IMG/VR virus record: IMGVR_UViG_2541047759_000001
DNA length: 64,000 nt
Origin: a virus
Taxonomy: Duplodnaviria; Heunggongvirae; Uroviricota; Caudoviricetes
Direction: 5' to 3' (one strand)
The position numbers and the translations under genes are program-made. Each line of letters opens with the position of its first letter. Within the stretch, counting starts at the first letter, position 1. A model generated the notes under the pieces. That model did not search any database. It worked only from the letters and a program-made list of their open reading frames with translations, and had not been told where the DNA came from. Shown piece by piece: positions 1 through 64,000 of this stretch.

Positions 1-1119
1 TCAAATAACCAACTTAACCCATTCCTGACCTCGAGTATCGTTATAGCGATCGGTGGTTGCCTGGACTTTATGTCCTAGTAATGTTTTTGTATCGATACCC
101 TGTGCACGGTACAGCCGTTCTGATAGAGAGCGTTGTTCATGAAATGTTGGCGAAGTTTTTCCTGCTGGTGGAATTATCCCAGCCAGATCCCGTGCTTTGG
201 CAAAGTAGTCGCTCAGGTTGTCTTTACTCATCGGCTTCGGTTGTTTCTGGTGCCGACTATGGATTAGATATGGACTTAATATTCTGTCTCGGCACCCATC
301 AATAACTTCTTTTAACGTTATCCCAATGGCATCACAGCGTAGTGTAAGCGGTAACGCCAGACGCATTCCGGTTTTTCCCTGGGTGATATGCAAGTGTTCG
401 TTCCACACATCTGAAAAACGCATGTGGCAAATGTCATCACGGCGCTGACCAGTAACAATCGCAAGAAGCATTGCGTTACGGATAAAGTGTTTTTCAGGCG
501 TTGCATTGTAAATTTTTTGCCAGTCTTCCATGGTGAGCCTGGCTCTGGTTACTTTAGGGATCGGTTTACGGGTAGCCTCCGGAGGATTCCATCCAGGAGG
601 AACTTCCCCTGCATGCTGTGCTTCTTTATAAATATCAACCCATAATCCACGATTTACTCTCGCTGTGCTGACCATGTCTTTATCCAGCCACTCATCCAGT
701 ATTAATGCAAAGTCTCTTACTTCCAGTTCTTTCAATGGGTGGTTTCCCAGACGGGAAACCAGGTATGCAGCCATTCGAGTTTTTTCTTTGTGAGTTGTAG
801 CTGCAATATCTCCATTTTTCAGTCGCGTGTCCTGTATTTTCAGATATCGATCAACCCATGCCTTTAATCTGATACCCCGACGTTTTGTTGCTGACGGACT
901 TTCATCAATTTTGCGCATGAAATATTCAGCTTCTGCTGCAGCTATTCGCTGATTGGCTGTGGAAGCGATTTTTTCTGCCTTACCTTTGTCTGTTCCGAGT
1001 CCGTGAAATTTTCCAGTCACAGGATTTTTATACTGGTAGTAAACTCTGCCAGTTCTGCGATCAAACTTTTCGTAAAGACCGGCTACGTCAGTGCTGTTTT
1101 TTCGTGGCCTCGGTGACAT
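1..1119 (-). CDS. int: Tyrosine recombinase, phage integrase
   Basis: 372-aa ORF, stop at window bases 1-3; GGAG RBS 10 nt upstream of ATG at 1119; first gene at prophage edge. Confidence 0.88.
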   Translation of the reverse strand: MSPRPRKNSTDVAGLYEKFDRRTGRVYYQYKNPVTGKFHGLGTDKGKAEKIASTANQRIAAAEAEYFMRKIDESPSATKRRGIRLKAWVDRYLKIQDTRLKNGDIAATTHKEKTRMAAYLVSRLGNHPLKELEVRDFALILDEWLDKDMVSTARVNRGLWVDIYKEAQHAGEVPPGWNPPEATRKPIPKVTRARLTMEDWQKIYNATPEKHFIRNAMLLAIVTGQRRDDICHMRFSDVWNEHLHITQGKTGMRLALPLTLRCDAIGITLKEVIDGCRDRILSPYLIHSRHQKQPKPMSKDNLSDYFAKARDLAGIIPPAGKTSPTFHEQRSLSERLYRAQGIDTKTLLGHKVQATTDRYNDTRGQEWVKLVI

Positions 1120-1357
1120 GAGTTAAAATCTCCTTCAGTGCATCATCATCGCCAGTATGAATTTCCGGCGCAATTCCCGTTTCACCAGGCCCAACAAATA
1201 CTGCTCGGCGATCTATCAGCCAACGCCCACGAATTTTTTGTGGCCTTGGAACGATGTATCCTAGTTTTCCGTATTTCACCAGGGTAGTGTTTGTTATTGG
1301 GAGACTGAACCGTTTTGGTTTCCACTCGTCGAGCGTTATCAGGTACTGTTCGCTCAT
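1088..1357 (-). CDS. xis: Excisionase-like small DNA-binding protein
   Basis: Small ORF immediately upstream of and overlapping int; GGAG 8 nt before ATG at 1357; 'YLITLDEW' resembles the lambda Xis N-terminus. Confidence 0.65.
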   Translation of the reverse strand: MSEQYLITLDEWKPKRFSLPITNTTLVKYGKLGYIVPRPQKIRGRWLIDRRAVFVGPGETGIAPEIHTGDDDALKEILTHVTEATKKQH

Positions 1358-1418
1358 GGCTATCACTCCGGAACGCGCCAGTTGCAGAATATCAACGACA
1401 ACTGGCGACGGTTGAACA

Positions 1419-3860
1419 TTAAAAATCAGCCTGACTCGGGATCAGTTTTTGCCAGATAACTGAAACGTATTTTGCCTGGTAACGGGCGTCATCAAGTGCA
1501 TTATGGCGCTCACCTTCGAATGGAATAGCCGTTCTGGCATCGAAGTCTATGGCTTTCCCCAGCTCAACGATTGTGCGTACATCGCGATCGTTGTAGTAAC
1601 GCCACGGGCAGGGGATCCCCTGCCGTTCGTATGAACGGCGCAAAATCGTGTTGTCGAAGTTGGCTCCATTTCCCCAGACCTGAACAAAAAATTCACCGGA
1701 GTTTTCGTCGATAAATTCCCGCAATTGTAACAGTGCATCATCTAACGGGATTTCATCGGTCATAATGGCAGATTGCGCTTCGCGTGATTGCTTAAGCCAC
1801 CATTTAATGGTGTCCCGATCAATGACTCCGCCAGCAGTTTCCAGATCGATAGTCTTACTAAATTCCGGTCCCATATCTCCGGTTTGCGGATCGAAAAATA
1901 TTGCACCTATTGAGATGATCGGGGCATCAGGATTTTTTCCCATGGTTTCAAGGTCGATCATTAGATGGTCACACGTCCTGCTGGTGGATGTGATTTCTTG
2001 ATGACCGTTCACCTTAATTGAGTGATCTGCCGTCTCGCCAGTTTCATTATCGCTATCGTGATGCTGATTGCCGCCAGTGTTCTCCTTGTGTGGATGTTCA
2101 GCGCCTTCCATTTCCTCCGGATCATCTTCCTGAACTTCAACCTGATACTCTTCATCGAATGTTTCCTGGTATGTTGCGTCGCCCATCACCGCGCCACAAT
2201 CAGGGCAGTTGCCGCCGCCGGTCTGACCGCAGGCGGTGCAGACTTTTTCCACTTCCTGTTGCGCCACTGGTTCGGATTGTTTCGTTTCTGGCTCGTTTTG
2301 TAACGCATTTGGGCTGTTTTGTTCCGCTTTTTGGTCGTTCCGTTCCGATTCATGCTGGTTCTGGTTCACAGAATCGCGAGTCTGGATCCCTTTGACCCAT
2401 TTCGGATCATTAGGGTCGCTAATCCCCTCAACAAATTCACCACGCGATACAGCAAGTAACTTATCGGCGTCAGGCTGGCTGATATTGGCTGCCTGCATAA
2501 TTTTGTTTACTTCGTCAGCGGTGACTTTTACTTGGTTAGCGGAACTCACCTGCGACTGAGCATCCAGCGACTGCGCGTTCTGGCCATGTTCAGTTGTATC
2601 CGGTTCCATTGTTTCAGTTGTTGCCTGTTCACCTGCCATTGCGTCAGATGGTTGTGGTTTTTCTTCTTCTGTTTCACGCTCAGTAACCACCTCGCGGTTA
2701 ATTTCTTCCAGGATATCTTTTTCCGGCGTATGCCGGGCAGCTGTGAGAGTTTCCTTGCTGGGGTTCTCGTGATCAGTTTCCGTCAAATAGGCGTTGATAT
2801 ACCCCTGAAGGCGTCCCGGGTAGTGATAAAATTCAGGGTGTGCGCTTCGGATAAGTGCAAAAATAGCGGCGCGGGAATAGTCCAGAATACCCGGGGTTGC
2901 ACGAAGTGCTGCGGACCATTCTTTGAACGGACTTTCTTTGTTCAGGACTACTTCTTTTGCGCGACGATAAACGCTGCCCGGAATTTCATAAATATTAAAA
3001 TCCATCGGAAGTGTGGCTGCTGCAATCTCCACATCCAGTGTGTCGAGGGTGTGTACTAAATTCGGATTGCGATCGGTTTTGTTCCCACCGCCAGCATTAG
3101 CACCGGAAGCCGTGCGGGTGATGCGTGAAACACGATTTCCTTTCATCCACTCTTTTGTCAGCAAACCCCGATCAGTGTAGTCAGCGTCTAGGTATGCTTC
3201 GAAAAAAGCAGTTATTAGTCCCAGGTCTGAATTACCAGGATTAGGGAAAACTTTGTCAGTGTCACGAACCAGTTTGTGGAGGTCGCGAATCTCCAGCGAG
3301 TCGAGCAGACTGGTTTTATGCGAAATAGCCAGGGCAGTAACAGCCGGTAGTTCTTCAGCCCGTGCAATGTGTAATGCCTGGAGTTCGTCGCGTGAAACGT
3401 GCGTTACTGGTTTTTCGCTGCCGTGTTGAGCAAGCCAACGAATGGGCAGTTCCTGACCGGAGACAGGCAGAAGCATGCTCTCCTCAATCTCAGTCATGGC
3501 TTCGCCGTTGATGTTGGTATTGTCAGTGCTGGCTGGTTTGTCCTGAACAGAGGGGGAAGGGCCGATAAATGTCATTGTGATGCCATCTTTCCCGCCTTTT
3601 TCATAGCGATTGCAGAATTCAGTATCAAACACGCCTTCTGGCGGAAGGTCGTCAACAACGGGCAAATTGACGCGGACGGGTTTTTTAAAGTCGTCTTCAT
3701 CATAATCGTTGTCATCCATTGCGGTAATGCAGCGGGAGATTGCAACAGATAATTTTTTTGCTGTAGTCCAGTAAAAACCACCTTTAATTCCTAGGCGTTT
3801 TCTTACTTTGTCATTTTTTGCTTCGCAATATAGTGCAAATTCTTCTTTATCAGTGCTCAT
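1419..3860 (-). CDS. Large exonuclease with C-terminal DnaQ/DEDDh 3'-5' exonuclease domain
   Basis: 813-aa ORF; C-terminal motifs 'MIDLETMG', 'WGNGANFD', 'HNALDDA' fit DEDDh; acidic low-complexity N-terminal region. Confidence 0.8.
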
Positions 3861-3953
3861 TATTGGTAAACCTCATCACAGATTTAAGGGTGAACAAATC
3901 TCTGCCATTGCTGACATATAAGAATGAAACTGGATATTTATTACGGTGCTGTT

Positions 3954-4145
3954 TTAAAATCCTGCCGGGATTTCGTTATTATCCTGGTGAATAACTTTAT
4001 CGACCGGATAACAGTTGCCTGGAATTTTCTGTTCGGTTGCTGCTGCCATACATTCCTGCATTGTTCTGTGAACACTGACTGCAATATCAACTGACTCTCC
4101 GGAAACAAGAAAAACCGTCAGAATAAGTGCAAATACTGGATTCAT
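3954..4145 (-). CDS. Small hypothetical protein with hydrophobic N-terminus (possible signal peptide)
   Basis: ATG at 4145 overlaps upstream stop in an ATGA arrangement; 'MNPVFALILTVFLVSG' hydrophobic start; Cys residues. Confidence 0.45.
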   Translation of the reverse strand: MNPVFALILTVFLVSGESVDIAVSVHRTMQECMAAATEQKIPGNCYPVDKVIHQDNNEIPAGF

Positions 4146-4330
4146 TGTGCACATCCTTTTGGCATCAGACGTAAACGGGCCAGCATTGAAACAATGCATA
4201 CTTTATTTAATAACTCCCGTTCGTGTTTTCTTTTGTTAATGGCATCTTCAGTAAATACAGGATTACTGATAGTGACACCAATTTCAAAACAACCTTCAGA
4301 CGTATTAACGTTTGGTAATAACGTTTTCAT
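4142..4330 (-). CDS. Hypothetical small protein
   Basis: 62-aa ORF with GAGGG RBS upstream of ATG at 4330; translationally coupled to the downstream small gene. Confidence 0.35.
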   Translation of the reverse strand: MKTLLPNVNTSEGCFEIGVTISNPVFTEDAINKRKHERELLNKVCIVSMLARLRLMPKGCAQ

Positions 4331-4898
4331 TATCGCGCCCTCAACAATGAGTTTTGTGATGCGGTGCCTGGTGCCTCCAGGTGACGTTAACCAGTTAACA
4401 ATTAACGCCGGATACAGAGAATCCACCCATAACACTGTTTTTGGTTTTAACTGTTCCGCGTGCGCTTAGCCGCATTCACCGCATCACAAAATTCACTTTA
4501 AAAAGGGCGGCAGAGCAGTCACGGAGTAAAACTGATACCGCCAAACGTCACCAGAAAATTGATAACAGAGGGCGTTGCAGTGGGGTTGTCACTTAAGCGT
4601 ATGGTCAACCTGACAACCCGGTGTCCTCAACGGGGGAAGGAATAACCCCGCCATACTTACCGCCGCGCCATTTCGCGGATTGCCACAACCGGAAGCGCAC
4701 GGTCGACGAAAATTTAACGACAGGCTATCTATGAACCAGCTACCTCGCCGTGCGCTTTCGCGTTATGGTCTGACTTTTCAGGGAAATATCCTTTCAGTAA
4801 ACTGTCAGTGCCGGATGCTCACCCGTGTCCGGCGCACGCACTCCACCTCACCCGTGGAGAACTCCTTAATTACCAACCTTAGCTTCGTTGGTTATCTA

Positions 4899-5117
4899 TT
4901 AACGCGGGTATGTAATCATTCTGGCAATGCTTAATGCCGCTGCTTTTTCCAGCCTGGTGATATCCTGCTCCAGAGCGGACAGATTTTCAGCCTGCTTAGC
5001 TCTGGCTTCATTAGCCCATTTCAGATCCTGCGCTGCATTAATTTTCTGGCGCATCCACTCATAAAGTTCATCATCGGTATAGTCTGGCGCGATGATGACG
5101 GGTTCTCGTTTCTGCAT
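4899..5117 (-). CDS. Hypothetical early-leftward-operon protein
   Basis: 72-aa ORF in leftward operon downstream of the cI-side regulatory region. Confidence 0.5.
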   Translation of the reverse strand: MQKREPVIIAPDYTDDELYEWMRQKINAAQDLKWANEARAKQAENLSALEQDITRLEKAAALSIARMITYPR

Positions 5118-5146
5118 ACTGATTCCTCGCGGTGCTGTTTCGCTTA

Positions 5147-5275
5147 TCAGCCGTTAGATTTTGCCGAACTGGAAAGCGCCTGTTTAAATTCGTTGAAGCT
5201 GTGAGCTTCTTCGCCTTCGGCAAGGCCTTCGAAGTATTCTTCGTAAGCCTTTTCCATGATTGTGTCAAAATCCAT
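5147..5275 (-). CDS. Small acidic hypothetical protein (42 aa)
   Basis: AGGTGAG RBS 5 nt upstream of ATG at 5275, 1 nt after the upstream gene stop; below the 60-aa ORF-track cutoff. Confidence 0.45.
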   Translation of the reverse strand: MDFDTIMEKAYEEYFEGLAEGEEAHSFNEFKQALSSSAKSNG

Positions 5276-5276
5276 A

Positions 5277-5513
5277 TCACTCACCTGAGTTTCTTTCCAG
5301 CCAGCGACGGGCACCATTTTCGGTTTTAAACGTTTTGCTTTTTGTATACGTCATTGCGGTGAAGGTGCCGTCCTGGTTTGGAAACACGCCGTACACCAGA
5401 GATTCGTTGTTGCCAAGATCGATAGTATCCATGCTGACCTCATTTCCCCTTAACGCCGGGGTAGCGGAACAAAAACCTGCTGCATAGTTATTAAAGTTGA
5501 ACCCTGCCGTCAT
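5277..5513 (-). CDS. Hypothetical early-leftward-operon protein
   Basis: 78-aa ORF, first gene of the leftward operon. Confidence 0.5.
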   Translation of the reverse strand: MTAGFNFNNYAAGFCSATPALRGNEVSMDTIDLGNNESLVYGVFPNQDGTFTAMTYTKSKTFKTENGARRWLERNSGE

Positions 5514-5638
5514 GTTCTTACGCCTCGGGCTGGCTACTTAACCCCTGACCACTGCCTGGTAACTCGAAGTATTGCCCTGCATTCTGTAGGATGGGGTGAG
5601 GGAATGAATGAAGTTTAGAAAAACGAACTTTTCAGGTC

Positions 5639-5660
5639 AATGTTTTTTTATCAAAACATT
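5639..5660. promoter_or_regulatory. Putative left operator palindrome AATGTTTT-N6-AAAACATT
   Basis: Perfect 8-bp inverted repeat between the cI 3' end and the leftward operon; same half-site as the palindrome at 6362-6380. Confidence 0.45.
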
Positions 5661-5724
5661 TTAAGCAGGCAGCTGTTAAGCCATCACCACGATGGCATAC
5701 AGTTAATCAAATAGATGAGGTTGG

Positions 5725-6363
5725 TTAAATATCTTGTTGAATTTTAAAGCATACGCCCAATATGCAAGATAGATCATCCAGCATAATTGAAGGGTAGCGA
5801 GGATTCGTGGGGACTAAAAGAATATCCGGCCCTTCTATCTCCAGTTTACGAATGACAGGTGTTGTGGTCCCTTTGGGTAAGGCAAGGACAATATTTCCTG
5901 GTTGTACGGTTCGATCGGGATCAACAAAAACTGTTGAACCATTTGGGATGGAAACTCCCCCACCAGATGTTGACATACTGTCACTCTCTAGAACAACTGC
6001 AAAGGTATTGACCGGGATTTCTCCGACAAGCTGCACACAAGAGGTTATTGAGGAATTTTTCATATAATCACTCCAGCTTGCTGCCTGCTGAAGTGATAGT
6101 AGCGGAACCGTTTTTATCGGCGGTAAAGATAGATCAAGCGAATCACCTGTATTTAACTCTCCTCCATTAAGAAGCCAATTTTCGTTTACTTTCAATATTT
6201 TTGCCAGTGAACTTATGTAACGCGAGGACGGCGCTCCTCCACCGTTCATCCATTGACTTACGGAGCCTTTTGATGCGCCAGTGCCATTGACAAGGTCTTT
6301 GCCTTTCAGGTTTAGCGCATGCATACGTTGGGTTATGCGTTCAGATATAGTTTGCTTGCTCAT
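5725..6363 (-). CDS. cI: CI-like repressor, N-terminal HTH plus C-terminal S24 LexA-like peptidase domain
   Basis: 212 aa; HTH-like 'GASKGSVSQWMNG'; C-terminal region with Ser and Lys consistent with a self-cleaving S24 domain; divergent from cro. Confidence 0.8.
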   Translation of the reverse strand: MSKQTISERITQRMHALNLKGKDLVNGTGASKGSVSQWMNGGGAPSSRYISSLAKILKVNENWLLNGGELNTGDSLDLSLPPIKTVPLLSLQQAASWSDYMKNSSITSCVQLVGEIPVNTFAVVLESDSMSTSGGGVSIPNGSTVFVDPDRTVQPGNIVLALPKGTTTPVIRKLEIEGPDILLVPTNPRYPSIMLDDLSCILGVCFKIQQDI

Positions 6364-6380
6364 GTTTTGATTTTAAAACA
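6362..6380. promoter_or_regulatory. Putative right operator palindrome ATGTTTT-N5-AAAACA overlapping the cI start
   Basis: Inverted repeat sharing half-sites with the 5639-5660 palindrome; lies in the cI-cro divergent intergenic region. Confidence 0.45.
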
Positions 6381-6396
6381 CAGATGGTTTTGTTTC

Positions 6397-6424
6397 TTGA
6401 CTTTCTTTGGTTTTGATTATTAAA
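6397..6424 (+). promoter_or_regulatory. Candidate pR-like promoter for cro
   Basis: TTGACT at 6397-6402 and TATTAA at 6419-6424, 16-bp spacer, about 30 nt upstream of the cro ATG. Confidence 0.35.
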
Positions 6425-6454
6425 CTTTTGACGTTCAGTTTTATGGAGCGACTC

Positions 6455-6697
6455 ATGAAAAAATCAGAAGTATTAGGCTATTTTGGCGGAGTTGTTAAAA
6501 CAGCCGCAGCTCTAGGAACGTCAAAAACCACAGTCAGCATGTGGGGGGAAGAGGTTCCGTGGAAATGGGCGTTGCTAATTCAGGCAGTCACTGCCGGGGC
6601 GCTCAAATATGAGTTACACATACCGACGGTTGTCATTCCCGGTTCTGATCATAATCCGCCTTCTAACCAAGGGGGGATTCATGAAAATCAAGCATGA
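6455..6697 (+). CDS. cro: Cro-like HTH regulator
   Basis: GGAG 6 nt upstream of ATG at 6455; 'GYFGGVVKTAAALGTSKTTVSMW' HTH; divergent from cI. Confidence 0.7.
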   Translation: MKKSEVLGYFGGVVKTAAALGTSKTTVSMWGEEVPWKWALLIQAVTAGALKYELHIPTVVIPGSDHNPPSNQGGIHENQA

Positions 6698-7106
6698 ACA
6701 CATCCGCATGGCGATGAATGCCTGGGCGCATCCGGACGGCGAAAAAGTACCGGCTGCGAAAATTACCAAAGCGTATTTCGAGCTGGGAATGACGTTCCCG
6801 GAACTGTATGACGACAGCCATCCGGAAGCCCTGGCTCGCAATACCCAGAAAATTTTCCGCTGGGTAGAGAAAGACACCCCTGATGCAGTTGAAAAAATTC
6901 AGGCGTTGTTACCAGCGATCGAAAAGGCAATGCCACCTTTGCTGGTGGCCAGAATGCGCAGCCACAGTTCAGCTTATTTTCGGGAGCTGGTGGAGACGCG
7001 GGAGCGACTGGTGAGAGACGCTGATGATTTTGTCGCAGTGGCAATCGCCGGTTTCAATCAGATGAACCGTGGTGGCCCGGCAGGAAATGCTGTGGCAGTA
7101 CATTGA
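6681..7106 (+). CDS. Early regulatory protein, YdaT/CII-position protein
   Basis: 141-aa ORF directly downstream of cro, overlapping its end; function assigned by position only. Confidence 0.5.
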   Translation: MKIKHEHIRMAMNAWAHPDGEKVPAAKITKAYFELGMTFPELYDDSHPEALARNTQKIFRWVEKDTPDAVEKIQALLPAIEKAMPPLLVARMRSHSSAYFRELVETRERLVRDADDFVAVAIAGFNQMNRGGPAGNAVAVH

Positions 7107-7177
7107 CTGACAATAGCCATATCGAATCGCTTCCGGCAACTCGTGAGTAAAAAGATTCGGTATCAGAAGAGGTGAGT

Positions 7178-8248
7178 ATGGCTAACGCCTGGCTCAGATT
7201 ATGGCATGACATGCCAAATGACCCTAAGTGGCGAACAATTGCCAGGGTGTCAGGGCAGCCAATTGCAACAGTGATGGCAGTGTATATCCACCTCCTGGTG
7301 AGCGCGTCACGAAATGTCACGCGAGGTCACATTGATGTCACGACAGAAGATTTGGCAAGTGCGCTCGACGTGACAGAAGAGGTAATTGATTCAATTTTGC
7401 AGACGATGCAGGGGCGGGTACTTGATGGTGATTTAATCACTGGATGGGAAAAACGCCAGGTGCTGAAAGAGGACAACGGCAATATTTCGCAAACCGCAAA
7501 ATCTCCGGCAGAGCGCAAGAGGGCGCAGCGAGAGAGGGAAAGAAAGCGGGAACAAAATGGCGATTGTCACGGCGAGTCACGAAATGTCACGCACATGTCA
7601 CGACGAGTCACGACAGATAAAGATACAGATAAAGATACAGATCAAGAAGATCAAAACACTATGGTCCATGGCGTAAAAAACGCCACGAACCAGGCAGGGG
7701 ATGTTCAGACCGTCACTCCTGGCCAGCCCGCAGGCACGACACCGGAAGCCGATTCAGCGTATGCGCTGAAAGCCGATTCGGGCGCTGTGCAGCAGGTGAT
7801 GACCGCAAGGCAGGAGCAATCACACCAACTTCAGCAGCCTGAAGCCGATTCCGCCATTCAGCGGGAAGCCGATCGGGTAGTCCCGGAAAACACCGGGCAG
7901 CCTGTGGGACGAGTGGATTATCCTGATGTGTTCGAACAGGTCTGGCGGGAATACCCGTTGCGTGCCGGGGCAAACCCGAAGAAATCCGCTTTCAGTGCCT
8001 GGAAAGCCAGATTACGCGAGGGGGTGCCACCAGAGGCCATGCTGGATGGCGTGAGGCGTTACGCAAGATACCTTGCGGCTACCGGGAAAACGGGAACGGA
8101 ATTTGTTCAGCGAGCGACGACGTTTTTTGGACCGGACCGGAATTTTGAAAACCCCTGGCTGCTCCCGGTAAGCGGCACGAACAACCAGCGTTGTGTGAAT
8201 CATATTTCTGAACCGGATAACGAAATTCCGCCGGGCTTCAGGGGGTAA
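7178..8248 (+). CDS. Replication initiator, replisome-organiser type, with internal iterons
   Basis: AGAGGTGAG RBS; N-terminal 'WLRLWHDMPNDPKW' domain; two clusters of GTCACG repeats inside the coding region, as in lambda O. Confidence 0.75.
   Translation: MANAWLRLWHDMPNDPKWRTIARVSGQPIATVMAVYIHLLVSASRNVTRGHIDVTTEDLASALDVTEEVIDSILQTMQGRVLDGDLITGWEKRQVLKEDNGNISQTAKSPAERKRAQRERERKREQNGDCHGESRNVTHMSRRVTTDKDTDKDTDQEDQNTMVHGVKNATNQAGDVQTVTPGQPAGTTPEADSAYALKADSGAVQQVMTARQEQSHQLQQPEADSAIQREADRVVPENTGQPVGRVDYPDVFEQVWREYPLRAGANPKKSAFSAWKARLREGVPPEAMLDGVRRYARYLAATGKTGTEFVQRATTFFGPDRNFENPWLLPVSGTNNQRCVNHISEPDNEIPPGFRG
7306..7650. repeat. Origin-like iteron clusters (GTCACG at about 10-bp spacing) followed by AT-rich GATAAAGATACAG repeats
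   Basis: Cluster 1 at 7306-7345 (4 copies), cluster 2 at 7566-7615 (5 copies), AT-rich repeat at 7616-7650. Confidence 0.65.
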
Positions 8249-8288
8249 GTGTTAATTTCTGGTCATGAGGTAATTTTCAGGAGGGCTT

Positions 8289-8711
8289 GTGGCAAAAGTT
8301 TTTACACAAGAAGAGCGGGAAAAAATTAAAGGACAGGTTCTTGAACTCGTACGCCAGAGTGGGCGCGAGACGTTACGACAACTGGAAGCTAAAACTGGGG
8401 CAACAAGATATCTGATGAGCGTTCTGGCCAGAGAGCTGGTTGCCAGTGGCGATGTATACAATTCTGGCTACGGGTTATTCCCGTCTGAACAGGCTCGTAA
8501 AGACTGGCAAAATGCCCGCAAAAAATTATCGAGGGCAAAGCTGAAGAAACCGGTTGTGGTTGATCCGGACCTTATCTGGTCGTTACCTGACGGAGAAATA
8601 CGTCGCTACGACAGTCGCCTAAACATAATCTGTCGCGAGTGCCGGAAGAGTGAAGCTATGCAGCGTGTACTGGCTTTCTATCAGGGTAATTTTCAGGAGG
8701 CGGTACTGTGA
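8289..8711 (+). CDS. Hypothetical phage protein
   Basis: 140-aa ORF with AGGAGG RBS before a GTG start. Confidence 0.55.
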   Translation: MAKVFTQEEREKIKGQVLELVRQSGRETLRQLEAKTGATRYLMSVLARELVASGDVYNSGYGLFPSEQARKDWQNARKKLSRAKLKKPVVVDPDLIWSLPDGEIRRYDSRLNIICRECRKSEAMQRVLAFYQGNFQEAVL

Positions 8712-8768
8712 GTGAAATTAGCTATCAGGCTTCAATTACCGCTGGCATTCGCATCAAAGGAGAGGAGC

Positions 8769-9125
8769 ATGGAAATAAAACCAGAGGATGAGTTAAGCAA
8801 TATCGTTTTATTTCCGGTAAAAGAGGATGACCCTCGTAATCAGGTTAATTTTCTTTATGAGCCATCGGAAAGACCATATTGTCATCACGCCTCTGTCCGG
8901 GTTGACGAAAAAGAGCGTCAGGTCCGCTGTAAAATCTGCGGTGCAGTTGTGGAGCCATTTGACTGGATGCTCTCTGTGGCGAAAAGAGAAAGCAGACTGG
9001 CAGATGATGTAAGGCTCTTGCGTCAGGAGGAGCGGGAAAGGCGAAAAAATATAGAAAAGCTAATTCAGATTGAGCGTAACGCGAAAGCGCGGATACGCAG
9101 GGCGACAAAATCCAGAACTGAATAA
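8769..9125 (+). CDS. Hypothetical zinc-ribbon protein
   Basis: AGGAGAGGAG RBS before ATG; 'CHH...CKICG' Cys/His cluster. Confidence 0.55.
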   Translation: MEIKPEDELSNIVLFPVKEDDPRNQVNFLYEPSERPYCHHASVRVDEKERQVRCKICGAVVEPFDWMLSVAKRESRLADDVRLLRQEERERRKNIEKLIQIERNAKARIRRATKSRTE

Positions 9126-9218
9126 TTAAATTTAGCTCTGTTAAAAATTTAATCCTTAACCGGAGGGATTTCTGCACCCTCAGAACATCAGGAGGCCGCC
9201 CGAAAGGGCGGTAGTTAA

Positions 9219-9401
9219 ATGCGAAAGTTTAAAATAATTATTGAAACGGGAATAGCCGGTGGAGATTTCGAGGATGAATTCGAAGTGGATGATGATGCGA
9301 CGCCTGATGAAATACATGACGAAGCAAAAGATATTTTCTTTAACTACTGCAATTACTCATATCACGAAATAAAAGACAAAGAGGAAGAACAAAATGGCTG
9401 A
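9219..9401 (+). CDS. Small acidic hypothetical protein
   Basis: 60-aa ORF, strongly acidic. Confidence 0.4.
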   Translation: MRKFKIIIETGIAGGDFEDEFEVDDDATPDEIHDEAKDIFFNYCNYSYHEIKDKEEEQNG

Positions 9402-9570
9402 TTTTGGTTCAACTAAATACAACGTCAGTTTTGAAGAATGGCATGAACTGTTAATGGACTATGCAGAGTTACGTGGTGGCAGTGCTGCTGATGCTGAAGC
9501 ATGGCGTGATGATTATGAAGCAGGAAAAACTCCGGTCGAAGCATATTGTGATGAGTGGGGCGATGAATGA
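9394..9570 (+). CDS. Small acidic hypothetical protein (58 aa)
   Basis: ATG at 9394 overlaps the upstream stop; ORF read directly from sequence, below the track cutoff. Confidence 0.4.
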   Translation: MADFGSTKYNVSFEEWHELLMDYAELRGGSAADAEAWRDDYEAGKTPVEAYCDEWGDE

Positions 9571-10053
9571 GCGAGGTTAATTATCAGGAAGGGCATGAAA
9601 CGGCGGGGCAAGCAAAAACAGTGGCATGGCGATATCGCTACGTGAAAAAAAAGGCGTTACGGACTTTCAGGGGAAGTAGTGGTCTGGTGACTGGAAATAT
9701 GTACCGAAAAAAGAGGATTGTAACGACAGGCCGAACTATGAAATTCAGGCCTTATTCACTGCCTCGCCAGTCCCGGTTACATCAGAAGAACTGGTTAAAG
9801 CTGTGCACTTTTATGAACAACTAAAACGCGAAAATCCACCAGCATCCGGAAACCTGATTACAGATTCCCAGATAAGGCAATGAGCTACCTGGCGCAGAAC
9901 GGGCTGATAAGTATGGGGAATGTTTTACGATGAATATTTAGACTAAAGAGTTTGTAACGCTATGTAAGTGATTTTTTCTGGTTTAGATATTTATATGTCC
10001 GGCCAAACTGAGGTGTGTTTAAATGTAATTGCACATTGATTGTAGGAGGAATA

Positions 10054-10233
10054 ATGAAAAACGCATTGCAGTTTTTGTTTGTTGCGTTCTGGTTGTTCGT
10101 ATCATGTATGCCCATCATCTTCACAGCAAGGTATATGGAAAAAGTTGATGTTTTGATATTAATATTTGGATATATAAATGCCCTTTTTTTAGGGGTGTTC
10201 ATGGCGGTCATGTGCATTGAATACTGGCGGTAA
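10054..10233 (+). CDS. Small hydrophobic membrane protein in AT-rich segment
   Basis: AGGAGG RBS 5 nt upstream of ATG at 10054; two predicted hydrophobic helices; low-GC surroundings. Confidence 0.5.
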   Translation: MKNALQFLFVAFWLFVSCMPIIFTARYMEKVDVLILIFGYINALFLGVFMAVMCIEYWR

Positions 10234-10491
10234 ATACAGCGAACGCCATTGGTTTAGTTGGATATTTACTGTGCCGGACAAAAACGGTTTGCGGGGAAAT
10301 CTTAGTTAAGTAGAATGACTGCGGGTGCTTGAGGCTATCTGTCTCAGGCATGAACACCAAAAGGCAGATAGAGAAAAGCCCCAGTTAACATTACGCGTCC
10401 TGCAAGACGCTTAACATTAATCTGAGGCCATATCTATGCGACACATAGAGATTAGCCTCTTACGGACCGAAAGGTCAAGGAGAAGCAGGCT

Positions 10492-10647
10492 ATGAAGCAG
10501 CAAAAGGCGATGTTAATCGCCCTGATCGTCATCTGTTTAACCGTCATAGTGACGGCACTGGTAACGAGGAAAGACCTCTGCGAGGTACGAATCCGAACCG
10601 GCCAGACGGAGGTCGCTGTCTTCACAGCTTACGAACCTGAGGAGTAA
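10492..10647 (+). CDS. hok: Hok/Gef family type I toxin
   Basis: 51-aa translation MKQQKAMLIALIVICLTVIVTALVTRKDLCEVRIRTGQTEVAVFTAYEPEE matches the Hok/Gef family; structured leader upstream and terminator downstream. Confidence 0.85.
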   Translation: MKQQKAMLIALIVICLTVIVTALVTRKDLCEVRIRTGQTEVAVFTAYEPEE

Positions 10648-10717
10648 GAGACCTGGCGGGGGAGAAATCCCTCGCCACCTCTGATGTGTCAGGCATCCTC
10701 AACGCACCCGCACTTAA

Positions 10718-10742
10718 CCCGCTTCGGCGGGTTTTGTTTTTT
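10718..10742 (+). terminator. Intrinsic terminator after hok
   Basis: CCCGCTTCGGCGGG hairpin followed by TTTTGTTTTTT. Confidence 0.7.
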
Positions 10743-10814
10743 CCTGGCATTCTGGTTTACAATTCGCACGTCAGCCTGAACACCTGACACCTGCTGCGCC
10801 AGCAGAGAAAACAG

Positions 10815-11087
10815 ATGGCGCACAAAACCAAATTTCACAATTCTGATACCGACCTTGCCATCCGGCATGAGCGGCGTTCACACGCATTTAAAACCGACTG
10901 GTACCAACACCCACCATGTACTGAAGAACAGGCCGAATGGCTGATTCATTCTTACCGCAGGCGCGGGTTCGAGGTTAAGAAAGCTCTCAGTCTCGACTAT
11001 CGGCACTGGATAATCTCTGTCAGGCTGCCTTATTCCGAACGCCCACCACGTCCGTCCCGCACTTTCCAGCAACGGATCTGGAGGTAA
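10815..11087 (+). CDS. Hypothetical phage protein
   Basis: 90-aa ORF directly upstream of the DUF968 gene. Confidence 0.55.
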   Translation: MAHKTKFHNSDTDLAIRHERRSHAFKTDWYQHPPCTEEQAEWLIHSYRRRGFEVKKALSLDYRHWIISVRLPYSERPPRPSRTFQQRIWR

Positions 11088-11088
11088 C

Positions 11089-12147
11089 GTGCGGGTATTA
11101 CTTAGACCTGTTCTGGTGCCTGAGCTTGGGCTGGTGGTCCTTAAGCCGGGCCGTGAATCCATACAGATATTTCATAATCCTCGAGTGCTGGTGGAGCCGG
11201 AACCGAAAAGCATGTGCGGCCTGCCATCCGGAGTCGTCCCTGCCGTTCGCCAGCCGCTGGCGGAGGATAAATCATTACTGCCATTTTTCAGCAATGAGCG
11301 TGTGATTCGTGCTGCTGGCGGCGCTGGTGCACTGTCTGACTGGCTGTTGCGCCATATTAAATCCTGCCAGTGGCCACACGGTGATTATCACCACAGTGAA
11401 ACCGTCATTCACCGTTATGGTACCGGCGCAATGGTGTTGTGCTGGCACTGCGACAACCAGTTGTGTGACCAGACCTCAGAATCACTTGAGCAACTTGCTC
11501 ACCAAAACTTGTCAGCATGGATGATTGACGTCATCCGTCACGCAATCAGCGGTACGCAGGAGAGGGAGTTATCGCTGGCCGAATTATCCTGGTGGGCGGT
11601 CTGCAATCAGGTGGCTGATGCGCTTCCGGAGTCTGTATTGTGTCGTTCACTGGGATTACCGGTGGAAAAAATCCGCTCCGTATACCGTGAGAGTGACATC
11701 GTACCGGGAGAACAGACTGCCACCAGCATACTGAAGCAGCGCACAAAAAATATTGCGCTGCCACTTCACGTCCACCAGCAACAGCCCCCACTCCAGGAAA
11801 AGACGTTAGTAAGCATCGCCGTTGATCCGGAGTCTCCGGCTCAGTATCTCCAGCGCCAGAAACCACAACGGGAAGAGATGCCTGTATACACGCGCTGGGT
11901 AAAAACGCAGAAATGCATGACGTGCGGTAATCAGGCAGATGATCCGCATCACATCATTGATCATGGCCTGGGAGGTATGGGAACAAAGGCTGATGATTTG
12001 TTTGTTATTCCGCTGTGCCGTAAATGTCATAACGAACTGCACGCCGGGGTAAAAGATTTTGAAGAAAAACACGGCAGCCAGCTGTTGTTGCTGATTCGTT
12101 TTTTAATGCACGCGAGAAATTCGGGTGTCCTGAAGTGGAAAGCATGA
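11089..12147 (+). CDS. DUF968-type phage protein with C-terminal Cys/His cluster
   Basis: 352 aa; C-terminal 'CMTCGN...HHIIDHG...CRKCHNELH' zinc-binding or HNH-like motif; GGAGG RBS with GTG start. Confidence 0.7.
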   Translation: MRVLLRPVLVPELGLVVLKPGRESIQIFHNPRVLVEPEPKSMCGLPSGVVPAVRQPLAEDKSLLPFFSNERVIRAAGGAGALSDWLLRHIKSCQWPHGDYHHSETVIHRYGTGAMVLCWHCDNQLCDQTSESLEQLAHQNLSAWMIDVIRHAISGTQERELSLAELSWWAVCNQVADALPESVLCRSLGLPVEKIRSVYRESDIVPGEQTATSILKQRTKNIALPLHVHQQQPPLQEKTLVSIAVDPESPAQYLQRQKPQREEMPVYTRWVKTQKCMTCGNQADDPHHIIDHGLGGMGTKADDLFVIPLCRKCHNELHAGVKDFEEKHGSQLLLLIRFLMHARNSGVLKWKA

Positions 12148-12510
12148 ATGACTGAACGCATAGAATTTGTTTTGCCTTACCCGCCGACGGTGAATACCTA
12201 CTGGCGACGTCATGGCAATACGTATTTCATCTCGGAGGCCGGAAAGCGTTATCGCCGTGATGTGGCGCTAATTGTTCGCCAGCAGCGGCTGAAATTAAAC
12301 CTGTCCGGAAGGCTGGCGATAAAGGTGATTGCAGAGCCACCGGATAAGCGTCGTCGCGACCTGGACAATATCCTGAAAGCACCGCTGGATGCGCTGACGC
12401 ATGCGGGAGTGTTAATGGACGATGAGCAGTTTGATGAAATCAATATCGTTCGTGGTCAGCCAGTATCTGGTGGACGTCTGGGGGTGAAGATTTACCCCAT
12501 AATGCATTAA
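12148..12510 (+). CDS. rusA: Holliday junction resolvase RusA
   Basis: 120 aa; 'FVLPYPPTVNTYWR' and 'RRDLDN' motifs characteristic of RusA. Confidence 0.85.
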   Translation: MTERIEFVLPYPPTVNTYWRRHGNTYFISEAGKRYRRDVALIVRQQRLKLNLSGRLAIKVIAEPPDKRRRDLDNILKAPLDALTHAGVLMDDEQFDEINIVRGQPVSGGRLGVKIYPIMH

Positions 12511-12524
12511 GAGCAGGTCAAAAA

Positions 12525-13346
12525 ATGAAACTGGAAGATTTACCGAAATACTACTCCCCAAAATCCCCTGGCCTGACCGATGCATCGGCCTCAACGTCAA
12601 AAGATGCGCTGAGTATCACTGATGTGATGGCCGCGCAGGGCATGACACAGAATCGGGCTGAGATGGGTTTTTCTGCGTTCCTGGGGAAAATGGGCATCAG
12701 TATGAATGACAGGGCGCGGGCAACAGAATTACTGGCAGATTATGCACTCAGTCGGTGCGATCGTGTGGCGGCGTTGAGAAAACTTCCGGCAGAAATAAAA
12801 CCGGTAGTGATGCGCATTATGGCTTCGTACGCTTTTGAGGATTATGCCCGCAGCGCAGCGAGTAAAAAGCAGTGCCCTTGTTGCTATGGGGAAAAATTTA
12901 TTGAAAGCGTAGTTTTTACAAACAAGGTCCAGTATCCGGATGGTAAGCCGCCGGTATGGGCAAAGTGTACGAAAGGTGTGTATTCGTCTTACTGGGAAGA
13001 ATGGAAAAAAGTCAGGGAGGTGGTAAAAGTTGCCTGTCCGGAGTGTGGCGGAAAGGGTGAGGTTTCCACCGCCTGTAAGGATTGCCGTGGGCGTGGTGTC
13101 GCCATTCATCGTGAAGAGTCGGTAAAACGTGGTATGCCTGTTATCAGAGACTGCCAGCGTTGTGGTGGTCGTGGCTATGAAAGACTACCATCAACGGAGG
13201 CATTTAATGCTATATGCGAGGTGACAAACCAGATAACACGCGCGTCATGGGAAAAAACAGTTAAGAAATTCTATGATGCGCTGGTGACCCGGTTTGATAT
13301 TGAAGAAGCATGGGCTGAGCGGCAGTTAAAAAAGGTAACTAGGTAA
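12525..13346 (+). CDS. Late gene antiterminator Q-like protein
   Basis: 273 aa with several CxxC zinc-finger pairs; sits immediately upstream of the pR'/tR' unit and tRNAs. Confidence 0.75.
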   Translation: MKLEDLPKYYSPKSPGLTDASASTSKDALSITDVMAAQGMTQNRAEMGFSAFLGKMGISMNDRARATELLADYALSRCDRVAALRKLPAEIKPVVMRIMASYAFEDYARSAASKKQCPCCYGEKFIESVVFTNKVQYPDGKPPVWAKCTKGVYSSYWEEWKKVREVVKVACPECGGKGEVSTACKDCRGRGVAIHREESVKRGMPVIRDCQRCGGRGYERLPSTEAFNAICEVTNQITRASWEKTVKKFYDALVTRFDIEEAWAERQLKKVTR

Positions 13347-13351
13347 CAAGG

Positions 13352-13379
13352 TTGATTTTTCCGGAATCTGTGGTAAATT
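13352..13379 (+). promoter_or_regulatory. Candidate late promoter pR'
   Basis: TTGATT and TAAATT with 16-bp spacer directly after Q; short transcript to the tR' hairpin. Confidence 0.5.
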
Positions 13380-13427
13380 CGTCATAACAATGGGCTTTTT
13401 ATGCCTGACGTTAGAAGAGTTTCTACA

Positions 13428-13455
13428 ACCCGCCGCCGAGCGGGTTTTTTATTGC
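13428..13455 (+). terminator. tR'-like intrinsic terminator
   Basis: ACCCGCCGCCGAGCGGGT hairpin followed by TTTTTTATT. Confidence 0.7.
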
Positions 13456-13489
13456 GGAATTAATTACGGACCGTTATTATTCTGCTCCC

Positions 13490-13565
13490 GGCCCTTTAGC
13501 TCAGTGGTGAGAGCGAGCGACTCATAATCGCCAGGTCGCTGGTTCAAATCCAGCAAGGGCCACCA
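13490..13565 (+). tRNA. ileZ: tRNA with CAU anticodon, tRNA-Ile2 (lysidine) type
   Basis: 76-nt cloverleaf with GGCCCTT/AAGGGCC acceptor stem, CTCATAA anticodon loop, GGTTCAAATCC T-loop, encoded CCA. Confidence 0.85.
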
Positions 13566-13665
13566 TCACAAACCGCCATTAGCTTATCAGGAAGAGCAGA
13601 CGACACGATAACAGGGTTGTTGGTGCGGGGGCGGGTCCCCGATGGCGGTCCATTATCGGTATTCA

Positions 13666-13739
13666 GCGTTGTTAGCTCAGCCGGACAGAGCAATTGCCTT
13701 CTAAGCAATCGGTCACTGGTTCGAATCCAGTACAGCGCG
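13666..13739 (+). tRNA. tRNA-Arg (UCU anticodon), phage-type
   Basis: Acceptor stem with one G-U pair, CTTCTAA anticodon loop, GGTTCGAATCC T-loop; no encoded CCA. Confidence 0.7.
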
Positions 13740-13852
13740 CTATATTCATTCTTCCAGATTCCTTCCGGCAGAGCCTTATACTGAAATATACCTGGCTCAG
13801 GATATTGTTGAAAATATTTTATGTTTGTCAAAAATAAAAGTTCTGTTAAGTA

Positions 13853-14206
13853 TTGATTGAGTGTTTGTTATACGGTCTAATGGTTTTTTCAGCATTAAAT
13901 ATTTATCATTCATATGGTGTGGGTAGAGTGAATATTGATGAGGCGTCGGGGTGTTTCATCCTTAGGCAGCGTATTGATATAGTCAATGCAGGACGAGCAA
14001 AGGCCTTCAGCCGTTTGACAGTTTTGTTCTGTACTCCTGATCGTCTTTCGGGAAGAGACGTTATTATTCTGAATAGTGATGCTATACAGAGGGTTTGCGA
14101 TGAGTTCATGGTTGCTAATTCAGAATTATTTGCTCTTGTTCAGGAGTACAACAGAATAGCCAGTACCTGTGGTATGGATGAACTTCGGATTACTCATCTG
14201 GGGTAG
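13853..14206 (+). CDS. Hypothetical protein in low-GC cargo region (start uncertain, possibly 13880)
   Basis: 117-aa ORF in AT-rich DNA between the tRNAs and the esterase gene. Confidence 0.35.
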   Translation: MIECLLYGLMVFSALNIYHSYGVGRVNIDEASGCFILRQRIDIVNAGRAKAFSRLTVLFCTPDRLSGRDVIILNSDAIQRVCDEFMVANSELFALVQEYNRIASTCGMDELRITHLG

Positions 14207-14653
14207 ATACATATCTGGATTATCACTTGTTACGGTAAAAAGTGATTGCTTACTGTTTTTGTGAGTGGCATTGCAGCAGCCGGATAATGTCAGTGCTGGC
14301 TGACGGTGTGCTGGTGGCGGGTGTGGTGGTTGTTGCTTTCCCGTTGCTGAAAAAGAAAACGCCAGACTGTTAGCCGGGTATCAGTTAGCGGGAGAAATTT
14401 TTAAATACTTCACAATTCAGGCGGTTGACTGTTGTCTGGTTTGCGGGGAGTTTGTTAAAAGAAACTGGCATGGTGAATCCCCCTGTGCGGAGGGGCAATC
14501 AGCGAGTAGGTATATGGGATAATCGCGGATTCAGGTGCTGGTACTGAATTCACCGGGAGGCACCCGGCACCATGCAATGGCACATAGCGCCACTCTCCAG
14601 CCCCTCTCCGGAGGGGCTGTTTATATTGATTTTGTCAGATGTGAGTAAACTCC

Positions 14654-14989
14654 TTATGGACTTTGTTGTTTTAGTCCATAAGGACATATTTGCAGAGTGC
14701 AACGGTTATTAAAGCATTCATTCAATACGTTATCTGTATTTGTAGGACATTCCTGGCTGTTTTTGATTAAATTCCAGAATGTTTTATTGAATGGTGCTAC
14801 GTTGTAAATGGTTACAGGTAGCACTTTGTTATTGAGCATGATACCTGTGTGAGTCAGTGTAAATATACTTTCAGGAGGTAAGAAAGCATCCGATTGATAC
14901 CAGATTATTAATTTTATTTTACTCCATATGACTGAAAAAGATATTCCGCATGATGGCTGGATAACTGTATCAATCACAATCCACTTCAT
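14654..14989 (-). CDS. Hypothetical protein in low-GC cargo region
   Basis: 111-aa ORF; 3' end runs through a 10-bp inverted repeat at 14652-14683, so gene reality is uncertain. Confidence 0.3.
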
Positions 14990-15249
14990 TTAGTTTCCTT
15001 GTTTATGTCTTGCTGGTGATGTTCTGAAAAGTATAAATGATATTTTTGAATGTAAACCATAGAGCAGAATTATTTTTCTGATGTTGTTTATTGTTTATTT
15101 AAATGCAGGGTGGTTTATATCTCGTCTTGTAGTTTATCCATGCATATCTGCTTGATGATGAGGTTTTTATTTAAGGTATGGTTTTGTGTTTTTTCTGTAT
15201 TACATGTCAGGTATTTTAAAGAATTATTTTTCAGATGGTGGAAAGAACC

Positions 15250-17211
15250 ATGGCATTTAAACACTATGATGTTGTCAGGGCGGCATCGCCGTCAGACCTT
15301 GCGAAACGACTGACACAAAAACTGAAGGAGGGGTGGCAGCCATTTGGCAGTCCGGTGGCCATCACGCCTTATACCCTGATGCAGGCCATTGCGGCGGAAG
15401 GTGATGTCACCACACCTGTGGTGGTGAAGCCGTCGGATGGAGAAGGCGCAGTTATCAGCACCACCAGCAACCCGGAGTATTACTTTGTTGTTGCCCTGGC
15501 CGGGCAGTCAAACGGTATGGCGTATGGTGAAGGGCTTCCGCTGCCGGAGACATATGACCGTCCGGACCCGCGTATTAAACAGCTGGCGCGTCGCAGCACT
15601 GTCACGCCGGGTGGTGCGTTCTGTAACTACAATGACATTATTCCTGCGGACCACTGCCTGCATGATGTTCAGGATTTGAGTAAGTTTTCACACCCGAAAG
15701 CCAGTGCAGCTCAGTATGGATGCGTGGGGCAGGGATTACATATCGCGAAGAAATTGTTGCCGTTTATTCCGGCGAATGCCGGTATTCTTCTGGTTCCGTG
15801 CTGCCGTGGTGGTTCTGCATTTTTGGCGGGCGATGAAGGTACCTTCAGCGAATCCACCGGCGCAAGCGAGACCTCGGCACGCTGGGGTGTAGATAAGCCA
15901 CTGTACAAGGACCTGCTTACCCGTACTCAGGCCGCACTGAAGGCCAACCCTAAAAATATTCTGCTTGCAGTGGTCTGGATGCAGGGCGAGTTTGATTTGA
16001 AACAGGGTGCATACGCCACCCAGCCGGGGCTGTTTGATTCCATGGTGGAAAAATATCGTTCTGACCTGTCGGAATTCGGAGGTCAGTGTCTCGGGGGCTC
16101 TCCGTCATCGGTTCCCTGGATTTGTGGCGACACGACCTACTACTGGAAGCAGACTTATTCTTCGCAATACGATGCGGTGTATGGTGCATACAAGACGAAA
16201 TCCGCAAAAAAAATCTTCTTTGTGCCGTTTATGACGGATGAAAACGGGCGAAATGTGGGTACCAACGAGCCGTCAGAAGATCCGGATGTTGCGGATATTG
16301 GGTATTACGGAGCCGGTGGTCGAACGGACGCCAAAACCTGGACGACGGCTGACCGTAAAACGCATTTTGGATCATGGGCACGTCGTGGGATTATTTCCGA
16401 CCGTCTGGCAACGGCGATTCTTGTGCATGCCGGGAGAAACGCTGAATTCATTACCGGAAAACAGCCTGATACGGTGAAGCCCACCGGACCTTCCGGTGAA
16501 GGTACGGAGAGAGAGCCGGAAGCCCCGGTCAGTAACCGAACCCTGATGAGTCTGCTGGCGTCCGGCGAAGACCTGGCATCACAGGGCTGGCGCTATTATC
16601 ACAAACCGGCGAGCGGAGACAATGTTAACAAAAACATTGCTGAAGCGGTGGTCAGTGATGCGGGGGCTACGGGAGGTAAGGCCCTGCAACTGAATAAACC
16701 GGAAAACCACATCTGGTTTCTGGAGCATGATGCAGCCGGACAGGGAGTGGAGTTACTGAAGAAGGGGGGACGTGTGAGCGTACGGTTTAAGTTGCCGGGT
16801 TCACTGGTGCCGAATCAGTTTGCCCTGGGCATTTACTGGCAGTTGTCGTCCCTGCCGGAGGGAGTGACGCTGGCAGAGGAAGGCAACGACATGCTGATGT
16901 CCTTCTTTCTGCAGACGGATGCGACGAACCTGAACGCGATGCACCACAAGAAGCCGAATGCGAAGCTGGAAACGTTCGGGGTCTTTGATAACGGATGGCA
17001 CACACTGGCTTTTGAGTTTGCCGGAAACAACAGCATTCAGGTGACGCCGGTACTGGATGAGAAACGGGGGACGCCGTTCACACTGGTGAAATCTCCGGCA
17101 TCAGGGGCGGCGGACAAACTGCAACTGACAGGCATATCAAAGGCGGCGACATATACGCTGCTGATTGACAGTGTGAAGGTGGAAGTGAACAACGCGGACA
17201 TCGCGGCATGA
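15250..17211 (+). CDS. Phage NanS-p-like protein: N-terminal DUF1737 plus SGNH-type esterase domain
   Basis: 654 aa; N-terminus 'MAFKHYDVVRAASPSDLAKRL...EGWQPFGSP' as in Stx-phage NanS-p esterases. Confidence 0.75.
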   Translation: MAFKHYDVVRAASPSDLAKRLTQKLKEGWQPFGSPVAITPYTLMQAIAAEGDVTTPVVVKPSDGEGAVISTTSNPEYYFVVALAGQSNGMAYGEGLPLPETYDRPDPRIKQLARRSTVTPGGAFCNYNDIIPADHCLHDVQDLSKFSHPKASAAQYGCVGQGLHIAKKLLPFIPANAGILLVPCCRGGSAFLAGDEGTFSESTGASETSARWGVDKPLYKDLLTRTQAALKANPKNILLAVVWMQGEFDLKQGAYATQPGLFDSMVEKYRSDLSEFGGQCLGGSPSSVPWICGDTTYYWKQTYSSQYDAVYGAYKTKSAKKIFFVPFMTDENGRNVGTNEPSEDPDVADIGYYGAGGRTDAKTWTTADRKTHFGSWARRGIISDRLATAILVHAGRNAEFITGKQPDTVKPTGPSGEGTEREPEAPVSNRTLMSLLASGEDLASQGWRYYHKPASGDNVNKNIAEAVVSDAGATGGKALQLNKPENHIWFLEHDAAGQGVELLKKGGRVSVRFKLPGSLVPNQFALGIYWQLSSLPEGVTLAEEGNDMLMSFFLQTDATNLNAMHHKKPNAKLETFGVFDNGWHTLAFEFAGNNSIQVTPVLDEKRGTPFTLVKSPASGAADKLQLTGISKAATYTLLIDSVKVEVNNADIAA

Positions 17212-17567
17212 TAAAAAAAGCCGCCAGCGGCAGGAATGGAAGCTGGCGGAGGTAATCCCAATGGAGAATGTAAAGAAAAGATGCTTTCGACATCAATCAT
17301 TTCTAAATGAAAACAGTTCTCATTGTCAACCATAACGGTAAGAAATTATGACATTTATTCATCAGGTAATGCTGTACTTCTGTATGGCAGTCTGTGTTAT
17401 GTATCTTCTTTCGGGTGGGTACAGGGCAGTGCGCGATTTCTGGCGCAGGCAGATTGATAAAAGGGCCGCTGAGAGAATCAGCGCCAGTCAGTCAGCCGGA
17501 AGCAAACCCGAAGATCCGCTCATTCCGTAGTCACTTTCTTGACAACACCTTTCAACGAGAAAATCCC

Positions 17568-17813
17568 ATGTCAGAAATCACATCCCTGGTCACTGCTGAG
17601 GCAGTGAAGGAAGTCCTGCGCTCTGAAGAAGTCCTGAGCGCACTGAAACAGAAACTCCGCCAGAACCTTGAGTCGCGTCTTGATGCAGAAGTGGATGCCA
17701 TTCTGGATGAGCTGCTGGGCGTACCAGCGGTTCCGGAGCCGGAAGGTATCGCGGGTGACGGGAGTGCTTCAGATGGCGGTGAACCCACACCTGACAGCGA
17801 CATGATGATGTAA
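17568..17813 (+). CDS. Small acidic hypothetical protein
   Basis: 81-aa ORF between the esterase and holin genes; weak RBS. Confidence 0.4.
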
Positions 17814-17889
17814 GCCTGCGCAAGGGACCATCGGTGTGTGCCGGTGGTCTTTATATTGTTGTGAGCTTCCGGATAACGGGAGACGGGGT

Positions 17890-18105
17890 ATGTACCAGAT
17901 GGAAAAAATCACAACAGGTGTGTCATACACCACGTCAGCGGTGGGAACGGGCTACTGGTTCCTGCAGTTGCTGGACAGGGTTTCCCCGTCTCAGTGGGCG
18001 GCAATAGGCGTGCTGGGGAGTCTGCTGTTTGGGCTGCTGACGTACCTGACTAACCTGTATTTCAAAATCAAAGAGGACCGGCGTAAGGCGGCGCGGGGAG
18101 AGTAA
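17890..18105 (+). CDS. S: Class II holin, S21-type pinholin with dual start
   Basis: Two close Met starts (MYQMEKI); '[51 protein letters not shown]' matches the S21 family. Confidence 0.75.
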
Positions 18106-18109
18106 AGTG

Positions 18110-19000
18110 ATGAATAAAAAATATGAACTGGTTGTTAAGGGGATAAATAATTACGGGGATAAGGTTACTGTTACTGTGAAGTCGGAAGGTGACGGGCAAG
18201 CGTCGCTGTTGTTGCCAGATGTGGCGATTAGTCTTGACCGTACTGAAGGTGCCACGCTGGAGTTTTACGAAGCTGAGGCGAAAAAGCAGGCGAAGCAGTT
18301 TTTCATGGATGTTGCTGCCGGGTTATGTGAATGGAACGAACCGTTGCCGGAAAAGCGCCCCGTAATTTTAGAGGCGCAGGATGTGTTGATAACCTACAAA
18401 GGAAAGCTACCGGGAAGAATTACTTGTTCTCTGAAGATGCCGCCGTCAACACTGCGGTCAGAAAAAGATGATGTTGAATCACGTATTGAAAAACTGGAGA
18501 GCTACGTCGTTGAGCTGAATAAGAAATGGTCGATATTGGTGCCTTCTGGCGATGAAAAGCAGTTTGCTGCGTTTGACGATTATTGTCGGAAAGTGATGAG
18601 CAGAAATCTCGCAGAGTGTTTCAGTATTCATAATGATAATTTCAGTGACCCGGAATGGGAGTGTAACCGGCCATCCTTTGTTGTATCCGGTGATGCTGGG
18701 AAAATAACCATCTCAGAAAATGGGAAAGTAACACCTCCATCGCACCAGCACAGTGAGGAGCTCATTGAATTTGCCATTGATTACCTGAAGAACAATAAAA
18801 AGCAGGGGCTGATGAAGCGCGTTGGCCGTTGCATGGGATATCTTCAGGTAGCCGCTGAGATTGAAGCGCTGGCCAGTGGTGCTGATAAGGATGCAATTGT
18901 GCGGGAGGCTCTTCTTCGTGATTTTAATACTCCACCCTTTAAAAAAGTGCCGGCTTACTGGCTTCATCCGGGGCTGACTTATCTTAAAGTGCGTATTTAG
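18110..19000 (+). CDS. Unrecognised 296-aa soluble protein inserted between holin and endolysin
   Basis: GGGGAGAG RBS, ATG 5 nt after the holin stop; no TM segment or signal peptide; no family recognised. Confidence 0.7.
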   Translation: MNKKYELVVKGINNYGDKVTVTVKSEGDGQASLLLPDVAISLDRTEGATLEFYEAEAKKQAKQFFMDVAAGLCEWNEPLPEKRPVILEAQDVLITYKGKLPGRITCSLKMPPSTLRSEKDDVESRIEKLESYVVELNKKWSILVPSGDEKQFAAFDDYCRKVMSRNLAECFSIHNDNFSDPEWECNRPSFVVSGDAGKITISENGKVTPPSHQHSEELIEFAIDYLKNNKKQGLMKRVGRCMGYLQVAAEIEALASGADKDAIVREALLRDFNTPPFKKVPAYWLHPGLTYLKVRI

Positions 19001-19036
19001 TGGGCCAGGGACAGCGGCTGAATATTTAATATATCC

Positions 19037-19570
19037 ATGAACACCAAAATCAAATACGGCCTGTCGGCTGCCGTTCTGGCGCTGATTGCCGCTGGTGCGC
19101 CTGCGCCTGACATTCTCGACCAGTTTCTGGATGAAAAGGAAGGCAACCACACCACGGCATACCGTGATGGTGCAGGTATCTGGACCATCTGCCGTGGTGC
19201 CATCATGGTGGATGGCAAACCTGTCGTTCCGGGCATGAAGTTGTCGAAGGAAAAATGCGACCAGGTTAACGCCATTGAGCGTGATAAAGCGCTGGCGTGG
19301 GTGGAGAAAAACATCAGAGTGCCGCTGACCGAACCCCAGAAAGCGGGGATCGCGTCATTCTGTCCGTACAACATTGGTCCCGGTAAGTGTTTCCCGTCGA
19401 CGTTTTACAGACGAATTAATGCTGGTGATCGAAAAGGTGCCTGCGAAGCGATTCGCTGGTGGATTAAGGACGGTGGCAGAGACTGCCGTATTCGTTCAAA
19501 CAACTGTTACGGTCAGGTATCCCGTCGTGACCAGGAGAGCGCGCTGGCGTGCTGGGGTATCGACAGATAA
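19037..19570 (+). CDS. R: SAR endolysin (phage lysozyme with N-terminal signal-anchor-release domain)
   Basis: 'GLSAAVLALIAAGAPA' SAR segment then 'DEKEGNHTTAYRDGAGIWTICRG' lysozyme catalytic region. Confidence 0.85.
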   Translation: MNTKIKYGLSAAVLALIAAGAPAPDILDQFLDEKEGNHTTAYRDGAGIWTICRGAIMVDGKPVVPGMKLSKEKCDQVNAIERDKALAWVEKNIRVPLTEPQKAGIASFCPYNIGPGKCFPSTFYRRINAGDRKGACEAIRWWIKDGGRDCRIRSNNCYGQVSRRDQESALACWGIDR

Positions 19571-19726
19571 GCAGAATATTTTGCTGAAAAATGAGGAATG
19601 GCCACGCGGGCGGATAACACGAAATCCTGCGAACTGGCGAAACGTAAGTGAATAAAAGTAAAAACCCCGTTTGTTGGCACCAAGCGAGGTTTTGTGTTTC
19701 TGACCTTGAGTAAGGCAAGGGAGAAC

Positions 19727-19909
19727 ATGGCGAAGTGTAAACGAATTCTGTTGAGGTTGACTATGAAAAATGGCCTTGAACTGAAAGCGCCTGTAACTGA
19801 TGACATCAGCAGAGCACTGGCTTTTGCCATTAAGTGGGTGGCGGTCGGTGTTGCTGTGTCCCCGATGCTGTATGGGCTGGCAAAACTGGTCATTGCGTTG
19901 AAATCGTGA
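19727..19909 (+). CDS. Small protein with C-terminal hydrophobic segment, between endolysin and Rz
   Basis: AAGGGAG RBS before ATG at 19727; C-terminal '[22 protein letters not shown]' hydrophobic stretch. Confidence 0.5.
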
Positions 19910-19923
19910 AGGGAGGATTAAGC

Positions 19924-20055
19924 ATGTCAGACAAACTCATAACGCTGGCGAAGATCCTCTGTGTAATTGTCGGCATTTCATTTTCACTAATGCTGGTTGC
20001 TCTTTTTCTTTCCATGGCCTGGATGATGTTGTCTTCGTCGGGGTTGCTGGGGTGA
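19924..20055 (+). CDS. Small membrane peptide (43 aa), between endolysin and Rz
   Basis: GGGAGG RBS before ATG at 19924; single TM '[26 protein letters not shown]'. Confidence 0.5.
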
Positions 20056-20525
20056 ACATAAACCGAATGCTTTCCGCGTTTATCGTTATTCTGCTGGTGG
20101 CCTGTGGTGCGCTGTGGATGGCAACAGACCATTACCGTGATAACGCGATTACCTACAAAGCGCAGCGCGATAACAAAGCCAGTGAACTGAAGCTGGCGAA
20201 CGCAACCATTACTGATATGCAGGTGCGCCAGCGCGATGTTGCTGCGCTCGATGCAAAATACTCGAGGGAATTAGCCGATGCGAGAGCTGAAAATGAAACT
20301 CTTCGCGCTGACGTTGCCGCTGGTCGTAAGCGCCTGCGGATCAACGCCACCTGTCCAGGCTCCGTGCGTGAAGCCCCCACCACCTCCGGCGTGGATAATG
20401 CAACCGGCCCCCAACTGGCAGACACCGTTACACGGGATTATTTCACCCTCAGAGAGCGGCTGATGACGATGCACAAGCAACTGGAAGGGGCACAGGACTA
20501 TATCCGCACTCAGTGCCTGAAATAA
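20052..20525 (+). CDS. Rz: Rz i-spanin (start may be the ATG at 20067)
   Basis: N-terminal TM then '[14 protein letters not shown]...[25 protein letters not shown]' matching lambda Rz. Confidence 0.85.
20278..20463 (+). CDS. Rz1: Rz1 o-spanin lipoprotein, embedded in Rz in the +1 frame
   Basis: Lipobox 'LVVSAC', proline-rich '[22 protein letters not shown]' as in lambda Rz1. Confidence 0.8.
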
Positions 20526-20835
20526 GTTTTGTTGATGCGCCGTATCGTCGCTATATTCCCTCATTAACAGAGACCGCAGCCCGACAGGGAGACTCCTCTG
20601 CGCGAGTGTGCGGGGATAATTAAAAACGATGCACACCGGGTTTTTACCGCGTTAATGATTCGCGGGTTTATCCCGGTGCGATGGTGGAAGAAACAGGAAG
20701 CTGTATTACAGAAAGTGCTACTACTGTATCCCGATGCGATGTATGTAATGTGAGTCAGATAATGGCACAGGATGTGGTGATGTGGCAGTCTGGAACACAG
20801 GATATATTGTCAGAATAAGACCCGTAGGAATAAAA

Positions 20836-21162
20836 ATGAAAAGACGCCTTTTACTACTTTTTCTGTTATCTGTCCTGGCAGTGGGATGCTCGCAGCAAAA
20901 AGCTGATGAGCCCCGGCAATTAGTGACGGTGTATCCACGATATCCGGAATATGCTGCAGCAAATTATATCAAGGGGCTGGTTGAGGTTAAGTTCGATATT
21001 GGTGCTGATGGGACTGTGACACGGATCGTTTTTCTCCGCTCAGAGCCTCATAATTTGTTTCGTGATGAAGTGGTGAAGGCCATGGCGAAATGGCGATTTG
21101 AAAAGAATCGCCCCTGTCAGGGAGTGAAGAGACAATTTATCTTTACGCCGTCACGTCCTTGA
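20836..21162 (+). CDS. Lipoprotein moron downstream of the lysis cassette
   Basis: Signal peptide with lipobox 'LAVGCSQ'; 108 aa. Confidence 0.6.
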   Translation: MKRRLLLLFLLSVLAVGCSQQKADEPRQLVTVYPRYPEYAAANYIKGLVEVKFDIGADGTVTRIVFLRSEPHNLFRDEVVKAMAKWRFEKNRPCQGVKRQFIFTPSRP

Positions 21163-21284
21163 TGCTTCCAGGTAGAGAGGGGCTGGACGCAGGAGAAAAA
21201 TGAAAGAGCCAGCGGTTATATTTTTGTCATGGCTGACGAGGAATGATGGAAGAAGGCGTTGTATGCCACACAACGCCTCACTGT

Positions 21285-21464
21285 TCATTTCTTCTTTTTC
21301 TCTGGTGGAACCCGATGAATAAGAGTTGCACTGGTTTCCGATGAGATGGCGATATACTCGGGCAAAGTATGCTGGCAGTTTTCCAACTGGTCAAAAATAC
21401 CTGCTCTCGTCTGTTGCAATGCCTGCAGCATGCGGCGGCAATGCGCCTTGCTTTTACTAACCAT
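21285..21464 (-). CDS. Small hypothetical protein
   Basis: GAGGAAGGA RBS directly upstream of ATG at 21464; 59 aa. Confidence 0.4.
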   Translation of the reverse strand: MVSKSKAHCRRMLQALQQTRAGIFDQLENCQHTLPEYIAISSETSATLIHRVPPEKKKK

Positions 21465-21525
21465 CTTTCCTTCCTCTATCAGTCGCTGCGTGAACTCATC
21501 ATGTAATACCAGGTAAATGCGGATG

Positions 21526-21780
21526 TTATCGGTTTTGGCTACGCAGCATAGTACAAAACGGACAGGTGCATCCCGGGACGGGGGAGGCGTCACATGTCCC
21601 TGTGATGGTTGTTCCGGGTAATGCACTGTGTGGGGCATAAAAATGTCCGATAATTTTACTTTCTACCGCAGTTAGTTGATTCGTTGGTCCTGGTAGCACA
21701 TTGGGCGAGGATTTAAATGCCAGGCAACTGAAGGATGATGTTGCAAGGGAGATAGCGAGAATATTTCTGATTTTCATTTG
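21526..21780 (-). CDS. Small secreted hypothetical protein
   Basis: N-terminal signal peptide 'MKIRNILAISLATSSFSCLA'; Cys-rich C-terminus. Confidence 0.4.
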   Translation of the reverse strand, partial: QMKIRNILAISLATSSFSCLAFKSSPNVLPGPTNQLTAVESKIIGHFYAPHSALPGTTITGTCDASPVPGCTCPFCTMLRSQNR

Positions 21781-21925
21781 ATGATGCCTCTGTGTGAAAT
21801 GACGGTAAACGACGCACTTGTGCCGGCACATAATAGCAAGCACCATAATAGATCAGATTCGATTCTTGCTGTAAGTGATAATTATTCTCGTTTTCGGGTC
21901 CTTTCCGTCGATCCAACAGGTTACG

Positions 21926-21937
21926 GGGCGGCGACCT
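21926..21937 (+). other. Lambda-type cosN (GGGCGGCGACCT) with flanking cosQ-like and cosB-like sequence
   Basis: Sequence 'CAGGTTACGGGGCGGCGACCTCGCGGGTTTTCGCTATTTATGAAAATTTTCCGG' matches the lambda cohesive-end region as I recall it; lies upstream of nu1. Confidence 0.85.
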
Positions 21938-22120
21938 CGCGGGTTTTCGCTATTTATGAAAATTTTCCGGGAACCATGTCCGGTTTCTCTTCAAGTTAAC
22001 TATATGAAAAATAAAAAAAGAGGTCTTCTGTGAACCGGGCATGCACAAAAAATAGACATGTAAGCCGGACATGACCGGTTTTGTTGTGATTGTGAAGTGA
22101 GAGTTTTTGCGAGGTGAGGA

Positions 22121-22630
22121 GTGGCTACGCAGACTGAAGTTGCCAGGCATTTAAGTCTGACCGATCGCCAGCTTCGCAGATTGCAGAAATTGCCGGGTGC
22201 CCCGATATCGAATAAGCGAGGGCAACTGGATCTGGATGCCTGGCGCGATTTTTACATATCGTATCTGAGAAGAAGTAAAAACGATGTGCCTGATGGCGAT
22301 AGCGAAGACGACTATGAGGAGAAATTGCTTATTGCCAGATGGGAACTGACAGCAGAACAGGCTGTTACACAGCAGTTAAAAAATGAGGTGTCAAAAGGAA
22401 AACTTATTGATACCGGGTTCTGTATTTTTGCTCTCAGCAAGCTGGCAATGGCGTTATCCAGTACGCTTGATTCCATCCCTTTATCCATGCAGCGACAGTT
22501 TCCTGATTTAACACCGCGCCATCTTGACCATCTGAAAACCCTTATTGCGAAGGGGGCAAATCAGTGTGCGCGGGCGGGGGATAAATTACCGGATTTACTC
22601 GATGAATATATCAGAGCAACAACTGAATAA
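22121..22630 (+). CDS. nu1: Terminase small subunit, Nu1-like
   Basis: N-terminal HTH and 'FCIFALSKLAMALSSTLDSIPLSMQRQFPDL' resemble lambda Nu1; GTG start with GAGGTGAGGA RBS. Confidence 0.8.
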   Translation: MATQTEVARHLSLTDRQLRRLQKLPGAPISNKRGQLDLDAWRDFYISYLRRSKNDVPDGDSEDDYEEKLLIARWELTAEQAVTQQLKNEVSKGKLIDTGFCIFALSKLAMALSSTLDSIPLSMQRQFPDLTPRHLDHLKTLIAKGANQCARAGDKLPDLLDEYIRATTE

Positions 22631-24530
22631 TATGATGAGTGCTGTCACAACAGCATTACAGCCCCTGATAAGGGCATTGCCGGTGACGCCAGTTGAATGG
22701 GCTGATCAAAATTATTATCTGCCTAAAGAATCTTCATATGGTGAGGGAGAATGGAAAACGCTGCCGTTCCAGATCGCCATCATGAACAGCATGGGGAATG
22801 ATCAGATCCGGACTGTTAATCTGATTAAATCTGCCCGTGTTGGCTATACAAAGATGTTGCTGGGGGTGGTCGGGTATTTTATTGAGCATAAATCCCGAAA
22901 CAGTCTGCTTTTTCAGCCCACGGATTCTGCCGCTGAAGATTTTATGAAGTCTCACGTGGAGGCGACGATTCGGGATGTTCCCTGCCTGAAAAAACTTTCT
23001 CCATGGCTGGGGCGTAAACATCGTGACAATACTCTCACGCTGAAACGCTTTTCATCGGGTGTGGGCTTCTGGTGCCTGGGCGGCGCTGCCGCCAAAAACT
23101 ACCGTGAAAAATCCGTGGACGTGGTCTGCTATGACGAACTTTCCTCGTTCGAACCGGATGTCGAAAAAGAGGGTTCGCCAACCCTGCTTGGGGATAAACG
23201 TATTGAGGGCTCTGTATGGCCCAAATCCATTCGCGGCTCGACGCCTAAAATCAAAGGCACCTGCCAGATCGAAAAAGCGGCCAACGAGTCGGCGCATTTC
23301 ATGCGTTTTTATGTGCCCTGCCCACACTGTGGGGAGGAGCAGTATCTGAAATTTGGCGATGAATCCACGCCTTTTGGCCTTAAATGGGAGAAGGACAGCC
23401 CCGAAAGCGTTTTCTACCTCTGTGAACATCATGGCTGCGTGATCCATCAGTCTGAGCTTGACCAGAGCAACGGGCGGTGGATCTGTGAAAACACGGGGAT
23501 GTGGACCCGTGACGGTCTGACGTTTTTCAGCGCCGCGGATAATGAAATTCCGCCGCCGCGCTCCATCACGTTCCATATCTGGACAGCGTACAGTCCATTC
23601 ACCACCTGGGTACAGATAGTCTATGACTGGCTGGATGCACTGAAAGATCCCAACGGCCTGAAAACCTTTGTGAACACCACGCTGGGCGAGACCTGGGAAG
23701 AGGCCGTGGGCGAAAAACTCGATCACCAGGTACTGATGGATAAGGTCGTGCATTACACGGCGGCGGTGCCTGCCCGGGTGGTTTATCTGACGGCGGGCAT
23801 TGACTCGCAGCGAAACCGTTTTGAGATGTATGTCTGGGGATGGGCACCGGGAGAGGAAGCTTTTCTGGTGGATAAAATCATCATTATGGGGCGTCCTGAT
23901 GAGGAAGAGACGCTGTTACGTGTGGATGCGGCGATCAACAAAAAATACCGCCATGCGGATGGCACCGAAATGACCATTTCCCGTGTCTGCTGGGACACCG
24001 GGGGGATCGATGGTGAAATCGTCTACCAGAGGTCAAAAAAACACGGTGTTTTCCGTGTGCTGCCGGTAAAAGGCGCGTCTGTCTATGGCAAGCCGGTGAT
24101 CACCATGCCGAAAACCCGCAATCAGCGGGGCGTTTATCTGTGTGAAGTGGGGACGGACACCGCAAAAGAAATTCTCTATGCCCGTATGAAAGCCGAGCCC
24201 ACGCCTGCGGATGAAGCCACGTCGTATGCCATCCGTTTTCCTGATGATCCGGAGATTTTTTCGCAGACAGAGGCGCAGCAACTGGTCGCGGAAGAGCTTG
24301 TGGAGAAGTGGGAAAAAGGAAAGATGCGTCTGCTGTGGGATAACAAAAAGCGGCGTAACGAAGCGCTGGACTGCCTGGTGTATGCCTACGCGGCATTACG
24401 TGTGTCCGTGCAACGCTGGCAGCTTGATCTGGCTGTACTGGCAAAATCCCGGGAAGAAGAGACGACCCGGCCAACCCTTAAAGAACTGGCAGCGAAGCTG
24501 TCCGGAGGAGTGAATGGTTACAGTCGCTGA
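22602..24530 (+). CDS. A: Terminase large subunit, lambda A-like
   Basis: Extensive similarity to lambda gpA, e.g. 'WADQNYYLPKESSYGEGEWKTLPFQ', 'FMRFYVPCPHCGEEQYLKFGDE'. Confidence 0.9.
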   Translation: MNISEQQLNNMMSAVTTALQPLIRALPVTPVEWADQNYYLPKESSYGEGEWKTLPFQIAIMNSMGNDQIRTVNLIKSARVGYTKMLLGVVGYFIEHKSRNSLLFQPTDSAAEDFMKSHVEATIRDVPCLKKLSPWLGRKHRDNTLTLKRFSSGVGFWCLGGAAAKNYREKSVDVVCYDELSSFEPDVEKEGSPTLLGDKRIEGSVWPKSIRGSTPKIKGTCQIEKAANESAHFMRFYVPCPHCGEEQYLKFGDESTPFGLKWEKDSPESVFYLCEHHGCVIHQSELDQSNGRWICENTGMWTRDGLTFFSAADNEIPPPRSITFHIWTAYSPFTTWVQIVYDWLDALKDPNGLKTFVNTTLGETWEEAVGEKLDHQVLMDKVVHYTAAVPARVVYLTAGIDSQRNRFEMYVWGWAPGEEAFLVDKIIIMGRPDEEETLLRVDAAINKKYRHADGTEMTISRVCWDTGGIDGEIVYQRSKKHGVFRVLPVKGASVYGKPVITMPKTRNQRGVYLCEVGTDTAKEILYARMKAEPTPADEATSYAIRFPDDPEIFSQTEAQQLVAEELVEKWEKGKMRLLWDNKKRRNEALDCLVYAYAALRVSVQRWQLDLAVLAKSREEETTRPTLKELAAKLSGGVNGYSR

Positions 24531-24720
24531 ACTGCAGGCGCTGCGTCAGGCGCGCCTTGATTTATTAACCGGTAAACGGGTGGTGTCTGTCCAGAAAGAT
24601 GGACGAAGAATTGAATATACGGCGGCCTCTCTGGATGAGCTTAACCGGGCGATCAATGATGCGGAGTTGGTACTGGGGACAACCCGCCGTCGCCGTCGTC
24701 CGCTGGGAGTGAGGTTATGA
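24514..24720 (+). CDS. W: Head-tail joining protein W
   Basis: 68 aa; 'LTGKRVVSVQKDGRRIEYTAASL' matches lambda gpW. Confidence 0.8.
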   Translation: MVTVAELQALRQARLDLLTGKRVVSVQKDGRRIEYTAASLDELNRAINDAELVLGTTRRRRRPLGVRL

Positions 24721-26309
24721 AACGAACGCCTGTCCTGATTGATGTGAACGGCGTTCCGCTTCGTGAGAGTCTCAGCTACAACGGGGGCGGCGCAGGATTT
24801 GGCGGGCAAATGGCGGAGTGGTTGCCACCGGCGCAGAGTGCCGATGCAGCCCTGCTGCCTGCGTTGCGTCTGGGGAATGCCCGGGCAGATGATCTGGTGC
24901 GCAATAACGGGATAGCGGCTAATGCGGTGGCCCTGCATAAGGATCATATTGTCGGGCATATGTTTCTGATCAGCTACCGTCCGAACTGGCGCTGGCTGGG
25001 GATGCGGGAGACTGCGGCAAAAAGTTTTGTCGATGAGGTGGAGGCGGCCTGGTCGGAATACGCCGAAGGGATGTTTGGCGAGATCGACGTGGAAGGGAAA
25101 CGCACGTTTACGGAATTTATCCGTGAAGGTGTGGGCGTTCATGCGTTTAACGGCGAAATCTTTGTGCAGCCGGTCTGGGATACGGAAACCACGCAGTTAT
25201 TCCGTACGCGTTTTAAAGCCGTGAGTCCGAAACGGGTGGACACGCCAGGACACGGTATGGGGAACCGTTTTCTGCGGGCCGGTGTGGAGGTCGATCGATA
25301 TGGTCGTGCCGTTGCGTACCATATCTGTGAGGATGATTTTCCGTTCTCTGGTAGTGGACGATGGGAACGGATCCCGCGTGAACTTCCCACCGGGCGTCCG
25401 GCCATGCTGCATATTTTCGAGCCGGTGGAGGACGGGCAGACCCGTGGGGCTAATCAGTTTTACAGCGTCATGGAACGGCTGAAGATGCTCGATTCCCTGC
25501 AGGCAACACAGCTTCAGTCGGCCATAGTGAAGGCGATGTATGCAGCGACGATTGAAAGTGAACTTGATACCGAAAAGGCCTTTGAATATATCGCCGGCGC
25601 GCCACAGGAGCAGAAGGATAATCCGCTTATTAATATTCTGGAGAAGTTCTCCAGCTGGTATGACACGAATAACGTGACACTGGGCGGTGTCAAAATTCCG
25701 CACCTTTTCCCTGGTGATGATCTGAAACTACAGACAGCGCAGGATTCAGACAATGGATTTTCTGCGCTTGAACAGGCGCTGCTGCGGTATATCGCCGCCG
25801 GTCTTGGCGTTTCCTACGAACAGTTGTCCCGTGATTACTCGAAGGTCAGTTACTCAAGTGCCCGCGCCTCCGCCAATGAGTCGTGGCGCTATTTTATGGG
25901 GCGGCGAAAATTTATTGCGTCCCGGCTGGCCACGCAGATGTTTTCCTGCTGGCTGGAAGAGGCACTTCTTCGGGGGATTATTCGTCCGCCACGGGCACGT
26001 TTTGATTTTTATCAGGCGCGATCAGCCTGGTCACGGGCTGAGTGGATTGGAGCCGGAAGAATGGCCATTGACGGGCTCAAGGAGGTTCAGGAATCAGTGA
26101 TGCGCATTGAGGCCGGACTGAGCACGTATGAGAAAGAGCTGGCGCTGATGGGCGAGGATTATCAGGACATTTTCCGCCAGCAGGTCAGGGAATCTGCAGA
26201 GCGGGAAAAAGCCGGACTCTCACGTCCGGTGTGGATAGCGCAGGCGTATCAGCAGCAGATAGCGGAGAGTCGCAGGCCGGAAGAGGAGACAACACCACGT
26301 GAGACGTAA
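24717..26309 (+). CDS. B: Portal protein, lambda B-like
   Basis: 530-aa ORF in the lambda B position between W and C. Confidence 0.85.
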   Translation: MKRTPVLIDVNGVPLRESLSYNGGGAGFGGQMAEWLPPAQSADAALLPALRLGNARADDLVRNNGIAANAVALHKDHIVGHMFLISYRPNWRWLGMRETAAKSFVDEVEAAWSEYAEGMFGEIDVEGKRTFTEFIREGVGVHAFNGEIFVQPVWDTETTQLFRTRFKAVSPKRVDTPGHGMGNRFLRAGVEVDRYGRAVAYHICEDDFPFSGSGRWERIPRELPTGRPAMLHIFEPVEDGQTRGANQFYSVMERLKMLDSLQATQLQSAIVKAMYAATIESELDTEKAFEYIAGAPQEQKDNPLINILEKFSSWYDTNNVTLGGVKIPHLFPGDDLKLQTAQDSDNGFSALEQALLRYIAAGLGVSYEQLSRDYSKVSYSSARASANESWRYFMGRRKFIASRLATQMFSCWLEEALLRGIIRPPRARFDFYQARSAWSRAEWIGAGRMAIDGLKEVQESVMRIEAGLSTYEKELALMGEDYQDIFRQQVRESAEREKAGLSRPVWIAQAYQQQIAESRRPEEETTPRET

Positions 26310-27804
26310 TCTTTCACACATTATTGCAGCAGCATTCAATGAACCGCTGCTTCTGGAGCCCGCCTATGCGCGGGTTTTCTTTTGCGCGCTCGGGCGCGAG
26401 ATGGGGGCAGCAAGTCTTTCGGTACCACAACAGCAGGTACAGCTTGATGCACCCGGAATGCTGGCTGAAACGGACGAGTACATGGCCGGAGGTAAACGAC
26501 CGGCCCGTGTTTACCGGGTGGTGAACGGTATTGCGGTACTGCCGGTGACCGGCACGCTGGTGCACCGGCTGGGGGGGATGCGGCCATTTTCCGGAATGAC
26601 TGGCTATGACGGCATTGTCGCCTGTCTTCAGCAGGCAATGGCAGATAGCCAGGTGCGGGGCATACTGCTGGACATTGACAGTCCGGGCGGGCAGGCCGCC
26701 GGCGCGTTTGACTGCGCTGACATGATTTACCGCCTCCGGCAGCAGAAGCCGGTCTGGGCACTGTGTAATGACACGGCCTGTTCTGCAGCCATGCTGCTGG
26801 CGTCGGCCTGCTCCCGACGGCTGGTTACCCAGACATCCCGTATCGGCTCCATTGGCGTGATGATGAGCCATGTCAGCTATGCCGGTCATCTGGCGCAGGC
26901 CGGTGTGGATATCACGCTGATTTATGCCGGGGCGCACAAGGTGGATGGCAATCAGTTTGAAGCGTTGCCGGCAGAGGTTCGCCAGGACATGCAGCAGCGG
27001 ATTGATGCGGCGCGCCGGATGTTTGCCGAAAAAGTGGCGATGTATACCGGTCTGTCTGTTGATGCCGTCACGGGAACAGAGGCTGCCGTTTTTGAAGGTC
27101 AGTCCGGCATTGAGGCCGGGCTGGCGGATGAATTAATCAATGCGTCGGATGCCATCAGTGTGATGGCCACGGCGCTGAACAGTAATGTCAGAGGAGGCAC
27201 TATGCCGCAATTAACTGCAACGGAAGCCGCCGTGCAGGAGAACCAGCGAGTGATGGGGATCCTGACATGCCAGGAAGCGAAAGGACGTGAACAGCTTGCC
27301 ACGATGCTGGCAGGGCAACAGGGCATGAGCGTTGAACAGGCCCGGGCGATTCTGGCCGCGGCGGCACCGCAGCAGCCGGTGGCATCCGCACAGAGTGAAG
27401 CCGATCGCATTATGGCGTGTGAAGAAGCGAACGGTCGTGAACAACTGGCAGCAACGCTGGCGGCGATGCCGGAGATGACGGTGGAAAAAGCCCGCCCGAT
27501 CCTGGCTGCTTCACCGCAGGCGAATGCCGGGCCCTCACTTCGTGATCAGATCATGGCACTGGATGAGGCAAAAGGGGCTGAGGCGCAGGCTGAACAGCTG
27601 GCTGCCTGCCCGGGAATGACTGTGGAGAGCGCCCGGGCTGTGCTGGCTGCGGGATCAGGTAAGGCAGAACCGGTCTCTGCATCCACAACCGCCCTGTTTG
27701 AACATTTCATGGCGAACCATTCACCGGCTGCGGTCCAGGGGGGCGTGTCACAGGCGTCAGAAGACGGTGATGCGGACGTGAAAATGCTCATGGCCATGCC
27801 ATGA
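26299..27804 (+). CDS. C: Head maturation protease/scaffold, lambda C-like, with three tandem repeats in the C-terminal domain
   Basis: S49-type protease core 'VLPVTGTLVHRLGG...DSPGG'; three roughly 40-aa repeats of 'IMAxxEAKGxEQLAxxLAxxxGMxVEQARAILAA'. Confidence 0.8.
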   Translation: MRRNLSHIIAAAFNEPLLLEPAYARVFFCALGREMGAASLSVPQQQVQLDAPGMLAETDEYMAGGKRPARVYRVVNGIAVLPVTGTLVHRLGGMRPFSGMTGYDGIVACLQQAMADSQVRGILLDIDSPGGQAAGAFDCADMIYRLRQQKPVWALCNDTACSAAMLLASACSRRLVTQTSRIGSIGVMMSHVSYAGHLAQAGVDITLIYAGAHKVDGNQFEALPAEVRQDMQQRIDAARRMFAEKVAMYTGLSVDAVTGTEAAVFEGQSGIEAGLADELINASDAISVMATALNSNVRGGTMPQLTATEAAVQENQRVMGILTCQEAKGREQLATMLAGQQGMSVEQARAILAAAAPQQPVASAQSEADRIMACEEANGREQLAATLAAMPEMTVEKARPILAASPQANAGPSLRDQIMALDEAKGAEAQAEQLAACPGMTVESARAVLAAGSGKAEPVSASTTALFEHFMANHSPAAVQGGVSQASEDGDADVKMLMAMP

Positions 27805-27840
27805 AGTCAGTGCTGAACATCAATACGAGGTTTTAACAAT

Positions 27841-28188
27841 ATGGTGACGAAAACCATCACTGAACAGCGTGCGGAAGTACGTATTTTTGCCGGTAATGAT
27901 CCGGCTCACACCGCCACAGGCAGCAGCGGGATTTCCTCGGCAACACCGGCACTGACACCCCTGATGCTGGATGGGGCCACCGGGAAACTGGTGGTCTGGG
28001 ACGGACAGAAAGCCGGTAGTGCGGTTGGCATACTGGTACTGCCGCTTGAAGGCACAGAGGCGGTGCTGACGTATTACAAGTCGGGGACCTTTGCGACGGA
28101 GGCAATCCGCTGGCCTGAAAGTGTGGATGAACACAAAAAGGCCAACGCCTTTACCGGCAGTGCCCTGAGTCACGCGGCGCTGCCGTAA
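27841..28188 (+). CDS. D: Head decoration protein, lambda D-like
   Basis: 'GNDPAHTATGSSGISSATPALTPLMLD...KLVVWDG' matches lambda gpD. Confidence 0.85.
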   Translation: MVTKTITEQRAEVRIFAGNDPAHTATGSSGISSATPALTPLMLDGATGKLVVWDGQKAGSAVGILVLPLEGTEAVLTYYKSGTFATEAIRWPESVDEHKKANAFTGSALSHAALP

Positions 28189-28245
28189 CACGTTATCAGG
28201 CCACCGCGTTGGCCTGACTGATTTCTTAATGAAAGGAACTGATTT

Positions 28246-29274
28246 ATGGGATTGTTTACGACCCGCCAGTTACTCGGTTATACCGAACAAAAAGTTAAAT
28301 TCCGTGCGCTGTTTCTGGAGCTGTTTTTCCGCCGCACGGTGAATTTCCACACCGAAGAGGTGATGCTGGACAAAATTACCGGAAAAACGCCGGTGGCGGC
28401 CTATGTCTCCCCGATCGTTGAAGGAAAAGTGCTTCGCCATCGCGGTGGTGAAACCCGCGTGTTACGTCCGGGCTACGTCAAGCCCAAACACGAATTTAAT
28501 TACCAGCAGGCGGTTGAGCTCCTTCCTGGTGAAGATCCGGCTCAGCTGAACGACCCGGCCTACCGTCGTCTGCGTATCATTACCGATAACCTCAAACAGG
28601 AAGAGCACGCCATTGTCCAGGTGGAAGAAATGCAGGCGGTGAATGCCGTGCTGTATGGCAAATACACCATGGAAGGGGATCAGTTTGATACTGTCGAGGT
28701 GGATTTCGGGCGCTCTGAAGGAAATAACATTGAGCAGGCTGACGGTAAAAAATGGTCTGAGCAGGACCGTGATACGTTTGATCCGACGCATGATATTGAC
28801 CTCTACTGCGATCAGGCCAGCGGCCTTGTGAATATCGCCATTATGGACGGTACGGTCTGGCGTCTGCTGAATGGCTTTAAGCTGTTCCGCGAAAAACTGG
28901 ATACCCGTCGCGGCTCAAATTCACAACTCGAAACGGCAGTGAAAGACCTGGGGGCGGTGGTGTCCTTCAAGGGGTATTACGGCGATCTGGCCATTGTGGT
29001 GGCGAAAACGTCTTATGTGGCAGAGGACGGTACCGAAAAACGTTATCTGCCGGAGGGCACACTGGTCCTGGGGAATACGGCAGCAGAGGGCATTCGTTGC
29101 TATGGTGCCATTCAGGATGCGCAGGCGTTGTCCGAAGGTGTGGTGGCCTCTTCCCGTTATCCGAAACACTGGCTGACTGTGGGCGATCCGGCCCGTGAAT
29201 TCACCATGACGCAGTCCGCACCGCTGATGGTGCTGCCGGATCCGGATGAGTTTGTGGTGGTACAGGTGAAATAA
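28246..29274 (+). CDS. E: Major capsid protein, lambda E-like
   Basis: Strong similarity to lambda gpE across the length, e.g. 'YVSPIVEGKVLRHRGGETRVLRPGYVKPKHE', 'DPAREFTMTQSAPLMVLPDPDEFV'. Confidence 0.9.
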   Translation: MGLFTTRQLLGYTEQKVKFRALFLELFFRRTVNFHTEEVMLDKITGKTPVAAYVSPIVEGKVLRHRGGETRVLRPGYVKPKHEFNYQQAVELLPGEDPAQLNDPAYRRLRIITDNLKQEEHAIVQVEEMQAVNAVLYGKYTMEGDQFDTVEVDFGRSEGNNIEQADGKKWSEQDRDTFDPTHDIDLYCDQASGLVNIAIMDGTVWRLLNGFKLFREKLDTRRGSNSQLETAVKDLGAVVSFKGYYGDLAIVVAKTSYVAEDGTEKRYLPEGTLVLGNTAAEGIRCYGAIQDAQALSEGVVASSRYPKHWLTVGDPAREFTMTQSAPLMVLPDPDEFVVVQVK

Positions 29275-29325
29275 TCCGTGAGCGGGGGCGAAATGCCCCC
29301 GTGTCTTTTTTCACAGGAGGCTGAG

Positions 29326-29709
29326 ATGGCAACAAAAGAAGAAAATCTGAATCGTCTTCGTCAACTGGCTGGCCTGCTGGGGCGCGAGGCGGATATGTCG
29401 GGGAGTGCTGCGGATATTGCTCAACGTGTGTCTGAGTGGGAAGAGGAGCTTGCTGTTTCCCCGGAGGGCATTATGCACTCTGATGAGAGCGGGGCTGATC
29501 AAAATCACACAGACGATGGTGAGCAGTTGAACAACACGGATGCTCCGGATGATGTTAAAGCCGTCCGGGGACGGAAGTGCCTGCAAGTAATGGGGTATTG
29601 CCCGGAGACAGGTCGTCCCGTTGAGCTGGCGTTACGGGGTATGCGTGTTCTGGTGCCATCATCACTGGCAACGGCCATGATACAGCACGGAACGGCTGAA
29701 TATGCGTGA
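29326..29709 (+). CDS. FI: DNA packaging protein FI-like
   Basis: AGGAGG RBS; position between E and FII; acidic middle region. Confidence 0.65.
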   Translation: MATKEENLNRLRQLAGLLGREADMSGSAADIAQRVSEWEEELAVSPEGIMHSDESGADQNHTDDGEQLNNTDAPDDVKAVRGRKCLQVMGYCPETGRPVELALRGMRVLVPSSLATAMIQHGTAEYA

Positions 29710-30055
29710 TTTTCAGAATGCCTTTGATGCTGCCCTCGCCGGGGTGGACAGTACGATCGTTGAAGTGATGGGGCTCTGTGCGCAGTTCACCTCCGGAGCA
29801 CAACGTGGCGGCGAAGTTCAGGGGGTTTTTGACGATCCGGAGTCGCTGGGTTTTGCCGGTGGCGGGGTCCGTATTGAAGGAAGCAGCCCGTCATTATTTG
29901 TGCGGACGGATACGGTGCGTGCCGTGCGGCGTGGTGACACGCTGACCATTAACGGCGAGATGTTCTGGGTGGATCGTGTTTCTCCGGATGACGGGGGCAG
30001 CTGTTATCTCTGGCTCAACCGTGGTCAACCACCCGCAGTTAACCGGCGACGATAA
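29702..30055 (+). CDS. FII: Head-tail joining protein FII
   Basis: 'GVRIEGSSPSLFVRTD...RRGDTLTI...FWVDRVSPDDGGSCYLWL...PPAVNRRR' matches lambda FII. Confidence 0.85.
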   Translation: MRDFQNAFDAALAGVDSTIVEVMGLCAQFTSGAQRGGEVQGVFDDPESLGFAGGGVRIEGSSPSLFVRTDTVRAVRRGDTLTINGEMFWVDRVSPDDGGSCYLWLNRGQPPAVNRRR

Positions 30056-30070
30056 ACGCAGGGTGAAATT

Positions 30071-30604
30071 ATGGCGATAAAAGGGCTTGATCAGGCGATT
30101 GACAATCTGAGCCGGGTTCGTAAAAACGCCATTCCGGCGGCTTCAGCAATGACGATTAACCGCGTGGCCACAACGGCGATTAATCAGTCTTCATCACAGG
30201 TTGCCCGGGAGACAAAGGTACGCCGGAAACTGGTTAAGGAACGGTCCAGACTGAAACTGGCCACGGTCAGAAATCCGAATGCCAGAATTATCGTTAACCG
30301 CGGTGATCTCCCTGTGATTAAGCTGGGGATCAGGATGCTGGGGCGTCGCCCGAACAGCATACTTAAAGCCGGTCAGCATCGGTATCAGCGGGCATTTATT
30401 CAGCGATTAAAAAATGGTCGCTGGCATGTCATGCAGCGTGTGGCCGGGAAAAACCGTTACCCCATTGATGTGGTGAAAATCCCGATGGCGGCCCCACTGA
30501 AACAGGCATTTGATGAGAATGTTGACCGTATCCGGCGTGAACGCCTGCCTAAAGAACTGGCATCCGCGCTGAAACAACAACTGAGGATTGCAATAAAACG
30601 ATGA
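30071..30604 (+). CDS. Z: Minor tail protein Z
   Basis: 'MAIKGLDQAIDNLSR...QVARETKVRRKLVKER' matches lambda Z. Confidence 0.85.
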   Translation: MAIKGLDQAIDNLSRVRKNAIPAASAMTINRVATTAINQSSSQVARETKVRRKLVKERSRLKLATVRNPNARIIVNRGDLPVIKLGIRMLGRRPNSILKAGQHRYQRAFIQRLKNGRWHVMQRVAGKNRYPIDVVKIPMAAPLKQAFDENVDRIRRERLPKELASALKQQLRIAIKR

Positions 30605-30996
30605 AACACACTGACATTCGTGCCGCAGTGCTGGATGCACTCGAGCAGCATGAACACGGGGCGACGCTGTTTGATGGTCGCCCCGTTGTTTTTGACGAAG
30701 AGGATTTTCCTGCGATCGCGGTTTATCTGACGGATGCAGAGTATACCGGTGAAGAGCTGGATGCAGATACCTGGCGGGCCACGCTGCATATTGAGGTGTT
30801 TTTACCGGCACAGGTACCGGATTCAGAGCTTGATCAGTGGATGGAAAGCCGGATTTACCCGGCGATGACCGCGATCCCGGCACTGGCAGGACTGATTACC
30901 ACGATGGTTACGCAGGGCTATGAGTATCGTCGTGATGACGATATGGCGTTATGGAGTTCTGCAGATCTGACTTATTCCATTACATACGAGATGTGA
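30601..30996 (+). CDS. U: Tail terminator protein U
   Basis: 131-aa ORF in the lambda U position. Confidence 0.8.
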
Positions 30997-31003
30997 GGAC
31001 GAT

Positions 31004-31756
31004 ATGGCAACACCAAATCCCCTTGAGCCGGTAAAAGGTGCCGGTACCACTCTGTGGGTTTACAACGGCAAGGGTGATGCTTATGCAAACCCGTTGTCAG
31101 ACGATGACTGGCAGCGACTGGCTAAGGTGAAGGATCTGACGCCGGGCGAGATGACGGCAGAATCCTACGATGATAACTACCTGGATGATGAAGACGCGGA
31201 CTGGACCGCGACCGGGCAGGGACAGAAATCTGCAGGTGATACCAGTTTTACGCTGGCCTGGAAACCGGGAGAGGAAGGCCAGAAAGGGCTTATAGGCTGG
31301 TTTGAAAGCGGCGATGTCCGGGCCTATAAAATCCGTTTTCCGAATGGCACGGTGGATGTGTTTCGTGGCTGGGTCAGCAGTATCGGTAAGGCCGTGACGG
31401 CGAAAGAAGTGATCACCCGCACGGTGAAAGTCACTAACGTGGGTAAACCTTCTGTAGCGGAAGAACGCAGCAAAATTACGCCGGTCAGTGCGATTAAGGT
31501 GACGCCGACATCCGGTACGGTGGCAAAAGGGAAAACAACCACCCTGACGGTTTCTTTTGAGCCGGAAAGTGCAACCGACAAGACGTTCAGAGCGGTTTCC
31601 GCCGATCCGTCGAAAGCCACCATTAGTGTGAAAGATATGACAATTACGGTAAACGGCGTGGCGACAGGTAAGGTGCAGATCCCTGTGGTGAGCGGAAATG
31701 GTCAGTTCGCCGCAGTGGCTGAAGTCACCGTTACTGAAGCGGGCGCTGCAGGGTAA
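31004..31756 (+). CDS. V: Major tail protein V with C-terminal Ig-like domain
   Basis: 250-aa ORF in the lambda V position; C-terminal '[22 protein letters not shown]' Ig-like repeat. Confidence 0.85.
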
Positions 31757-31769
31757 ACGGAGGTAATAC

Positions 31770-32201
31770 ATGTTTCTGAAAACAGAACAATTTGAATATA
31801 ACGGTGTGTCTGTCACGCTTTCCGAATTGTCTGCGCTGCAGCGTATCGAGCATCTTGCCCTCCTGAAACGGCGTGCAGAACAGGCAGAATCCAGCGGCAA
31901 CCTGCAGGTAAGTGTGGAAGATCTCGTCAGAACCGGCGCGTTTCTGGTGGCGATGTCCCTGTGGCATAACCATCCACAGAAAACGCAGTCACCGTCAATG
32001 AATGAGGCCGTGATGAAGATAGAGCAGGAAGTGCTCACTACCTGGCCTGCCGATGCCATTGCCCGGGCGGAAGACGTGGTGTTGTGCCTGTCCGGGATGA
32101 TCGAAGCTGTTCGTCCGGATACTGATATTACTGAAGTGGCGAAAAATAACACGCTGACTGATGATGATTTTTCTGCGGGAAAGTCTTCGACGGCGAGCTG
32201 A
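31770..32201 (+). CDS. G: Tail assembly chaperone G
   Basis: 143-aa ORF in the lambda G position; ends just after the GGGAAAG slippery site. Confidence 0.8.
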   Translation: MFLKTEQFEYNGVSVTLSELSALQRIEHLALLKRRAEQAESSGNLQVSVEDLVRTGAFLVAMSLWHNHPQKTQSPSMNEAVMKIEQEVLTTWPADAIARAEDVVLCLSGMIEAVRPDTDITEVAKNNTLTDDDFSAGKSSTAS

Positions 32202-32641
32202 ACTTTGCCCTCAGACTGGCGCGTGAGATGGGGAGACCCGACTGGCGCGCCATGCTTGCCGGGATGACATCCACCGAATATGCCGACTGGCACCGTTTTT
32301 ACCGCACGCATTATTTTCAGGATACCCAGCTGGATATGCATTTTTCCGGGCTGACGTACGCTGTACTCAGCCTGTTTTTTTGCGATCCGGATATGCATCC
32401 CTCTGATTTCAGTCTGCTTGTCCCCCGGCATGAGGAAGAGCAGGTGGAGAGGCCGGATGAGGACAAAATGCTGATGCAGAAAGCGGCAGGACTTGCCGGA
32501 GGCGTCCGGTTCGGTGGGGACGGAGGGCGCGATATTTTATCGTCTGCGGATGTGGCGGATGTCATGGTGGATGATGCCGCATTAATGATGGCTTCAGCGG
32601 GGATTCCGGGAGGTGTGAGATATGTCCCAGCCGGTTGGTGA
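31770..32641 (+). CDS. G-T fusion produced by programmed -1 ribosomal frameshift
   Basis: GGGAAAG heptamer near 32175; the -1 frame continues open to 32641 and overlaps the H start. Confidence 0.7.
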
Positions 32642-35201
32642 TCTTGTTATTGACCTTAGTCTGGATGCTGTCCGTTTCGATGAGCAGATGAGCCGGGTAA
32701 GGCGTCATTTTTCAGGTCTGGATACCGACGCCAGAAAAACCGCCAGTGCTGTTGAACAGGGCCTGAGCCGCCAGGCGCTGGCTGCACAAAAAGCCGGGAT
32801 TTCCGTCGGGCAGTATAAAGCGGCCATGCGAACCCTGCCCGCACAGTTTACGGATATCGCCACGCAGCTTGCCGGTGGTCAGAATCCCTGGCTGATCCTG
32901 CTGCAACAGGGCGGTCAGGTGAAGGACTCCTTCGGCGGGATGATCCCCATGTTCAGGGGGCTTGCCGGTGCGATCACCCTGCCGATGGTCGGGGTCACCT
33001 CGCTGGCGGTGGCGACAGGTGCGCTGGTGTACGCCTGGTACCAGGGAGATTCCACGCTTTCAGCGTTTAATAAAACCCTGGTTCTTTCCGGTAATCAGTC
33101 CGGACTGACTGCCGATCGTATGCTGACTCTCTCAAGAGCCGGGCAGGCAGCAGGGCTGACGTTTAACCAGGCGAGAGAGTCACTGGCAGCCCTGGTGAAT
33201 GCCGGTGTGCGTGGTGGTGAACAGTTTGATGCCATCAACCAGAGTGTCGCGCGTTTTGCGTCTGCATCCGGTGTGGAGGTGGATAAAGTCGCTGAAGCCT
33301 TCGGGAAGCTGACCACTGACCCGACGTCGGGACTGATGGCGATGGCGCGCCAGTTTCGTAACGTGACGGCAGAGCAGATTGCGTATGTTGCACAACTGCA
33401 GCGTTCCGGAGACGAGGCCGGAGCCTTACAGGCGGCGAACGATATCGCCACGAAAGGCTTTGATGAGCAGACCCGTCGCCTGAAAGAAAACATGGGAACA
33501 CTGGAGACCTGGGCGGATAAAACAGGGAAGGCATTCAAATCGATGTGGGATGCCATTCTGGATATCGGTCGTCCGGAATCCTCAGCGGATATGCTCGCCA
33601 GTGCGCAGAAGGCATTTGATGAGGCGGATAAAAAATGGCAGTGGTACCAGAGCCGGAGCCAGCGCCGGGGAAAGACCTCCTCTTTTCGTGCGAACCTTCA
33701 GGGGGCATGGGATGACCGGGAAAATGCCCGTCTGGGTCTGGCAGCGGCCACGCTGCAGTCGGATATGGAAAAAGCCGGTGAACTGGCGGCAAGGGACCGG
33801 GCTGAGCGTGAGGCGTCACAGCTGAAGTATACCGGAGAGGCGCAGAAGGCGTATGAGCGTCTGCTGACGCCACTGGAGAAATATACTGACCGGCAGGAAG
33901 AGCTGAATAAGGCCCTGAAAGACGGGAAAATCCTGCAGGCGGATTACAACACGCTGATGGCGGCGGCGAAAAAGGACTATGAAGCGACGCTGAAAAAGCC
34001 GAAACAGTCCGGCGTGAAGGTGTCTGCGGGCGATCGTCAGGAAGACAGTGCTCATGCTGCCCTGCTGACGCTTCAGGCTGAACTCCGGACGCTGGAGAAG
34101 CATGCCGGAGCAAATGAGAAAATCAGCCAGCAGCGCCGGGATTTGTGGAAGGCGGAGAGTCAGTTCGCGGTACTGGAGGAGGCGGCGCAACGTCGCCAGC
34201 TGTCTGCACAGGAGAAATCCCTGCTGGCGCATAAAGATGAGACGCTGGAGTACAAACGCCAGCTGGCTGCACTTGGCGACAAGGTTACGTATCAGGAGCG
34301 CCTGAACGCGCTGGCGCAGCAGGCGGATAAATTCGCACAGCAGCAACGGGCAAAACGGGCCGCCATTGATGCGAAAAGCCGGGGGCTGACTGACCGGCAG
34401 GCAGAACGGGAAGCCACAGAACAGCGCCTGAAGGAACAGTATGGCGATAATCCTCTGGCGCTGAATAACGTCATGTCAGAGCAGAAAAAGACCTGGGCGG
34501 CTGAAGACCTGCTTCGCGGGAACTGGATGGCAGGCCTCAGGTCCGGCTGGAGCGAGTGGAAAGAGAGTGCCACGGACAGTATGTCGCAGGTTAAAAGTGC
34601 TGCCACGCAGACCTTTGATGGTATTGCGCAGAATATGGCGGCGATGCTGACCGGCAGTGAGCAGAACTGGCGCAGCTTCACCCGCTCCGTGCTGTCCATG
34701 ATGACAGAAATTCTGCTTAAGCAGGCAATGGTGGGGATTGTCGGGAGTATCGGCAGCGCCATTGGCGGGGCTACCGGTGGCGGCGCATCAGCGTCAGGCG
34801 GTACAGCCATTCAGGCTGCGGCGGCGAACTTCCATTTCGCGACCGGGGGATTTACGGGAACCGGTGGCAAATATGAGCCAGCGGGGATTGTCCACCGCGG
34901 GGAGTTTGTCTTCACGAAGGAGGCAACCAGCCGGATTGGTGTCGGGAACCTGTACCGCCTGATGCGGGGCTATGCGGAAGGGGGGTATGTGGGTGCTGCC
35001 GGAAGTCCGGCGCAGATGCGGCGGGCCGAAGGCATTAATTTTAATCAGAACAATCACGTGGTGATTCAGAACGACGGTATCAACGGACAGGCGGGGTCGC
35101 AGCTGATGAAGGCGGTGTATGACATGGCCCGCAAGGGGGCACAGGATGAACTCCGGCTGCAGTTGCGTGATGGCGGTCTGTTATCAGGGAGCGGTCGATG
35201 A
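32622..35201 (+). CDS. H: Tail tape measure protein H
   Basis: 859-aa coiled-coil-rich ORF in the lambda H position. Confidence 0.85.
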   Translation: MSQPVGDLVIDLSLDAVRFDEQMSRVRRHFSGLDTDARKTASAVEQGLSRQALAAQKAGISVGQYKAAMRTLPAQFTDIATQLAGGQNPWLILLQQGGQVKDSFGGMIPMFRGLAGAITLPMVGVTSLAVATGALVYAWYQGDSTLSAFNKTLVLSGNQSGLTADRMLTLSRAGQAAGLTFNQARESLAALVNAGVRGGEQFDAINQSVARFASASGVEVDKVAEAFGKLTTDPTSGLMAMARQFRNVTAEQIAYVAQLQRSGDEAGALQAANDIATKGFDEQTRRLKENMGTLETWADKTGKAFKSMWDAILDIGRPESSADMLASAQKAFDEADKKWQWYQSRSQRRGKTSSFRANLQGAWDDRENARLGLAAATLQSDMEKAGELAARDRAEREASQLKYTGEAQKAYERLLTPLEKYTDRQEELNKALKDGKILQADYNTLMAAAKKDYEATLKKPKQSGVKVSAGDRQEDSAHAALLTLQAELRTLEKHAGANEKISQQRRDLWKAESQFAVLEEAAQRRQLSAQEKSLLAHKDETLEYKRQLAALGDKVTYQERLNALAQQADKFAQQQRAKRAAIDAKSRGLTDRQAEREATEQRLKEQYGDNPLALNNVMSEQKKTWAAEDLLRGNWMAGLRSGWSEWKESATDSMSQVKSAATQTFDGIAQNMAAMLTGSEQNWRSFTRSVLSMMTEILLKQAMVGIVGSIGSAIGGATGGGASASGGTAIQAAAANFHFATGGFTGTGGKYEPAGIVHRGEFVFTKEATSRIGVGNLYRLMRGYAEGGYVGAAGSPAQMRRAEGINFNQNNHVVIQNDGINGQAGSQLMKAVYDMARKGAQDELRLQLRDGGLLSGSGR

Positions 35202-35527
35202 AAACCTTTCGCTGGAAAGTGAAGCCGGATATGGAGGTGAACTCGCAGCCATCGGTGCGTGAAGTGCGTTTTGGTGACGGGTACTCACAGCGTATGGCGG
35301 CAGGGCTGAATGCTGACCTGAAAACATACAGGGTGACGCTTTCCGTGACCCGGGAGGAGGCCCGGCATCTGGAAGCGTTCCTGGCAGAGCACGGGGGCTG
35401 GAAGGCATTTTTGTGGAAGCCACCCTATGCATACCGGCAGATAAAGGTGACCTGTGCCGGGTGGTCTGCGCGGGTCGGGATGTTGCGCGTTGAGTTCAGC
35501 GCGGAGTTTAAGCAGGTGGTGAACTGA
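35198..35527 (+). CDS. M: Minor tail protein M
   Basis: 109-aa ORF in the lambda M position. Confidence 0.8.
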   Translation: MKTFRWKVKPDMEVNSQPSVREVRFGDGYSQRMAAGLNADLKTYRVTLSVTREEARHLEAFLAEHGGWKAFLWKPPYAYRQIKVTCAGWSARVGMLRVEFSAEFKQVVN

Positions 35528-36225
35528 TGCAGGATATTCACGAAGAAAGTCTGAACGAGTCGGTTAAATCAGAGCAGTCACCGCGGGTGGTACTCTGGGA
35601 AATCGACCTGACGGTACAGGGCGGTGAGCGGTATTTTTTCTGTAATGAGCTGAATGAAAAAGGGGAGCCGGTCACCTGGCAGGGGCGTAAGTATGAGGCA
35701 TACCCGATTGACGGCAGCGGCTTTGAGATGAACGGCCGGGGCAGCAGTGCCCGCCCGTCGCTGACGGTGTCCAATCTGTTTGGCCTTGTCACCGGGGTGG
35801 CGGAGGACCTGCAGAGTCTGGTGGGGGCCACGGTGGTCCGCCGCCGGGTGTATGCCCGTTTTCTGGATGCGGTGAATTTCGTTGCGGGCAATCCGGCGGC
35901 GGACCCGGAGCAGGAGTTGAGTGACCGCTGGGTGGTGGAGCAGATGTCGCAGCTGACAGCCATGACGGCCTCGTTTGTGCTGGCCACACCGACCGAGACG
36001 GACGGGGCGCTGTTTCCCGGTCGTATCATGCTGGCGAACACCTGTATGTGGACCTACCGCTCTGATGAGTGTGGTTACACGGGCGAGGCTGTGGCGGATG
36101 AGTTCGATAAACCCACCACGGATATCCGTAAGGACAGATGCAGCAAGTGCATGCGCGGGTGTGAACTGCGCAGGAATGTCGGCAATTTTGGCGGTTTCCT
36201 TTCCATTAATAAACTTTCGCAGTAA
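35527..36225 (+). CDS. L: Minor tail protein L
   Basis: 232-aa ORF in the lambda L position; C-terminal Cys cluster. Confidence 0.8.
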   Translation: MQDIHEESLNESVKSEQSPRVVLWEIDLTVQGGERYFFCNELNEKGEPVTWQGRKYEAYPIDGSGFEMNGRGSSARPSLTVSNLFGLVTGVAEDLQSLVGATVVRRRVYARFLDAVNFVAGNPAADPEQELSDRWVVEQMSQLTAMTASFVLATPTETDGALFPGRIMLANTCMWTYRSDECGYTGEAVADEFDKPTTDIRKDRCSKCMRGCELRRNVGNFGGFLSINKLSQ

Positions 36226-36235
36226 ATCCCGGTTT

Positions 36236-36979
36236 ATGACACAGACTGAATCAGCGATTCTGGCGCATGCCCGGCGGTGTGCGCCTGCGGAGGCGTGCGG
36301 CTTCGTGATAAGCACGCCGGAGGGGGAGTGGTATATCCCTTGTGTGAATATTTCTGCAGAGCCGGAGGCGTATTTTCGTATCGCACCGGAAGACTGGCTG
36401 CGGGCAGAGATGCAGGGGGAGATTGTGGCGCTGGTCCACAGTCATCCCGGTGGTCTGCCCTGGCTGAGCGAGGCGGACCGGCGGCTGCAGATAAAGAGCG
36501 CACTGCCCTGGTGGCTGGTCTGCCGGGGGGCGATTCATAAGTTCCGCTGTGTGCCGCATCTCACCGGGCGGCGCTTTGAGCACGGGGTGACGGACTGTTA
36601 CACGCTGTTCCGGGACGCTTACCATCTGGCGGGGACTGAGATGCCGGACTTTCATCGTGAGGATGACTGGTGGCGTAACGGCCAGAATCTCTATCTTGAT
36701 AATCTGGAGGCCACAGGGCTGTATCAGGTGCCGTTGTCAGCGGCGCAGCCGGGCGATGTGCTGCTGTGCTGTTTTGGTTCATCGGTGCCGAACCATGCCG
36801 CCATTTACTGCGGCAACGGTGAGCTGCTTCACCATCTGCCTGAACAACTGAGTAAACGGGAGAGGTATTCCGAAAAATGGCAACGACGAACGCATTCTGT
36901 CTGGCGTCACCGCCACTGGCACGCATCTGCCTTCACGGGGATTTGCAACGATTTGGCCGCCGCCTCAGCCTGTATGTGA
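36236..36979 (+). CDS. K: Tail assembly protein K (JAB/MPN plus NlpC/P60 domains); 3' end overlaps I
   Basis: 'MTQTESAILAHARRCAPAE...HSHPGG' matches the lambda K N-terminus; ATG at 36236. Confidence 0.8.
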   Translation: MTQTESAILAHARRCAPAEACGFVISTPEGEWYIPCVNISAEPEAYFRIAPEDWLRAEMQGEIVALVHSHPGGLPWLSEADRRLQIKSALPWWLVCRGAIHKFRCVPHLTGRRFEHGVTDCYTLFRDAYHLAGTEMPDFHREDDWWRNGQNLYLDNLEATGLYQVPLSAAQPGDVLLCCFGSSVPNHAAIYCGNGELLHHLPEQLSKRERYSEKWQRRTHSVWRHRHWHASAFTGICNDLAAASACM

Positions 36980-37557
36980 ACACGGCAGCGGAAGCCATCC
37001 GTGCCCTGTCGTTACAGGTGCCGGGCTTTCGCCGTCAGATGAACGAAGGCTGGTACCAGATACGTATTGCCGGTGATGACACGGCACCGGAGGCGGTGTA
37101 CGCCCGTCTTCACGAACAGCTGGGTGAGGGAACGGTCATCCACATTGTGCCGCGACTGGCCGGAGCCGGAAAGGGCGGACTGCAGATTGTGCTGGGGGCG
37201 GCAGCCATCGTGGGCTCTTTCTTCACGGCCGGTGCCTCGATGGCGTTATGGGGTTCAGCCCTGGCAGCCGGTGGTTTTTCTGCCACCACGATGCTGTTTT
37301 CACTGGGGGCCAGCATGATACTGGGCGGTGTGGCACAGATGCTGGCCCCGAAGGCAAAAACACCGGATTACCGCGTAACGGATAACGGCAGACAGAACAC
37401 GTACTTTTCCTCGCTGGATAACATGATTGCCCAGGGGAACCCGATGCCGGTGCCTTACGGGGAAATGCTGGTTGGCTCCCGCCGTATATCCCAGGACATC
37501 AGCACCCGTGATGAAGGCGGGGGCGGAAAGGTCGTGGTTATCGGGCGGCAGGGGTAA
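36877..37557 (+). CDS. I: Tail assembly protein I
   Basis: 'ARICLHGDLQRFGRR...IRIAGDD...HIVPRLAGAG' matches lambda I. Confidence 0.85.
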   Translation: MATTNAFCLASPPLARICLHGDLQRFGRRLSLYVNTAAEAIRALSLQVPGFRRQMNEGWYQIRIAGDDTAPEAVYARLHEQLGEGTVIHIVPRLAGAGKGGLQIVLGAAAIVGSFFTAGASMALWGSALAAGGFSATTMLFSLGASMILGGVAQMLAPKAKTPDYRVTDNGRQNTYFSSLDNMIAQGNPMPVPYGEMLVGSRRISQDISTRDEGGGGKVVVIGRQG

Positions 37558-37560
37558 AAA

Positions 37561-37596
37561 GAATAAAAAAATCCCGCAGAGTTGCGGAGCTGCGGG
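37561..37596 (-). terminator. Minus-strand intrinsic terminator in the I-J gap
   Basis: CCCGCAG...CTGCGGG hairpin at 37573-37596 followed on the minus strand by TTTTTTATTC. Confidence 0.6.
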
Positions 37597-37656
37597 AGCG
37601 TTACGAAGATCAACTATAGATAATTATTCTTATGTCACGACAAAAAAAATTAACGC
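37562..37656 (-). ncRNA. Candidate small RNA of about 95 nt, defined by a promoter and terminator
   Basis: Minus-strand TTCACA (plus 37685-37690), 16-bp spacer, TATAAT (plus 37663-37668), then the intrinsic terminator; no start codon in the transcript. Confidence 0.4.
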
Positions 37657-37760
37657 AGAGAAATTATAAGTGCCACAGGGATTTTGTGAAAATGTGAAGA
37701 TATTCAGAATTTTTATGCCATTACCGGTTTTAACCAACAGGATTATCGGTGGGCATGAAA

Positions 37761-37798
37761 GAAAACCCCGGTATCTGCTGATACCGGGGTTTCTCTTT
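37761..37798. terminator. Bidirectional hairpin terminator
   Basis: CCCCGGTATC...GATACCGGGG stem flanked by T-rich runs on both strands. Confidence 0.55.
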
Positions 37799-37895
37799 AG
37801 CATGGCAGAAATGTGTTTCATGCTTTTCGGGCGAAGGATATCCGACTTCTGTACGGAATGGCAAGTGGCGGTTAATTTATTCAGGGGAAGGCTGT

Positions 37896-40800
37896 ATGGG
37901 AAAAGGTGGCGGTAAGGCACACACGCCTCGTGAGGCGAAGGATAATCTCAAATCCACGCAGATGATGAGTGTGATTGATGCGATTGGTGAGGGACCGATA
38001 GAAGGTCCGGTGAAGGGACTGCAGAGTATCCTGGTGAACAAAACCCCGCTGACGGACACGGACGGTAATCCCGTGATACACGGTGTGACCGCGGTCTGGC
38101 GTGCCGGGGAGCAGGAGCAGACACCACCGGAAGGCTTTGAGTCCTCCGGAGCTGAAACCGGACTGGGCGTGGAAGTGACGAAGGCAAAACCGGTGACGCG
38201 CACCATTACGTCCGCGAACATTGACCGCCTGCGGGTTACCTTCGGGGTGCAGTCACTGGTGCAGACCACGTCAAGGGGCGACCGTAATCCTTCCTCTGTC
38301 CGGATTCTGATTCAGTTACAGCGTAATGGCCGCTGGGTGACGGAAAAGGACGTCACCATTAACGGCAAGACCACCTCACAGTTCCTGGCCTCGGTGATTC
38401 TGGATAATCTGCCTCCCCGGCCCTTTAACATCCGGATGGTCAGGGAGACGGCGGACAGCACCACGGACCAGCTGCAGAATAAGACGCTGTGGTCGTCATA
38501 CACCGAAATCATCGATGTGAAACAGTGCTACCCGAACACGGCCATTGTGGGGCTGCAGGTGGATGCGGAGCAGTTCGGCGGCCAGCAGATGACGGTGAAC
38601 TACCATATCCGCGGTCGCATCATCCAGGTGCCGTCAAACTATGACCCGGAAAAACGCACGTACAGTGGTATCTGGGACGGCAGTCTGAAACCGGCATACA
38701 GCAACAACCCGGCCTGGTGCCTGTGGGACATGCTGACTCACCCGCGCTACGGCATGGGAAAACGTCTGGGGGCGGCGGATGTGGACAAGTGGGCGCTGTA
38801 TGCCATCGGGCAGTACTGCGACCAGACGGTCCCGGATGGTTTCGGGGGGACCGAGCCGCGGATGACCTTTAATGCGTACCTGGCACAACAGCGTAAGGCG
38901 TGGGACGTTCTCAGTGATTTCTGCTCTGCGATGCGCTGTATGCCGGTATGGAACGGTCAGACGCTGACGTTCGTTCAGGACCGCCCGTCGGATGTGGTGT
39001 GGCCGTACACCAACAGCGATGTGGTGGTGGATGATAACGGCGTGGGGTTCCGCTACAGCTTCAGTGCCCTGAAGGACCGGCACACGGCGGTGGAGGTGAA
39101 TTACACCGACCCGCAGAACGGCTGGCAGACCTCCACGGAACTGGTGGAAGACCCGGAAGCCATACTGCGCTACGGACGCAACCTGCTGAAGATGGACGCG
39201 TTCGGCTGTACCAGCCGCGGTCAGGCCCACCGTGCCGGGCTGTGGGTGATAAAGACCGAACTGCTGGAAACGCAGACGGTGGATTTCACGCTCGGGTCAC
39301 AGGGGCTGCGTCACACACCCGGTGACATCATTGAAATCTGTGATAACGACTATGCCGGAACCATGACCGGCGGACGTGTCCTGTCCATCGATGCCGCCAG
39401 CCGTACCCTGACGCTGGACCGGGAGGTGACACTGCCGGAGACCGGCACGGCCACTGTTAATCTGATTAACGGCAGCGGTAAGCCGGCGAGCGTGGCCATC
39501 ACCGCACACCCCGCGCCTGACCGGATACAGGTCAGCACCCTGCCGGATGGTGTGGAGACATACGGTGTGTGGGGACTCTCCCTGCCGTCACTGCGCCGTC
39601 GCCTGTTCCGCTGTGTCTCCATCCGGGAAAACACGGACGGCACCTTTGCCATCACGGCGGTGCAGCACGTACCGGAAAAAGAAGCCATCGTGGATAACGG
39701 TGCCCGCTTTGAGCCGCAGTCAGGCTCCCTGAACAGCGTCATCCCACCGGCAGTACAGCACCTGACGGTGGAGGTGAGCGCAGCTGACGGCCAGTATCTG
39801 GCGCAGGCTAAATGGGACACGCCGCGGGTGGTGAAGGGCGTGCGCTTCAGTCTGCGCCTGACCAGTGGTAAGGGAACGGATGCCAGACTGGTGACCACCG
39901 CCATCACCGCAGACACGGAGCACCGTTTCAGTGGCCTGCCACTGGGGGAATACACCCTGACGGTGCGGGCGATAAACAGTTATGGCCAGCAGGGTGAACC
40001 TGCCACCACCACCTTCCGGATTAACGCACCTGCAAAACCCGCCACCATTGAGCTGACGCCGGGGTATTTTCAGATAACGGCGGTCCCGCGTCTTGCGGTG
40101 TATGATCCGACGATACAGTTTGAATTCTGGTTCTCAGAAAAACGCATCACGAACACGGCACAGGTGGAAAAATCTGCCCGTTATCTGGGGTCCGGCAGTC
40201 AGTGGACTGTCCAGGGGAGCCGGATTAAGCCGGGGACGGATTTCTGGTTTTACGTGCGAAGCGTCAACCTGGTGGGAAAATCTGCTTTTGTGGAAGCCAG
40301 CGGGCAGCCCAGCAATGATGGTGAAGGGTATCTGGAAATTTTCCGGGGGCTGATAGATGAGACGCTTCTGGGTCAGGCACTGAAAGAGCGCATTGATGCT
40401 TCAGCGCTGCGTACGGAGGTCACGCAACTGGAAGAAGACATCCGTCAGCGGATGGACACGGATATCGCAGAAGTGACCCGGAAAATCGGGGAGGCGGAAA
40501 ACAGCCTCACGCAGCTGGTTGCGAAAAAGAATGAGGACCAGACACTGGCCATCGCGCAGATGAGCCAGAAAGTGGACCGGGTTAGCAGTGAAATCTCACA
40601 GACTGTCAGCCAGGGGCAGTCAGAAAACGCCCGACAGATAGCACAGGTCCGCCAGTACGTGGATAAAAAAGGGAGTGAAATTACCTCGACCACGGATAAA
40701 AAACTGGGTGACCAGGCCGTGACCATACAGCAAATCCAGCGGGTTCAGTCAGACACGCGCAATGAGCTGAATGCCATGTATATGCTGAAGGTGCAGAAAA

Positions 40801-41588
40801 CAAAAAACGGTATTCCCTATGTGGCCGGGATTGGCGTGGGGATTGAGGATGTTGATGGTCAGACCCTGAGTAACATTCTGCTGCAGGCTGACCGTATCGC
40901 GATGATTACCCCGGAGAATGGCAACACCACGCCGCTGTTTGTGGCGCAGGGGAATCAGCTGTTCATGAACGACGTGTTCCTGAAGCGACTGTTTGCGGTG
41001 AGCATCACGTCATCCGGCAATCCTCCGACGTTTTCCCTGACGCCGGATGGCAGGCTGACAGCCCGCAATGCGGATATCAGTGGAGCCATCACGGCGAATA
41101 CCGGCACGCTCAATAATGTCACCATTAACGAGAACTGTGTCATCAGAGGGAAACTGTCTGCAAACCAGATTGAAGGCGATCTCGTTAAAACAGTGGGTAA
41201 GGCTTTCCCCCGTGACTCCCGTGCACCGAAGCGTTGGCCATCAGGAACCATTACCGTCAGGGTTTATGACGATCAGCCGTTTAACCGGCAGATTGTTATT
41301 CCGGCGGTGGCTTTCAGCGGTGCCAGACATGAGCGGGAGAACAGCGATACTTATTCGTCATGCCGCCTGATAGTGAAGAAAAACGGTGCTGAAATTTATA
41401 ACCGTACCGCGATGGATAATACGCTGGTTTACAGTGGTGTTATTGATATGCCTGCTGGTCGCGGCCACATGACGCTGGAGTTTTCTGTATCAGCATGGTG
41501 GGTAAATGGCTGGTATCCCACAGCAAGTATCAGCGATTTGCTGGTTGTTGTGATGAAGAAAGCCACTGCAGGCATCACGATTAGCTGA
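37896..41588 (+). CDS. J: Central tail fiber / host specificity protein J
   Basis: 1230 aa; N-terminus '[39 protein letters not shown]' matches lambda J. Confidence 0.9.
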
Positions 41589-41655
41589 ATTTTATAACCC
41601 CAATACGGGCGCCAGAAATGGCGCCTTTTTTATTGCAGAAAAGCGAGAGGTAATT

Positions 41656-42255
41656 ATGCGTAAATTATGTGCTGTTATTCTGTCCGCAGTAGTCTGGCTG
41701 GTTGCCGCTGGTACGCCAGCGAGCGCAGCAGAGCATCAGTCCACACTAAGCGCCGGGTATCTTCAGACCCATACTGATATGCCTGGCAGCGATGATCTGA
41801 ACGGGATTAACGTGAAATACCGTTATGAGTTTACGGACACGCTGGGGCTGGTGACGTCATTCAGTTATGCCAATGCCAAAGATGAGCAAAAAACGCATTA
41901 CAGCGATACCCGCTGGCATGAAGATTCCGTGCGTAACCGCTGGTTCAGCGTAATGGCGGGGCCGTCTGTGCGCGTGAATGAATGGTTCAGTGCTTATGCG
42001 ATGGCAGGTGTGGCTTACAGCCGTGTGTCGACTTTCTCCGGGGATTATCTCCGCGTAACTGACAACAAGGGGAAAATGCACGACGTGCTGACCGGAAGTG
42101 ATGACGGTCGCCACAGCAATACCTCTCTGGCGTGGGGAGCTGGCGTGCAGTTTAACCCGACCGAATCCGTGGCCATTGATATTGCTTATGAAGGCTCCGG
42201 CAGTGGCGACTGGCGAACGGATGCATTTATTGTTGGTATCGGATACCGTTTCTGA
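41656..42255 (+). CDS. lom: Lom/Ail family outer membrane beta-barrel protein
   Basis: Signal peptide; alternating beta-strand pattern; C-terminal 'FIVGIGYRF'. Confidence 0.85.
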   Translation: MRKLCAVILSAVVWLVAAGTPASAAEHQSTLSAGYLQTHTDMPGSDDLNGINVKYRYEFTDTLGLVTSFSYANAKDEQKTHYSDTRWHEDSVRNRWFSVMAGPSVRVNEWFSAYAMAGVAYSRVSTFSGDYLRVTDNKGKMHDVLTGSDDGRHSNTSLAWGAGVQFNPTESVAIDIAYEGSGSGDWRTDAFIVGIGYRF

Positions 42256-42406
42256 CAACAGACGCCGATTTATCTTCTGTAAATATTGTTATGATACGCA
42301 GGTTCATCCGCCTTATGGGGTGAACTGCGTTTGAGGAAACGTAAAGTTACACTGTCCTGAAGCCCGTGGCGTCACTGCTGCGGGCTTTTTTTATTGGTGG
42401 AAAAGT

Positions 42407-44470
42407 ATGACAGTAAAAATTTCTGGCGTGCTTAAAGATGGCACAGGAAAACCAGTACAGAACTGCACCATTGTGCTGAAGGCCAGACGGACCAGCAGCA
42501 CGGTGGTGGTGAACACGGTGGCCTCTGAAAATCCGGATGAAGCCGGGCGTTACAGCATGGATGTTGAGTATGGCCAGTACAGCGTCACCCTGCTGGTTGA
42601 AGATTTTCCGCCTTCACATGCCGGGACCATTACCGTCTATGAAGGTTCCAGACCAGGTACGCTGAATGATTTTCTCGGCGCCATGACGGAAGATGATGTC
42701 ATGCCGGAGGCACTGCGCCGTTTTGAGCTGATGGTGAATGAAGTGGCACGTCATGCCGGAGCATCATCACAGAGCGCAGCGGCAGCAAAGAAATCCGAAA
42801 CGGCAGCGGCATCATCGAAGAACGCGGCGAAAACCTCAGAAACGAATGCAGCTAACAGCGCACAGGCGGCAGCGGCCTCGCAGACTGCATCGGCAAACTC
42901 CGCGACAGCAGCCAAAAAATCAGAAACCAGCGCGAAAAATAGCGAGACAGCCACAAAGGCCAGCGAAAAAAACGCAAAATCCAGCCAGACGGCAGCGAAA
43001 ACCAGTGAGACGAATGCCAAAGACAGTGAAGCCAACGCAAAGGTGAGCGAAACAGCGGCGGCGAACTCGGCGAAAGCATCGGCAGCAAGCCAGACGGCAG
43101 CAAAAGCAAGTGAAGATGCTGCCAGAGAATACGCAAACCAGACAGCAGAGCCGTACAGATATGTTTTACAGCCGCTGCCGGATGTGTGGATACCCTTTAA
43201 TGATTCGCTGGATATGATTACGGGCTATTCTCCGGGTTATAAAAAAGTGAAGATTGGTGATAATGTGGTTCAGGTTGCCAGTGATAAACAGGTTAATTTC
43301 AGTCGCGCATCAACGGCAACATATATCAACAAATCTGGCGAACTGAAAACGGCGGAAATTAATGAGCCACGATTTGAGTGTGATGGCCTGCTTATTGAGG
43401 GGCAAAGAACGAACTTCTTCCCGAACAGTACAGACCCTTCGAAGTGGAATAAGTCAACTTCACTGGACGTTACAGAAACAGGCACAGATAGTTTCGGGTT
43501 TAATTATGGCCGGTTTGTCGTACAGGATTCGATTGTTGGTACAAGTAAAGCGCATACCATTATCGGACTGTATTCGAGTACCGGAGGGGTTGATACTTCA
43601 GGGGACGAAAAGCATGTAACTATATCCTGTCGGGTAAAAAGTGAAGTTGATAATATCGCCGTTCGTATTTTATTTGAACATTATGATGGGGAGGTAAGGA
43701 CATCAATAGGAGCAGCAAACCTGAACCTTACCACCCGCATAATTAGCAAGACAGGTCAGACAAGCCGTGTTACAGCAAGGTCTGTTAAGGATGATGCAAC
43801 TGGCTGGATATTTTTTGAGGCTACATTAAAAGCAGATACAACAGAAAATACGGTTGGTGGTTTTGTCCAGTATTCTCCGGATACAGGGCAGATGGTTGCA
43901 TCAGGGGATTATCTCGATGTAACCACTCCACAGATTGAGGCTGGTACAGGCGCATCATCTTTTATTGTTACGGGGACGGCACCGGTAACGCGGGCAAGCG
44001 ATATGGTTACAGTTCCGATTAAGAATAATCTTTATAATCTTCCTTTTACGGTTCTTTGTGAGGTACATAAGAACTGGTATAAAACGCCAAATGCAGCACC
44101 GCGTGTTTTTGACACATACCGGCATCAGGCAGATGCGGGGATCGTAATGGGGTTTGGTTCATCAGGTGGGTACGACGGTTTTCCGTATTGTGATATAGGT
44201 GGTTCAGACCGACGAATAAATGAAAATGCCGGGCTGGAAAAAATGCTTATTGGTATGCGGGTAAAGTCCGAACGGTCCACATGTGTAGTCAGTAACGGTA
44301 AGTTAAGCAGCGAAACTAAAACCAAATGGGAATATATCCGGAGTACAGCAACCATTCGCATTGGTGGACAAACTACAGCAGGATTACGCCATTTATTTGG
44401 GCATGTGAGGAATTTTCGTCTCTGGCATAAAGAGCTAACAGATGCGCAGCTTGGGGAGGTTGTGGAGTGA
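42407..44470 (+). CDS. stf: Side tail fiber protein with Ala/Ser-rich repeat region
   Basis: N-terminus 'MTVKISGVLKDGTGKPVQNCTI' matches lambda Stf; 'AAKTSETNA' repeats at about 42760-43140. Confidence 0.85.
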   Translation: MTVKISGVLKDGTGKPVQNCTIVLKARRTSSTVVVNTVASENPDEAGRYSMDVEYGQYSVTLLVEDFPPSHAGTITVYEGSRPGTLNDFLGAMTEDDVMPEALRRFELMVNEVARHAGASSQSAAAAKKSETAAASSKNAAKTSETNAANSAQAAAASQTASANSATAAKKSETSAKNSETATKASEKNAKSSQTAAKTSETNAKDSEANAKVSETAAANSAKASAASQTAAKASEDAAREYANQTAEPYRYVLQPLPDVWIPFNDSLDMITGYSPGYKKVKIGDNVVQVASDKQVNFSRASTATYINKSGELKTAEINEPRFECDGLLIEGQRTNFFPNSTDPSKWNKSTSLDVTETGTDSFGFNYGRFVVQDSIVGTSKAHTIIGLYSSTGGVDTSGDEKHVTISCRVKSEVDNIAVRILFEHYDGEVRTSIGAANLNLTTRIISKTGQTSRVTARSVKDDATGWIFFEATLKADTTENTVGGFVQYSPDTGQMVASGDYLDVTTPQIEAGTGASSFIVTGTAPVTRASDMVTVPIKNNLYNLPFTVLCEVHKNWYKTPNAAPRVFDTYRHQADAGIVMGFGSSGGYDGFPYCDIGGSDRRINENAGLEKMLIGMRVKSERSTCVVSNGKLSSETKTKWEYIRSTATIRIGGQTTAGLRHLFGHVRNFRLWHKELTDAQLGEVVE

Positions 44471-44745
44471 GAGATTTCACGTTGCGTTTCAGTGATAAAG
44501 CAGATTTCAGGGCATTTCTCAGGAAACTTAACTGGGAAGAGGACGAAGAGCTGCAGAATGCCGTTCTGGTTGATGAGATTGGTTTTACGTTCAGTGAGTC
44601 AGGTGTTTCTGCTGACGGGGAGCCTGAATACACGCGAGACGAAGGGTACTTTGTTAATATTCGTCTTCTTGACGATGGCTTTGATGAATCCGTGTTCCGT
44701 GAGTGGGTGGTTACACCAGAGCGCCCGCTAAGGGAGTGGTTTTAA
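44467..44745 (+). CDS. Hypothetical protein downstream of the tail fiber
   Basis: GGGGAGG RBS, GTG start overlapping the stf stop; 92 aa, acidic. Confidence 0.5.
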   Translation: MRDFTLRFSDKADFRAFLRKLNWEEDEELQNAVLVDEIGFTFSESGVSADGEPEYTRDEGYFVNIRLLDDGFDESVFREWVVTPERPLREWF

Positions 44746-44754
44746 GGGGAGCAG

Positions 44755-45048
44755 ATGGATATCACGTCGATACTTCATGCGCTTTGTGCCGTGGCGGTGC
44801 AGGTACTGGCTGGTCTTTTTACCGGAAACTGGGCTTACGGGGCGATAGCCGGTTGTACGTTCTTCATTGCGCGTGAACACACCCAGGCAGAATATCGCTG
44901 GATTGAAATGTTCGGGCATGGCAAGCGGATTAACATGCCGTGGTGGGGCGGTTTTGATCCACGTGCATGGGATGTGGCAAGCCTGATGGATTTTGCTGTG
45001 CCGGTGGTGGCGTGTCTGCTGGTCTGGCTGTTGGTTAATCGTGGGTGA
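44755..45048 (+). CDS. Small membrane protein
   Basis: GGGGAG RBS; hydrophobic segments at both ends; 97 aa. Confidence 0.5.
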   Translation: MDITSILHALCAVAVQVLAGLFTGNWAYGAIAGCTFFIAREHTQAEYRWIEMFGHGKRINMPWWGGFDPRAWDVASLMDFAVPVVACLLVWLLVNRG

Positions 45049-45059
45049 AAAAGGTGAGC

Positions 45060-45190
45060 AGTATATGCAACGAAGGAGGAAACATCATTGCTGGCGGCAT
45101 GGAAGGCATGCAGGGTGTTGCTGAACCGTGTTGATACATCAACTGCACCTGATATTGAGTGGCCTACGAACCCTGTCAGGGAGTAATCAT
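45060..45190 (+). pseudogene. Remnant of a tail fiber assembly (tfa) gene 3' end
   Basis: Encodes '...[31 protein letters not shown]' with no start codon; near-duplicate of the 45966-46232 C-terminus. Confidence 0.5.
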
Positions 45191-45240
45191 TGGGATTATG
45201 CCGCAGCACGTCTTAAGCAAGAACGTGCTGCGGTTGGATG

Positions 45241-45909
45241 CTATTTTTTCCCTGAAGCGGAAAACATTACTACAGTACCTTGAACCTTGGTTTTAACATT
45301 CTCGAAATGCTCTGAGAGTATATGTGTTAAGCCTTCTTCGGAATCTTTTGTGTTTGAAAAGATGCCTTTCTGATTGTAAATGCGCATCAGTTTTTGACCG
45401 AAGCTATTGTGCACAACTCCATCGCCAAGAATTGTGGCTCCGTATAGAGTTCCATCGTCAGTTAAGGCCTGCGCCGCATTGCGTATTACACAGCTTTTTG
45501 TAGATATATTTCCAGGCAGGCAGTGAAGAAGGTAAAACATGGAAATGGAATCAAATTGACCATGTAACGCCGCGGGATAAGGTTCAAAAACATCATGGCT
45601 AATTTTATGTTTAATTTTTGATTCCCCTGCCCTTGTAGATGCCGCGTTCAGGCTAGCTTCGTTCAAATCCATTAAAGATATCAGACTACTCTCAGGTACG
45701 TGAGTAAGGTAAAACCCAGTTCCAACACCAATATCCAGATGGTTGTTACCTAAATGTTCCAGAAAGTGTGGAAGAAGGTGTTCCTTTGTAGGACATCCCC
45801 ATGCAAGCCGATTTGATACTCCCAAAACCCACCAGTCATAAAGCTTTAGGGTAAGTGGTGTGTAAATTTTAGCCCCATCATCTGTGTTTTTTTTCATTAA
45901 TTTCACCAT
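45241..45909 (-). CDS. Class I SAM-dependent methyltransferase, low-GC cargo
   Basis: 'LDIGVGTG' motif I; low-GC gene between duplicated tfa 3' ends; start may be the ATG at 45897. Confidence 0.7.
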   Translation of the reverse strand: MVKLMKKNTDDGAKIYTPLTLKLYDWWVLGVSNRLAWGCPTKEHLLPHFLEHLGNNHLDIGVGTGFYLTHVPESSLISLMDLNEASLNAASTRAGESKIKHKISHDVFEPYPAALHGQFDSISMFYLLHCLPGNISTKSCVIRNAAQALTDDGTLYGATILGDGVVHNSFGQKLMRIYNQKGIFSNTKDSEEGLTHILSEHFENVKTKVQGTVVMFSASGKK

Positions 45910-45965
45910 GTTATAGTTTTATTTATGAATTAAATCAATTATGGCGATGAATTACAAGGGGTTAA

Positions 45966-46232
45966 ATGCTGCCGCAGCATAGCGATATTGAAATAGCCTG
46001 GTATGCTTCGATACAGCAGGAGCCGAATGGCTGGAAGACCGTCACCACACAGTTCTACATCCAGGAATTCAGTGAGTATATTGCGCCACTGCAGGATGCT
46101 GTAGATCTGGAAATCGCAACGGAGGAAGAAAGATCGTTGCTGGAGGCATGGAATAAATATCGGGTATTGTTGAATCGTGTTGATACATCAACTGCACCTG
46201 ATATTGAGTGGCCGACTTCACCTGCAGAGTAA
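45966..46232 (+). CDS. Tail fiber assembly protein C-terminal fragment
   Basis: 88 aa ending '...[30 protein letters not shown]', a conserved Tfa C-terminal region; N-terminal half absent. Confidence 0.5.
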
Positions 46233-46463
46233 TCAACGGCGCAGGGATGATATTTTGTGCTTGAAGTGCCTCCCCGACCATTCAGATAGTCGGGGAGGGG
46301 TATTGGGATTATACGCAATCAGTTTTAGTTAAAGACCGAAGCTCTCGAAAAATCTTTCTCCAAAACCAGAATGGAATTGATTGATTTTGATAGGATCTAT
46401 AACGTCGTTACCTTAAACGGCAAAACCACTCAAAAACAAACTTAATGCATTGAATATAAAGGA

Positions 46464-47327
46464 TTAATCATCTAATTCGCTCACCTTCTTATTCAGCAGA
46501 CGAGAAGCGCGCCAGTAAACCAGCAACATCAGGCCCATTACGATAGTCAGCGTAATGCTGGTGGCTGCACCAAACGGCCAGTCACGAATATTGAGGAACT
46601 GTACCTTGATGACGTTACCGATCAGCAGGTTTTTCGCACCGCCCATCAGGTCGGACACATAGAACAGGCCCATCGCTGGCAGCATCACCAGCAGACATCC
46701 GGCAATAATTCCCGGCATCGTTAGTGGGATAATGATGCGGATAAAGGTCTGCAACTTGCTGGCACCGAGATCGCGCGCCGCCTCAAGCAACGGCTTATCC
46801 AGTTTTTCGATACTGGAGTACAGCGGCATCACCATAAACGGCAGCAGAATGTAAACCAGACCGATAATCACCGCACTAGGCGTGAACATGATGCGAATTG
46901 GTGTATCGATAACGCCCAGCCAGAGCAAAAACTCGTTGAGATAGCCTTTGGTGCTGAGGAAAATTTTCAGCCCGTAAATACGAATCAATGAGTTGGTCCA
47001 GAACGGAACAATCAGCAGAAACAGCAGCAGCGGACGCACCTTGTGTGGCAGCTTCGCCAGAAACCAGGCAAAAGGATAGCCCAGCACCAGGCTGGCGAGG
47101 GTGGCGATCAGCGCCATATTCAGCGAGTGCAATAGCACTTCAAAATAGAGCGGATCGAGCAGACGCGTGTAGTTATCCAGCGTAAAGACCATTTTGACGA
47201 AACTGGCGTCGTCGCGGGTCAAAAAGCTGGTGCCAATGATCATCAGGTTGGGCAGAAAGACAAACAACACAAGCCAACCGACAATAGTGACAATCACTAC
47301 ATTCTGGAACTTACTTGTGTTCTTCAT
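46464..47327 (-). CDS. potB: Spermidine/putrescine ABC transporter permease PotB
   Basis: Recognised E. coli PotB sequence; followed by potA in operon order. Confidence 0.9.
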
Positions 47328-48447
47328 CAGCCAGTACGACCTCCCAGCTTTCTACCCAATTAATGGCCATTTTTTGGTCGAGAGAGTGGTCAAAGTCAGG
47401 ATCGTCTTCATTGAAGAATTCGCTGACCATCACCATCTTGCCATTTTCCAGCTCAACAACCGACTCCAGCGTCATGCCTTTGTAGTTACGCTCGCGAACG
47501 TAACCAATCAGCCCTTCGGCGTGGTTGTCGTCGTTAATCTCTTCAACACGTAAGTCTTCCGGGCGCAGCAGAACATGCAGTTTTTGCCCCGGTTCAACGG
47601 CGAAGTTAACGTAGATATTACATTCGCGGCCTTCAACGTTGGCGCGTACGCGCTGCTCGTCGAGACGTTCGATGACAGTGGCGTTAAACATATTGATTTC
47701 GCCAATAAACCCGGCAACAAACAGGTTTTTCGGCTCTTCGTAGATTTCACGCGGCGTGCCGTCTTGCTCAATGCGACCATCGCGCATCACCACGATCCTG
47801 TCCGACATAGTAAGTGCTTCTTCCTGGTCGTGAGTTACGAACACGAATGTAATGCCAAGCTTACGCTGTAACGCTTTCAGCTCGTTCTGCATTTGCTTGC
47901 GCAGTTTGTAATCCAGCGCTGAGAGCGACTCATCCAGCAACAACAGACGAGGCTTGTTAACCACCGCGCGGGCAATGGCGACGCGTTGCTGTTGACCACC
48001 AGAGAGCTGATGCGGTTTGCGTTGAGCGAAGGTTTCCAGCTGCACCATCCGCAGGGCTTCCATCACGCGGGGCGTAATTTCAGCAGCGGGGGTTTTTTGC
48101 ATGCGCAACCCAAAGGCCACATTTTCGAACACGGTCATGTGGGGGAAAAGTGCGTAGCTTTGGAAAACAGTGTTCACGTAGCGGTTTTCCGCCGGAACGT
48201 GGGTGATGTCCTCGTTATCCAACATGATGCGTCCGGAATCAACAGTTTCCAGACCTGCAATCAGGCGAAGAACGGTTGTTTTACCGCAGCCAGAAGGGCC
48301 AAGCAGCGTGAGGAACTCGCCATTGTTGATAGTCAGATCCAGCTGGGGAATGACCTCTTTACCATCAAAGCATTTGCGAATTCCCGCCAATTGCACCAGC
48401 GGTGAAAGCGAACTCGGTTGTTTATTCAATTTTTTACTCTGTCCCAT
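47311..48447 (-). CDS. potA: Spermidine/putrescine ABC transporter ATPase PotA
   Basis: Walker A 'GPSGCGKTT', ABC signature 'LSGGQQQR'; recognised E. coli PotA. Confidence 0.92.
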
Positions 48448-48696
48448 GTAAACGCAACGGATGGCTTACCGATGCGGGGTTTGTGGTTAACCACCTTGGT
48501 GACTCTTAATGAGGGCGGTAATTCTACGGCAAACCGCTTGAATCGCCAATCTTTGTTGTGAATTACTGGCTTAGCTTTATATTCATTAAGGTAATGCTGA
48601 TAAATATTCCCGCTTGCAGGGGTAAAAGTGACCTGACGCAATATTTGTCTTTTGTTGCTTCTTAATAATGTTGTCACAAAAAGTGAGGGTGACTAC

Positions 48697-49923
48697 ATGG
48701 ATAAACTACTTGAGCGATTTTTGAACTACGTGTCTCTGGATACCCAATCAAAAGCAGGGGTGAGACAGGTTCCCAGCACGGAAGGCCAATGGAAGTTATT
48801 GCATCTGCTGAAAGAGCAGCTCGAAGAGATGGGGCTTATCAATGTGACCTTAAGTGAGAAGGGAACTTTGATGGCGACGTTACCGGCTAACGTCCCTGGC
48901 GATATCCCGGCGATTGGCTTTATTTCTCATGTGGATACCTCACCGGATTGCAGCGGCAAAAATGTGAATCCGCAAATTGTTGAAAACTATCGCGGTGGCG
49001 ATATTGCGCTGGGTATCGGCGATGAAGTTTTATCACCGGTTATGTTCCCGGTGCTGCATCAGCTACTGGGTCAGACGCTGATTACCACCGATGGTAAAAC
49101 CTTGTTAGGTGCCGATGACAAAGCAGGTATTGCAGAAATCATGACCGCGCTGGCGGTATTGCAACAAAAAAACATTCCGCATGGTGATATTCGCGTCGCC
49201 TTTACCCCGGATGAAGAAGTGGGCAAAGGGGCGAAGCATTTTGATGTTGACGCCTTCGATGCCCGCTGGGCTTACACCGTTGATGGTGGTGGCGTCGGCG
49301 AACTGGAGTTTGAAAACTTCAACGCCGCGTCGGTCAATATCAAAATTGTCGGTAACAATGTTCACCCGGGCACGGCGAAAGGAGTAATGGTAAATGCGCT
49401 GTCGCTGGCGGCACGTATTCATGCGGAAGTTCCGGCGGATGAAAGCCCGGAAATGACAGAAGGCTATGAAGGTTTCTATCACCTGGCGAGCATGAAAGGC
49501 ACTGTTGAACGGGCCGATATGCACTACATCATCCGTGATTTCGACCGTAAACAGTTTGAAGCGCGTAAACGTAAAATGATGGAGATCGCTAAAAAAGTGG
49601 GCAAAGGGTTACATCCTGATTGCTACATTGAACTGGTGATTGAAGACAGTTACTACAATATGCGCGAGAAAGTGGTTGAGCATCCGCATATTCTCGATAT
49701 CGCCCAGCAGGCGATGCGTGACTGCGATATTGAACCGGAACTGAAACCGATCCGCGGCGGTACCGACGGCGCGCAGTTGTCGTTTATGGGATTACCGTGC
49801 CCGAACCTGTTCACTGGCGGTTACAACTATCATGGTAAGCATGAGTTTGTGACTCTGGAAGGTATGGAAAAAGCGGTGCAGGTGATCGTCCGTATTGCCG
49901 AGTTGACGGCGCAACGGAAGTAA
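48697..49923 (+). CDS. pepT: Peptidase T (tripeptidase)
   Basis: '[21 protein letters not shown]' N-terminus; M20-family motifs; recognised E. coli PepT. Confidence 0.9.
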
Positions 49924-49971
49924 GCAAAAAGGGATGCGGCATGTGATGCCGCATCCGGCTTAAATCCAAAC

Positions 49972-51093
49972 TTACCCTTCGAAGAACCAGTATCCGCTAT
50001 TGACCAGCGCCGCGAGCATCGCGAGGAATGACGGATCTTCCAGCGCATCGCCAAAATTCTCCGCGGTCAGCGCAATGTTGCTGGCGAGTGCATCCAGTGC
50101 CGGACGGTGCGGGGAATCGATTTTCTCACCATTGGCATACACGTCGTCGCCAATGCGCAATACGCGCAGACCCCCCAGGCGCACCAGCACATCACCTTGT
50201 TTCAGCGCATCGTAGATTTCATCCGGCTGATAAGGCGGCTCTGGCGGCGCGATATCCAGTTCATGACGTGACTGGGATATAAACTCGCCAAACCATTGCT
50301 TAAAGTGTTCCGGCTGGTTGATCAATTCGAGCATCATCTCACGCAGTTTATCCATCTCTTGCGGCAGAACGTCCGCAGGATGAGCGCGAGGTGGAACATC
50401 AGGATCGCTGTAGTAGTTGCCGCCCAGTTCACGTTGCAGCACATAATCGGCAAATCCGCTAATCAGTTCCCGCGTATTCGGCGCGCGAAAACCCACGGAA
50501 TAGTTCATCGCATTTTCCAGCGCGTAGCCTTCATGCGGGAATCCTGGCGGAATATAAAGAATATCGCCAGGCTCCAGCTCTTCATCGATGATGGCTTCGA
50601 ACGGATCGACCTGTAACAGATCCGGGTGCGGGCAGTGCTGTTTCATTTGCAGCTTTTCACCCACTCGCCAGCGACGACGACCGGTACCCTGAATGATAAA
50701 CACGTCGTACTGATCGAGATGCGGGCCGACGCCGCCGCCCGGTACAGAAAAAGAGATCATCAGATCATCAATACGCCAGTCCGGTAGTTCACGGAACGGT
50801 CGCATTAGCGCAGCGGTCGGCTCATGCCAGTGGTTCACTGCTTGCACTAACAATGACCAGTTAGTTTCTCCGAGATGATCGTAGCTTTCGAATGGACCGT
50901 GGCTGACCTGCCATTTGCCATCCTGATGACTGACCAGTCGACTGTCGACTTCGCTTTCCATCGCCAGACCCGCCAACTCGTCTGGAGAGATTGGGTCAAT
51001 AAAATTATTAAAGCCGCGTTTTAACACCACCGGGCGTTTCTGCCAGTGACGTTCAAGAAAATCGGGCCAGTTAAGAGTGAGTTGGTATTCCAT
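49972..51093 (-). CDS. roxA: Ribosomal protein L16 arginine hydroxylase RoxA (YcfD), JmjC family
   Basis: 'MEYQLTLNWPDFLERHWQKRPVVLKRG' N-terminus; recognised E. coli YcfD. Confidence 0.9.
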   Translation of the reverse strand: MEYQLTLNWPDFLERHWQKRPVVLKRGFNNFIDPISPDELAGLAMESEVDSRLVSHQDGKWQVSHGPFESYDHLGETNWSLLVQAVNHWHEPTAALMRPFRELPDWRIDDLMISFSVPGGGVGPHLDQYDVFIIQGTGRRRWRVGEKLQMKQHCPHPDLLQVDPFEAIIDEELEPGDILYIPPGFPHEGYALENAMNYSVGFRAPNTRELISGFADYVLQRELGGNYYSDPDVPPRAHPADVLPQEMDKLREMMLELINQPEHFKQWFGEFISQSRHELDIAPPEPPYQPDEIYDALKQGDVLVRLGGLRVLRIGDDVYANGEKIDSPHRPALDALASNIALTAENFGDALEDPSFLAMLAALVNSGYWFFEG

Positions 51094-51284
51094 GTTAAGC
51101 ATCCACAGGCTGGTATCTGCAACCGATTATAACGGATGCTTAACGTAATGCGTGAAGTATGGACATATTTTATCAATTAGTGTTTTTTGCCGTTTCATAA
51201 TGTTTCAGGTTGTTCATTATGTTTTTGATTATAAACAGATTTGTGATTTTCCTTGTTCCAGCTTGTTTCACGTTGTAGCCCTTT

Positions 51285-51315
51285 GTGCAACGATCGGTGT
51301 AGTTAATGGTGTAGT
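51285..51315. repeat. attL direct repeat GTGCAACGATCGGTGTAGTTAATGGTGTAGT
   Basis: Identical 31-bp copy at 62437-62467; sits 26 bp upstream of the integrase gene. Confidence 0.8.
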
Positions 51316-51341
51316 TAATTGTGATGACCGGAATCAAAATT

Positions 51342-52571
51342 ATGAGCAGAGCACTTAACAAACTGAGCGATACACAGCTGAGGAAAATCAACGGCACACC
51401 CGCCCAAAAAACAGCCTTTCTTAATGACGGTGGAAACCTGAGCGTCAGGCATTCAACCAGTGGCCTTTTAACCTGGTATTTCACTTACAGGGCCGGAACG
51501 GGAAGGGGGGCACCACCGGAACGCATTAAGCTGGGAAATTATCCTGATCTGAGCCTGAAATCAGCCAGGGAAAAAGCCGCCCAGTGTCGCGCATGGCTGG
51601 CAGAGGGGAAAAATCCACGTCATGAAATGAATTACACCGTACAGGAAGCGTTAAAGCCGGTAACGGTTGGCGATGCGCTCACCTACTGGCTTGAGTCGTA
51701 CGCAAAGGAAAACCGCGTGGATTATGCCGCCCTGAAAAAGCGCCTTAATAATCACGTAATACAGCACATTGGTGCTATGCCGCTGGATAAATGCGAGCTA
51801 CGGCACTGGCTGGCCTGTTTTGACCAGGTGGCAAAGCGAACGCCTGTTACTGCCGGATTCTTGCTACAGACGTGCAAACAGGCGCTTAAGTTCTGCCGGA
51901 GGCGGCGCTATGCAATCAGCAACGTTCTTGATGATATGAGTGTGGCGGACGTTGGGAAAAAACCGGATATAAGCGAGCGCGTCTTAAGCACCAAAGAACT
52001 TGGCGAATTATTGCAGGCACTGGACAAAAAAATATTTTCCCCTTACTACGTCGCACTAATCCGCCTCCTGATTGTTTTCGGATGCCGGACGGTAGAACTG
52101 AGGTTATCGGAGATCAGCGAGTGGGATTTTACCGAAATGCTCTGGACCGTGCCGAAAGAACACAGCAAAACGAAGGTGGCAATATTCCGGCCCATACCGG
52201 AAGCAATACTGCCGTTCGTCACGCAGCTGGTGGAGCAGAACAGGCACACGGGCTTATTGCTGGGGGAAGTGAAACAGGAAACAAGCGTGTCGCAGTACGG
52301 CAGATTAGCGCACAGGAGGCTAAAACACCCTCACTGGTCACTGCATGACATCCGGCGCACCTTTACAACGATGCTGAACGATTTAGGCGTGGATCCTCAC
52401 GTCGTGGAGCAGCTTACAGGTCATCAGATGCCAGGGATGCAACGAGTCTATAACCATTCCCGTTATCTGGATGCGAAACGTGACGCGCTGGATATGTGGA
52501 CGGAGCGGTTAGGGATACTGGCGGGAACACATGAAAACGTAACCACATTGCCAATAGCCAGAGAAATATAA
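51342..52571 (+). CDS. int: Tyrosine integrase, P4-like family
   Basis: 409 aa; C-terminal 'HDIRRTF...GHQ...RVYNHSRY' catalytic region; adjacent to attL. Confidence 0.88.
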   Translation: MSRALNKLSDTQLRKINGTPAQKTAFLNDGGNLSVRHSTSGLLTWYFTYRAGTGRGAPPERIKLGNYPDLSLKSAREKAAQCRAWLAEGKNPRHEMNYTVQEALKPVTVGDALTYWLESYAKENRVDYAALKKRLNNHVIQHIGAMPLDKCELRHWLACFDQVAKRTPVTAGFLLQTCKQALKFCRRRRYAISNVLDDMSVADVGKKPDISERVLSTKELGELLQALDKKIFSPYYVALIRLLIVFGCRTVELRLSEISEWDFTEMLWTVPKEHSKTKVAIFRPIPEAILPFVTQLVEQNRHTGLLLGEVKQETSVSQYGRLAHRRLKHPHWSLHDIRRTFTTMLNDLGVDPHVVEQLTGHQMPGMQRVYNHSRYLDAKRDALDMWTERLGILAGTHENVTTLPIAREI

Positions 52572-52936
52572 TTTTTTTTGCGATTTTTCAGGATGCGGAC
52601 AACGTGAAACAACGAGACACAACGACGAACAACAAGGAACAAAATGGAACAACGGGTTAAAAATCAGCCATCGTAATAACCATTTGATTTTTATAGGTGT
52701 ACTGTTTTTTTATACACTGGCGAATCACTCTTAAAAATATGTAAAAAAGGCGTAAAAGTAAAATTTTATGCCTTTGCATCATAATGAATTAAAAGAGTTT
52801 TTATTCTCATTTCCCCTGCTTCTGTAAAACGACCGCCGCCAGTGTTTGCCATTCCACAAACACCCTGACACAATCCGACACAACCCAACCCAATAATCCA
52901 CCCAATGACTCTTTAAGAAACAACAAAGGGGGAATT

Positions 52937-53125
52937 GTGTTAAGCACAGATCGCTTTATACGTGAAAAAGAATGTCAGCAACTTACAGGCCTGAGCCGCT
53001 CATGTCGGTACCGCCTGGAAAAAGCCGGACAATTCCCATCACGGCGTAAGCTGGGCGGTCGTTTCGTTGGCTGGTCTTTATCCGAAGTTCTGGCATGGAA
53101 GGACAGCTGCGAGGCAGTTCACTAA
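52937..53125 (+). CDS. alpA: AlpA-family transcriptional regulator
   Basis: 62 aa; 'IREKECQQLTGLSRSCRYRLEKAGQFPSRRKLGGR...GWSLSEVLAW' typical of AlpA. Confidence 0.85.
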   Translation: MLSTDRFIREKECQQLTGLSRSCRYRLEKAGQFPSRRKLGGRFVGWSLSEVLAWKDSCEAVH

Positions 53126-53542
53126 TCAGGCTGGCGGCACACAGCCGCCACCCATCCACTAATACAGAGATCTAACCATGAATACTGGATATTCTCCCGA
53201 ACAAGGGCGGGGCTTCGTTCGTCCTGAAAAACAGAATCTGCAAAATTTTGCCGAAATTATTCCGGTTATTTCCGGCCTTACTGGCGGGAGTGAAACCAAT
53301 ATTGTTAACGCCAGAGCGTTGCAGATGTTTGATGATAAAAAGGGAGTAAATTTAACTTACACCCCTGACGGCAATCAGAATATGAGCATTATCTCTGAGT
53401 CAGGTTTCTACAAACTAATAAAAACAAAAAGCGCCCCGTTGCCGGAGCGCCTTTGTGAACAATTAACCTACTGCGCAAAAAATGAATCTGAGCAGTGGGA
53501 TTATATCAACCATGTGGAGAAGCGCCACAATTGCCGAATAAC

Positions 53543-53574
53543 GGGCAAAACAAAGGCCACCCGCTACGGTGGCC
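53543..53574 (-). terminator. Minus-strand intrinsic terminator ending the divergent regulator operon
   Basis: GGCCACC...GGTGGCC hairpin followed on the minus strand by TTTGTTTTGCCC. Confidence 0.6.
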
Positions 53575-53653
53575 CCTCGACACAAGCTACACGTTATCCC
53601 CAACGCATGAGCATTGCCAACAATGCCACATTTGCGGCTGGTGGGCAATGCAA

Positions 53654-53842
53654 TCAGTCAGGTTCAGTTCGTTGCCATACCTGCAATGAGCGCTTTTCCC
53701 TGTACTCTTTAAGGAATTGCTCAAGGGCAAAAGCACATGGCGCGAATCTTTCTGATTCATGCTCTATCTTTCTGCGCCGTCTTTTCCGTGCCGGTGATAA
53801 TGTTTTGGTCAATTCTTTATCGGTCATTGTGTTGTCCTGCAT
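53654..53842 (-). CDS. Small basic hypothetical protein
   Basis: 62-aa ORF downstream of the RHH gene on the minus strand; 'ARKRRRRK' basic patch. Confidence 0.4.
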   Translation of the reverse strand: MQDNTMTDKELTKTLSPARKRRRRKIEHESERFAPCAFALEQFLKEYREKRSLQVWQRTEPD

Positions 53843-53884
53843 AGCAATGCGCCGTAGTTACTCACACCACGGCGCTGGTGATGG

Positions 53885-54064
53885 TTACTCCTGCTCTTTG
53901 GCCTTGCGGCGCTGGCGGCGTTTGATCTCGCCTTGCATTGACGCAATGATGAATTGTGATGTGCTTTCGCCTGATTCTTTCACTGATTCCATGGCGTTTA
54001 CTATTTCGTGTGGTACACGAGCCTTTAGAGCTTGTGATTTTGCGTTTGTTGTACCCGTTGCCAT
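53885..54064 (-). CDS. Ribbon-helix-helix (Arc/CopG-like) DNA-binding protein
   Basis: 59 aa; 'LKARVPHEIVNAMESVKESGESTSQFIIASM' fits the RHH pattern; divergent from the rightward promoter. Confidence 0.6.
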   Translation of the reverse strand: MATGTTNAKSQALKARVPHEIVNAMESVKESGESTSQFIIASMQGEIKRRQRRKAKEQE

Positions 54065-54125
54065 TTCTATTCCTCTGTTGGATTGGTGGGGGACAGTATA
54101 CACAGAAAAAGCACAAATAAAACCC

Positions 54126-54166
54126 TTGACGTGGGCCACACCTAAAGCATATAGTGGGCCACACCT
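54126..54166 (+). promoter_or_regulatory. Rightward promoter with two GTGGGCCACACCT operator-like direct repeats
   Basis: TTGACG at 54126-54131, 18-bp spacer, TATAGT at 54150-54155; 13-bp repeats at 54131-54143 and 54154-54166. Confidence 0.55.
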
Positions 54167-54263
54167 TGAGATTATCAAGGTGCATAAATGCAAAGCCCCG
54201 CAAGTGTCGTTACCACTCGCAGGGCTTCTAACCACCAACGATAGCGAAAGTATCGAGGTAGCT

Positions 54264-54464
54264 ATGTTAAATCATACCACACACCCGCAAGGGCGGGACT
54301 CGCACAACCTGAATAAATACATCTGGCGTTTTATCGCCCTGAGCACGGCACAACCGCGCGTGATTACCATTGAGGCCACCAGCGAACAGGAAGCACGCCA
54401 GCAATCTCCGGCTGGCTGCGTGATGGTATTTGCTGCCCGTATTCGTCAGGGGGTAGGCTTATGA
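54264..54464 (+). CDS. Small hypothetical protein, first gene of the rightward satellite operon
   Basis: GAGGTAG RBS 5 nt upstream of ATG at 54264; 66 aa. Confidence 0.5.
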   Translation: MLNHTTHPQGRDSHNLNKYIWRFIALSTAQPRVITIEATSEQEARQQSPAGCVMVFAARIRQGVGL

Positions 54465-54691
54465 GCCAGGAAATCACACTACAACAGGCAGCAGAACGCG
54501 CCCACCAAATCGAAGTTATTTGCGCACTGGCAGAGGATTACCCTGGCATGATGACCGACAGCGAATCAGGGGCAATCATCGGCTTACTTAAACGCCTTAG
54601 CGGTGAGGTCTGCGTATTCCTGAGCGATGAACAGGAAAGAAGAACGCTTATTTCTAACGAAAAAAAATGCGGAGGGGTACATGTGCAATAA
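54461..54691 (+). CDS. Small hypothetical protein
   Basis: 76-aa ORF, start overlapping the upstream stop. Confidence 0.5.
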   Translation: MSQEITLQQAAERAHQIEVICALAEDYPGMMTDSESGAIIGLLKRLSGEVCVFLSDEQERRTLISNEKKCGGVHVQ

Positions 54692-55115
54692 AACCACACC
54701 GGACGCAGCCGCCGCCGCACTCACTACGCTGATGCACGCGCTTATTGATATTGAATGCACGGCAGAGCTTGCGCAGGGAGAAGAACAGAAAGACCGGACA
54801 CAGTTCGCCCTGGAATGTATCCGATACATCGCAACGCGGTCGCTGAATGACGCTAAAAATATTCTTGTTGCTGATTGTGAAAATGGGGGGGTTATGCGTG
54901 ATGATCGTTTTAATTCCCTGAAACAGGAATTTTCCGGCGTTCCTGATGATGCGGCTGATGCGCTTTCGTCAATGCCAGAGCTTATTAGAGCGGATTTTTT
55001 CTTACTTTCCACGAGAGAATATAAATCAACGGGGCTTGATGTACTGAATATCGCCGCCGATTATGCTGATTTCGTGACAGAGGTTATTTTAAGAAAAACG
55101 ACGGACGGGGATTAA
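54681..55115 (+). CDS. Hypothetical protein
   Basis: GGAGGGG RBS before ATG at 54681; 144 aa. Confidence 0.55.
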   Translation: MCNKTTPDAAAAALTTLMHALIDIECTAELAQGEEQKDRTQFALECIRYIATRSLNDAKNILVADCENGGVMRDDRFNSLKQEFSGVPDDAADALSSMPELIRADFFLLSTREYKSTGLDVLNIAADYADFVTEVILRKTTDGD

Positions 55116-55116
55116 T

Positions 55117-55350
55117 ATGCGTGATATTTACCACGAAACAATAGACCGCGCATTTCTTGCACTTTCTCACAGTGAAAATATGTTGGAAATATTGCGCATA
55201 TGTCTTGAAACGCTTGGAGATAATGAACGTGATAAACAGAAATCAAGGATTGTCACGGCATTAATAACGCTTCTTGAGCCTGTAATAAATGAGTTGCAGG
55301 AAATAGAGACATTACACGACCAGTATAAAGCGCCCCACACCGGAGAATAA
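55117..55350 (+). CDS. Small hypothetical protein
   Basis: 77-aa ORF starting 2 nt after the upstream stop. Confidence 0.5.
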   Translation: MRDIYHETIDRAFLALSHSENMLEILRICLETLGDNERDKQKSRIVTALITLLEPVINELQEIETLHDQYKAPHTGE

Positions 55351-55355
55351 AAATA

Positions 55356-55655
55356 ATGAAACTTAAATATTCTGGCTTAACTGCCAGTGGCAAAACTCGC
55401 ACTAAATTCATGCGCGGTGATATTTACCGCGATAAGTACGGCGGCACGGTAATGATTAAGGGCGTGGAGGAACGGCGCGTAACCTACCGTCGTGAAGGCT
55501 ACGAATATGATTGCGTGATGCCTGTTTATCAGTTCGACCGTGATTTTTCTCTTGTGCAGGCCGTACCGCGTAACGTGCCCACCAGCAGGGAGAAAGCACG
55601 CGCCAATATTCAGAAGATGAAAACCATGATTAAAGGATTCAGGGGTAAAAAATGA
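55356..55655 (+). CDS. Small basic hypothetical protein
   Basis: 99-aa ORF overlapping the primase start. Confidence 0.5.
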   Translation: MKLKYSGLTASGKTRTKFMRGDIYRDKYGGTVMIKGVEERRVTYRREGYEYDCVMPVYQFDRDFSLVQAVPRNVPTSREKARANIQKMKTMIKGFRGKK

Positions 55656-57406
55656 AACTGGCACCGAACGTAAAACAGCAGTCACGCGGCATAAAACACA
55701 AAGGAACAGAAGTCATTATTTTTGCGGGTAGTGATGCCTGGGCACACGCGAAACAATGGCAGGAACATGATGCGCGTATGGCCGGAGATAATGAGCCTCC
55801 TGTGTGGCTTGGGGAGCAGCAGTTATCAGAACTGGATAAGCTGCAAATTGTGCCGGAAGGCAGAAAATCCGTGCGCATATTCAGGGCCGGATATCTTGCG
55901 CCAGTAATGATAAAGGCGATTGGCCAGAAGCTGGCGGCGGCAGGCGTACAGGATGCAAATTTTTACCCTGATGGTATGCACGGTCAGAAGGTGGAGAACT
56001 GGCGCGAATATCTGGCCCGTGAGCGCCAGAATCTTTCTGATGGTCTGGTCATTGAGCTTCCGGTAAAGCAAAAGGCGCAACTTTCGCAGATGGCGGACAG
56101 TGAGCGCGCGCAGCTGCTTGCCGATCGCTTTGATGGCGTTTGCGTACATCCTGAAAGTGAAATCGTTCACGTATGGCGCGGCGGGGTATGGTGTCCGGTC
56201 AGCACAATGGAACTTAGCCGCGAAATGGTGGCGATCTATTCAGAGCACAGGGCCACTTTCAGCAAGCGCGTAATCAATAACGCCGTGGAAGCGTTAAAAG
56301 TTATTGCCGAACCAATGGGCGAGCCGTCCGGCGATTTGCTGCCGTTCGCCAATGGTGCGCTTGACCTGAAAACGGGGGGATTTTCCCCGCACACGCCGGA
56401 GAACTGGATCACCACGCACAACGGCATTGAGTACACGCCACCAGCACCAGGGGAGAACATCCGCGATAACGCGCCAAACTTTCATAAATGGCTTGAGCAC
56501 GCAGCCGGAAAAGACCCGCGCAAGATGATGCGTATATGTGCCGCGCTGTACATGATTATGGCGAACCGGTACGACTGGCAGATGTTTATTGAGGCCACCG
56601 GAGACGGCGGGAGCGGTAAAAGTACATTCACGCACATAGCCAGCCTTCTGGCAGGGAAACAGAACACGGTAAGCGCTGAAATGACATCGCTTGATGATGC
56701 TGGTGGACGTGCGCAGGTTGTCGGGAGTCGTCTTATCGTCCTGGCTGACCAGCCGAAATATACAGGCGAAGGAACGGGCATCAAGAAAATCACGGGCGGT
56801 GACCCCGTGGAAATTAACCCGAAATACGAAAAGCGTTTCACGGCTGTAATCAGGGCGGTGGTGCTGGCGACCAACAATAACCCGATGATATTCACCGAAC
56901 GGGCCGGAGGTGTGGCACGTCGTCGCGTGATTTTCCGTTTCGACAATATCGTCAGTGAGGCCGAAAAAGACAGGGAGCTACCGGAAAAGATCGCGGCTGA
57001 AATCCCTGTCATTATCCGCCGATTGCTGGCGAACTTTACCGACCCTGAGAAGGCACGGGCTTTACTACTGGAACAGCGTGACGGTGATGAAGCACTGGCA
57101 ATAAAGCAACAGACGGATCCGGTTATTGAGTTTTGCCAGTTCCTGAATTTTCTGGAGGAAGCGCGCGGCCTGATGATGGGGGGCGGTGGCGATTCAGTGA
57201 AGTACACGACCAGGAACAGCCTTTACCGCGTCTATCTGGCGTTTATGGCATACGCAGGCAGGAGCAAACCGCTAAACGTAAATGACTTTGGAAAGGCTAT
57301 GAAGCCTGCCGCAAAAGTTTACGGACATGAATATATTACGCGGAAAGTTAAGGGGGTAACGCAGACTAACGCAATAACAACAGACGAGTGCGACGCGTTT
57401 TTATAA
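55652..57406 (+). CDS. Primase-helicase (P4 alpha / D5-type, P-loop NTPase)
   Basis: 584 aa; Walker A 'GDGGSGKST'; N-terminal primase-like region; followed by the iteron origin. Confidence 0.85.
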   Translation: MKLAPNVKQQSRGIKHKGTEVIIFAGSDAWAHAKQWQEHDARMAGDNEPPVWLGEQQLSELDKLQIVPEGRKSVRIFRAGYLAPVMIKAIGQKLAAAGVQDANFYPDGMHGQKVENWREYLARERQNLSDGLVIELPVKQKAQLSQMADSERAQLLADRFDGVCVHPESEIVHVWRGGVWCPVSTMELSREMVAIYSEHRATFSKRVINNAVEALKVIAEPMGEPSGDLLPFANGALDLKTGGFSPHTPENWITTHNGIEYTPPAPGENIRDNAPNFHKWLEHAAGKDPRKMMRICAALYMIMANRYDWQMFIEATGDGGSGKSTFTHIASLLAGKQNTVSAEMTSLDDAGGRAQVVGSRLIVLADQPKYTGEGTGIKKITGGDPVEINPKYEKRFTAVIRAVVLATNNNPMIFTERAGGVARRRVIFRFDNIVSEAEKDRELPEKIAAEIPVIIRRLLANFTDPEKARALLLEQRDGDEALAIKQQTDPVIEFCQFLNFLEEARGLMMGGGGDSVKYTTRNSLYRVYLAFMAYAGRSKPLNVNDFGKAMKPAAKVYGHEYITRKVKGVTQTNAITTDECDAFL

Positions 57407-57419
57407 TTTTTTGTAATTG

Positions 57420-57650
57420 CTGTCTACCCTGTCTACCTGAGTAAAGAAAAATACATTTAATTCAGTGCATTAAGTTAGGTAGATAGCCTTTTTTTACTGT
57501 CTACCCACTATCTACCCTCTCTACCTGATTTTACCTGAATCAGACAGGGAGGTAGACACGGGGTAGATAGTGGATAAAAGCACTCTACCCCGCTGAAAGC
57601 CGCGCCATTACTGGCATGAGGGCCACTAAGGTAGATAAGGTAGACAAGGG
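57420..57650. repeat. Satellite origin of replication: about 11 copies of the GGTAGA(C/T) iteron in both orientations
   Basis: Copies of GTCTACC / GGTAGAC / GGTAGAT immediately downstream of the primase-helicase gene. Confidence 0.75.
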
Positions 57651-57694
57651 GAGGCACAACTCAAAACTTTTTAAACGAGGGGGTAAAAATAAAT

Positions 57695-57973
57695 ATGCAC
57701 ACTTCAGGGAAATTTAATAAATCACTCAAAAAACGCAGAGACAGAACAGAACCGAAATATCGCGCGTTAGACATGACAGAGCACGCTTTAAAGGTGGCAA
57801 TCAGAACGATAGACCGCCACGCGGGGGAAGGATACGCGAAAGCACATCCCGAACTGATAAGCGCATTCATGACCACGACGGCGGCAAATTTTGCCACGCT
57901 GACAGAGCGGGAGATTGCCGAAGCGGAACAGGTAACAACCATCAACGTTAAAACCGGAGAGGTGGAATCATGA
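57695..57973 (+). CDS. Hypothetical protein
   Basis: GAGGGGG RBS upstream; 92 aa. Confidence 0.45.
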   Translation: MHTSGKFNKSLKKRRDRTEPKYRALDMTEHALKVAIRTIDRHAGEGYAKAHPELISAFMTTTAANFATLTEREIAEAEQVTTINVKTGEVES

Positions 57974-58392
57974 CAGCACAGATAGCAGCTTACGGGCGGC
58001 TGGTGGACGACCCGCAGGTAAAACAGACCAGCAAGGGCACACCGATGACGCTGGCGCGTATGGCGGTCCCCCTTCCGTGCAGCCAGGCAGATGACGGAAC
58101 GGCGACGATGTGGTTATCCGTCCTGGCATTTGGCAGACAGGCCGAAGCACTGGAAAGGCACCGCAAGGGTGAACTCCTGAGCGTGGCGGGTAACATGCAG
58201 ATCAGCCAGTGGACTGGGCAGAACGGAGAAACGCGGCAGGGCTGGCAGGTTATCGCAGACAGTGTAATCAGTGCGCGAACGGCGCGACTGGGCGGCAAAA
58301 AAGGTCAACAGGGCCAGGCTACTGACGCGCTGAACAGGGCAAAACAACAGGCGGGGAATGATGATCCGTACGGGGATAACATACCGTTTTAA
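57970..58392 (+). CDS. ssb: Single-stranded DNA-binding protein
   Basis: OB-fold N-terminus, Gly/Gln-rich linker, acidic C-terminal tip 'DDPYGDNIPF'. Confidence 0.85.
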   Translation: MTAQIAAYGRLVDDPQVKQTSKGTPMTLARMAVPLPCSQADDGTATMWLSVLAFGRQAEALERHRKGELLSVAGNMQISQWTGQNGETRQGWQVIADSVISARTARLGGKKGQQGQATDALNRAKQQAGNDDPYGDNIPF

Positions 58393-58408
58393 GCGACGAG
58401 AGACAGAA

Positions 58409-58430
58409 GCCGGAGCAATCCGGCTTTTTT
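58409..58430 (+). terminator. Intrinsic terminator after ssb
   Basis: GCCGGAGCAATCCGGC hairpin followed by TTTTTT. Confidence 0.75.
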
Positions 58431-58807
58431 ACGGGGCCTCCTGGCGGGGTGGGCCTGAACACGGGGCGGGAAGCGCGGAAAAAAGCGCATTTTTGTGATT
58501 TTATCGTCATCATCATCATGAGCGTAATTTATTGTTTTTAATTGTTTTGATGCAAAAAAGATGATGGTTGTGGTTAATTTTTGTTCGACATCTTTGCAGG
58601 CAGATAAAAAAGCCCGATAAGGTCAGAGGTGGCTTATCGGGCTTTTGCATATGAGGCTTTTTGGTGCACTGACACACATGATCGGGATAATCATTTCATA
58701 ATTTGCAACACAACTCAATATCATTGCACAAAATGCAATCCTGATTATAATCAGAGCTGGATGAACATCCAGTTATGATTTTTTAAGTCAAAGAGGAATT
58801 TCTTACT

Positions 58808-59014
58808 ATGGCTGAAGAGAAAAAAGGCGGTATTTCGGTGTACATAAGCCCCGACATCGTGAAGGCGCTCAAGGAACGCCACCAGCAGAACGTAAAAGCA
58901 GGCATTGCGGCAGGACTTGATCCGCTGGCGATGGTTGAGCCGTCAACAGGCTGGCAGGTACGCGCCTATTTACGCGCGGCGCTGGGTATGAATCAGGTTC
59001 ACGGGGGTGAATAA
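58808..59014 (+). CDS. Small hypothetical protein preceding the satellite capsid gene
   Basis: AAGAGGAA RBS; 68 aa; stop overlaps the capsid gene start. Confidence 0.5.
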   Translation: MAEEKKGGISVYISPDIVKALKERHQQNVKAGIAAGLDPLAMVEPSTGWQVRAYLRAALGMNQVHGGE

Positions 59015-60069
59015 TGACAGTAAAAGCAATGGCACTTAACACTAACCAGCTTTTTGCGTACCTGAATCGCGGGGATATTGCGGAATTTAAATTCAGTCCG
59101 CTGTTTACCACGCTGTTTTTCCCGAACGTGGCGACATTCAGCACGCAAAACATCATGCTGGATACCCTGGACATTGAAGAAGTCACCATGTCGGCGTTTT
59201 GTTCGCCTATGGTGGGTAGCCAGGTTCAGCGCGATAAAGGGTACGAAACCAGCACGATTAAACCTGGCTACATGAAGCCAAAGCACGAAATCGATCCAAC
59301 GAAAACCATCATGCGCATGGCTGGAGAAGATCCGGCACAGCTTAACGACCCTACCTATCGCCGTATGCGCCTGATTACTGGCAATATGCGCCGCCAGATA
59401 AACGCCATAAAAGCGCGCGTGGAATGGCTGGCGGTAAATGCGGTAACGACCGGAAAAAACATCATTGAAGGCGAAGGCATAGAGCGCTATGAAATCGACT
59501 GGAAGATACCGGAAAAAAACATCATAGAGCAGGCCGACGGGAAAAAATGGTCAGAGCAGGACAAAGAAACCCACGATCCAATCTATGATATCGAACTATA
59601 CGCCGATCAGGCTGGTTGCCCCGCAAACGTCATGATTATGGGCGCTGAGGTATGGCGAACGTTACGCAGCTTTAAAAAATTCCGTGAGCTGTACGATCTT
59701 TCCCGTGGTTCAGAGTCCGCCGCAGAGCTGGCCTGTAAAAACCTGGGCGAAGTGGTGAGCTTTAAAGGCTATCTGGGCGATATTGCCCTTATCGTCTATT
59801 CCGGCAAATACACTGACAGCGACGGCACAGAAAAATATTTCCTTGAGCCTGATTTGCTTGTCCTGGGCAACACCAACAATAAAGGGCTGGTGGCCTATGG
59901 TGCGATTATGGATCAGGACGCAGTAAGAACGGGCGCAACGCAAAACATGTTTTACCCGAAAAACTGGATTGAGGACGGCGATCCGGCGATTGAGTACGTG
60001 CAGACGCACAGCGCACCGCAGCCGGTTCCGGCAGATATTCGCAAATTTGTTACCGTCAAAATTGGTTAA
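59014..60069 (+). CDS. Major capsid protein, divergent lambda E homologue
   Basis: Shared blocks with the prophage E: 'EDPAQLNDPxYRRxRxIT', 'NIIEQADGKKWSEQD', 'VVSFKGYxGDxAxxV', 'DGTEK...LVLGNT'. Confidence 0.85.
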   Translation: MTVKAMALNTNQLFAYLNRGDIAEFKFSPLFTTLFFPNVATFSTQNIMLDTLDIEEVTMSAFCSPMVGSQVQRDKGYETSTIKPGYMKPKHEIDPTKTIMRMAGEDPAQLNDPTYRRMRLITGNMRRQINAIKARVEWLAVNAVTTGKNIIEGEGIERYEIDWKIPEKNIIEQADGKKWSEQDKETHDPIYDIELYADQAGCPANVMIMGAEVWRTLRSFKKFRELYDLSRGSESAAELACKNLGEVVSFKGYLGDIALIVYSGKYTDSDGTEKYFLEPDLLVLGNTNNKGLVAYGAIMDQDAVRTGATQNMFYPKNWIEDGDPAIEYVQTHSAPQPVPADIRKFVTVKIG

Positions 60070-60080
60070 CGGGGGATTCT

Positions 60081-60416
60081 ATGGACACTCCATACATTGA
60101 GTTATTTGCAGGCAGTCAGCAGGTCGCCACGACGCTGGTACATTTTGCCGCTGATGCTGGCGTTATTCAGGAATTTACCCCGCTGATGCTGGCGGACAAT
60201 GGCGAGTTTAAGCCGTGGGATGGTAAGGAATCTGGCAAGGCTGTTTATCTGACCTCGTACCCTGTGGACACGTCAAAGCAGAAATCAGCACAGTGTTACA
60301 AGACGGGGATATTCAATATTGCCGCCGTTAACTGGCCTGAGAGCGTCGACACCGATGCGAAAAAATGCGCCGCCTTTGCGGGTTCCGGCGTATCCGTTCA
60401 GCCGCTGGCCCGATAA
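60081..60416 (+). CDS. Head decoration protein, divergent lambda D homologue
   Basis: 111 aa immediately after the E-like gene; 'VNWPESVDTDAKKCAAFAGS' resembles the D C-terminus. Confidence 0.7.
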   Translation: MDTPYIELFAGSQQVATTLVHFAADAGVIQEFTPLMLADNGEFKPWDGKESGKAVYLTSYPVDTSKQKSAQCYKTGIFNIAAVNWPESVDTDAKKCAAFAGSGVSVQPLAR

Positions 60417-60428
60417 GCAGGGGGAACG

Positions 60429-60842
60429 ATGGCAACGAATGAAAGCATCATGACGCTACCGCTGGCGAGTAAATTTAAAGCCGAAGCGCGGGCAATGGCT
60501 GACAGAGGTTTATCAACCTATGAGGCCGTATATCAACTAAACAAACTGGAAGAGCAGGACAAGCCGCGCGCTGATGCGATTATGGCGCTTCATGAGCATA
60601 AAGACTATCAGCCGCTGTTACGTGCAATGGCAAACGTGCCATGTATTAGCGTCGATAATGCTCGTGAAATCCTGAACATGACCATAGAGCAGGAGCGCCC
60701 AAAGGTTGCACCAGAGCTTACCGCAGCCTTTGAAAACTTTATGGACATGCACAGCCCGCAAGCCGTATCAGCTGGCATGGCATACGATGGCAGAAACCAG
60801 GGCGATGACGGCGACATCGATCGCATACTGAAAACCATCTGA
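60429..60842 (+). CDS. Scaffold-like protein related to the C-terminal (Nu3-like) domain of the prophage C gene
   Basis: 'ADAIMALHEHKDYQPLLRAMANVPCISVDNAREILNM' and 'FENFMDMHSPQAV' parallel the C-protein repeats and its C-terminus. Confidence 0.6.
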   Translation: MATNESIMTLPLASKFKAEARAMADRGLSTYEAVYQLNKLEEQDKPRADAIMALHEHKDYQPLLRAMANVPCISVDNAREILNMTIEQERPKVAPELTAAFENFMDMHSPQAVSAGMAYDGRNQGDDGDIDRILKTI

Positions 60843-60848
60843 GACAAG

Positions 60849-60870
60849 GCCGGAGAAATCCGGCTTTTTT
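60849..60870 (+). terminator. Intrinsic terminator after the scaffold-like gene
   Basis: GCCGGAGAAATCCGGC hairpin followed by TTTTTT. Confidence 0.75.
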
Positions 60871-60902
60871 ACGGGTCCTTCCTGGAATTATGGCCCGTTA
60901 CG

Positions 60903-60914
60903 GGGCGGCGACCT
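60903..60914 (+). other. Satellite cos copy 1: cosN GGGCGGCGACCT with cosQ-like upstream and partial cosB
   Basis: 'GGGTCCTTCCTGG...GTTACGGGGCGGCGACCTCGCGGGTTTTCGCTATTTATGA' is near-identical to the prophage cos at 21926; no ATGTCCGG repeats downstream. Confidence 0.8.
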
Positions 60915-61003
60915 CGCGGGTTTTCGCTATTTATGACGTTTTTCCGTGAAGGTGACACCACCACCACTTGATTAATATTTAACCATGCAGTTAAGGTAAC
61001 ATT

Positions 61004-61438
61004 ATGATTGATAAAGCTTGTTTTGTAAGTCAGCAGGAAATAGCTGAACATTTCAAGGTTAACAGAACCACTATTCGCGCATGGACCAAACAGGGGATGC
61101 CGTATCTTAATGCGGATCGCGGAAAGTCTGGCGGTTATCACATCGGGCATACATTGCTTTGGTCTTCAGGTAAAAGCCGTCTTGAGGCCATCAGATATCA
61201 CGTAGAAACCAGTGCGCTGGAAAAAATTATGTTTGCCAGGCTGCTTTCATCTGAGCGTGACGAGTACTCCAGTGAAGAAACAGAACATCGATTTGATGAA
61301 GGTTTGCAGATTTACGGCTATTCACCGGAAGATGTGAGCAAGGCACGAAATAAAATGGCTGGCTTTCTGGCTGGGTGGCGTCATGCCGTAAGCGTTCGCC
61401 GTGCCAGCATGGAGCAATCAGCCGATACAGAACAGTAA
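61004..61438 (+). CDS. Nu1-like small terminase or packaging-redirection protein with N-terminal HTH
   Basis: AAGG RBS; 'QQEIAEHFKVNRTTIRAWTKQGMPY' parallels the lambda Nu1 N-terminal HTH; lies between two inverted cos copies. Confidence 0.6.
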   Translation: MIDKACFVSQQEIAEHFKVNRTTIRAWTKQGMPYLNADRGKSGGYHIGHTLLWSSGKSRLEAIRYHVETSALEKIMFARLLSSERDEYSSEETEHRFDEGLQIYGYSPEDVSKARNKMAGFLAGWRHAVSVRRASMEQSADTEQ

Positions 61439-61641
61439 AGCCGATAACTTGTTAATCACTCGCAGCAATGCATGTGATTTGTGCACACTTTCGGTTAACT
61501 GGTTCGATGTCCGGTTTTAGTGTCTGTTTTTTGCGCATGTCCGGTTCATGGAAAGCATGTTTTTATATTTTTCATATGGTTAACTTGCAGAGAAACCGGA
61601 CATGGATCCCGAAAAATTTTCATAAATAGTGAAAACGCGCG

Positions 61642-61653
61642 AGGTCGCCGCCC
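61642..61653 (-). other. Satellite cos copy 2, inverted: cosN plus full cosB-like region with three ATGTCCGG repeats
   Basis: Reverse complement of 61530-61690 matches the prophage cos from cosQ through 'CATGTCCGGTTTCTCT' and beyond. Confidence 0.75.
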
Positions 61654-61717
61654 CGTAACGGGCCATAATTCCAGGAAGGACCCGACGACACCAGACTATC
61701 AGAACGATGGGGGCACA

Positions 61718-61999
61718 ATGACAGAAGCCGAAATACTGCGATTAATCCGCCGCGTTGCCGGAATCAGCCAGCAGGCCGACGAACAGACCACGCAGCCGGA
61801 CAGCGTGACCGCCGAAAATTATGTTCGTGTGGTTGCTGAGGTGATTCGCCGTAATGGTATCCAGCTTAATGATGTGGATATGCGCAACATACGGATCCGC
61901 GTTCTTGAAATGCTGGCCTACAATCGCCGCGTGGCACTGTATCGGGAAACGGAGAAAATTACGTACCACTGGAAGAAGCCGGAGCGGTTGCGGCGGTAA
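61718..61999 (+). CDS. Hypothetical protein
   Basis: 93-aa ORF starting at ATG 61718 just after cos copy 2. Confidence 0.45.
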   Translation: MTEAEILRLIRRVAGISQQADEQTTQPDSVTAENYVRVVAEVIRRNGIQLNDVDMRNIRIRVLEMLAYNRRVALYRETEKITYHWKKPERLRR

Positions 62000-62170
62000 C
62001 TGGTTGATATTTTCGAAATTCGCCAGCGGCGAACATCGGGGAAACCAGCCTAACCCGTTGATATTTTCGGGAACCTCAAATTGAAGAGGTCGGAAACATA
62101 ACCCGTCATATTCTGGATGCTGATAATTACCACGCAGCCCATTAAGGCCTAACCCGTTGATTCTTCCACA
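62000..62170. repeat. Four direct repeats of about 19 bp (TAACCCGTTGATATTTTCG-like) near attR
   Basis: Copies at about 62001, 62050, 62098 and 62149; followed by palindromes at 62174-62227. Confidence 0.6.
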
Positions 62171-62436
62171 ATCCCCCATTGGGGGAGGCTGGGCGGCCTG
62201 CTGTGGGCTTTTCCACCATTGGTGGAAAGGCGCACATCTGGATCATCATTACGGTGATCAAGGGTATGTAAAACCCACCAGCCTGATTGACATTTAACCG
62301 GAAAAAAGCCAGGTAGCCCCGTTATGGGGATCCCCATATCGACATTAACGCCCCTCATGAATTGGCGCGCTTCCCCCTGGAAAGATGACCCGCCTGTATA
62401 TTTCTTGTGTCTATTTGTTCCACGTTGTTTCATACA

Positions 62437-62467
62437 GTGCAACGATCGGTGTAGTTAATGGTGTAGT
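62437..62467. repeat. attR direct repeat GTGCAACGATCGGTGTAGTTAATGGTGTAGT
   Basis: Identical to 51285-51315; weaker similarity extends about 25 bp further upstream. Confidence 0.8.
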
Positions 62468-62553
62468 CAATTTGCGATTTTTAGCACTTTTTGCAGTGCA
62501 AATCATTTAATTAAATCAATGGCTTGCCTTGATGTAGTGATAAAAGGACATAT

Positions 62554-64000
62554 TTATTCATCTTTCGGTGCAGAATGCTGGCGACCAAAAATCACTTCCA
62601 TCCGCGCACCGCCCAGCATGCTCTCTCCGGCGACGATTTTACCCTCATATTGCTCGGTGATTTCGCGGGCTACCGCCAGCCCCACACCTTGCCCAGGGCG
62701 TAAAGTATCAACCCGTTGACCACGGTCGAAAATGACCTCTCGCTTGCTTAATGGAATACCGGGGCCATCATCCTCGACCACAATATAGAGATGCTCGTCG
62801 GTTTGCCTTGCAGAAATTTCGACAAATTCGAGGCAATATTTACAGGCATTATCCAGCACATTACCCATCACCTCGACAAAATCGTTCTGCTCACCAACAA
62901 AGCTGATCTCTGGCGAAATATCGAGAGAGATATTGACCCCTTTGCGTTGATACACTTTGTTCAGCGCCGAGGTGAGATTGTCCAACAGTGGGGCGACCGG
63001 ATGCAGCTCGCGGCTAAGCAATGTCCCGCCGCGCATACTGGCACGATGCAGGTAGTAGCCAATTTGCTGTGAAATGCGGCTGATTTGCTCCAGCATTACC
63101 GGCTCAGCATCACTGACGCTCATCTTCTCACTACGCAGAGAACGCAGCGTACTTTGCAGCACCGCCAGTGGCGTTTTCAGACTATGGGTCAGGTCGGTGA
63201 GCGTCGTACGATATTTGTCGTAACGTTCGCGTTCACTTTTTAACAGTCGGTTCAGGTTTCGTACCAGACTGGTCAGTTCTCGCGTTGTGGCTGGATTGAG
63301 CAATTCACGGTTATGTTCTTCCAGTTCGCGGACTTCTTTTGCCAGGGCTTCGATGGGGCGTAAACTCCACCAGGCGGCGACCCACAGCAGCGGGATCACT
63401 AACAGCAGATTGGCTGAGAGCACATAGATAAACCAGCTCCAGACCATATAGGAACTTTTTAGCTCCACCGGAATGGTATCCACCACCACAATGGTTAACT
63501 TTGGCATCCGCGATGTTGCCGGGTAGACGTTTACCGCCACCGAGTGGGTCATCTCCGCGTCGTCATCATCTTCCCGCACTTCCTGCAACTGTTGCTGTAT
63601 CGAATGATCTCCACTCAGCAAGAGGCTGGTATCGTTAACATCCGCTTCAATTTCATGAAAACCATTCGATTTCAGCCAGTCAGGCTGGATCATCTTCATC
63701 AGCCAGGGCACGTCACGTTGCGCCCATAAAAGCTGCCCGTTCTCATCATAAATTAGTGTCATCGTGGGGCTTTGCTTGTCGATATTTTCGGGTAACTCGA
63801 CATGCAACTTATTGTTTTCCCACTTCGCAAGGGTATAGAACAGATTGCTCTCGCCACGTAACAGCCGAAACGTGGTTTTATCGAAACTGACGCTATAACC
63901 GATCAGCGCAACCATTCCGTAGGCAAGCGAAAGCACCAATACTACTGCTGCCGTTGCTAACAGAAAACGTACCCGCAGCGAGAGCGGGAAAAAAAGATGC
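62554..64000 (-). CDS. phoQ: Sensor histidine kinase PhoQ, 5' end cut by the window edge
   Basis: Recognised E. coli PhoQ; ORF runs to the last base of the window with the start codon just outside. Confidence 0.9.

What the first reader, a model, noticed from the sequence alone, without database searches (positions are those of the whole stretch)
51285..62467. Phage satellite that encodes its own lambda-type capsid, decoration and scaffold homologues plus a helper-matched cos
An 11.2 kb island bounded by 31-bp direct repeats has the Gram-negative PICI backbone (P4-family int, alpA, primase-helicase, iteron ori) but also carries divergent homologues of lambda E, D and the Nu3-like scaffold domain, a Nu1-like gene, and cos sites near-identical to the cos of the prophage 40 kb away. 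It lacks portal, large terminase, protease and tail genes, so it would need a lambda-like helper for those while supplying its own shell proteins. I cannot tell from sequence whether this exact architecture is already described; it differs from classical cos-PICIs and from capsid-forming PICIs as I understand them.
Basis: partly seen in the sequence, partly recalled or inferred. Interest (0 to 1): 0.85.

Follow-up and report, generated by a model that had tools for sequence, protein, structure and literature searches.

The report
Known E. coli phage satellite EcCICFT073
The 11.2 kb island is real, but it is a near-identical copy of EcCICFT073, the well-studied model phage satellite of E. coli; its capsid-like genes were reported in 2018 and shown to be dispensable for spread, so only their function remains an open question.

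Summary
These are exact 31-bp att repeats 11,152 bp apart, int, alpA, primase-helicase and an iteron origin. There are also lambda E-like (Pfam 2e-52), D-like (2.5e-17) and Nu3-like proteins, and two inverted cos sites whose cosN matches that of the neighbouring prophage.

The architecture is not new. The island is 97-98% identical in DNA to EcCICFT073 of E. coli CFT073 and sits at the same roxA/phoQ site. The "Nu1-like" gene is 100% identical to RppA (c1503). The capsid homologue is c1499, whose crystal structure is PDB 3BQW. The D-like gene is c1500 and the scaffold-like gene is c1501.

Published work on the prototype shows AlpA-dependent induction and Pri/ori replication. RppA binds helper TerS and redirects it to the island cos, and the DNA is packaged in phage-sized heads. 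Deleting c1499 or c1500 changes neither transfer nor interference.

The neighbouring prophage matches CFT073 prophage #2, not the proven helper #4.

The capsid trio remains unexplained. It is intact in about 11% of complete E. coli genomes and under purifying selection (E dN/dS 0.07-0.13). Every marked island tested carried its marker at c1499 or c1501. Verdict: already known, low interest.

The parts
51285..51315 (.). attL core, a 31-bp exact direct repeat
   Evidence: Identical to 62437-62467. Lies between roxA (ycfD) and int.
51342..52571 (+). Tyrosine integrase (P4-type arm-binding domain)
   Evidence: Pfam Arm-DNA-bind_3 5e-18, Phage_integrase 6e-17, phrog_1 2e-76. 99.0% aa identity to the CFT073 island integrase.
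52937..53125 (+). alpA (activator/excisionase-type regulator)
   Evidence: Pfam Phage_AlpA 3e-17. 61/62 aa identical to the CFT073 protein.
53654..54064 (-). Two small antisense genes (57 aa hypothetical; 59 aa YlcI/YnfO family)
   Evidence: RefSeq annotation of the near-identical HM670 island. phrog_21027 1e-15 and phrog_949 2e-22.
54264..55655 (+). Icd-like gene, three small ORFs of unknown function and a DUF4222 gene
   Evidence: Icd-like part phrog_6196 2e-52; DUF4222 2.5e-24.
55652..57406 (+). pri-rep primase-helicase
   Evidence: D5_N 1.5e-14, DUF5906 5e-10, Pox_D5 8e-5, phrog_864 3e-175. 99.0% aa identity to CFT073.
57420..57647 (.). Replication origin: nine CTNTCTACC iterons in two opposed sets around an AT-rich spacer
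57695..58392 (+). orf92 (phrog_1231) and SSB
   Evidence: SSB Pfam 5e-15. This segment is the most diverged from CFT073 (72-74% aa).
58409..58500 (+). Terminator-like hairpin plus a degenerate third cos-like copy
   Evidence: 31-nt repeat D5. 66/95 positions identical to 60849-60940, with cosN spoiled by two 1-nt deletions.
58808..59014 (+). orf68 of unknown function; its stop overlaps the start of the capsid gene
   Evidence: phrog_3255 2e-36. ATGA overlap at 59011-59014.
59014..60069 (+). Lambda gpE-family major capsid protein homologue (= c1499)
   Evidence: Phage_cap_E 2e-52, phrog_29 3e-109. PDB 3BQW 1.7e-238. 98.9% aa identity to AAN79968. 47% identity to the prophage E. dN/dS 0.07-0.13.
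60081..60416 (+). Lambda gpD-family head decoration homologue (= c1500)
   Evidence: HDPD 2.5e-17, phrog_49 1e-26. 100% identical to the CFT073 protein. 36% identity to the prophage D.
60429..60842 (+). Nu3-like scaffold-domain protein (= c1501, 137 aa)
   Evidence: phrog_1999 4e-65 and the C-terminal end of phrog_53 1.7e-10. 37% identity to residues 416-493 of the prophage C protein, outside its S49 domain. c1501 is 137 aa in the 2018 supplementary table.
60849..60990 (+). cos site A (cosN 60903-60914), with a cosB side unlike the phage; probably the published cos1
   Evidence: Identity to the prophage is 100% in cosN, 90% at +1..+30 and 30% at +31..+100. The assignment to cos1 is an inference from position.
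61004..61438 (+). rppA (redirecting phage packaging protein; = c1503)
   Evidence: PDB 6HLK RppC 5.3e-31. 144/144 aa identical to the CFT073 protein. c1503 = RppA in PMC6739421.
61540..61690 (-). cos site B, inverted (cosN 61642-61653), with a cosB side 86-87% identical to the neighbouring prophage; probably the published cos2
   Evidence: (I1).
61718..61999 (+). orf93 of unknown function
   Evidence: phrog_1561 2e-53. 100% identical to CFT073.
62437..62467 (.). attR core, a 31-bp exact direct repeat
   Evidence: phoQ follows on the minus strand.
21926..29274 (+). Context: cos, TerS, TerL, portal, C protease/scaffold, D and E of the neighbouring lambdoid prophage (potC/potB site, window 1-46.4 kb)
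   Evidence: Counterpart of CFT073 prophage #2, with identical TerS/TerL/portal/C/D/E protein accessions in HM670 and CFT073.

Best explanation
The island is an allele of EcCICFT073, the prototype classical (cos/Rpp-type) phage-inducible chromosomal island of E. coli, integrated at its usual site between roxA and phoQ.

The mechanism below is shown experimentally for the prototype and inferred here from 97-98% DNA identity and 99-100% identity of the key proteins:
1. A lambdoid helper switches on alpA.
2. AlpA drives integrase-mediated excision at the 31-bp att site.
3. Pri-rep fires the iteron origin and makes concatemers.
4. RppA heterodimerises with the helper's small terminase. The hybrid no longer recognises the phage cosB but does recognise the divergent cosB of the island cos next to rppA.
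5. The helper's TerL, procapsids and tails therefore package island DNA. About four 11.15-kb units (44.6 kb) fill a phage-sized head, and helper packaging is blocked.

The E-like, D-like and Nu3-like genes are a conserved accessory module specific to this satellite lineage. It is not required for these steps. Its role is unknown. My inference is that it assembles, or co-assembles with the helper E protein, only with particular helpers or conditions.
For: Identity with the prototype:
- blastn against CFT073 gives 96.9% over 7.1 kb and 98.2% over 4.0 kb, at the same flanking genes.
- RppA and the D-like protein are 100% identical. The E-like protein is 98.9%, Pri 99.0% and Int 99.0% identical.
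- The capsid homologue is AAN79968/c1499.
- The Rpp fold family is confirmed by PDB 6HLK at 5e-31.

All backbone parts are present. There are two cos sites with exact lambda-type cosN, and the one upstream of rppA has a divergent cosB.

Published experiments on the prototype:
- AlpA/int/pri dependence, helper prophage #4, lambda and phi80 as helpers, two functional cos sites, TerS requirement and phage-sized packaged DNA (PMC6092414).
- No phenotype for the c1499 or c1500 deletions (same paper and calls).
- RppA-TerS redirection to cos1 (PMC6739421).
- The cf-PICI preprint calls EcCICFT073 a 'classical' PICI.
Against: Nothing in the sequence contradicts membership.

Caveats:
- No experiment was done on this allele.
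- The SSB/orf92 segment and about 330 bp at 58275-58605 differ from CFT073, which carries perC there.
- The resident prophage in the window has a TerS with no detectable lambda-Nu1-type DNA-binding domain in the PDB. Rpp action on that particular phage is therefore unknown.
- The strong purifying selection on the capsid homologue is not explained by the published mechanism.
Confidence: 0.93

Rival explanations
1. The island builds its own shell from its E-, D- and Nu3-like proteins. It borrows only portal, protease, terminase and tail from a lambda-like helper, giving hybrid and possibly small capsids.
For: - The trio is a matched set of shell, cognate decoration and scaffold domain. That is more than a single poison subunit would need.
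- It is a distinct lineage: the nearest deposited phage capsid is only about 47% identical.
- It is full-length in 592 of the 598 complete E. coli genomes that carry it.
- dN/dS for E is 0.07-0.13, similar to int and pri.
- Every marked prototype island that was tested carries its marker at c1499 or c1501. An island with the whole trio intact may therefore never have been examined for particle size.
Against: - Deleting c1499 or c1500 leaves transfer unchanged.
- A c1499::cat island transfers at 1e5-1e6 per ml with phage 4 and phi80.
- Packaged DNA is phage-sized with lambda, and no PICI-monomer band is seen (PMC6092414).
- The shell genes are therefore at least not necessary.
Confidence: 0.12
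2. Ccm-like interference. The capsid homologue co-assembles with, or competes against, the helper's gpE to derail or resize helper capsids, as SaPIbov5 Ccm does.
For: - There is precedent in SaPIbov5, and a proposal for PmCI172 (PMC6092414, PMC6893505).
- 47% identity to the helper-type E could allow mixed capsomers.
Against: - Deleting c1499 or c1500 does not restore lambda plaquing.
- Interference maps to rppA alone among the genes cloned (PMC6092414, PMC6739421).
- The packaged DNA is phage-sized.
Confidence: 0.08
3. The trio is a decaying leftover of a captured phage head module, or of a capsid-forming PICI ancestor, and now has no function.
For: - No phenotype has been found (PMC6092414).
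- The module is bracketed by cos-like repeats in this allele, consistent with past recombination.
- The gene order E-D-scaffold is rearranged relative to lambda's C/Nu3-D-E.
Against: - The reading frames are intact in about 11% of complete E. coli genomes.
- dN/dS is well below 1 for E and D.
- The protein folds and crystallised (PDB 3BQW).
Confidence: 0.05

Closest known systems
EcCICFT073 (E. coli CFT073 genes c1499-c1503; Fillol-Salom et al. 2018 ISME J; 2019 Mol Cell)
   Same: Same attachment site (roxA/phoQ), same gene order and 97-98% DNA identity. RppA, D-like, orf93 and Icd-like proteins are identical. E-like, Pri and Int are about 99% identical. The same two inverted cos sites are present.
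   Different: - About 330 bp at 58275-58605 are replaced. There is no perC gene here. Instead there is a hairpin plus a degenerate cos-like copy.
- SSB and orf92 are only 72-74% identical.
- The scaffold-like protein is 93% identical.
The O157:H7/O55:H7-type PICI at the same roxA/phoQ site
   Same: Same int, alpA, orf68-E-D-scaffold module (93-94% DNA identity), two cos sites and size.
   Different: It carries a terminase small subunit gene instead of rpp and a RepA-type helicase instead of the D5-type primase. Its cosB sequences differ.
Capsid-forming PICIs (cf-PICI, prototype EcCIEDL933)
   Same: The int/alpA/rep backbone and satellite-encoded capsid protein genes.
   Different: cf-PICIs encode the full set of capsid, protease, portal, head-tail connectors, HNH, TerS and TerL. 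They make their own small capsids and do not interfere with the helper. This island has no portal, protease, connector or TerL gene.
SaPIbov5 Ccm (capsid-homologue size redirection in a cos SaPI)
   Same: A cos-packaged satellite that encodes a homologue of the helper's HK97-fold capsid protein.
   Different: - Ccm causes small capsids and interference. The EcCICFT073 capsid homologue showed neither with lambda.
- This island also carries cognate decoration and scaffold-domain genes.
Helper-embedded PICI 11capE (Williams lab, NAR Genom Bioinform 2023)
   Same: A Gram-negative PICI of similar size and gene order with its own lambda-E-family capsid gene and a helper-like cos region.
   Different: 11capE integrates inside the helper's capsid gene. 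This island sits at a chromosomal site separate from both lambdoid prophages.
Satellite P4
   Same: P4-type integrase, AlpA-like regulator, primase-helicase, helper-type cos and an Icd-like gene.
   Different: No Sid, Psu or Delta homologues were found among the island ORFs. The helper is a lambdoid phage rather than a P2-like phage.

Membership tests
Classical Gram-negative PICI (EcCICFT073 type) | Tyrosine integrase at one end and a specific att site duplicated as direct repeats | tested here: met
   31-bp exact repeats 11,152 bp apart. Integrase domains found.
Classical Gram-negative PICI (EcCICFT073 type) | alpA regulator downstream of int, with genes mostly unidirectional | tested here: met
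   Phage_AlpA 3e-17. Gene map.
Classical Gram-negative PICI (EcCICFT073 type) | pri-rep gene followed by an iteron-type origin | tested here: met
   D5_N/DUF5906/Pox_D5 domains and phrog_864. Nine iterons directly downstream.
Classical Gram-negative PICI (EcCICFT073 type) | Size of about 10-15 kb, with no lysis, tail, portal or large-terminase genes | tested here: met
   11.15 kb. All ORFs were scanned with Pfam and PHROGs.
Classical Gram-negative PICI (EcCICFT073 type) | Helper-type cos site(s) and an Rpp protein that redirects helper TerS | tested here: met
   Two exact cosN sites. Rpp matches PDB 6HLK at 5e-31 and is 100% identical to RppA.
Classical Gram-negative PICI (EcCICFT073 type) | Helper-dependent induction, replication, high-frequency transfer and interference | not testable with these tools
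   Shown for the 97-98% identical prototype (PMC6092414, PMC6739421). Not tested on this allele.
Capsid-forming PICI (cf-PICI) | Encodes the complete head and packaging set: capsid, protease, portal, head-tail connectors, TerS, TerL and HNH | tested here: not met
   Only E-, D- and Nu3-like genes are present. No portal, protease, connector, TerL or HNH hits. Definition taken.
P4-like satellites | Sid/Psu/Delta capsid-size and transactivation genes, and a P2-type helper | tested here: not met
   No such family hits among the island ORFs. cosN is lambda-type.
Ccm-type capsid size redirection (SaPIbov5) | A satellite-encoded capsid homologue that yields satellite-sized capsids and blocks the helper | not testable with these tools
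   A homologue is present. For the prototype with lambda, the published result is negative: DNA is phage-sized and the deletions give no relief of interference.

The most novel reading that the evidence does not exclude
The conserved E/D/Nu3-like trio is a working shell module whose activity has been missed. Every marked EcCICFT073 derivative used so far carries its marker at c1499 or c1501. With the trio intact and the right helper, the island could build satellite-specific capsids on the helper's portal, possibly small ones. A possible helper is the potB-type prophage, whose cosB matches the island's second cos site. This would be an intermediate between classical PICIs and capsid-forming PICIs. 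It would also explain why the island keeps two cos sites.
Probability: 0.15. Interest if true: 0.6.

Novelty: already known. Interest (0 to 1): 0.15.

Why it matters
As filed, it matters little. The island is the textbook Gram-negative PICI, and its capsid and decoration genes, two cos sites and Rpp mechanism are all published.

What is left is a narrow but real open question. A matched set of capsid, decoration and scaffold-domain genes is kept intact under purifying selection in about one in nine complete E. coli genomes. Yet no phenotype has been found for it. Resolving that would show whether classical PICIs and capsid-forming PICIs are ends of a continuum.

Tried and rejected
- I looked for the prototype island in CFT073 at 1.395-1.475 Mb. 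That region held only the icd prophage and core genes. The island was found at 1.378-1.389 Mb.
- I considered that the 'Nu1-like' gene is a small terminase. I rejected this because the Pfam Phage_Nu1 hit is below threshold and covers the HTH only, while the match to Rpp is 5e-31 and the protein is 100% identical to RppA.
- I considered that the neighbouring prophage is the demonstrated helper. I rejected this because it matches CFT073 prophage #2, whose deletion had no effect on transfer, and not the icd prophage #4. The numbering of #2 is inferred from chromosomal order.
- I searched the literature for any later functional assignment of c1499-c1501 and found none in the held library.
- The PDB search with the prophage TerS found nothing.
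- The promoter/terminator scan of 58300-62500 gave counts no higher than shuffled controls and was not used.
- I did not run structure prediction, because a crystal structure of the capsid homologue already exists (3BQW).

Full report
**1.

- **att repeats.** The island is bounded by exact 31-bp direct repeats at 51285-51315 and 62437-62467, 11,152 bp apart. It lies between roxA (ycfD) and phoQ.
- **Backbone.** The integrase has an Arm-DNA-bind_3 domain and a catalytic domain. AlpA scores 3e-17. The primase-helicase has D5_N, DUF5906 and Pox_D5 domains (phrog_864, 3e-175). An SSB is also present.
- **Origin.** Directly after pri there are nine CTNTCTACC iterons in two opposed sets around an AT-rich spacer.
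- **Capsid gene.** 59014-60069 is a full-length lambda-E-family capsid protein (Phage_cap_E, 2e-52). It is 47% identical to the E protein of the resident prophage.
- **Decoration gene.** 60081-60416 is a gpD-family decoration protein (2.5e-17), 36% identical to the prophage D.
- **Scaffold-like gene.** 60429-60842 aligns with the C-terminal, post-protease part of the prophage C protein: 37% identity over residues 416-493, with the S49 domain ending at 293. That is the Nu3-equivalent scaffold region.
- **cos.** The lambda cosN 12-mer occurs exactly three times in the window. One copy is in the prophage at 21926. Two are in the island in inverted orientation, at 60903 (+) and 61642 (-).
- **Missing genes.** No island ORF matches a portal, TerL, protease or tail family.

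**2. What it is**

The 'Nu1-like' gene is not a terminase subunit. It matches RppC (PDB 6HLK) at 5e-31, against 0.08-0.2 for real small terminases.

The closest complete genome, E. coli O2:H1 HM670, differs from the island by 2 nt. More importantly, E. coli CFT073 carries the same element at the same roxA/phoQ site.

- blastn against CFT073 gives 96.9% identity over 7.1 kb and 98.2% over 4.0 kb. Only about 330 bp (58275-58605) are unmatched.
- At the protein level, Rpp, the D-like protein, orf93 and Icd-like are 100% identical. E-like is 98.9%, Pri 99.0%, Int 99.0% and the scaffold-like protein 93.4% identical.
- The CFT073 capsid homologue is AAN79968, which is c1499. Its crystal structure is PDB 3BQW, which matches the window protein at 1.7e-238.

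The element is therefore an allele of EcCICFT073, the prototype Gram-negative PICI.

**3. What is already published about it**

Fillol-Salom et al. 2018 (PMC6092414) report the following:
- Deleting either gene neither restores lambda plaquing nor changes transfer.
- A c1499::cat island transfers at 1e5 per ml from CFT073 and about 1e6 per ml with phi80.
- DNA packaged with lambda is phage-sized.
- The island has two functional cos sites.
- Transfer needs int, alpA, pri and the helper's TerS.
- Of the CFT073 prophages, only #4 is the helper.

Fillol-Salom et al. 2019 (PMC6739421) show that c1503 is RppA. It binds helper TerS, and the complex recognises the cosB of the island's cos1 instead of the phage cosB.

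Other papers place the capsid gene in context:
- A 2019 review notes that EcCICFT073 encodes a capsid homologue yet uses normal-sized heads (PMC6893505).
- The Williams lab states that capsid genes occur in 21 of 29 reference Gram-negative PICIs and are not required for transfer (PMC10111431).
- The cf-PICI preprint uses EcCICFT073 as the 'classical' comparator. It defines cf-PICIs by a full capsid/portal/protease/connector/terminase set, which this island lacks.

**4.

- The architecture is the classical one, not a departure from it.
- Supplying its own shell is at least unnecessary for transfer of the prototype.
- The prophage in the window (1 to about 46.4 kb, at potC/potB) corresponds to CFT073 prophage #2. 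It is 96-99.9% identical over most of its length. TerS, TerL, portal, C, D and E have identical protein accessions in HM670 and CFT073. That #2 is the potB prophage is inferred from chromosomal order.
- The proven helper #4 is the icd prophage. In HM670, a prophage with the same integrase begins about 7 kb beyond the right end of the window.

**5. Details that go slightly beyond the literature I could read**

- **The two cos sites differ on the cosB side.** The site upstream of rppA diverges from the prophage after about 30 nt (30% identity at +31..+100). The inverted site keeps a cosB that is 86-87% identical to the potB-type prophage. It is only about 49% identical to the icd prophage #4 in an ungapped comparison. 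This suggests one Rpp-dependent site and one site copied from a particular TerS/cosB lineage. It is a possible answer to the question 'why two cos sites?' raised in PMC6739421.
- **The capsid module looks selected.**
  - The orf68-E-D-scaffold block is found in 598 of 5426 complete E. coli genomes at 90% identity or more, and is full-length in 592 of them.
  - No deposited phage has a capsid protein more than about 47% identical.
  - dN/dS values are 0.07-0.13 for E, 0.15-0.20 for D and 0.25-0.63 for the scaffold-like gene, against 0.08 for int and 0.045 for pri.
- **The tested islands were all marked within the trio.** c1501 is the 137-aa scaffold-like gene. The two marked islands used experimentally are c1501::tetA and c1499::cat. 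The trio may therefore never have been intact in the particle-size and transfer assays. The exact tetA insertion point is in a figure I cannot see.
- **A third cos-like copy.** This allele has a degenerate cos-like copy at 58409-58500, so the capsid module is bracketed by cos-like repeats.

**6. Verdict**

The sequence observation is confirmed. The biological identification as a satellite is right. The claim of a distinct architecture is wrong, because this is EcCICFT073 itself.

The mechanism is AlpA induction, Pri/ori replication and RppA-TerS redirection to the island cos, followed by packaging of about four units into helper heads. It rests on published experiments with a 97-98% identical element and is inferred for this allele.

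The function of the capsid trio is still open. I give about 15% to a genuine shell-building role that was masked by marker placement or by the choice of helper. Novelty: already known. Interest: low.

Noticed in passing
window 58409-58500 (compare 60849-60940): A third, degenerate cos-like copy follows a terminator-like hairpin just after ssb. 66 of 95 positions match the functional-looking cos upstream of rppA, but cosN is spoiled by two 1-nt deletions. The capsid module is therefore bracketed by cos-like repeats. This copy was not detected by the hairpin-motif search in the CFT073 and O157 loci.
   Followed up: partly
window 61540-61690 (-) versus 21926-22040 (+): The cosB side of the inverted island cos is 86-87% identical to that of the potB-type prophage, which corresponds to CFT073 prophage #2. 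It is only about 49% identical to the proven helper, the icd prophage #4. The rppA-proximal cos matches neither. This may explain why the island keeps two cos sites.
   Followed up: partly
window 53163-54461 (+): A stop-free frame of 433 codons runs from just after alpA to the end of the Icd-like gene, across two annotated antisense genes. It is also open in CFT073 (433 codons) and in the O157 allele (333 codons). The N-terminal part has weak Bro/Ant-like hits (about 1e-4). The C-terminal part is Icd-like (2e-52). RefSeq annotates only the last 66 codons.
   Followed up: partly
published strains (PMC6092414 Table 1) mapped to window 59014-60069 and 60429-60842: Both marked EcCICFT073 derivatives used for transfer and packaging assays carry the marker in the capsid trio: c1499::cat and c1501::tetA. 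c1501 is the 137-aa scaffold-like gene. The 'no phenotype' and 'phage-sized DNA' results may never have been obtained with all three genes intact.
   Followed up: partly
window 1-46400: A complete-looking lambdoid prophage lies between potC and potB. It is the counterpart of CFT073 prophage #2, with replaced immunity (about 5.6-6.7 kb) and lysis (about 15.4-21.9 kb) segments. The tape-measure and gpJ ORFs are intact here, but several tail genes, including these two, are annotated as frameshifted in the closest complete genome, HM670. The window therefore comes from a different strain or a cleaner assembly.
   Followed up: partly
L008 (HM670, about 7 kb beyond the right end of the window): In the nearest complete genome, an icd-integrated lambdoid prophage begins just past phoQ-phoP-purB-...-icd. 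It has the same integrase accession as the CFT073 helper prophage #4. The island would therefore sit between two lambdoid prophages.
   Followed up: no
window 57695-58605: The orf92-ssb segment and the spacer after it form the variable spot of the island. The two proteins are 72-74% identical to those of CFT073, and perC is absent. The rest of the island is 97-100% identical.
   Followed up: no

What the first reader, a model, noticed from the sequence alone, without database searches (positions are those of the whole stretch)
53543..54166. Divergent regulatory switch in the satellite with repeated operator-like motif
A minus-strand operon (RHH protein plus a 62-aa basic protein, ending at a terminator) faces a rightward promoter whose -35 and -10 each overlap a GTGGGCCACACCT repeat. 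This resembles a repressor-controlled master switch that helper infection would have to flip.
Basis: inference. Interest (0 to 1): 0.4.

Follow-up and report, generated by a model that had tools for sequence, protein, structure and literature searches.

The report
Repressor-operator switch in an E. coli satellite
A phage-satellite island thought to lack a repressor carries a small DNA-binding protein gene facing the promoter of its replication genes, and matched changes in protein and repeat across 46 related islands indicate that this protein shuts that promoter off.

Summary
The window carries an island 96.8% identical to EcCICFT073, the model Gram-negative phage-inducible chromosomal island (PICI). 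A minus-strand operon encodes a YlcI/YnfO-family ribbon-helix-helix (RHH)-like protein (53885-54064) and a 57-aa basic protein, and ends at a terminator. It faces a strong promoter (TTGACG-18-TATAGT, 54126-54155) bracketed by two exact GTGGGCCACACCT copies.

In 46 related loci from about 20 enterobacterial genera, three 11-bp GTG-N5-CAC sites sit at fixed positions. Two are on the rightward promoter and one is on the leftward -10. The N5 core falls into about 18 classes that follow the protein's N-terminal strand residues. It does not follow the AlpA allele or the leader hairpin. A natural chimera confirms that specificity lies in the N-terminal half.

The best reading is an autoregulated RHH repressor that silences the icd-like/primase operon.

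The layout mirrors phage P4. The icd-like gene belongs to the same family as P4 kil. It is the in-frame end of a long ORF that starts after alpA and runs antisense through the repressor operon. P4's C4/CI immunity RNA is absent.

How the helper overrides the repressor is unresolved. Published work shows AlpA is the helper-responsive activator.

No binding or expression experiment exists. This is a new variant of a known kind.

The parts
52937..53125 (+). alpA, the helper-responsive activator of the island. It lies upstream on the same strand as the replication operon.
   Evidence: Pfam Phage_AlpA, E = 3e-17. Its role in EcCICFT073 is shown in PMC6092414.
53178..54464 (+). Long ORF of 428 aa, comparable to P4 eta. 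It starts 53 nt after alpA with a weak Bro-N/Ant-like N-terminus. It runs antisense through the RHH operon and through both promoters, and ends as the icd-like gene in the same frame.
   Evidence: ORF list. PHROG anti-repressor hits at residues 44-90. The icd frame is stop-free through the spacer and the RHH antisense in 26 of 38 non-redundant loci, against 1 and 5 loci for the other two frames and 1.75% of shuffles. P4 eta/kil layout.
53427..53454 (-). Second minus-strand intrinsic terminator (T2).
   Evidence: Terminator scan: 12-pair stem followed by TTTTTGTTTTT. Fold z-score -4.7.
53549..53580 (-). Intrinsic terminator of the leftward operon (T1).
   Evidence: GGCCACCGUAGCGGGUGGCC followed by UUUGUUUUG.
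53654..53827 (-). Accessory 57-aa basic protein with an R/K-rich N-terminus and a conserved FAPCAFALE motif. The ORF is open up to 53842.
   Evidence: RefSeq CDS. phrog_21027, function unknown. Homologues occur only in E. coli and Shigella, with M6 as the conserved start. Present in 12 of 46 loci.
53885..54064 (-). YlcI/YnfO-family RHH-like protein of 59 aa, the inferred repressor. Residues 11-17 (QALKARV) form the inferred DNA-reading strand.
54086..54096 (.). O_L, the degenerate third operator copy GTGGGGGACAG (8 of 11 matches). It overlaps the predicted start of the leftward promoter.
   Evidence: A site occupies the same spacer index (21) in nearly all relatives, usually with 0-2 mismatches to that locus's own O1. 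On its own it is not significant in the window.
54095..54100 (-). -10 of the leftward promoter P_L (TATACT on the minus strand). The -35 is weak in this window.
   Evidence: A CAGTATAC-type box is conserved at spacer index 29-37 in about 40 of 46 loci whatever the operator class. The promoter scan did not call it, so the assignment is inferred.
54126..54155 (+). Rightward promoter P_R: TTGACG, 18-bp spacer, TATAGT.
   Evidence: Promoter scan, 10 of 12. The -35 TTGA[ACG]G sits at spacer index 60-61 in 44 of 46 loci.
54131..54143 (+). Operator O1. Its core GTGGGCCACAC fills the P_R spacer next to the -35.
54154..54166 (+). Operator O2. It overlaps the end of the -10 and the predicted start of P_R.
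54162..54255 (+). Structured leader of the P_R transcript. It has a 5' hairpin (54162-54182), hairpin 1 (54195-54225), a conserved CUUCUAACCACC stretch, and hairpin 2 (54239-54255) abutting the SD GAGG (54255-54258).
   Evidence: Fold: -33.2 kcal/mol, z-score -3.9. In the consensus fold of 28 relatives, 11 of 14 pairs show changes on both sides.
54264..54464 (+). icd-like gene (66 aa), in the same family as P4 kil. It is the first gene of the operon that runs on to DUF4222 (55356-55655) and the primase (55652-57406).
   Evidence: NF033153: 69.9 bits here, 76.1 bits for P4 kil. The downstream ORFs are contiguous or overlapping.

Best explanation
**What it is.** This is the immunity-type switch of an EcCICFT073-type PICI.

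**Binding sites.** The 59-aa YlcI/YnfO-family protein is a ribbon-helix-helix repressor. It recognises 11-bp GTG-N5-CAC sites through its N-terminal strand. In this window the core is GGCCA.

**Repression of P_R.**
- Two perfect sites occupy the spacer (O1) and the -10/start (O2) of the strong rightward promoter P_R.
- Bound repressor would therefore exclude RNA polymerase.
- That would keep the icd-like, DUF4222 and primase operon silent while the island is integrated.

**Autoregulation.** A weaker third site (O_L) lies on the start of the repressor's own promoter and would limit repressor level.

**Parallel with P4.** P_R sits where P4 has P_LE, inside a long eta-like ORF that follows alpA and ends as the kil/icd-like gene. 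Here a protein repressor stands in place of P4's CI/C4 immunity RNA.

**Induction (lower confidence, about 0.35).** Helper-activated, AlpA-autoactivated transcription from the alpA promoter reads through the long ORF. It would run convergently through the repressor operon, lowering repressor synthesis. It would then enter the replication operon from upstream, which bypasses P_R.

**Shown versus inferred.**
- Shown here:
  - the sequence elements;
  - their conserved geometry;
  - the protein-site covariation;
  - family membership;
  - absence of C4.
- Inferred:
  - DNA binding;
  - repression;
  - the P_L assignment;
  - the induction route.
For: **Identity of the element.** The window is 96.8% identical to the CFT073 island between roxA and phoQ, with int, alpA, primase, capsid and decoration genes.

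**Conserved geometry.** Across 46 loci from Escherichia, Serratia, Pectobacterium, Yersinia, Dryocola, Hafnia and others, sites sit at spacer index 21, 66, and 88-91 or 101. The -35 is at index 61.

**Concerted change.** The two or three copies within a locus share the same core, while cores differ between loci.

**Core follows the strand residues.**
- 98% of locus pairs with at most 1 difference in residues 11-17 share the core (at most 1 mismatch).
- Only 1.5% do so when there are 3 or more differences.
- Mantel r is 0.68 for the strand residues, against 0.33 for the leader hairpin, which lies equally close.

**Core does not follow AlpA.** L003, L006 and L012 have near-identical AlpA but three different cores. 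L015 has a 38%-identical AlpA but the window's core.

**Natural chimera.** P0032 has an L004-type N-terminal half and a window-type helix 2. It carries L004-type sites at all three positions.

**Correspondence survives loss of the long ORF.** It holds in loci where the plus-strand ORF is closed, for example L022 and L028-30.

**Module swap.** In L049 a different small Arc/HicB-like protein with its own GGTGTACACC inverted repeats occupies the same slot, upstream of the same leader and icd-like gene.

**Parallel with P4.**
- kil and the window's gene are both NF033153 members.
- The long in-frame ORF is conserved.
- C4, isrK and c4-a1b1 are found in P4 but not here.
Against: - There is no experimental evidence of binding or repression.
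- Published EcCICFT073 work found an activator (AlpA) and left the existence of a repressor open.
- Gene and sites are adjacent, so part of the covariation reflects linkage. The rest of the protein correlates with the core as strongly as the strand residues do (r = 0.68 for both).
- RHH membership is weak by standard tests:
  - no Pfam RHH family reaches its cutoff;
  - there is no PDB sequence match;
  - Foldseek found nothing;
  - the monomer model does not form the N-terminal strand.
- O_L in this window has three mismatches, two of them in the core. P_L has a poor -35 and was not called by the scan.
- O1-O2 spacing (23 bp) is not an integral number of helical turns.
- The read-through induction model rests only on ORF conservation and analogy with P4.
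Confidence: 0.72

Rival explanations
1. The protein binds the same sites but acts as a Cro- or Arc-like late shut-off, or as a dosage governor of P_R after induction. It would not be the maintenance repressor of the integrated island. Silence in the uninduced state would then come simply from lack of AlpA.
For: AlpA is necessary for transfer, and its over-expression is sufficient for excision and replication. P_L looks weak in this window. O_L is degenerate here.
Against: P_R is a near-consensus sigma-70 promoter (10 of 12). It would fire constitutively without a repressor, and uncontrolled EcCICFT073 replication is toxic. The divergent, self-regulated layout resembles maintenance repressors such as P22 Mnt (established knowledge).
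Confidence: 0.13
2. The repeats are read by another factor, such as the long plus-strand ORF product (Bro-N/eta-like), a helper-phage protein, or AlpA acting as an activator at P_R. The RHH covariation would then be mere linkage.
For: The long ORF overlaps the RHH gene in antisense, so its sequence co-varies as well. Bro-network proteins can bind promoters. AlpA activates island genes.
Against: AlpA alleles reassort freely against the core. The protein-site correspondence persists in 12 loci where the long frame is closed. A helper factor could not explain about 18 island-specific cores. The chimera P0032 maps specificity to the RHH N-terminal half. The sites lie where binding blocks a promoter rather than activates it.
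Confidence: 0.07
3. The leftward operon is a type II toxin-antitoxin pair, with an RHH antitoxin and the 57-aa basic protein as toxin. The repeats would be its autoregulatory operator, unrelated to control of the replication operon.
Against: The second gene is absent from 34 of 46 loci, including all non-Escherichia ones. It matches no toxin family. The two perfect sites sit on the opposing promoter, and only the weakest site is on the operon's own promoter.
Confidence: 0.04

Closest known systems
Phage P4 immunity/early region (P_LL, vis, eta/kil, P_LE, CI RNA)
   Same: - The gene order is the same: an AlpA/Vis homologue, then a long Bro-network ORF with a promoter inside it.
- An in-frame C-terminal small protein of the Icd-like family follows (P4 kil 76 bits, window 69.9 bits on NF033153).
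- Replication genes ending in a primase come next (PMC10111431).
- A hairpin of the CGATAGC type sits just before the kil/icd start in both.
   Different: - P4 controls the leader with the CI (C4-family) RNA and its seqA/isrK targets. These are detected in P4 but are absent from the window and from 24 relatives.
- This island has an antisense-embedded RHH gene with DNA operators on the internal promoter.
- P4 eta has an Ash N-terminal domain, whereas this ORF has a weak Bro-N.
Phage P22 immI region (Mnt and Arc RHH repressors controlling P_ant)
   Same: A small RHH repressor is transcribed divergently from the promoter it silences. Operators overlap the core promoter, and the repressor regulates itself (established knowledge of P22 immI).
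   Different: - There is no detectable sequence relationship; only 1 of 39 family members gives a weak Arc hit.
- The controlled operon encodes replication functions, not an antirepressor.
- There are three 11-bp sites rather than a single 21-bp operator.
Omega repressor of pSM19035 (RHH binding to heptad arrays)
   Different: The sites here are 11 bp long, number two or three, and lie 22-45 bp apart. They are not contiguous 7-bp arrays.
Stl/Rpr master repressors of Gram-positive PICIs (SaPIs)
   Same: The position in the element and the presumed job are the same: a divergent repressor between int and the replication module keeps the island quiescent (PMC6092414).
   Different: Stl proteins are large HTH proteins that are inactivated by binding a helper protein. 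This protein is a 59-aa RHH-like protein. The known helper input is transcriptional activation of alpA, and no anti-repressor is known.
EcCICFT073 as published (AlpA-activator model)
   Same: It is the same element (96.8% identity, same insertion site). The alpA, int and pri roles apply directly.
   Different: [quoted passage not shown] No paper in the searchable library mentions the YlcI/YnfO gene or these repeats in a regulatory role.

Membership tests
YlcI/YnfO family (NCBIfam NF041551) | Score above the curated cutoff on the family HMM. | tested here: met
   67.4 bits against a cutoff of 30, E = 8e-19, residues 10-51. RefSeq gives the same name.
Ribbon-helix-helix (Arc/MetJ/CopG) superfamily | Beta-alpha-alpha fold: an N-terminal strand followed by two helices. 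| tested here: inconclusive
Ribbon-helix-helix (Arc/MetJ/CopG) superfamily | Sequence match to a curated RHH family. | tested here: not met
   No Pfam RHH family reaches its cutoff. There are only sub-threshold hits: CB_ParB_C in 10 of 39 members (best E = 3e-4), plus PSK_trans_fac, Arc, RHH_5 and HicB_lk_antitox. A PDB profile search found none.
Ribbon-helix-helix (Arc/MetJ/CopG) superfamily | DNA specificity carried by the N-terminal strand residues. | tested here: met
   This is comparative evidence only. The core class follows residues 11-17. The natural chimera P0032 follows its N-terminal half.
Ribbon-helix-helix (Arc/MetJ/CopG) superfamily | Obligate dimer with an intersubunit two-stranded sheet. 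| not testable with these tools
   Only monomer prediction of window sequences is allowed.
Gram-negative PICI (EcCICFT073 type) | int followed by alpA and a primase, co-oriented, at a specific att site, with a size near 11 kb. | tested here: met
   int 51321-52571, alpA 52937-53125, primase 55652-57406. The island lies between roxA and phoQ and is 96.8% identical to the CFT073 island, with capsid and decoration genes.
P4-type RNA immunity (Rfam C4 RF01695, isrK RF01394, c4-a1b1 RF03163) | A match to the covariance models in the leader between the internal promoter and kil/icd. | tested here: not met
   There is no hit at gathering score or at E up to 10 in 53300-54700. There is none in 24 related loci. 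The P4 positive control gives 74.9, 60.8 and 44.1 bits.
Icd-like / P4 Kil family (NF033153) | HMM score above cutoff, and position as the in-frame C-terminal part of a longer ORF downstream of an AlpA/Vis gene. | tested here: met
   69.9 bits for the window and 76.1 bits for P4 kil. The in-frame long ORF is 53178-54464. Pairwise BLASTP to P4 is only marginal, E = 0.06.
Type II toxin-antitoxin module | A conserved antitoxin-toxin gene pair with a recognisable toxin. | tested here: not met
   The partner is present in 12 of 46 loci only. It matches no Pfam, NCBIfam or toxin family.
Sigma-70 promoter repressed by occlusion | Operators overlap the -35/spacer/-10/start of a consensus-like promoter. 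| tested here: met
   Sequence level only. Promoter activity and repression were not measured.

The most novel reading that the evidence does not exclude
Many Gram-negative PICIs may carry a previously unrecognised immunity system with many mutually exclusive specificities. The repressor gene is written antisense inside a long translated eta-like ORF. Induction would work by collision. Helper-triggered, AlpA-driven transcription and translation of that ORF would run head-on through the repressor operon, shutting off repressor synthesis. It would carry polymerase past the repressed promoter into the replication genes. No anti-repressor protein would be needed. Islands of different specificity could then coexist in one cell without cross-repression.
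Probability: 0.3. Interest if true: 0.75.

Novelty: new variant of a known kind. Interest (0 to 1): 0.58.

Why it matters
**The open question.** EcCICFT073 is the reference Gram-negative PICI. It is also used as an engineering chassis, for example in diagnostics (PMC10460865). Its published regulatory model has only an activator (AlpA), and the authors left open whether a global repressor exists.

**What this adds.**
- It gives a concrete candidate repressor with mapped candidate operators and about 18 natural specificity classes.
- The question of how these islands stay silent and how the helper wakes them becomes testable with simple reporter and EMSA experiments.
- The classes offer a set of small repressor-operator pairs that may be orthogonal.

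**Wider links.**
- It assigns a likely function to the uncharacterised YlcI/YnfO family.
- Regions matching this module occur in 1902 of 5426 complete E. coli genomes.
- It ties PICI regulation to the P4 eta/kil design, with a protein repressor in place of an RNA one.

Tried and rejected
- **C4/IsrK-type immunity RNA in the P_R leader.** My first guess came from the P1 c4-icd order. Rfam rejected it at both thresholds, and the P4 positive control worked.
- **AlpA-binding sites.** Rejected because AlpA alleles reassort against the core.
- **Toxin-antitoxin pair.** Rejected because the partner is missing in 34 of 46 loci.
- **Standard RHH tests.**
  - The PDB sequence search found nothing.
  - Foldseek against the PDB found nothing.
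  - Pfam at default thresholds found nothing.
- **tblastn against the phage collection.** The long ORF and the icd-like protein found one satellite (vB_KppS-Ant) and Ant fragments, but not P4. The P4 link needed the family HMM.
- **Literature searches.** Searches for EcCICFT073 with repressor, for PICI with ribbon-helix-helix, and for YlcI/YnfO found no functional study. That absence covers only the searchable library.
- **O_L alone.** It is not statistically distinguishable in the window: 103 three-mismatch matches against 175 expected. It is accepted only on positional conservation.
- **int-alpA RNA motif.** Not present upstream of alpA in the window.

Full report
**1. What is at the coordinates**

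- The motif GTGGGCCACACCT occurs exactly twice in the 64-kb window, at 54131 and 54154. The repeat finder extends the two copies to 22 nt, with starts 23 bp apart.
- The only strong sigma-70-like site in 52500-55000 is TTGACG-18-TATAGT at 54126-54155 on the plus strand.
- Repeat 1 begins at the last base of the -35 and fills the spacer. Repeat 2 begins inside the -10 and covers the expected start.
- On the minus strand lie a 59-aa ORF (53885-54064, SD GAGGAA) and a second small ORF. The second ORF's conserved start is the ATG at 53827 (57 aa, SD AGGA), not 53842.
- Two good intrinsic terminators follow, at 53549-53580 and 53427-53454.

**2. What element this is**

The segment 51300-58400 is 100% identical to several E. 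coli chromosomes. It is 96.8% identical to CFT073 at 1377888-1384842, between roxA and phoQ.

The CFT073 annotation lists int, an AlpA-type regulator, 'YlcI/YnfO family protein', 'host cell division inhibitor Icd-like protein', DUF4222, primase, SSB, major capsid protein and head decoration protein. This matches EcCICFT073, the first characterised Gram-negative PICI, whose capsid (c1499) and decoration (c1500) genes are named in PMC6092414.

In that paper AlpA is an activator, helper phages turn on alpA transcription, and AlpA over-expression alone drives excision and replication. [quoted passage not shown]

**3. Comparative evidence for a repressor-operator pair**

The 931-bp region has relatives in 1902 of 5426 complete E. 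coli genomes. I read 13 annotated E. coli loci. A degenerate-pattern scan of one genome per species added 32 loci from about 20 other enterobacterial genera.

All share a 186-205-bp spacer between the RHH gene and the icd-like gene, with a fixed plan:
- an 11-bp site at spacer index 21, next to a conserved CAGTATAC box;
- a -35 TTGA[ACG]G at index 61;
- a second site at index 66;
- a third site at index 88-91 (direct), or at index 101 (often inverted).

The sites have the form GTG-N5-CAC. Within one locus the copies share the same N5 core. Between loci the core differs, for example GGCCA, TAAGA, GCTGA, TT(C/T)AA, TATTT, CAAGT, GA(A/T)TC, CGATT, GCATG, GTGTT and others.

The core class follows residues 11-17 of the protein. 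Examples are QALKARV or QSLKSRV with GG(G/A)CCA, [KR]KLEARV with GGCTGA, QMTT[VI]R[IV] with GTATTTC, and QQLNARF with GCGATTC, each recurring in different genera.

The numbers from 43 non-redundant loci are:
- 98% of locus pairs with at most one difference in residues 11-17 share the core (at most one mismatch).
- Only 1.5% do so when there are three or more differences.
- The Mantel correlation is 0.68. For the leader hairpin, which lies as close to O1 as the strand codons do, it is 0.33.

Linkage cannot be fully excluded, because gene and sites are adjacent and the rest of the protein correlates equally well. Four points argue for recognition rather than linkage alone:
- The copies change in concert within a locus.
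- Reassortment is seen on the other side of the sites.
- AlpA is independent of the core. L003, L006 and L012 have about the same AlpA but different cores. Dryocola L015 has a 38%-identical AlpA but the window's core.
- The natural chimera P0032 has an N-terminal half of the GCTGA class and a helix 2 identical to the window's protein. Its contig carries GCTGA sites at all three positions.

**4. Is the protein an RHH?**

It is a clear member of NCBIfam YlcI_YnfO_N, a family with no described function.
- No Pfam RHH family reaches threshold.
- A profile search of PDB sequences finds nothing.
- Foldseek finds nothing.
- Scanning 39 family members gives sub-threshold hits almost only to RHH-clan families: CB_ParB_C in 10 members, plus PSK_trans_fac, Arc, RHH_5 and HicB-like.
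- The AF2 model (pLDDT 85) has the two helices in the expected places.
- The monomer model cannot form the intersubunit ribbon.

I file the fold as probable, not proven.

**5. How it most likely works**

O1 and O2 are perfect copies on the spacer and on the -10/start of a near-consensus promoter. Occupancy would exclude RNA polymerase.

The genes from 54264 to the primase stop at 57406 are contiguous or overlapping. P_R is therefore the natural promoter of the replication operon.

On the other strand, the conserved TATACT (54100-54095) lies about 30 nt upstream of the RHH start codon. This is the best candidate for the -10 of P_L. O_L would cover its start, giving negative autoregulation. In this window O_L is degraded to 8 of 11 matches. 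In Dryocola, which has the same specificity, it is 10 of 11.

The design is that of a small maintenance repressor with graded operators, as in P22 Mnt. Sites that are direct in some classes and inverted in others recall the omega repressor. Both comparisons rest on established knowledge.

**6. The second gene**

The 57-aa basic protein is real. It has a conserved FAPCAFALE motif and homologues only in E. coli and Shigella. It is present in only 12 of 46 loci and matches no family beyond an unannotated PHROG. This argues against a toxin-antitoxin reading and against a core role in the switch.

**7.

The icd-like frame stays open far upstream of its ATG. In the window it forms a 428-aa ORF (53178-54464). 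That ORF starts 53 nt after alpA and has a weak Bro-N/Ant-like N-terminus. It runs antisense through the whole RHH operon, with third codon positions coinciding, and through both promoters.

The spacer plus the RHH antisense is stop-free in this frame in 26 of 38 non-redundant loci. The other two frames are stop-free in 1 and 5 loci, and shuffled spacers in 1.75% of trials. All 26 loci have spacer lengths equal modulo 3. Independent annotators called such long ORFs in the satellite vB_KppS-Ant and in CP028739.

This is the phage P4 plan as summarised in PMC10111431:
- vis (an AlpA homologue) is followed by eta.
- The promoter P_LE lies inside eta.
- kil is an in-frame C-terminal part of eta.
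- Translation of eta from the upstream late promoter allows read-through into the replication genes.

I verified on the P4 sequence that eta (199 codons) ends with kil (65 codons), and that kil scores 76.1 bits on the same Icd-like model as the window's gene.

P4 controls this leader with the CI (C4) RNA and its targets. Rfam finds all three P4 elements but nothing in the window or in 24 related loci. In this PICI lineage a protein repressor therefore occupies the place that an RNA repressor holds in P4.

A further PICI (L049) has a different small Arc/HicB-like protein and its own GGTGTACACC inverted repeats in the same slot, upstream of the same leader and icd-like gene. The repressor module appears to be exchangeable.

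**8. Induction**

The published facts are that AlpA is helper-induced, activates its own promoter, is needed for expression of a reporter fused to the third ORF, and suffices for replication. These facts require that AlpA-dependent events overcome the RHH block.

The layout suggests read-through from the alpA promoter along the long ORF. That transcription would run convergently to the repressor operon and enter the replication operon from upstream. This is inference by analogy, and I give it about 0.35. Other routes, such as an anti-repressor or titration after replication, are not excluded.

**9. Leader RNA**

The predicted P_R transcript starts with a hairpin (54162-54182). It then has a GC-rich interrupted hairpin (54195-54225), a conserved CUUCUAACCACC stretch, and a short hairpin (54239-54255) abutting or enclosing the SD.
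- The window's leader folds better than all 200 shuffles.
- In 28 relatives, 11 of 14 consensus pairs show compensatory changes.
- P4 has a similar CGATAGC hairpin before kil.

Its role (stability, translation control or attenuation) is unknown.

**10. Novelty and limits**

Full-text searches found no functional study of this gene, family or repeats. A 2026 survey lists YlcI/YnfO only as a 'prophage-associated protein' in cf-PICIs. The library is incomplete, so prior description elsewhere cannot be excluded.

Everything about binding, repression and induction is inferred from sequence comparison. The finding is a new variant of a known kind of switch, and it bears on an open question in a well-studied model element.

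Noticed in passing
window 53178-54464 (+): A 428-aa ORF links a Bro-N/Ant-like N-terminus to the icd-like C-terminus. It runs antisense through the RHH operon and both promoters. The frame is kept open in 26 of 38 related loci, against 1.75% of shuffles, and spacer lengths differ by multiples of 3. RefSeq does not annotate it in CFT073.
   Followed up: partly
window 52596-52656 and 52855-52910: Just after the int stop there are six copies of an (A/G)ACAACG-type motif spaced about 10 bp apart. ACACAA-type repeats surround the predicted alpA promoter (TTGCCA-17-CACAAT, 52846-52874). These are candidate AlpA or integrase arm-type binding sites.
   Followed up: no
window 54162-54255: The rightward transcript has a structured leader of three hairpins, with compensatory changes in relatives. 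The SD lies beside or inside the last hairpin. The leader matches no Rfam family.
   Followed up: partly
window 53849-53875 (-): A 10-bp inverted repeat (GCGCCGTAGT / ACCACGGCGC) lies between the RHH stop and the 57-aa gene. It may be an intercistronic hairpin that sets the relative expression of the two genes.
   Followed up: no
window 53427-53454 and 53549-53580 (-): Two strong minus-strand terminators lie about 95 nt apart, with no ORF between them. The stretch could hold a small RNA, or the second terminator may simply be a back-up.
   Followed up: no
L049 2243-2500 (E. coli ET979, NZ_CP100876): A related PICI has a different 64-aa Arc/HicB-like protein and a SWIM zinc-finger gene on the minus strand. 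GGTGTACACC inverted repeats sit in a 140-bp spacer upstream of the same leader and icd-like gene. This indicates that the repressor module can be swapped.
   Followed up: partly
L044 4969-5037: The Rfam int-alpA RNA motif (RF02996, 41.6 bits) is found in one related Enterobacter locus. It is absent from the window's int-alpA spacer.
   Followed up: partly
related loci L004, L008, L011, L013 (plus strand between alpA and the RHH gene): Many relatives carry intact BRO-N and AntA/AntB 'antirepressor' genes after alpA, convergent with the RHH gene. In the window only a remnant survives. These proteins could act on the island's own repressor or on the helper's repressor.
   Followed up: no
window 4505-4556, 10323-10494, 13490-13739, 14439-14628: Rfam finds DicF, a sok antitoxin RNA, two tRNA genes and STnc100. 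These belong to a separate prophage or chromosomal region unrelated to the finding.
   Followed up: no
window 54008-54018 (-): GTGTACCACAC is a two-mismatch operator-like sequence inside the RHH gene. It is formed by the codons for the invariant R-V-P-H residues and is probably a by-product of coding.
   Followed up: partly

What the first reader, a model, noticed from the sequence alone, without database searches (positions are those of the whole stretch)
54264..55655. Five small unrecognised genes between the satellite regulator switch and the primase
Five tightly packed ORFs of 66 to 144 aa sit downstream of the operator-controlled promoter and upstream of the primase-helicase. In other satellites this position holds helper-interference, derepression-sensing or anti-phage functions. 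I recognise none of them.
Basis: inference. Interest (0 to 1): 0.5.

Follow-up and report, generated by a model that had tools for sequence, protein, structure and literature searches.

The report
Early operon of a known phage satellite
The five small genes are real and form the front of the replication operon of a well-studied E. coli phage satellite (EcCICFT073 type); two belong to named families, the others remain of unknown function, so the finding is largely ordinary but contains a curious hypervariable stretch.

Summary
The five ORFs exist exactly as described (54264-55655, 66/76/144/77/99 aa). They are tightly packed or overlapping, each has a Shine-Dalgarno-like sequence, and four are under purifying selection.

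The island (51285-62467) is 98.3% identical to the published PICI EcCICFT073, and RefSeq already annotates all five genes.

- **ORF1** is recognisable. It is an Icd-like protein, homologous to phage P1 Icd (cell-division inhibitor) and to Kil of satellite P4.
- **ORF5** is a DUF4222 protein, predicted as a Tudor/SH3-like barrel plus a basic helix.
- **ORF4 and ORF5** form a co-varying pair that sits immediately before the replicase gene in about 75 related islands, whichever of three replicase types follows.
- **ORF2 and ORF3** are acidic, helical, variable cassettes. They occur fused or split according to an A8 run and a hypervariable poly-G run. ORF3 is frameshifted in the transfer-proficient CFT073 island.

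None of the five matches known defence proteins. In the literature, deleting rppA alone restores lambda plating. Helper interference is therefore not supported.

My best reading is a counterpart of the P4 left operon: a host-arrest leader gene, then accessory modules, then a replication-linked pair. Functions beyond ORF1's family assignment are inferred.

The parts
51285..51315 (.). Left copy of the 31-nt direct repeat that bounds the island (att); the right copy is at 62437-62467
   Evidence: Exact 31-nt repeat found by script. The island lies between roxA and phoQ, as in CFT073.
52937..53125 (+). alpA, the activator/master regulator of Gram-negative PICIs
   Evidence: Pfam Phage_AlpA 3e-17. 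Its role is shown for EcCICFT073 in PMC6092414.
53654..53827 (-). 57-aa basic hypothetical gene, second gene of the leftward regulator pair
   Evidence: RefSeq CDS; phrog_21027; dN/dS 0.31.
53885..54064 (-). YlcI/YnfO-family gene, divergent from ORF1; candidate repressor (inference: its sequence looks like a ribbon-helix-helix protein)
   Evidence: NCBIfam NF041551 7.9e-19. The same divergent pairing with an Icd-like gene is seen in loci L004, L006, L008, L010-L012.
54126..54155 (+). Sigma-70-like promoter TTGACG-18-TATAGT for the rightward operon
   Evidence: Consensus scan, 10 of 12 matches. Not verified experimentally.
54131..54166 (.). Two direct repeats GTGGGCCACACCT (start-to-start spacing 23 nt) overlapping the -35 and -10 hexamers; operator-like
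   Evidence: the repeat finder family D1.
54264..54464 (+). ORF1, Icd-like protein (homologue of P1 Icd and P4 Kil), basic (pI 10.0)
   Evidence: NF033153 1.4e-19. BLASTP against P1 Icd: 35% identity over 43 aa, E 2e-6. P4 Kil matches the same model at 1.6e-21. hhalign against the P4 eta/kil ORF gives E 2.7e-5. dN/dS 0.20.
54461..54691 (+). ORF2, acidic (pI 4.8) 76-aa protein, present in only some related islands
   Evidence: phrog_1478 2.9e-28. Full-length match (at least 74 aa) in about 24 of 91 related loci. dN/dS 0.13. Natural ORF2-ORF3 fusion proteins exist.
54660..54667 (+). A8 run in the ORF2/ORF3 overlap; A7 variants fuse ORF2 to ORF3
   Evidence: A8 in 21 loci, A7 in 2. Fused 217-224-aa proteins were found, for example P0148, seen on 52 contigs.
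54681..55115 (+). ORF3, acidic (pI 4.4, net charge -12) all-helical 144-aa protein made of two halves; fast-evolving
   Evidence: phrog_2512 3.3e-54; the two halves match separate PHROG families, 5146 and 24341. 403 protein clusters; the 120 best listed that carry a source name are all named E. coli, and none has a Pfam domain. AlphaFold2 mean pLDDT 55, helices only. dN/dS 0.69.
54885..54891 (+). Poly-G tract (G7) between the two halves of ORF3; hypervariable in length among related islands
   Evidence: CFT073 has G8, which splits ORF3. Tract lengths of G6 to G11 occur among 47 loci. The length differs between loci with identical 150+150 bp flanks in 5 of 8 groups.
55117..55350 (+). ORF4, acidic (pI 4.95) helical 77-aa protein, conserved partner gene immediately upstream of DUF4222
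   Evidence: phrog_2196 8.6e-37. Present in 77 of 81 loci directly before DUF4222. dN/dS 0.35. Its distance matrix correlates with that of ORF5 (Mantel r 0.51, p 0.001).
55356..55655 (+). ORF5, DUF4222 protein, strongly basic (pI 10.2, net charge +13.5); Tudor/SH3-like barrel plus a C-terminal basic helix; its stop overlaps the primase start
55652..57406 (+). Primase-helicase (pri-rep), last gene of the operon
   Evidence: D5_N, DUF5906 and Pox_D5 matches; 40% identical to P4 alpha over 440 aa.
57414..57651 (.). Replication origin iterons (TCTACC/GGTAGA repeats in both orientations)
   Evidence: the repeat finder. The ori lies downstream of pri in EcCICFT073 (PMC10111431).

Best explanation
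The five ORFs are genuine, co-transcribed and translationally coupled genes. They make up the 5' part of the rightward early/replication operon of an EcCICFT073-type phage-inducible chromosomal island (PICI). The operon is the structural counterpart of the left operon of satellite P4.

Shown:
- The operon starts with an Icd-like gene (ORF1), homologous to P1 Icd and P4 Kil.
- It ends with a P4-alpha-type primase.
- It is preceded by alpA (the P4 vis homologue).
- The genes in between are not homologous to P4 epsilon, orf151 or cnr.

Inferred mechanism:
- When the helper phage turns on AlpA and the YlcI-type repressor is relieved, transcription starts at the promoter at about 54126-54155.
- ORF1 is translated first. 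As with P1 Icd, it transiently blocks host cell division. Through the ATGA overlap, its translation also licenses translation and transcription of the downstream genes.
- ORF4 (acidic, helical) and ORF5 (DUF4222: Tudor/SH3-like barrel plus basic helix) act as a two-protein unit linked to replication. The unit either adapts the replicase to a host or nucleic-acid partner or limits initiation, as a functional analogue of P4 Cnr. It is not tied to one replicase type.
- ORF2 and ORF3 are dispensable, fast-evolving acidic modules that bind a host or helper protein. They sit where P4 carries epsilon. Their fused or split state is set by hypermutable A and G runs.
For: Identity of the element:
- 98.3% nucleotide identity to CFT073 and 100% to seven other genomes, with the same flanks (roxA and phoQ).

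Coding status:
- dN/dS values, Shine-Dalgarno-like sequences and overlapping junctions.

ORF1:
- Family match and homology to P1 Icd and P4 Kil.
- The same 4-nt start/stop overlap with the next gene as P1 icd-ant1.
- P1 Icd reversibly inhibits cell division and is needed for ant expression (PMC8201110).
- AlpA overexpression in an EcCICFT073 carrier impaired growth and viability (PMC6092414).

Architecture:
- The order YlcI(-) / Icd(+) / 1-6 small ORFs / ORF4 / DUF4222 / replicase recurs in loci L008-L012 and in about 75 IMG/VR loci.

ORF4-ORF5 as a unit:
- ORF4 sits next to DUF4222 in 77 of 81 loci.
- Mantel r is 0.51 for ORF4 against ORF5, but only 0.13 for ORF5 against the replicase N-terminus, even though ORF5 overlaps the replicase gene.
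- The two proteins have opposite charges.

ORF5 fold and basic tail:
-.

ORF2 and ORF3 as accessory modules:
- Presence/absence and many alleles.
- dN/dS 0.69 for ORF3.
- ORF3 is frameshifted in CFT073, yet that island transfers at 1e5-1e6 per ml (PMC6092414).

Specificity to satellites:
- No DNA match for the whole region, and no tblastn match for the ORFs tested (ORF1, ORF3, ORF5), in 50,697 phage genomes, except one capsid-forming PICI.
Against: - No experiment addresses any of the five genes.
- The growth defect after AlpA induction was attributed by its authors to runaway replication, not to an Icd-like protein.
- P1 and P4 control icd/kil with a C4/CI antisense RNA. No such RNA is detectable here or in the eight related PICI loci scanned (L004-L006, L008-L012), whereas the same scan finds it in P4. 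The regulatory logic therefore differs.
- The same DUF4222 protein (WP_000770163) precedes both a RepA helicase and a DUF927 primase. Its alleles barely track the replicase N-terminus. Related satellites L004 and L006 have the same primase family with no DUF4222 detected by tblastn at E 1e-3. All three facts argue against a replicase-specific partner role.
- The ORF3 model has low confidence (pLDDT 55), so nothing structural supports a binding role.
- The ORF4-ORF5 correlation could reflect linkage alone.
Confidence: 0.55

Rival explanations
1. Some or all of the five genes are helper-interference or anti-phage defence effectors that lower plating of lambda-like or unrelated phages.
For: - The variable cassettes and fast evolution of ORF2 and ORF3 are what one expects of genes in a conflict.
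- The equivalent position in P4 carries epsilon, a helper-directed protein.
- The five genes were never cloned and tested individually.
Against: - None of the five has a PADLOC hit.
- Deleting rppA alone restored lambda plaque formation nearly to the island-free level (PMC6739421).
- ORF1, ORF4 and ORF5 are near-universal and under purifying selection, unlike typical swappable defence cargo.
- All are very small and have no enzymatic domain.
Confidence: 0.12
2. ORF2 and ORF3 (and possibly ORF4) are anti-defence or establishment proteins. They would be made in a burst when the satellite DNA enters a new cell, before the repressor accumulates. As acidic, DNA-mimic-like inhibitors they would act on host restriction, RecBCD or other immunity systems.
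For: - They are small, helical and strongly acidic: pI 4.4-4.95, and ORF3 has net charge -12.
- They are the first genes of a repressor-controlled early operon.
- They are mosaic, with many alleles and raised dN/dS.
- They are specific to satellites.
Against: - There is no sequence or structural similarity to Ocr, ArdA, Gam or any solved protein.
- The ORF3 model has low confidence.
- Acidic helical composition alone is weak evidence.
- ORF2 shows low dN/dS (0.13).
Confidence: 0.15
3. ORF4 and ORF5 form a toxin-antitoxin-like or addiction pair: an acidic antitoxin followed by a basic small-barrel toxin. The pair would stabilise the island rather than serve replication.
For: - It is a conserved two-gene unit with opposite charges and co-varying alleles.
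Against: - There is no hit to any toxin-antitoxin or defence model.
- The pair lies inside a repressed operon and is translationally coupled to the replicase. It is not under its own autoregulated promoter.
- The best fold matches are Tudor/KOW-type interaction domains, not toxins.
Confidence: 0.05
4. The ORFs, or some of them, are chance reading frames or decaying pseudogenes in a defective island.
For: - ORF3 is interrupted by frameshifts in most relatives.
- ORF3 has dN/dS of 0.69.
Against: - dN/dS is well below 1 for ORF1, ORF2, ORF4 and ORF5 over hundreds of pairs.
- Shine-Dalgarno-like sequences and coupled junctions are present.
- Hundreds of protein clusters exist for these genes.
- The near-identical CFT073 island is fully mobilisable.
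- In frameshifted ORF3 variants both halves stay open, and the second half has its own ATG.
Confidence: 0.03

Closest known systems
EcCICFT073, the model Gram-negative PICI of E. coli CFT073 (Fillol-Salom et al. 2018, 2019)
   Same: It is the same element type at the same chromosomal site (roxA-phoQ). The query region is 98.3% identical. Gene order is the same: int, alpA, YlcI-type gene, Icd-like, small ORFs, DUF4222, pri, SSB, capsid, decoration, rppA.
   Different: Here ORF3 is one 144-aa gene (G7). In CFT073 a G8 tract splits it into two 73-aa ORFs. The window's island lacks the PerC gene that CFT073 has after SSB. In the papers read here, no function is reported for any of the five genes.
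Left (early) operon of satellite phage P4: CI RNA, kil/eta, epsilon, orf151, cnr, alpha
   Same: The order of homologous end-points is the same. A vis/alpA gene lies upstream. An Icd-like first gene follows (P4 Kil matches NF033153 at 1.6e-21). Small genes come next, then an alpha-type primase that is 40% identical.
   Different: The middle genes are unrelated: no match to epsilon (PF25738), cnr (DUF5375) or orf151. P4 controls the operon with the CI (C4-type) RNA and isrK-like target. These are found in P4 but not here. Here there is instead a divergent YlcI/YnfO gene and repeat operators. The helpers also differ: P2 for P4, lambdoid phages for this island.
immI operon of phage P1: c4 RNA, icd, ant1/ant2
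   Same: An Icd-family protein is the first gene, with a 4-nt overlap to the next gene. P1 Icd reversibly blocks cell division and is needed for expression of the downstream gene (PMC8201110).
   Different: Identity is only 35% over 43 residues. There is no c4 RNA. The downstream genes are small acidic proteins and a replicase rather than the antirepressor Ant. Some sister PICIs carry AntA or BRO genes, but upstream of the switch.
Tudor/SH3-like interaction domains of UvrD/PcrA (C-terminal) and CarD/Mfd (RNA-polymerase-interacting domain)
   Different: Sequence identity is 10-16% and there is no profile match to any PDB chain. Fold class alone does not show binding to RNA polymerase. ORF5 also adds a C-terminal basic helix.

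Membership tests
Icd-like host cell division inhibitor (NCBIfam NF033153; P1 Icd, P4 Kil) | Profile match above the curated cutoff | tested here: met
   ORF1 scores 69.9 bits against a cutoff of 25, E 1.4e-19. With the same model P1 Icd scores 52.6 bits and P4 Kil 76.1 bits. The invariant residues F23, A38, E41, A44, R45 and R59 are shared with both.
Icd-like host cell division inhibitor (NCBIfam NF033153; P1 Icd, P4 Kil) | First gene of an early operon, translationally coupled to the next gene | tested here: met
   It is the first ORF after the promoter-like site. An ATGA overlap joins it to ORF2, as for P1 icd-ant1. Coupling itself is inferred from sequence.
Icd-like host cell division inhibitor (NCBIfam NF033153; P1 Icd, P4 Kil) | Control by an upstream C4/CI-type antisense RNA | tested here: not met
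   No C4 or isrK match in the window, even at E up to 10, or in eight PICI loci. Both RNAs are found in P4 by the same scan.
Icd-like host cell division inhibitor (NCBIfam NF033153; P1 Icd, P4 Kil) | Expression inhibits cell division or kills the host | not testable with these tools
   This needs expression in E. coli and microscopy.
DUF4222 (Pfam PF13973) | Profile match above the gathering score | tested here: met
   ORF5 scores 85 bits against a cutoff of 27, E 2.5e-24, over residues 17-68. The family has no known function.
P4 epsilon (Derepression family PF25738), P4 Cnr (DUF5375), P4 orf151 | Sequence or profile homology | tested here: not met
   None of the five ORFs has a Pfam hit to these families. 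hhalign of the ORF1-5 profiles against the P4 proteins gives E of at least 0.097. tblastn against P4 finds nothing below E 0.7.
Known anti-phage defence systems (PADLOC-DB 2.0) | Match to any defence-protein model | tested here: not met
   No hit for ORF1-5 at E up to 1.
Gram-negative PICI (EcCICFT073 type) | int and alpA at the left end, a pri-rep gene followed by ori iterons, about 11 kb in size, direct-repeat att sites, and no tail or lysis genes | tested here: met
   int 51321-52571, alpA, pri, iterons at 57414-57651, a 31-nt att repeat bounding 11.2 kb, and capsid, decoration and rpp-region genes only. The query region (54200-55700) is 98.3% identical to CFT073 and the gene order matches across the island.
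Gram-negative PICI (EcCICFT073 type) | Induction and high-frequency transfer by a helper phage | not testable with these tools
   This is shown for the CFT073 island (PMC6092414) but not for this strain's copy.

The most novel reading that the evidence does not exclude
The operon may hide two unstudied satellite-specific devices.
(a) ORF4 and DUF4222 could be a new two-protein controller. The Tudor-like protein would dock on a conserved host machine (RNA polymerase, a helicase or SSB) to couple transcription of the operon to replication initiation. It would work with any of three replicase types.
(b) ORF2, ORF3N and ORF3C could be a set of ~75-aa acidic modules whose covalent arrangement (separate or fused) is switched by hypermutable A8 and G7-G11 tracts. 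That would be a contingency locus inside a phage satellite, diversifying an anti-host or anti-helper binder.
Probability: 0.2. Interest if true: 0.6.

Novelty: already known. Interest (0 to 1): 0.3.

Why it matters
These genes sit in roughly a third of complete E. coli genomes, inside the best-studied Gram-negative phage satellite. Yet the papers on that satellite do not examine them. Work there focused on alpA, int, pri and the genes after the origin.

Several links made here turn a block of 'hypothetical proteins' into testable hypotheses about how PICIs take over the cell and start replication:
- the first gene is the counterpart of P1 Icd and P4 Kil;
- ORF4 and DUF4222 form a conserved pair that is independent of the replicase type;
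- the middle genes are variable and toggled by homopolymer runs.

It does not reveal a new kind of system.

Tried and rejected
- **RNA immunity element.** I looked for a C4/CI or isrK RNA upstream of ORF1, as in P1 and P4. None was found at E up to 10, while P4 gave both.
- **Homology to P4 genes.** Homology of ORF2-5 to P4 epsilon, orf151 and cnr was rejected. ORF5 against orf151 gave only E 0.097, despite a shared G-[DE]-I-Y-R start.
- **Paralogy among the ~75-aa helical units.** ORF2, ORF3N, ORF3C and ORF4 showed no significant BLAST or hhalign relationship; the best was ORF3C against ORF4 at E 0.036. My single-linkage family F1 merged ORF2 with ORF3, probably because fusion proteins bridge them.
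- **Homologues in real phages.** There was no DNA match, and no tblastn match for ORF3 or ORF5. ORF1 hit only one capsid-forming PICI deposited as a phage.
- **Solved-structure relatives by sequence or profile.** ORF1, ORF3, ORF4 and ORF5 gave nothing below E 0.3.
- **ORF3 structure.** Mean pLDDT was 55, so I ran no fold search on it.
- **AFDB fold library.** It was unavailable.
- **Large repeat proteins.** Two such proteins hit by ORF5 in the representative search are InlB-B-repeat proteins with sub-threshold DUF4222 scores. I discarded them as spurious.
- **Genome-contig scan with the primase.** It returned only three loci, so I used E. coli genomes and IMG/VR instead.
Full report

Yes. The + strand between 54264 and 55655 carries five ORFs of 66, 76, 144, 77 and 99 aa. 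They join one another and the primase gene (55652-57406) as follows:
- ORF1/ORF2: 4-nt overlap (ATGA)
- ORF2/ORF3: 11-nt overlap
- ORF3/ORF4: 1-nt gap
- ORF4/ORF5: 5-nt gap
- ORF5/primase: 4-nt overlap (ATGA)

Each start has a GGAG/GGGG-type Shine-Dalgarno-like sequence 6-11 nt upstream (read). RefSeq annotates the same five CDS in a genome that is 100% identical over this stretch.

A sigma-70-like promoter (TTGACG-18-TATAGT, 54126-54155) lies upstream. Two 13-nt direct repeats, GTGGGCCACACCT, overlap its -35 and -10 hexamers. The consensus scan finds no + strand terminator-like or promoter-like site inside the five-gene block. This is consistent with one transcription unit running into the primase.

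**2. What is the element?**

The block is 98.3% identical to E. coli CFT073 and 100% identical to seven other complete genomes. The surrounding 11.2 kb is bounded by a 31-nt direct repeat (51285-51315 and 62437-62467) and lies between roxA and phoQ. Its gene content is:
- int and alpA
- two small leftward genes, one of the YlcI/YnfO family
- the five ORFs
- a D5/P4-type primase, followed by ori iterons (57414-57651)
- SSB, lambda-E-like capsid and decoration genes, and the rpp region

This is the published PICI EcCICFT073 (PMC6092414, PMC6739421). In that literature:
- AlpA is the helper-induced activator.
- int, alpA and pri were mutated.
- Only genes after the ori were cloned one by one to look for lambda interference. 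That screen found rppA (c1503).
- Deleting rppA alone restored lambda plaques almost to the island-free level.

None of the papers I read tests the five ORFs. A later survey of about 3,400 islands places this part of PICIs in 'Bro' and 'Replication' zones and treats such genes as hypothetical (PMC10111431).

**3. Are they genes?**

I collected 90 related loci: E. coli RefSeq hits, one Shigella, one Serratia, one Morganella, a capsid-forming PICI and 80 IMG/VR contigs. Median pairwise dN/dS (Nei-Gojobori) was:

| Gene | Median dN/dS |
|---|---|
| ORF1 | 0.20 |
| ORF2 | 0.13 |
| ORF3 | 0.69 |
| ORF4 | 0.35 |
| ORF5 | 0.27 |
| primase | 0.15 |
| alpA | 0.06 |

(a smaller set agrees, except for ORF2, where a single low-divergence pair gave 0.84). 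Four of the five are clearly under purifying selection. ORF3 evolves fast.

The block is specific to satellites. Among 50,697 phage genomes there is no DNA match and no tblastn match for ORF3 or ORF5. ORF1 hits only vB_KppS-Ant, a 16.5-kb capsid-forming PICI.

**4. ORF1**

ORF1 matches NCBIfam NF033153 'host cell division inhibitor Icd-like' at 69.9 bits (cutoff 25). It aligns to phage P1 Icd at 35% identity over 43 residues (pairwise E 2e-6).

The 65-residue Kil reading frame is nested in P4 eta (X51522 8365-8168, read on the - strand). It matches the same model at 1.6e-21 and matches my ORF1 profile by hhalign at E 2.7e-5. P1 Icd, P4 Kil and the PICI proteins share six invariant residues.

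P1 Icd reversibly blocks cell division and is needed for expression of the downstream ant gene (PMC8201110). The icd-ant1 junction is the same 4-nt overlap seen here between ORF1 and ORF2.

One defining accompaniment is missing. P1 and P4 control icd/kil with a C4/CI antisense RNA. Rfam finds C4 and isrK in P4, but not in this window (even at E 10) and not in eight related PICI loci. These islands instead pair the Icd-like gene with a divergent YlcI/YnfO gene and repeat operators.

**5. ORF5 and ORF4**

ORF5 is a DUF4222 protein (85 bits, cutoff 27). It is strongly basic (pI 10.2, net charge +13.5). The family is narrow: only 45 representatives at E up to 1e-3 among 1.84 billion cluster representatives. 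No function has been published.

ORF4 is acidic (pI 4.95), looks helical from its sequence (it was not modelled), and has no family beyond phrog_2196. It sits immediately upstream of DUF4222 in 77 of 81 loci. A recognisable ORF4-like gene also precedes the primase in the capsid-forming PICI, where tblastn at E 1e-3 found no DUF4222.

Protein distance matrices correlate as follows (Mantel test):
- ORF4 against ORF5: r 0.51, p 0.001
- ORF5 against the first 125 residues of the replicase, whose gene it overlaps: r 0.13
- Icd against anything: about 0

The gene after DUF4222 can be a D5-type primase, a RepA-family helicase or a DUF927 primase. An identical DUF4222 protein precedes both of the last two. 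I conclude that ORF4 and ORF5 behave as one unit attached to the replication module but not matched to a particular replicase. The linkage to replication is positional; the function is inferred.

**6. ORF2 and ORF3**

Both are acidic (pI 4.8 and 4.4; ORF3 has net charge -12). ORF3's model is all-helical; ORF2 was not modelled. Neither has a Pfam, NCBIfam, PADLOC or PDB match. The ORF3 model has low confidence (pLDDT 55) and shows helices only, with an N-terminal hairpin.

This is the variable part of the operon. Between Icd and DUF4222, related islands carry one to six ORFs in 18 different arrangements. A full-length ORF2 match is present in only about a quarter of the loci.

Two homopolymer runs set the reading frames:
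- **A8 run (54660-54667), in the ORF2/ORF3 overlap.** A7 variants encode ORF2-ORF3 fusion proteins of 217-224 aa. One such protein was seen on 52 contigs.
- **Poly-G run (54885-54891, G7), between the two halves of ORF3.**
  - CFT073 has G8, which splits ORF3 into two 73-aa ORFs.
  - Among 47 loci the run is G6 (1), G7 (15), G8 (20), G9 (7), G10 (3) and G11 (1).
  - In five of eight groups of loci with identical 150+150 bp flanks, the run length differs. The run therefore changes faster than point substitutions accumulate.
  - An ATG directly after the run, with the G-run as a Shine-Dalgarno-like sequence, gives the C-terminal half its own start in the shifted variants.

EcCICFT073 itself carries the split form and still transfers at 1e5-1e6 per ml. 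An intact ORF3 is therefore not needed for induction, replication or transfer.

Sequencing error at homopolymers is a caveat for individual contigs. However, the CFT073 G8-length form recurs in four assemblies, and the window's G7 is seen in seven complete genomes.

**7. How it most likely works**

The operon is the counterpart of the P4 left operon. A vis/alpA gene lies upstream. An Icd-family first gene comes next, then a run of small genes, then an alpha-type primase that is 40% identical over 440 residues. The middle genes are unrelated to epsilon, orf151 and cnr.

My best explanation (confidence about 0.55 for the whole; much higher for the parts marked as shown):
- On helper-driven induction the promoter fires.
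- ORF1 arrests division and licenses downstream expression by coupling.
- ORF4 and ORF5 act with the replication module.
- ORF2 and ORF3 are dispensable binders of a host or helper factor.

Rivals:
- An anti-defence or establishment role for the acidic proteins (0.15).
It is weakened by the rppA deletion result and the lack of PADLOC hits.
- An ORF4/ORF5 toxin-antitoxin-like pair (0.05).
- Non-genes (0.03).

**8. Novelty and verdict**

The element and all five CDS are already in the literature and in RefSeq. Two of the five belong to named families. The finding is real but ordinary as a discovery, so I rate it 'already known' with interest 0.3.

What is not, to my knowledge, written down:
- the equation ORF1 = P1 Icd = P4 Kil in this PICI, without the RNA repressor;
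- the ORF4-DUF4222 unit that is independent of replicase type;
- the Tudor-like fold of DUF4222;
- the hypervariable poly-G and poly-A tracts that fuse or split ORF2, ORF3N and ORF3C.

The last point is the most unusual. It is the basis of the novel reading (probability 0.2).

Noticed in passing
window 54885-54891: A poly-G tract inside ORF3 is G7 here and G8 in CFT073, and ranges from G6 to G11 among 47 related islands. It differs between islands with identical 300-bp flanks. Only G7 and G10 keep ORF3 as a single protein. This looks like a hypermutable (contingency-type) tract.
   Followed up: partly
window 54660-54667: An A8 run lies in the ORF2/ORF3 overlap. A7 variants (2 of 23 loci) encode ORF2-ORF3 fusion proteins of 217-224 aa, and these are also common in public assemblies.
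   Followed up: partly
window 54160-54275: The predicted ~100-nt leader between the promoter and the ORF1 start folds into three hairpins. The energy is -33.9 kcal/mol, with a z-score of -4.1 against shuffles. It has no Rfam match and no U-tract.
   Followed up: no
window 55652-56026 (first 125 aa of the primase): This N-terminal domain has no Pfam match. It is shared at 63-66% identity by the RepA-helicase-type and DUF927-type replicases that follow DUF4222 in other islands. Three replicase types therefore carry a common head domain.
   Followed up: partly
window 53178-54464: A 428-codon open frame continuous with ORF1 runs antisense through the two leftward regulator genes. It is probably a shadow frame. 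Annotators sometimes extend the Icd-like CDS into it, for example the 123-aa call in L011 and the 324-aa CDS of LR881103 (L004 8578-9552).
   Followed up: partly
window 53427-53454 (- strand): A strong terminator-like hairpin (12-bp stem followed by a T-run) lies about 200 nt downstream of the leftward 57-aa gene. It probably ends the leftward regulator transcript.
   Followed up: no
window 1-46200: A lambdoid prophage lies 5 kb from the satellite. It carries int, xis, dicB, cro/cI-type genes, Q, Nu1-like terS, terL, portal, lambda-E-like capsid and tail genes. Several tail genes are marked frameshifted in the RefSeq annotation of the identical strain. Whether it can act as helper is unknown.
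   Followed up: no
window 57493-57574: A weak Rfam 'mir-135' hit (E 0.29) is simply the palindromic arrangement of the ori iterons.
   Followed up: yes
window 58400-59000, compared with L002 12172-12420: The CFT073 island has a PerC-family regulator gene after SSB. The island in this window lacks it.
   Followed up: no
window 55335-55350 (end of ORF4): Most ORF4 alleles, even those only about 30% identical, end in ...HTGE. The codons CAC ACC GGA GAA TAA contain the GGAG upstream of the DUF4222 start. The conservation may therefore be at the level of the ribosome-binding site.
   Followed up: no
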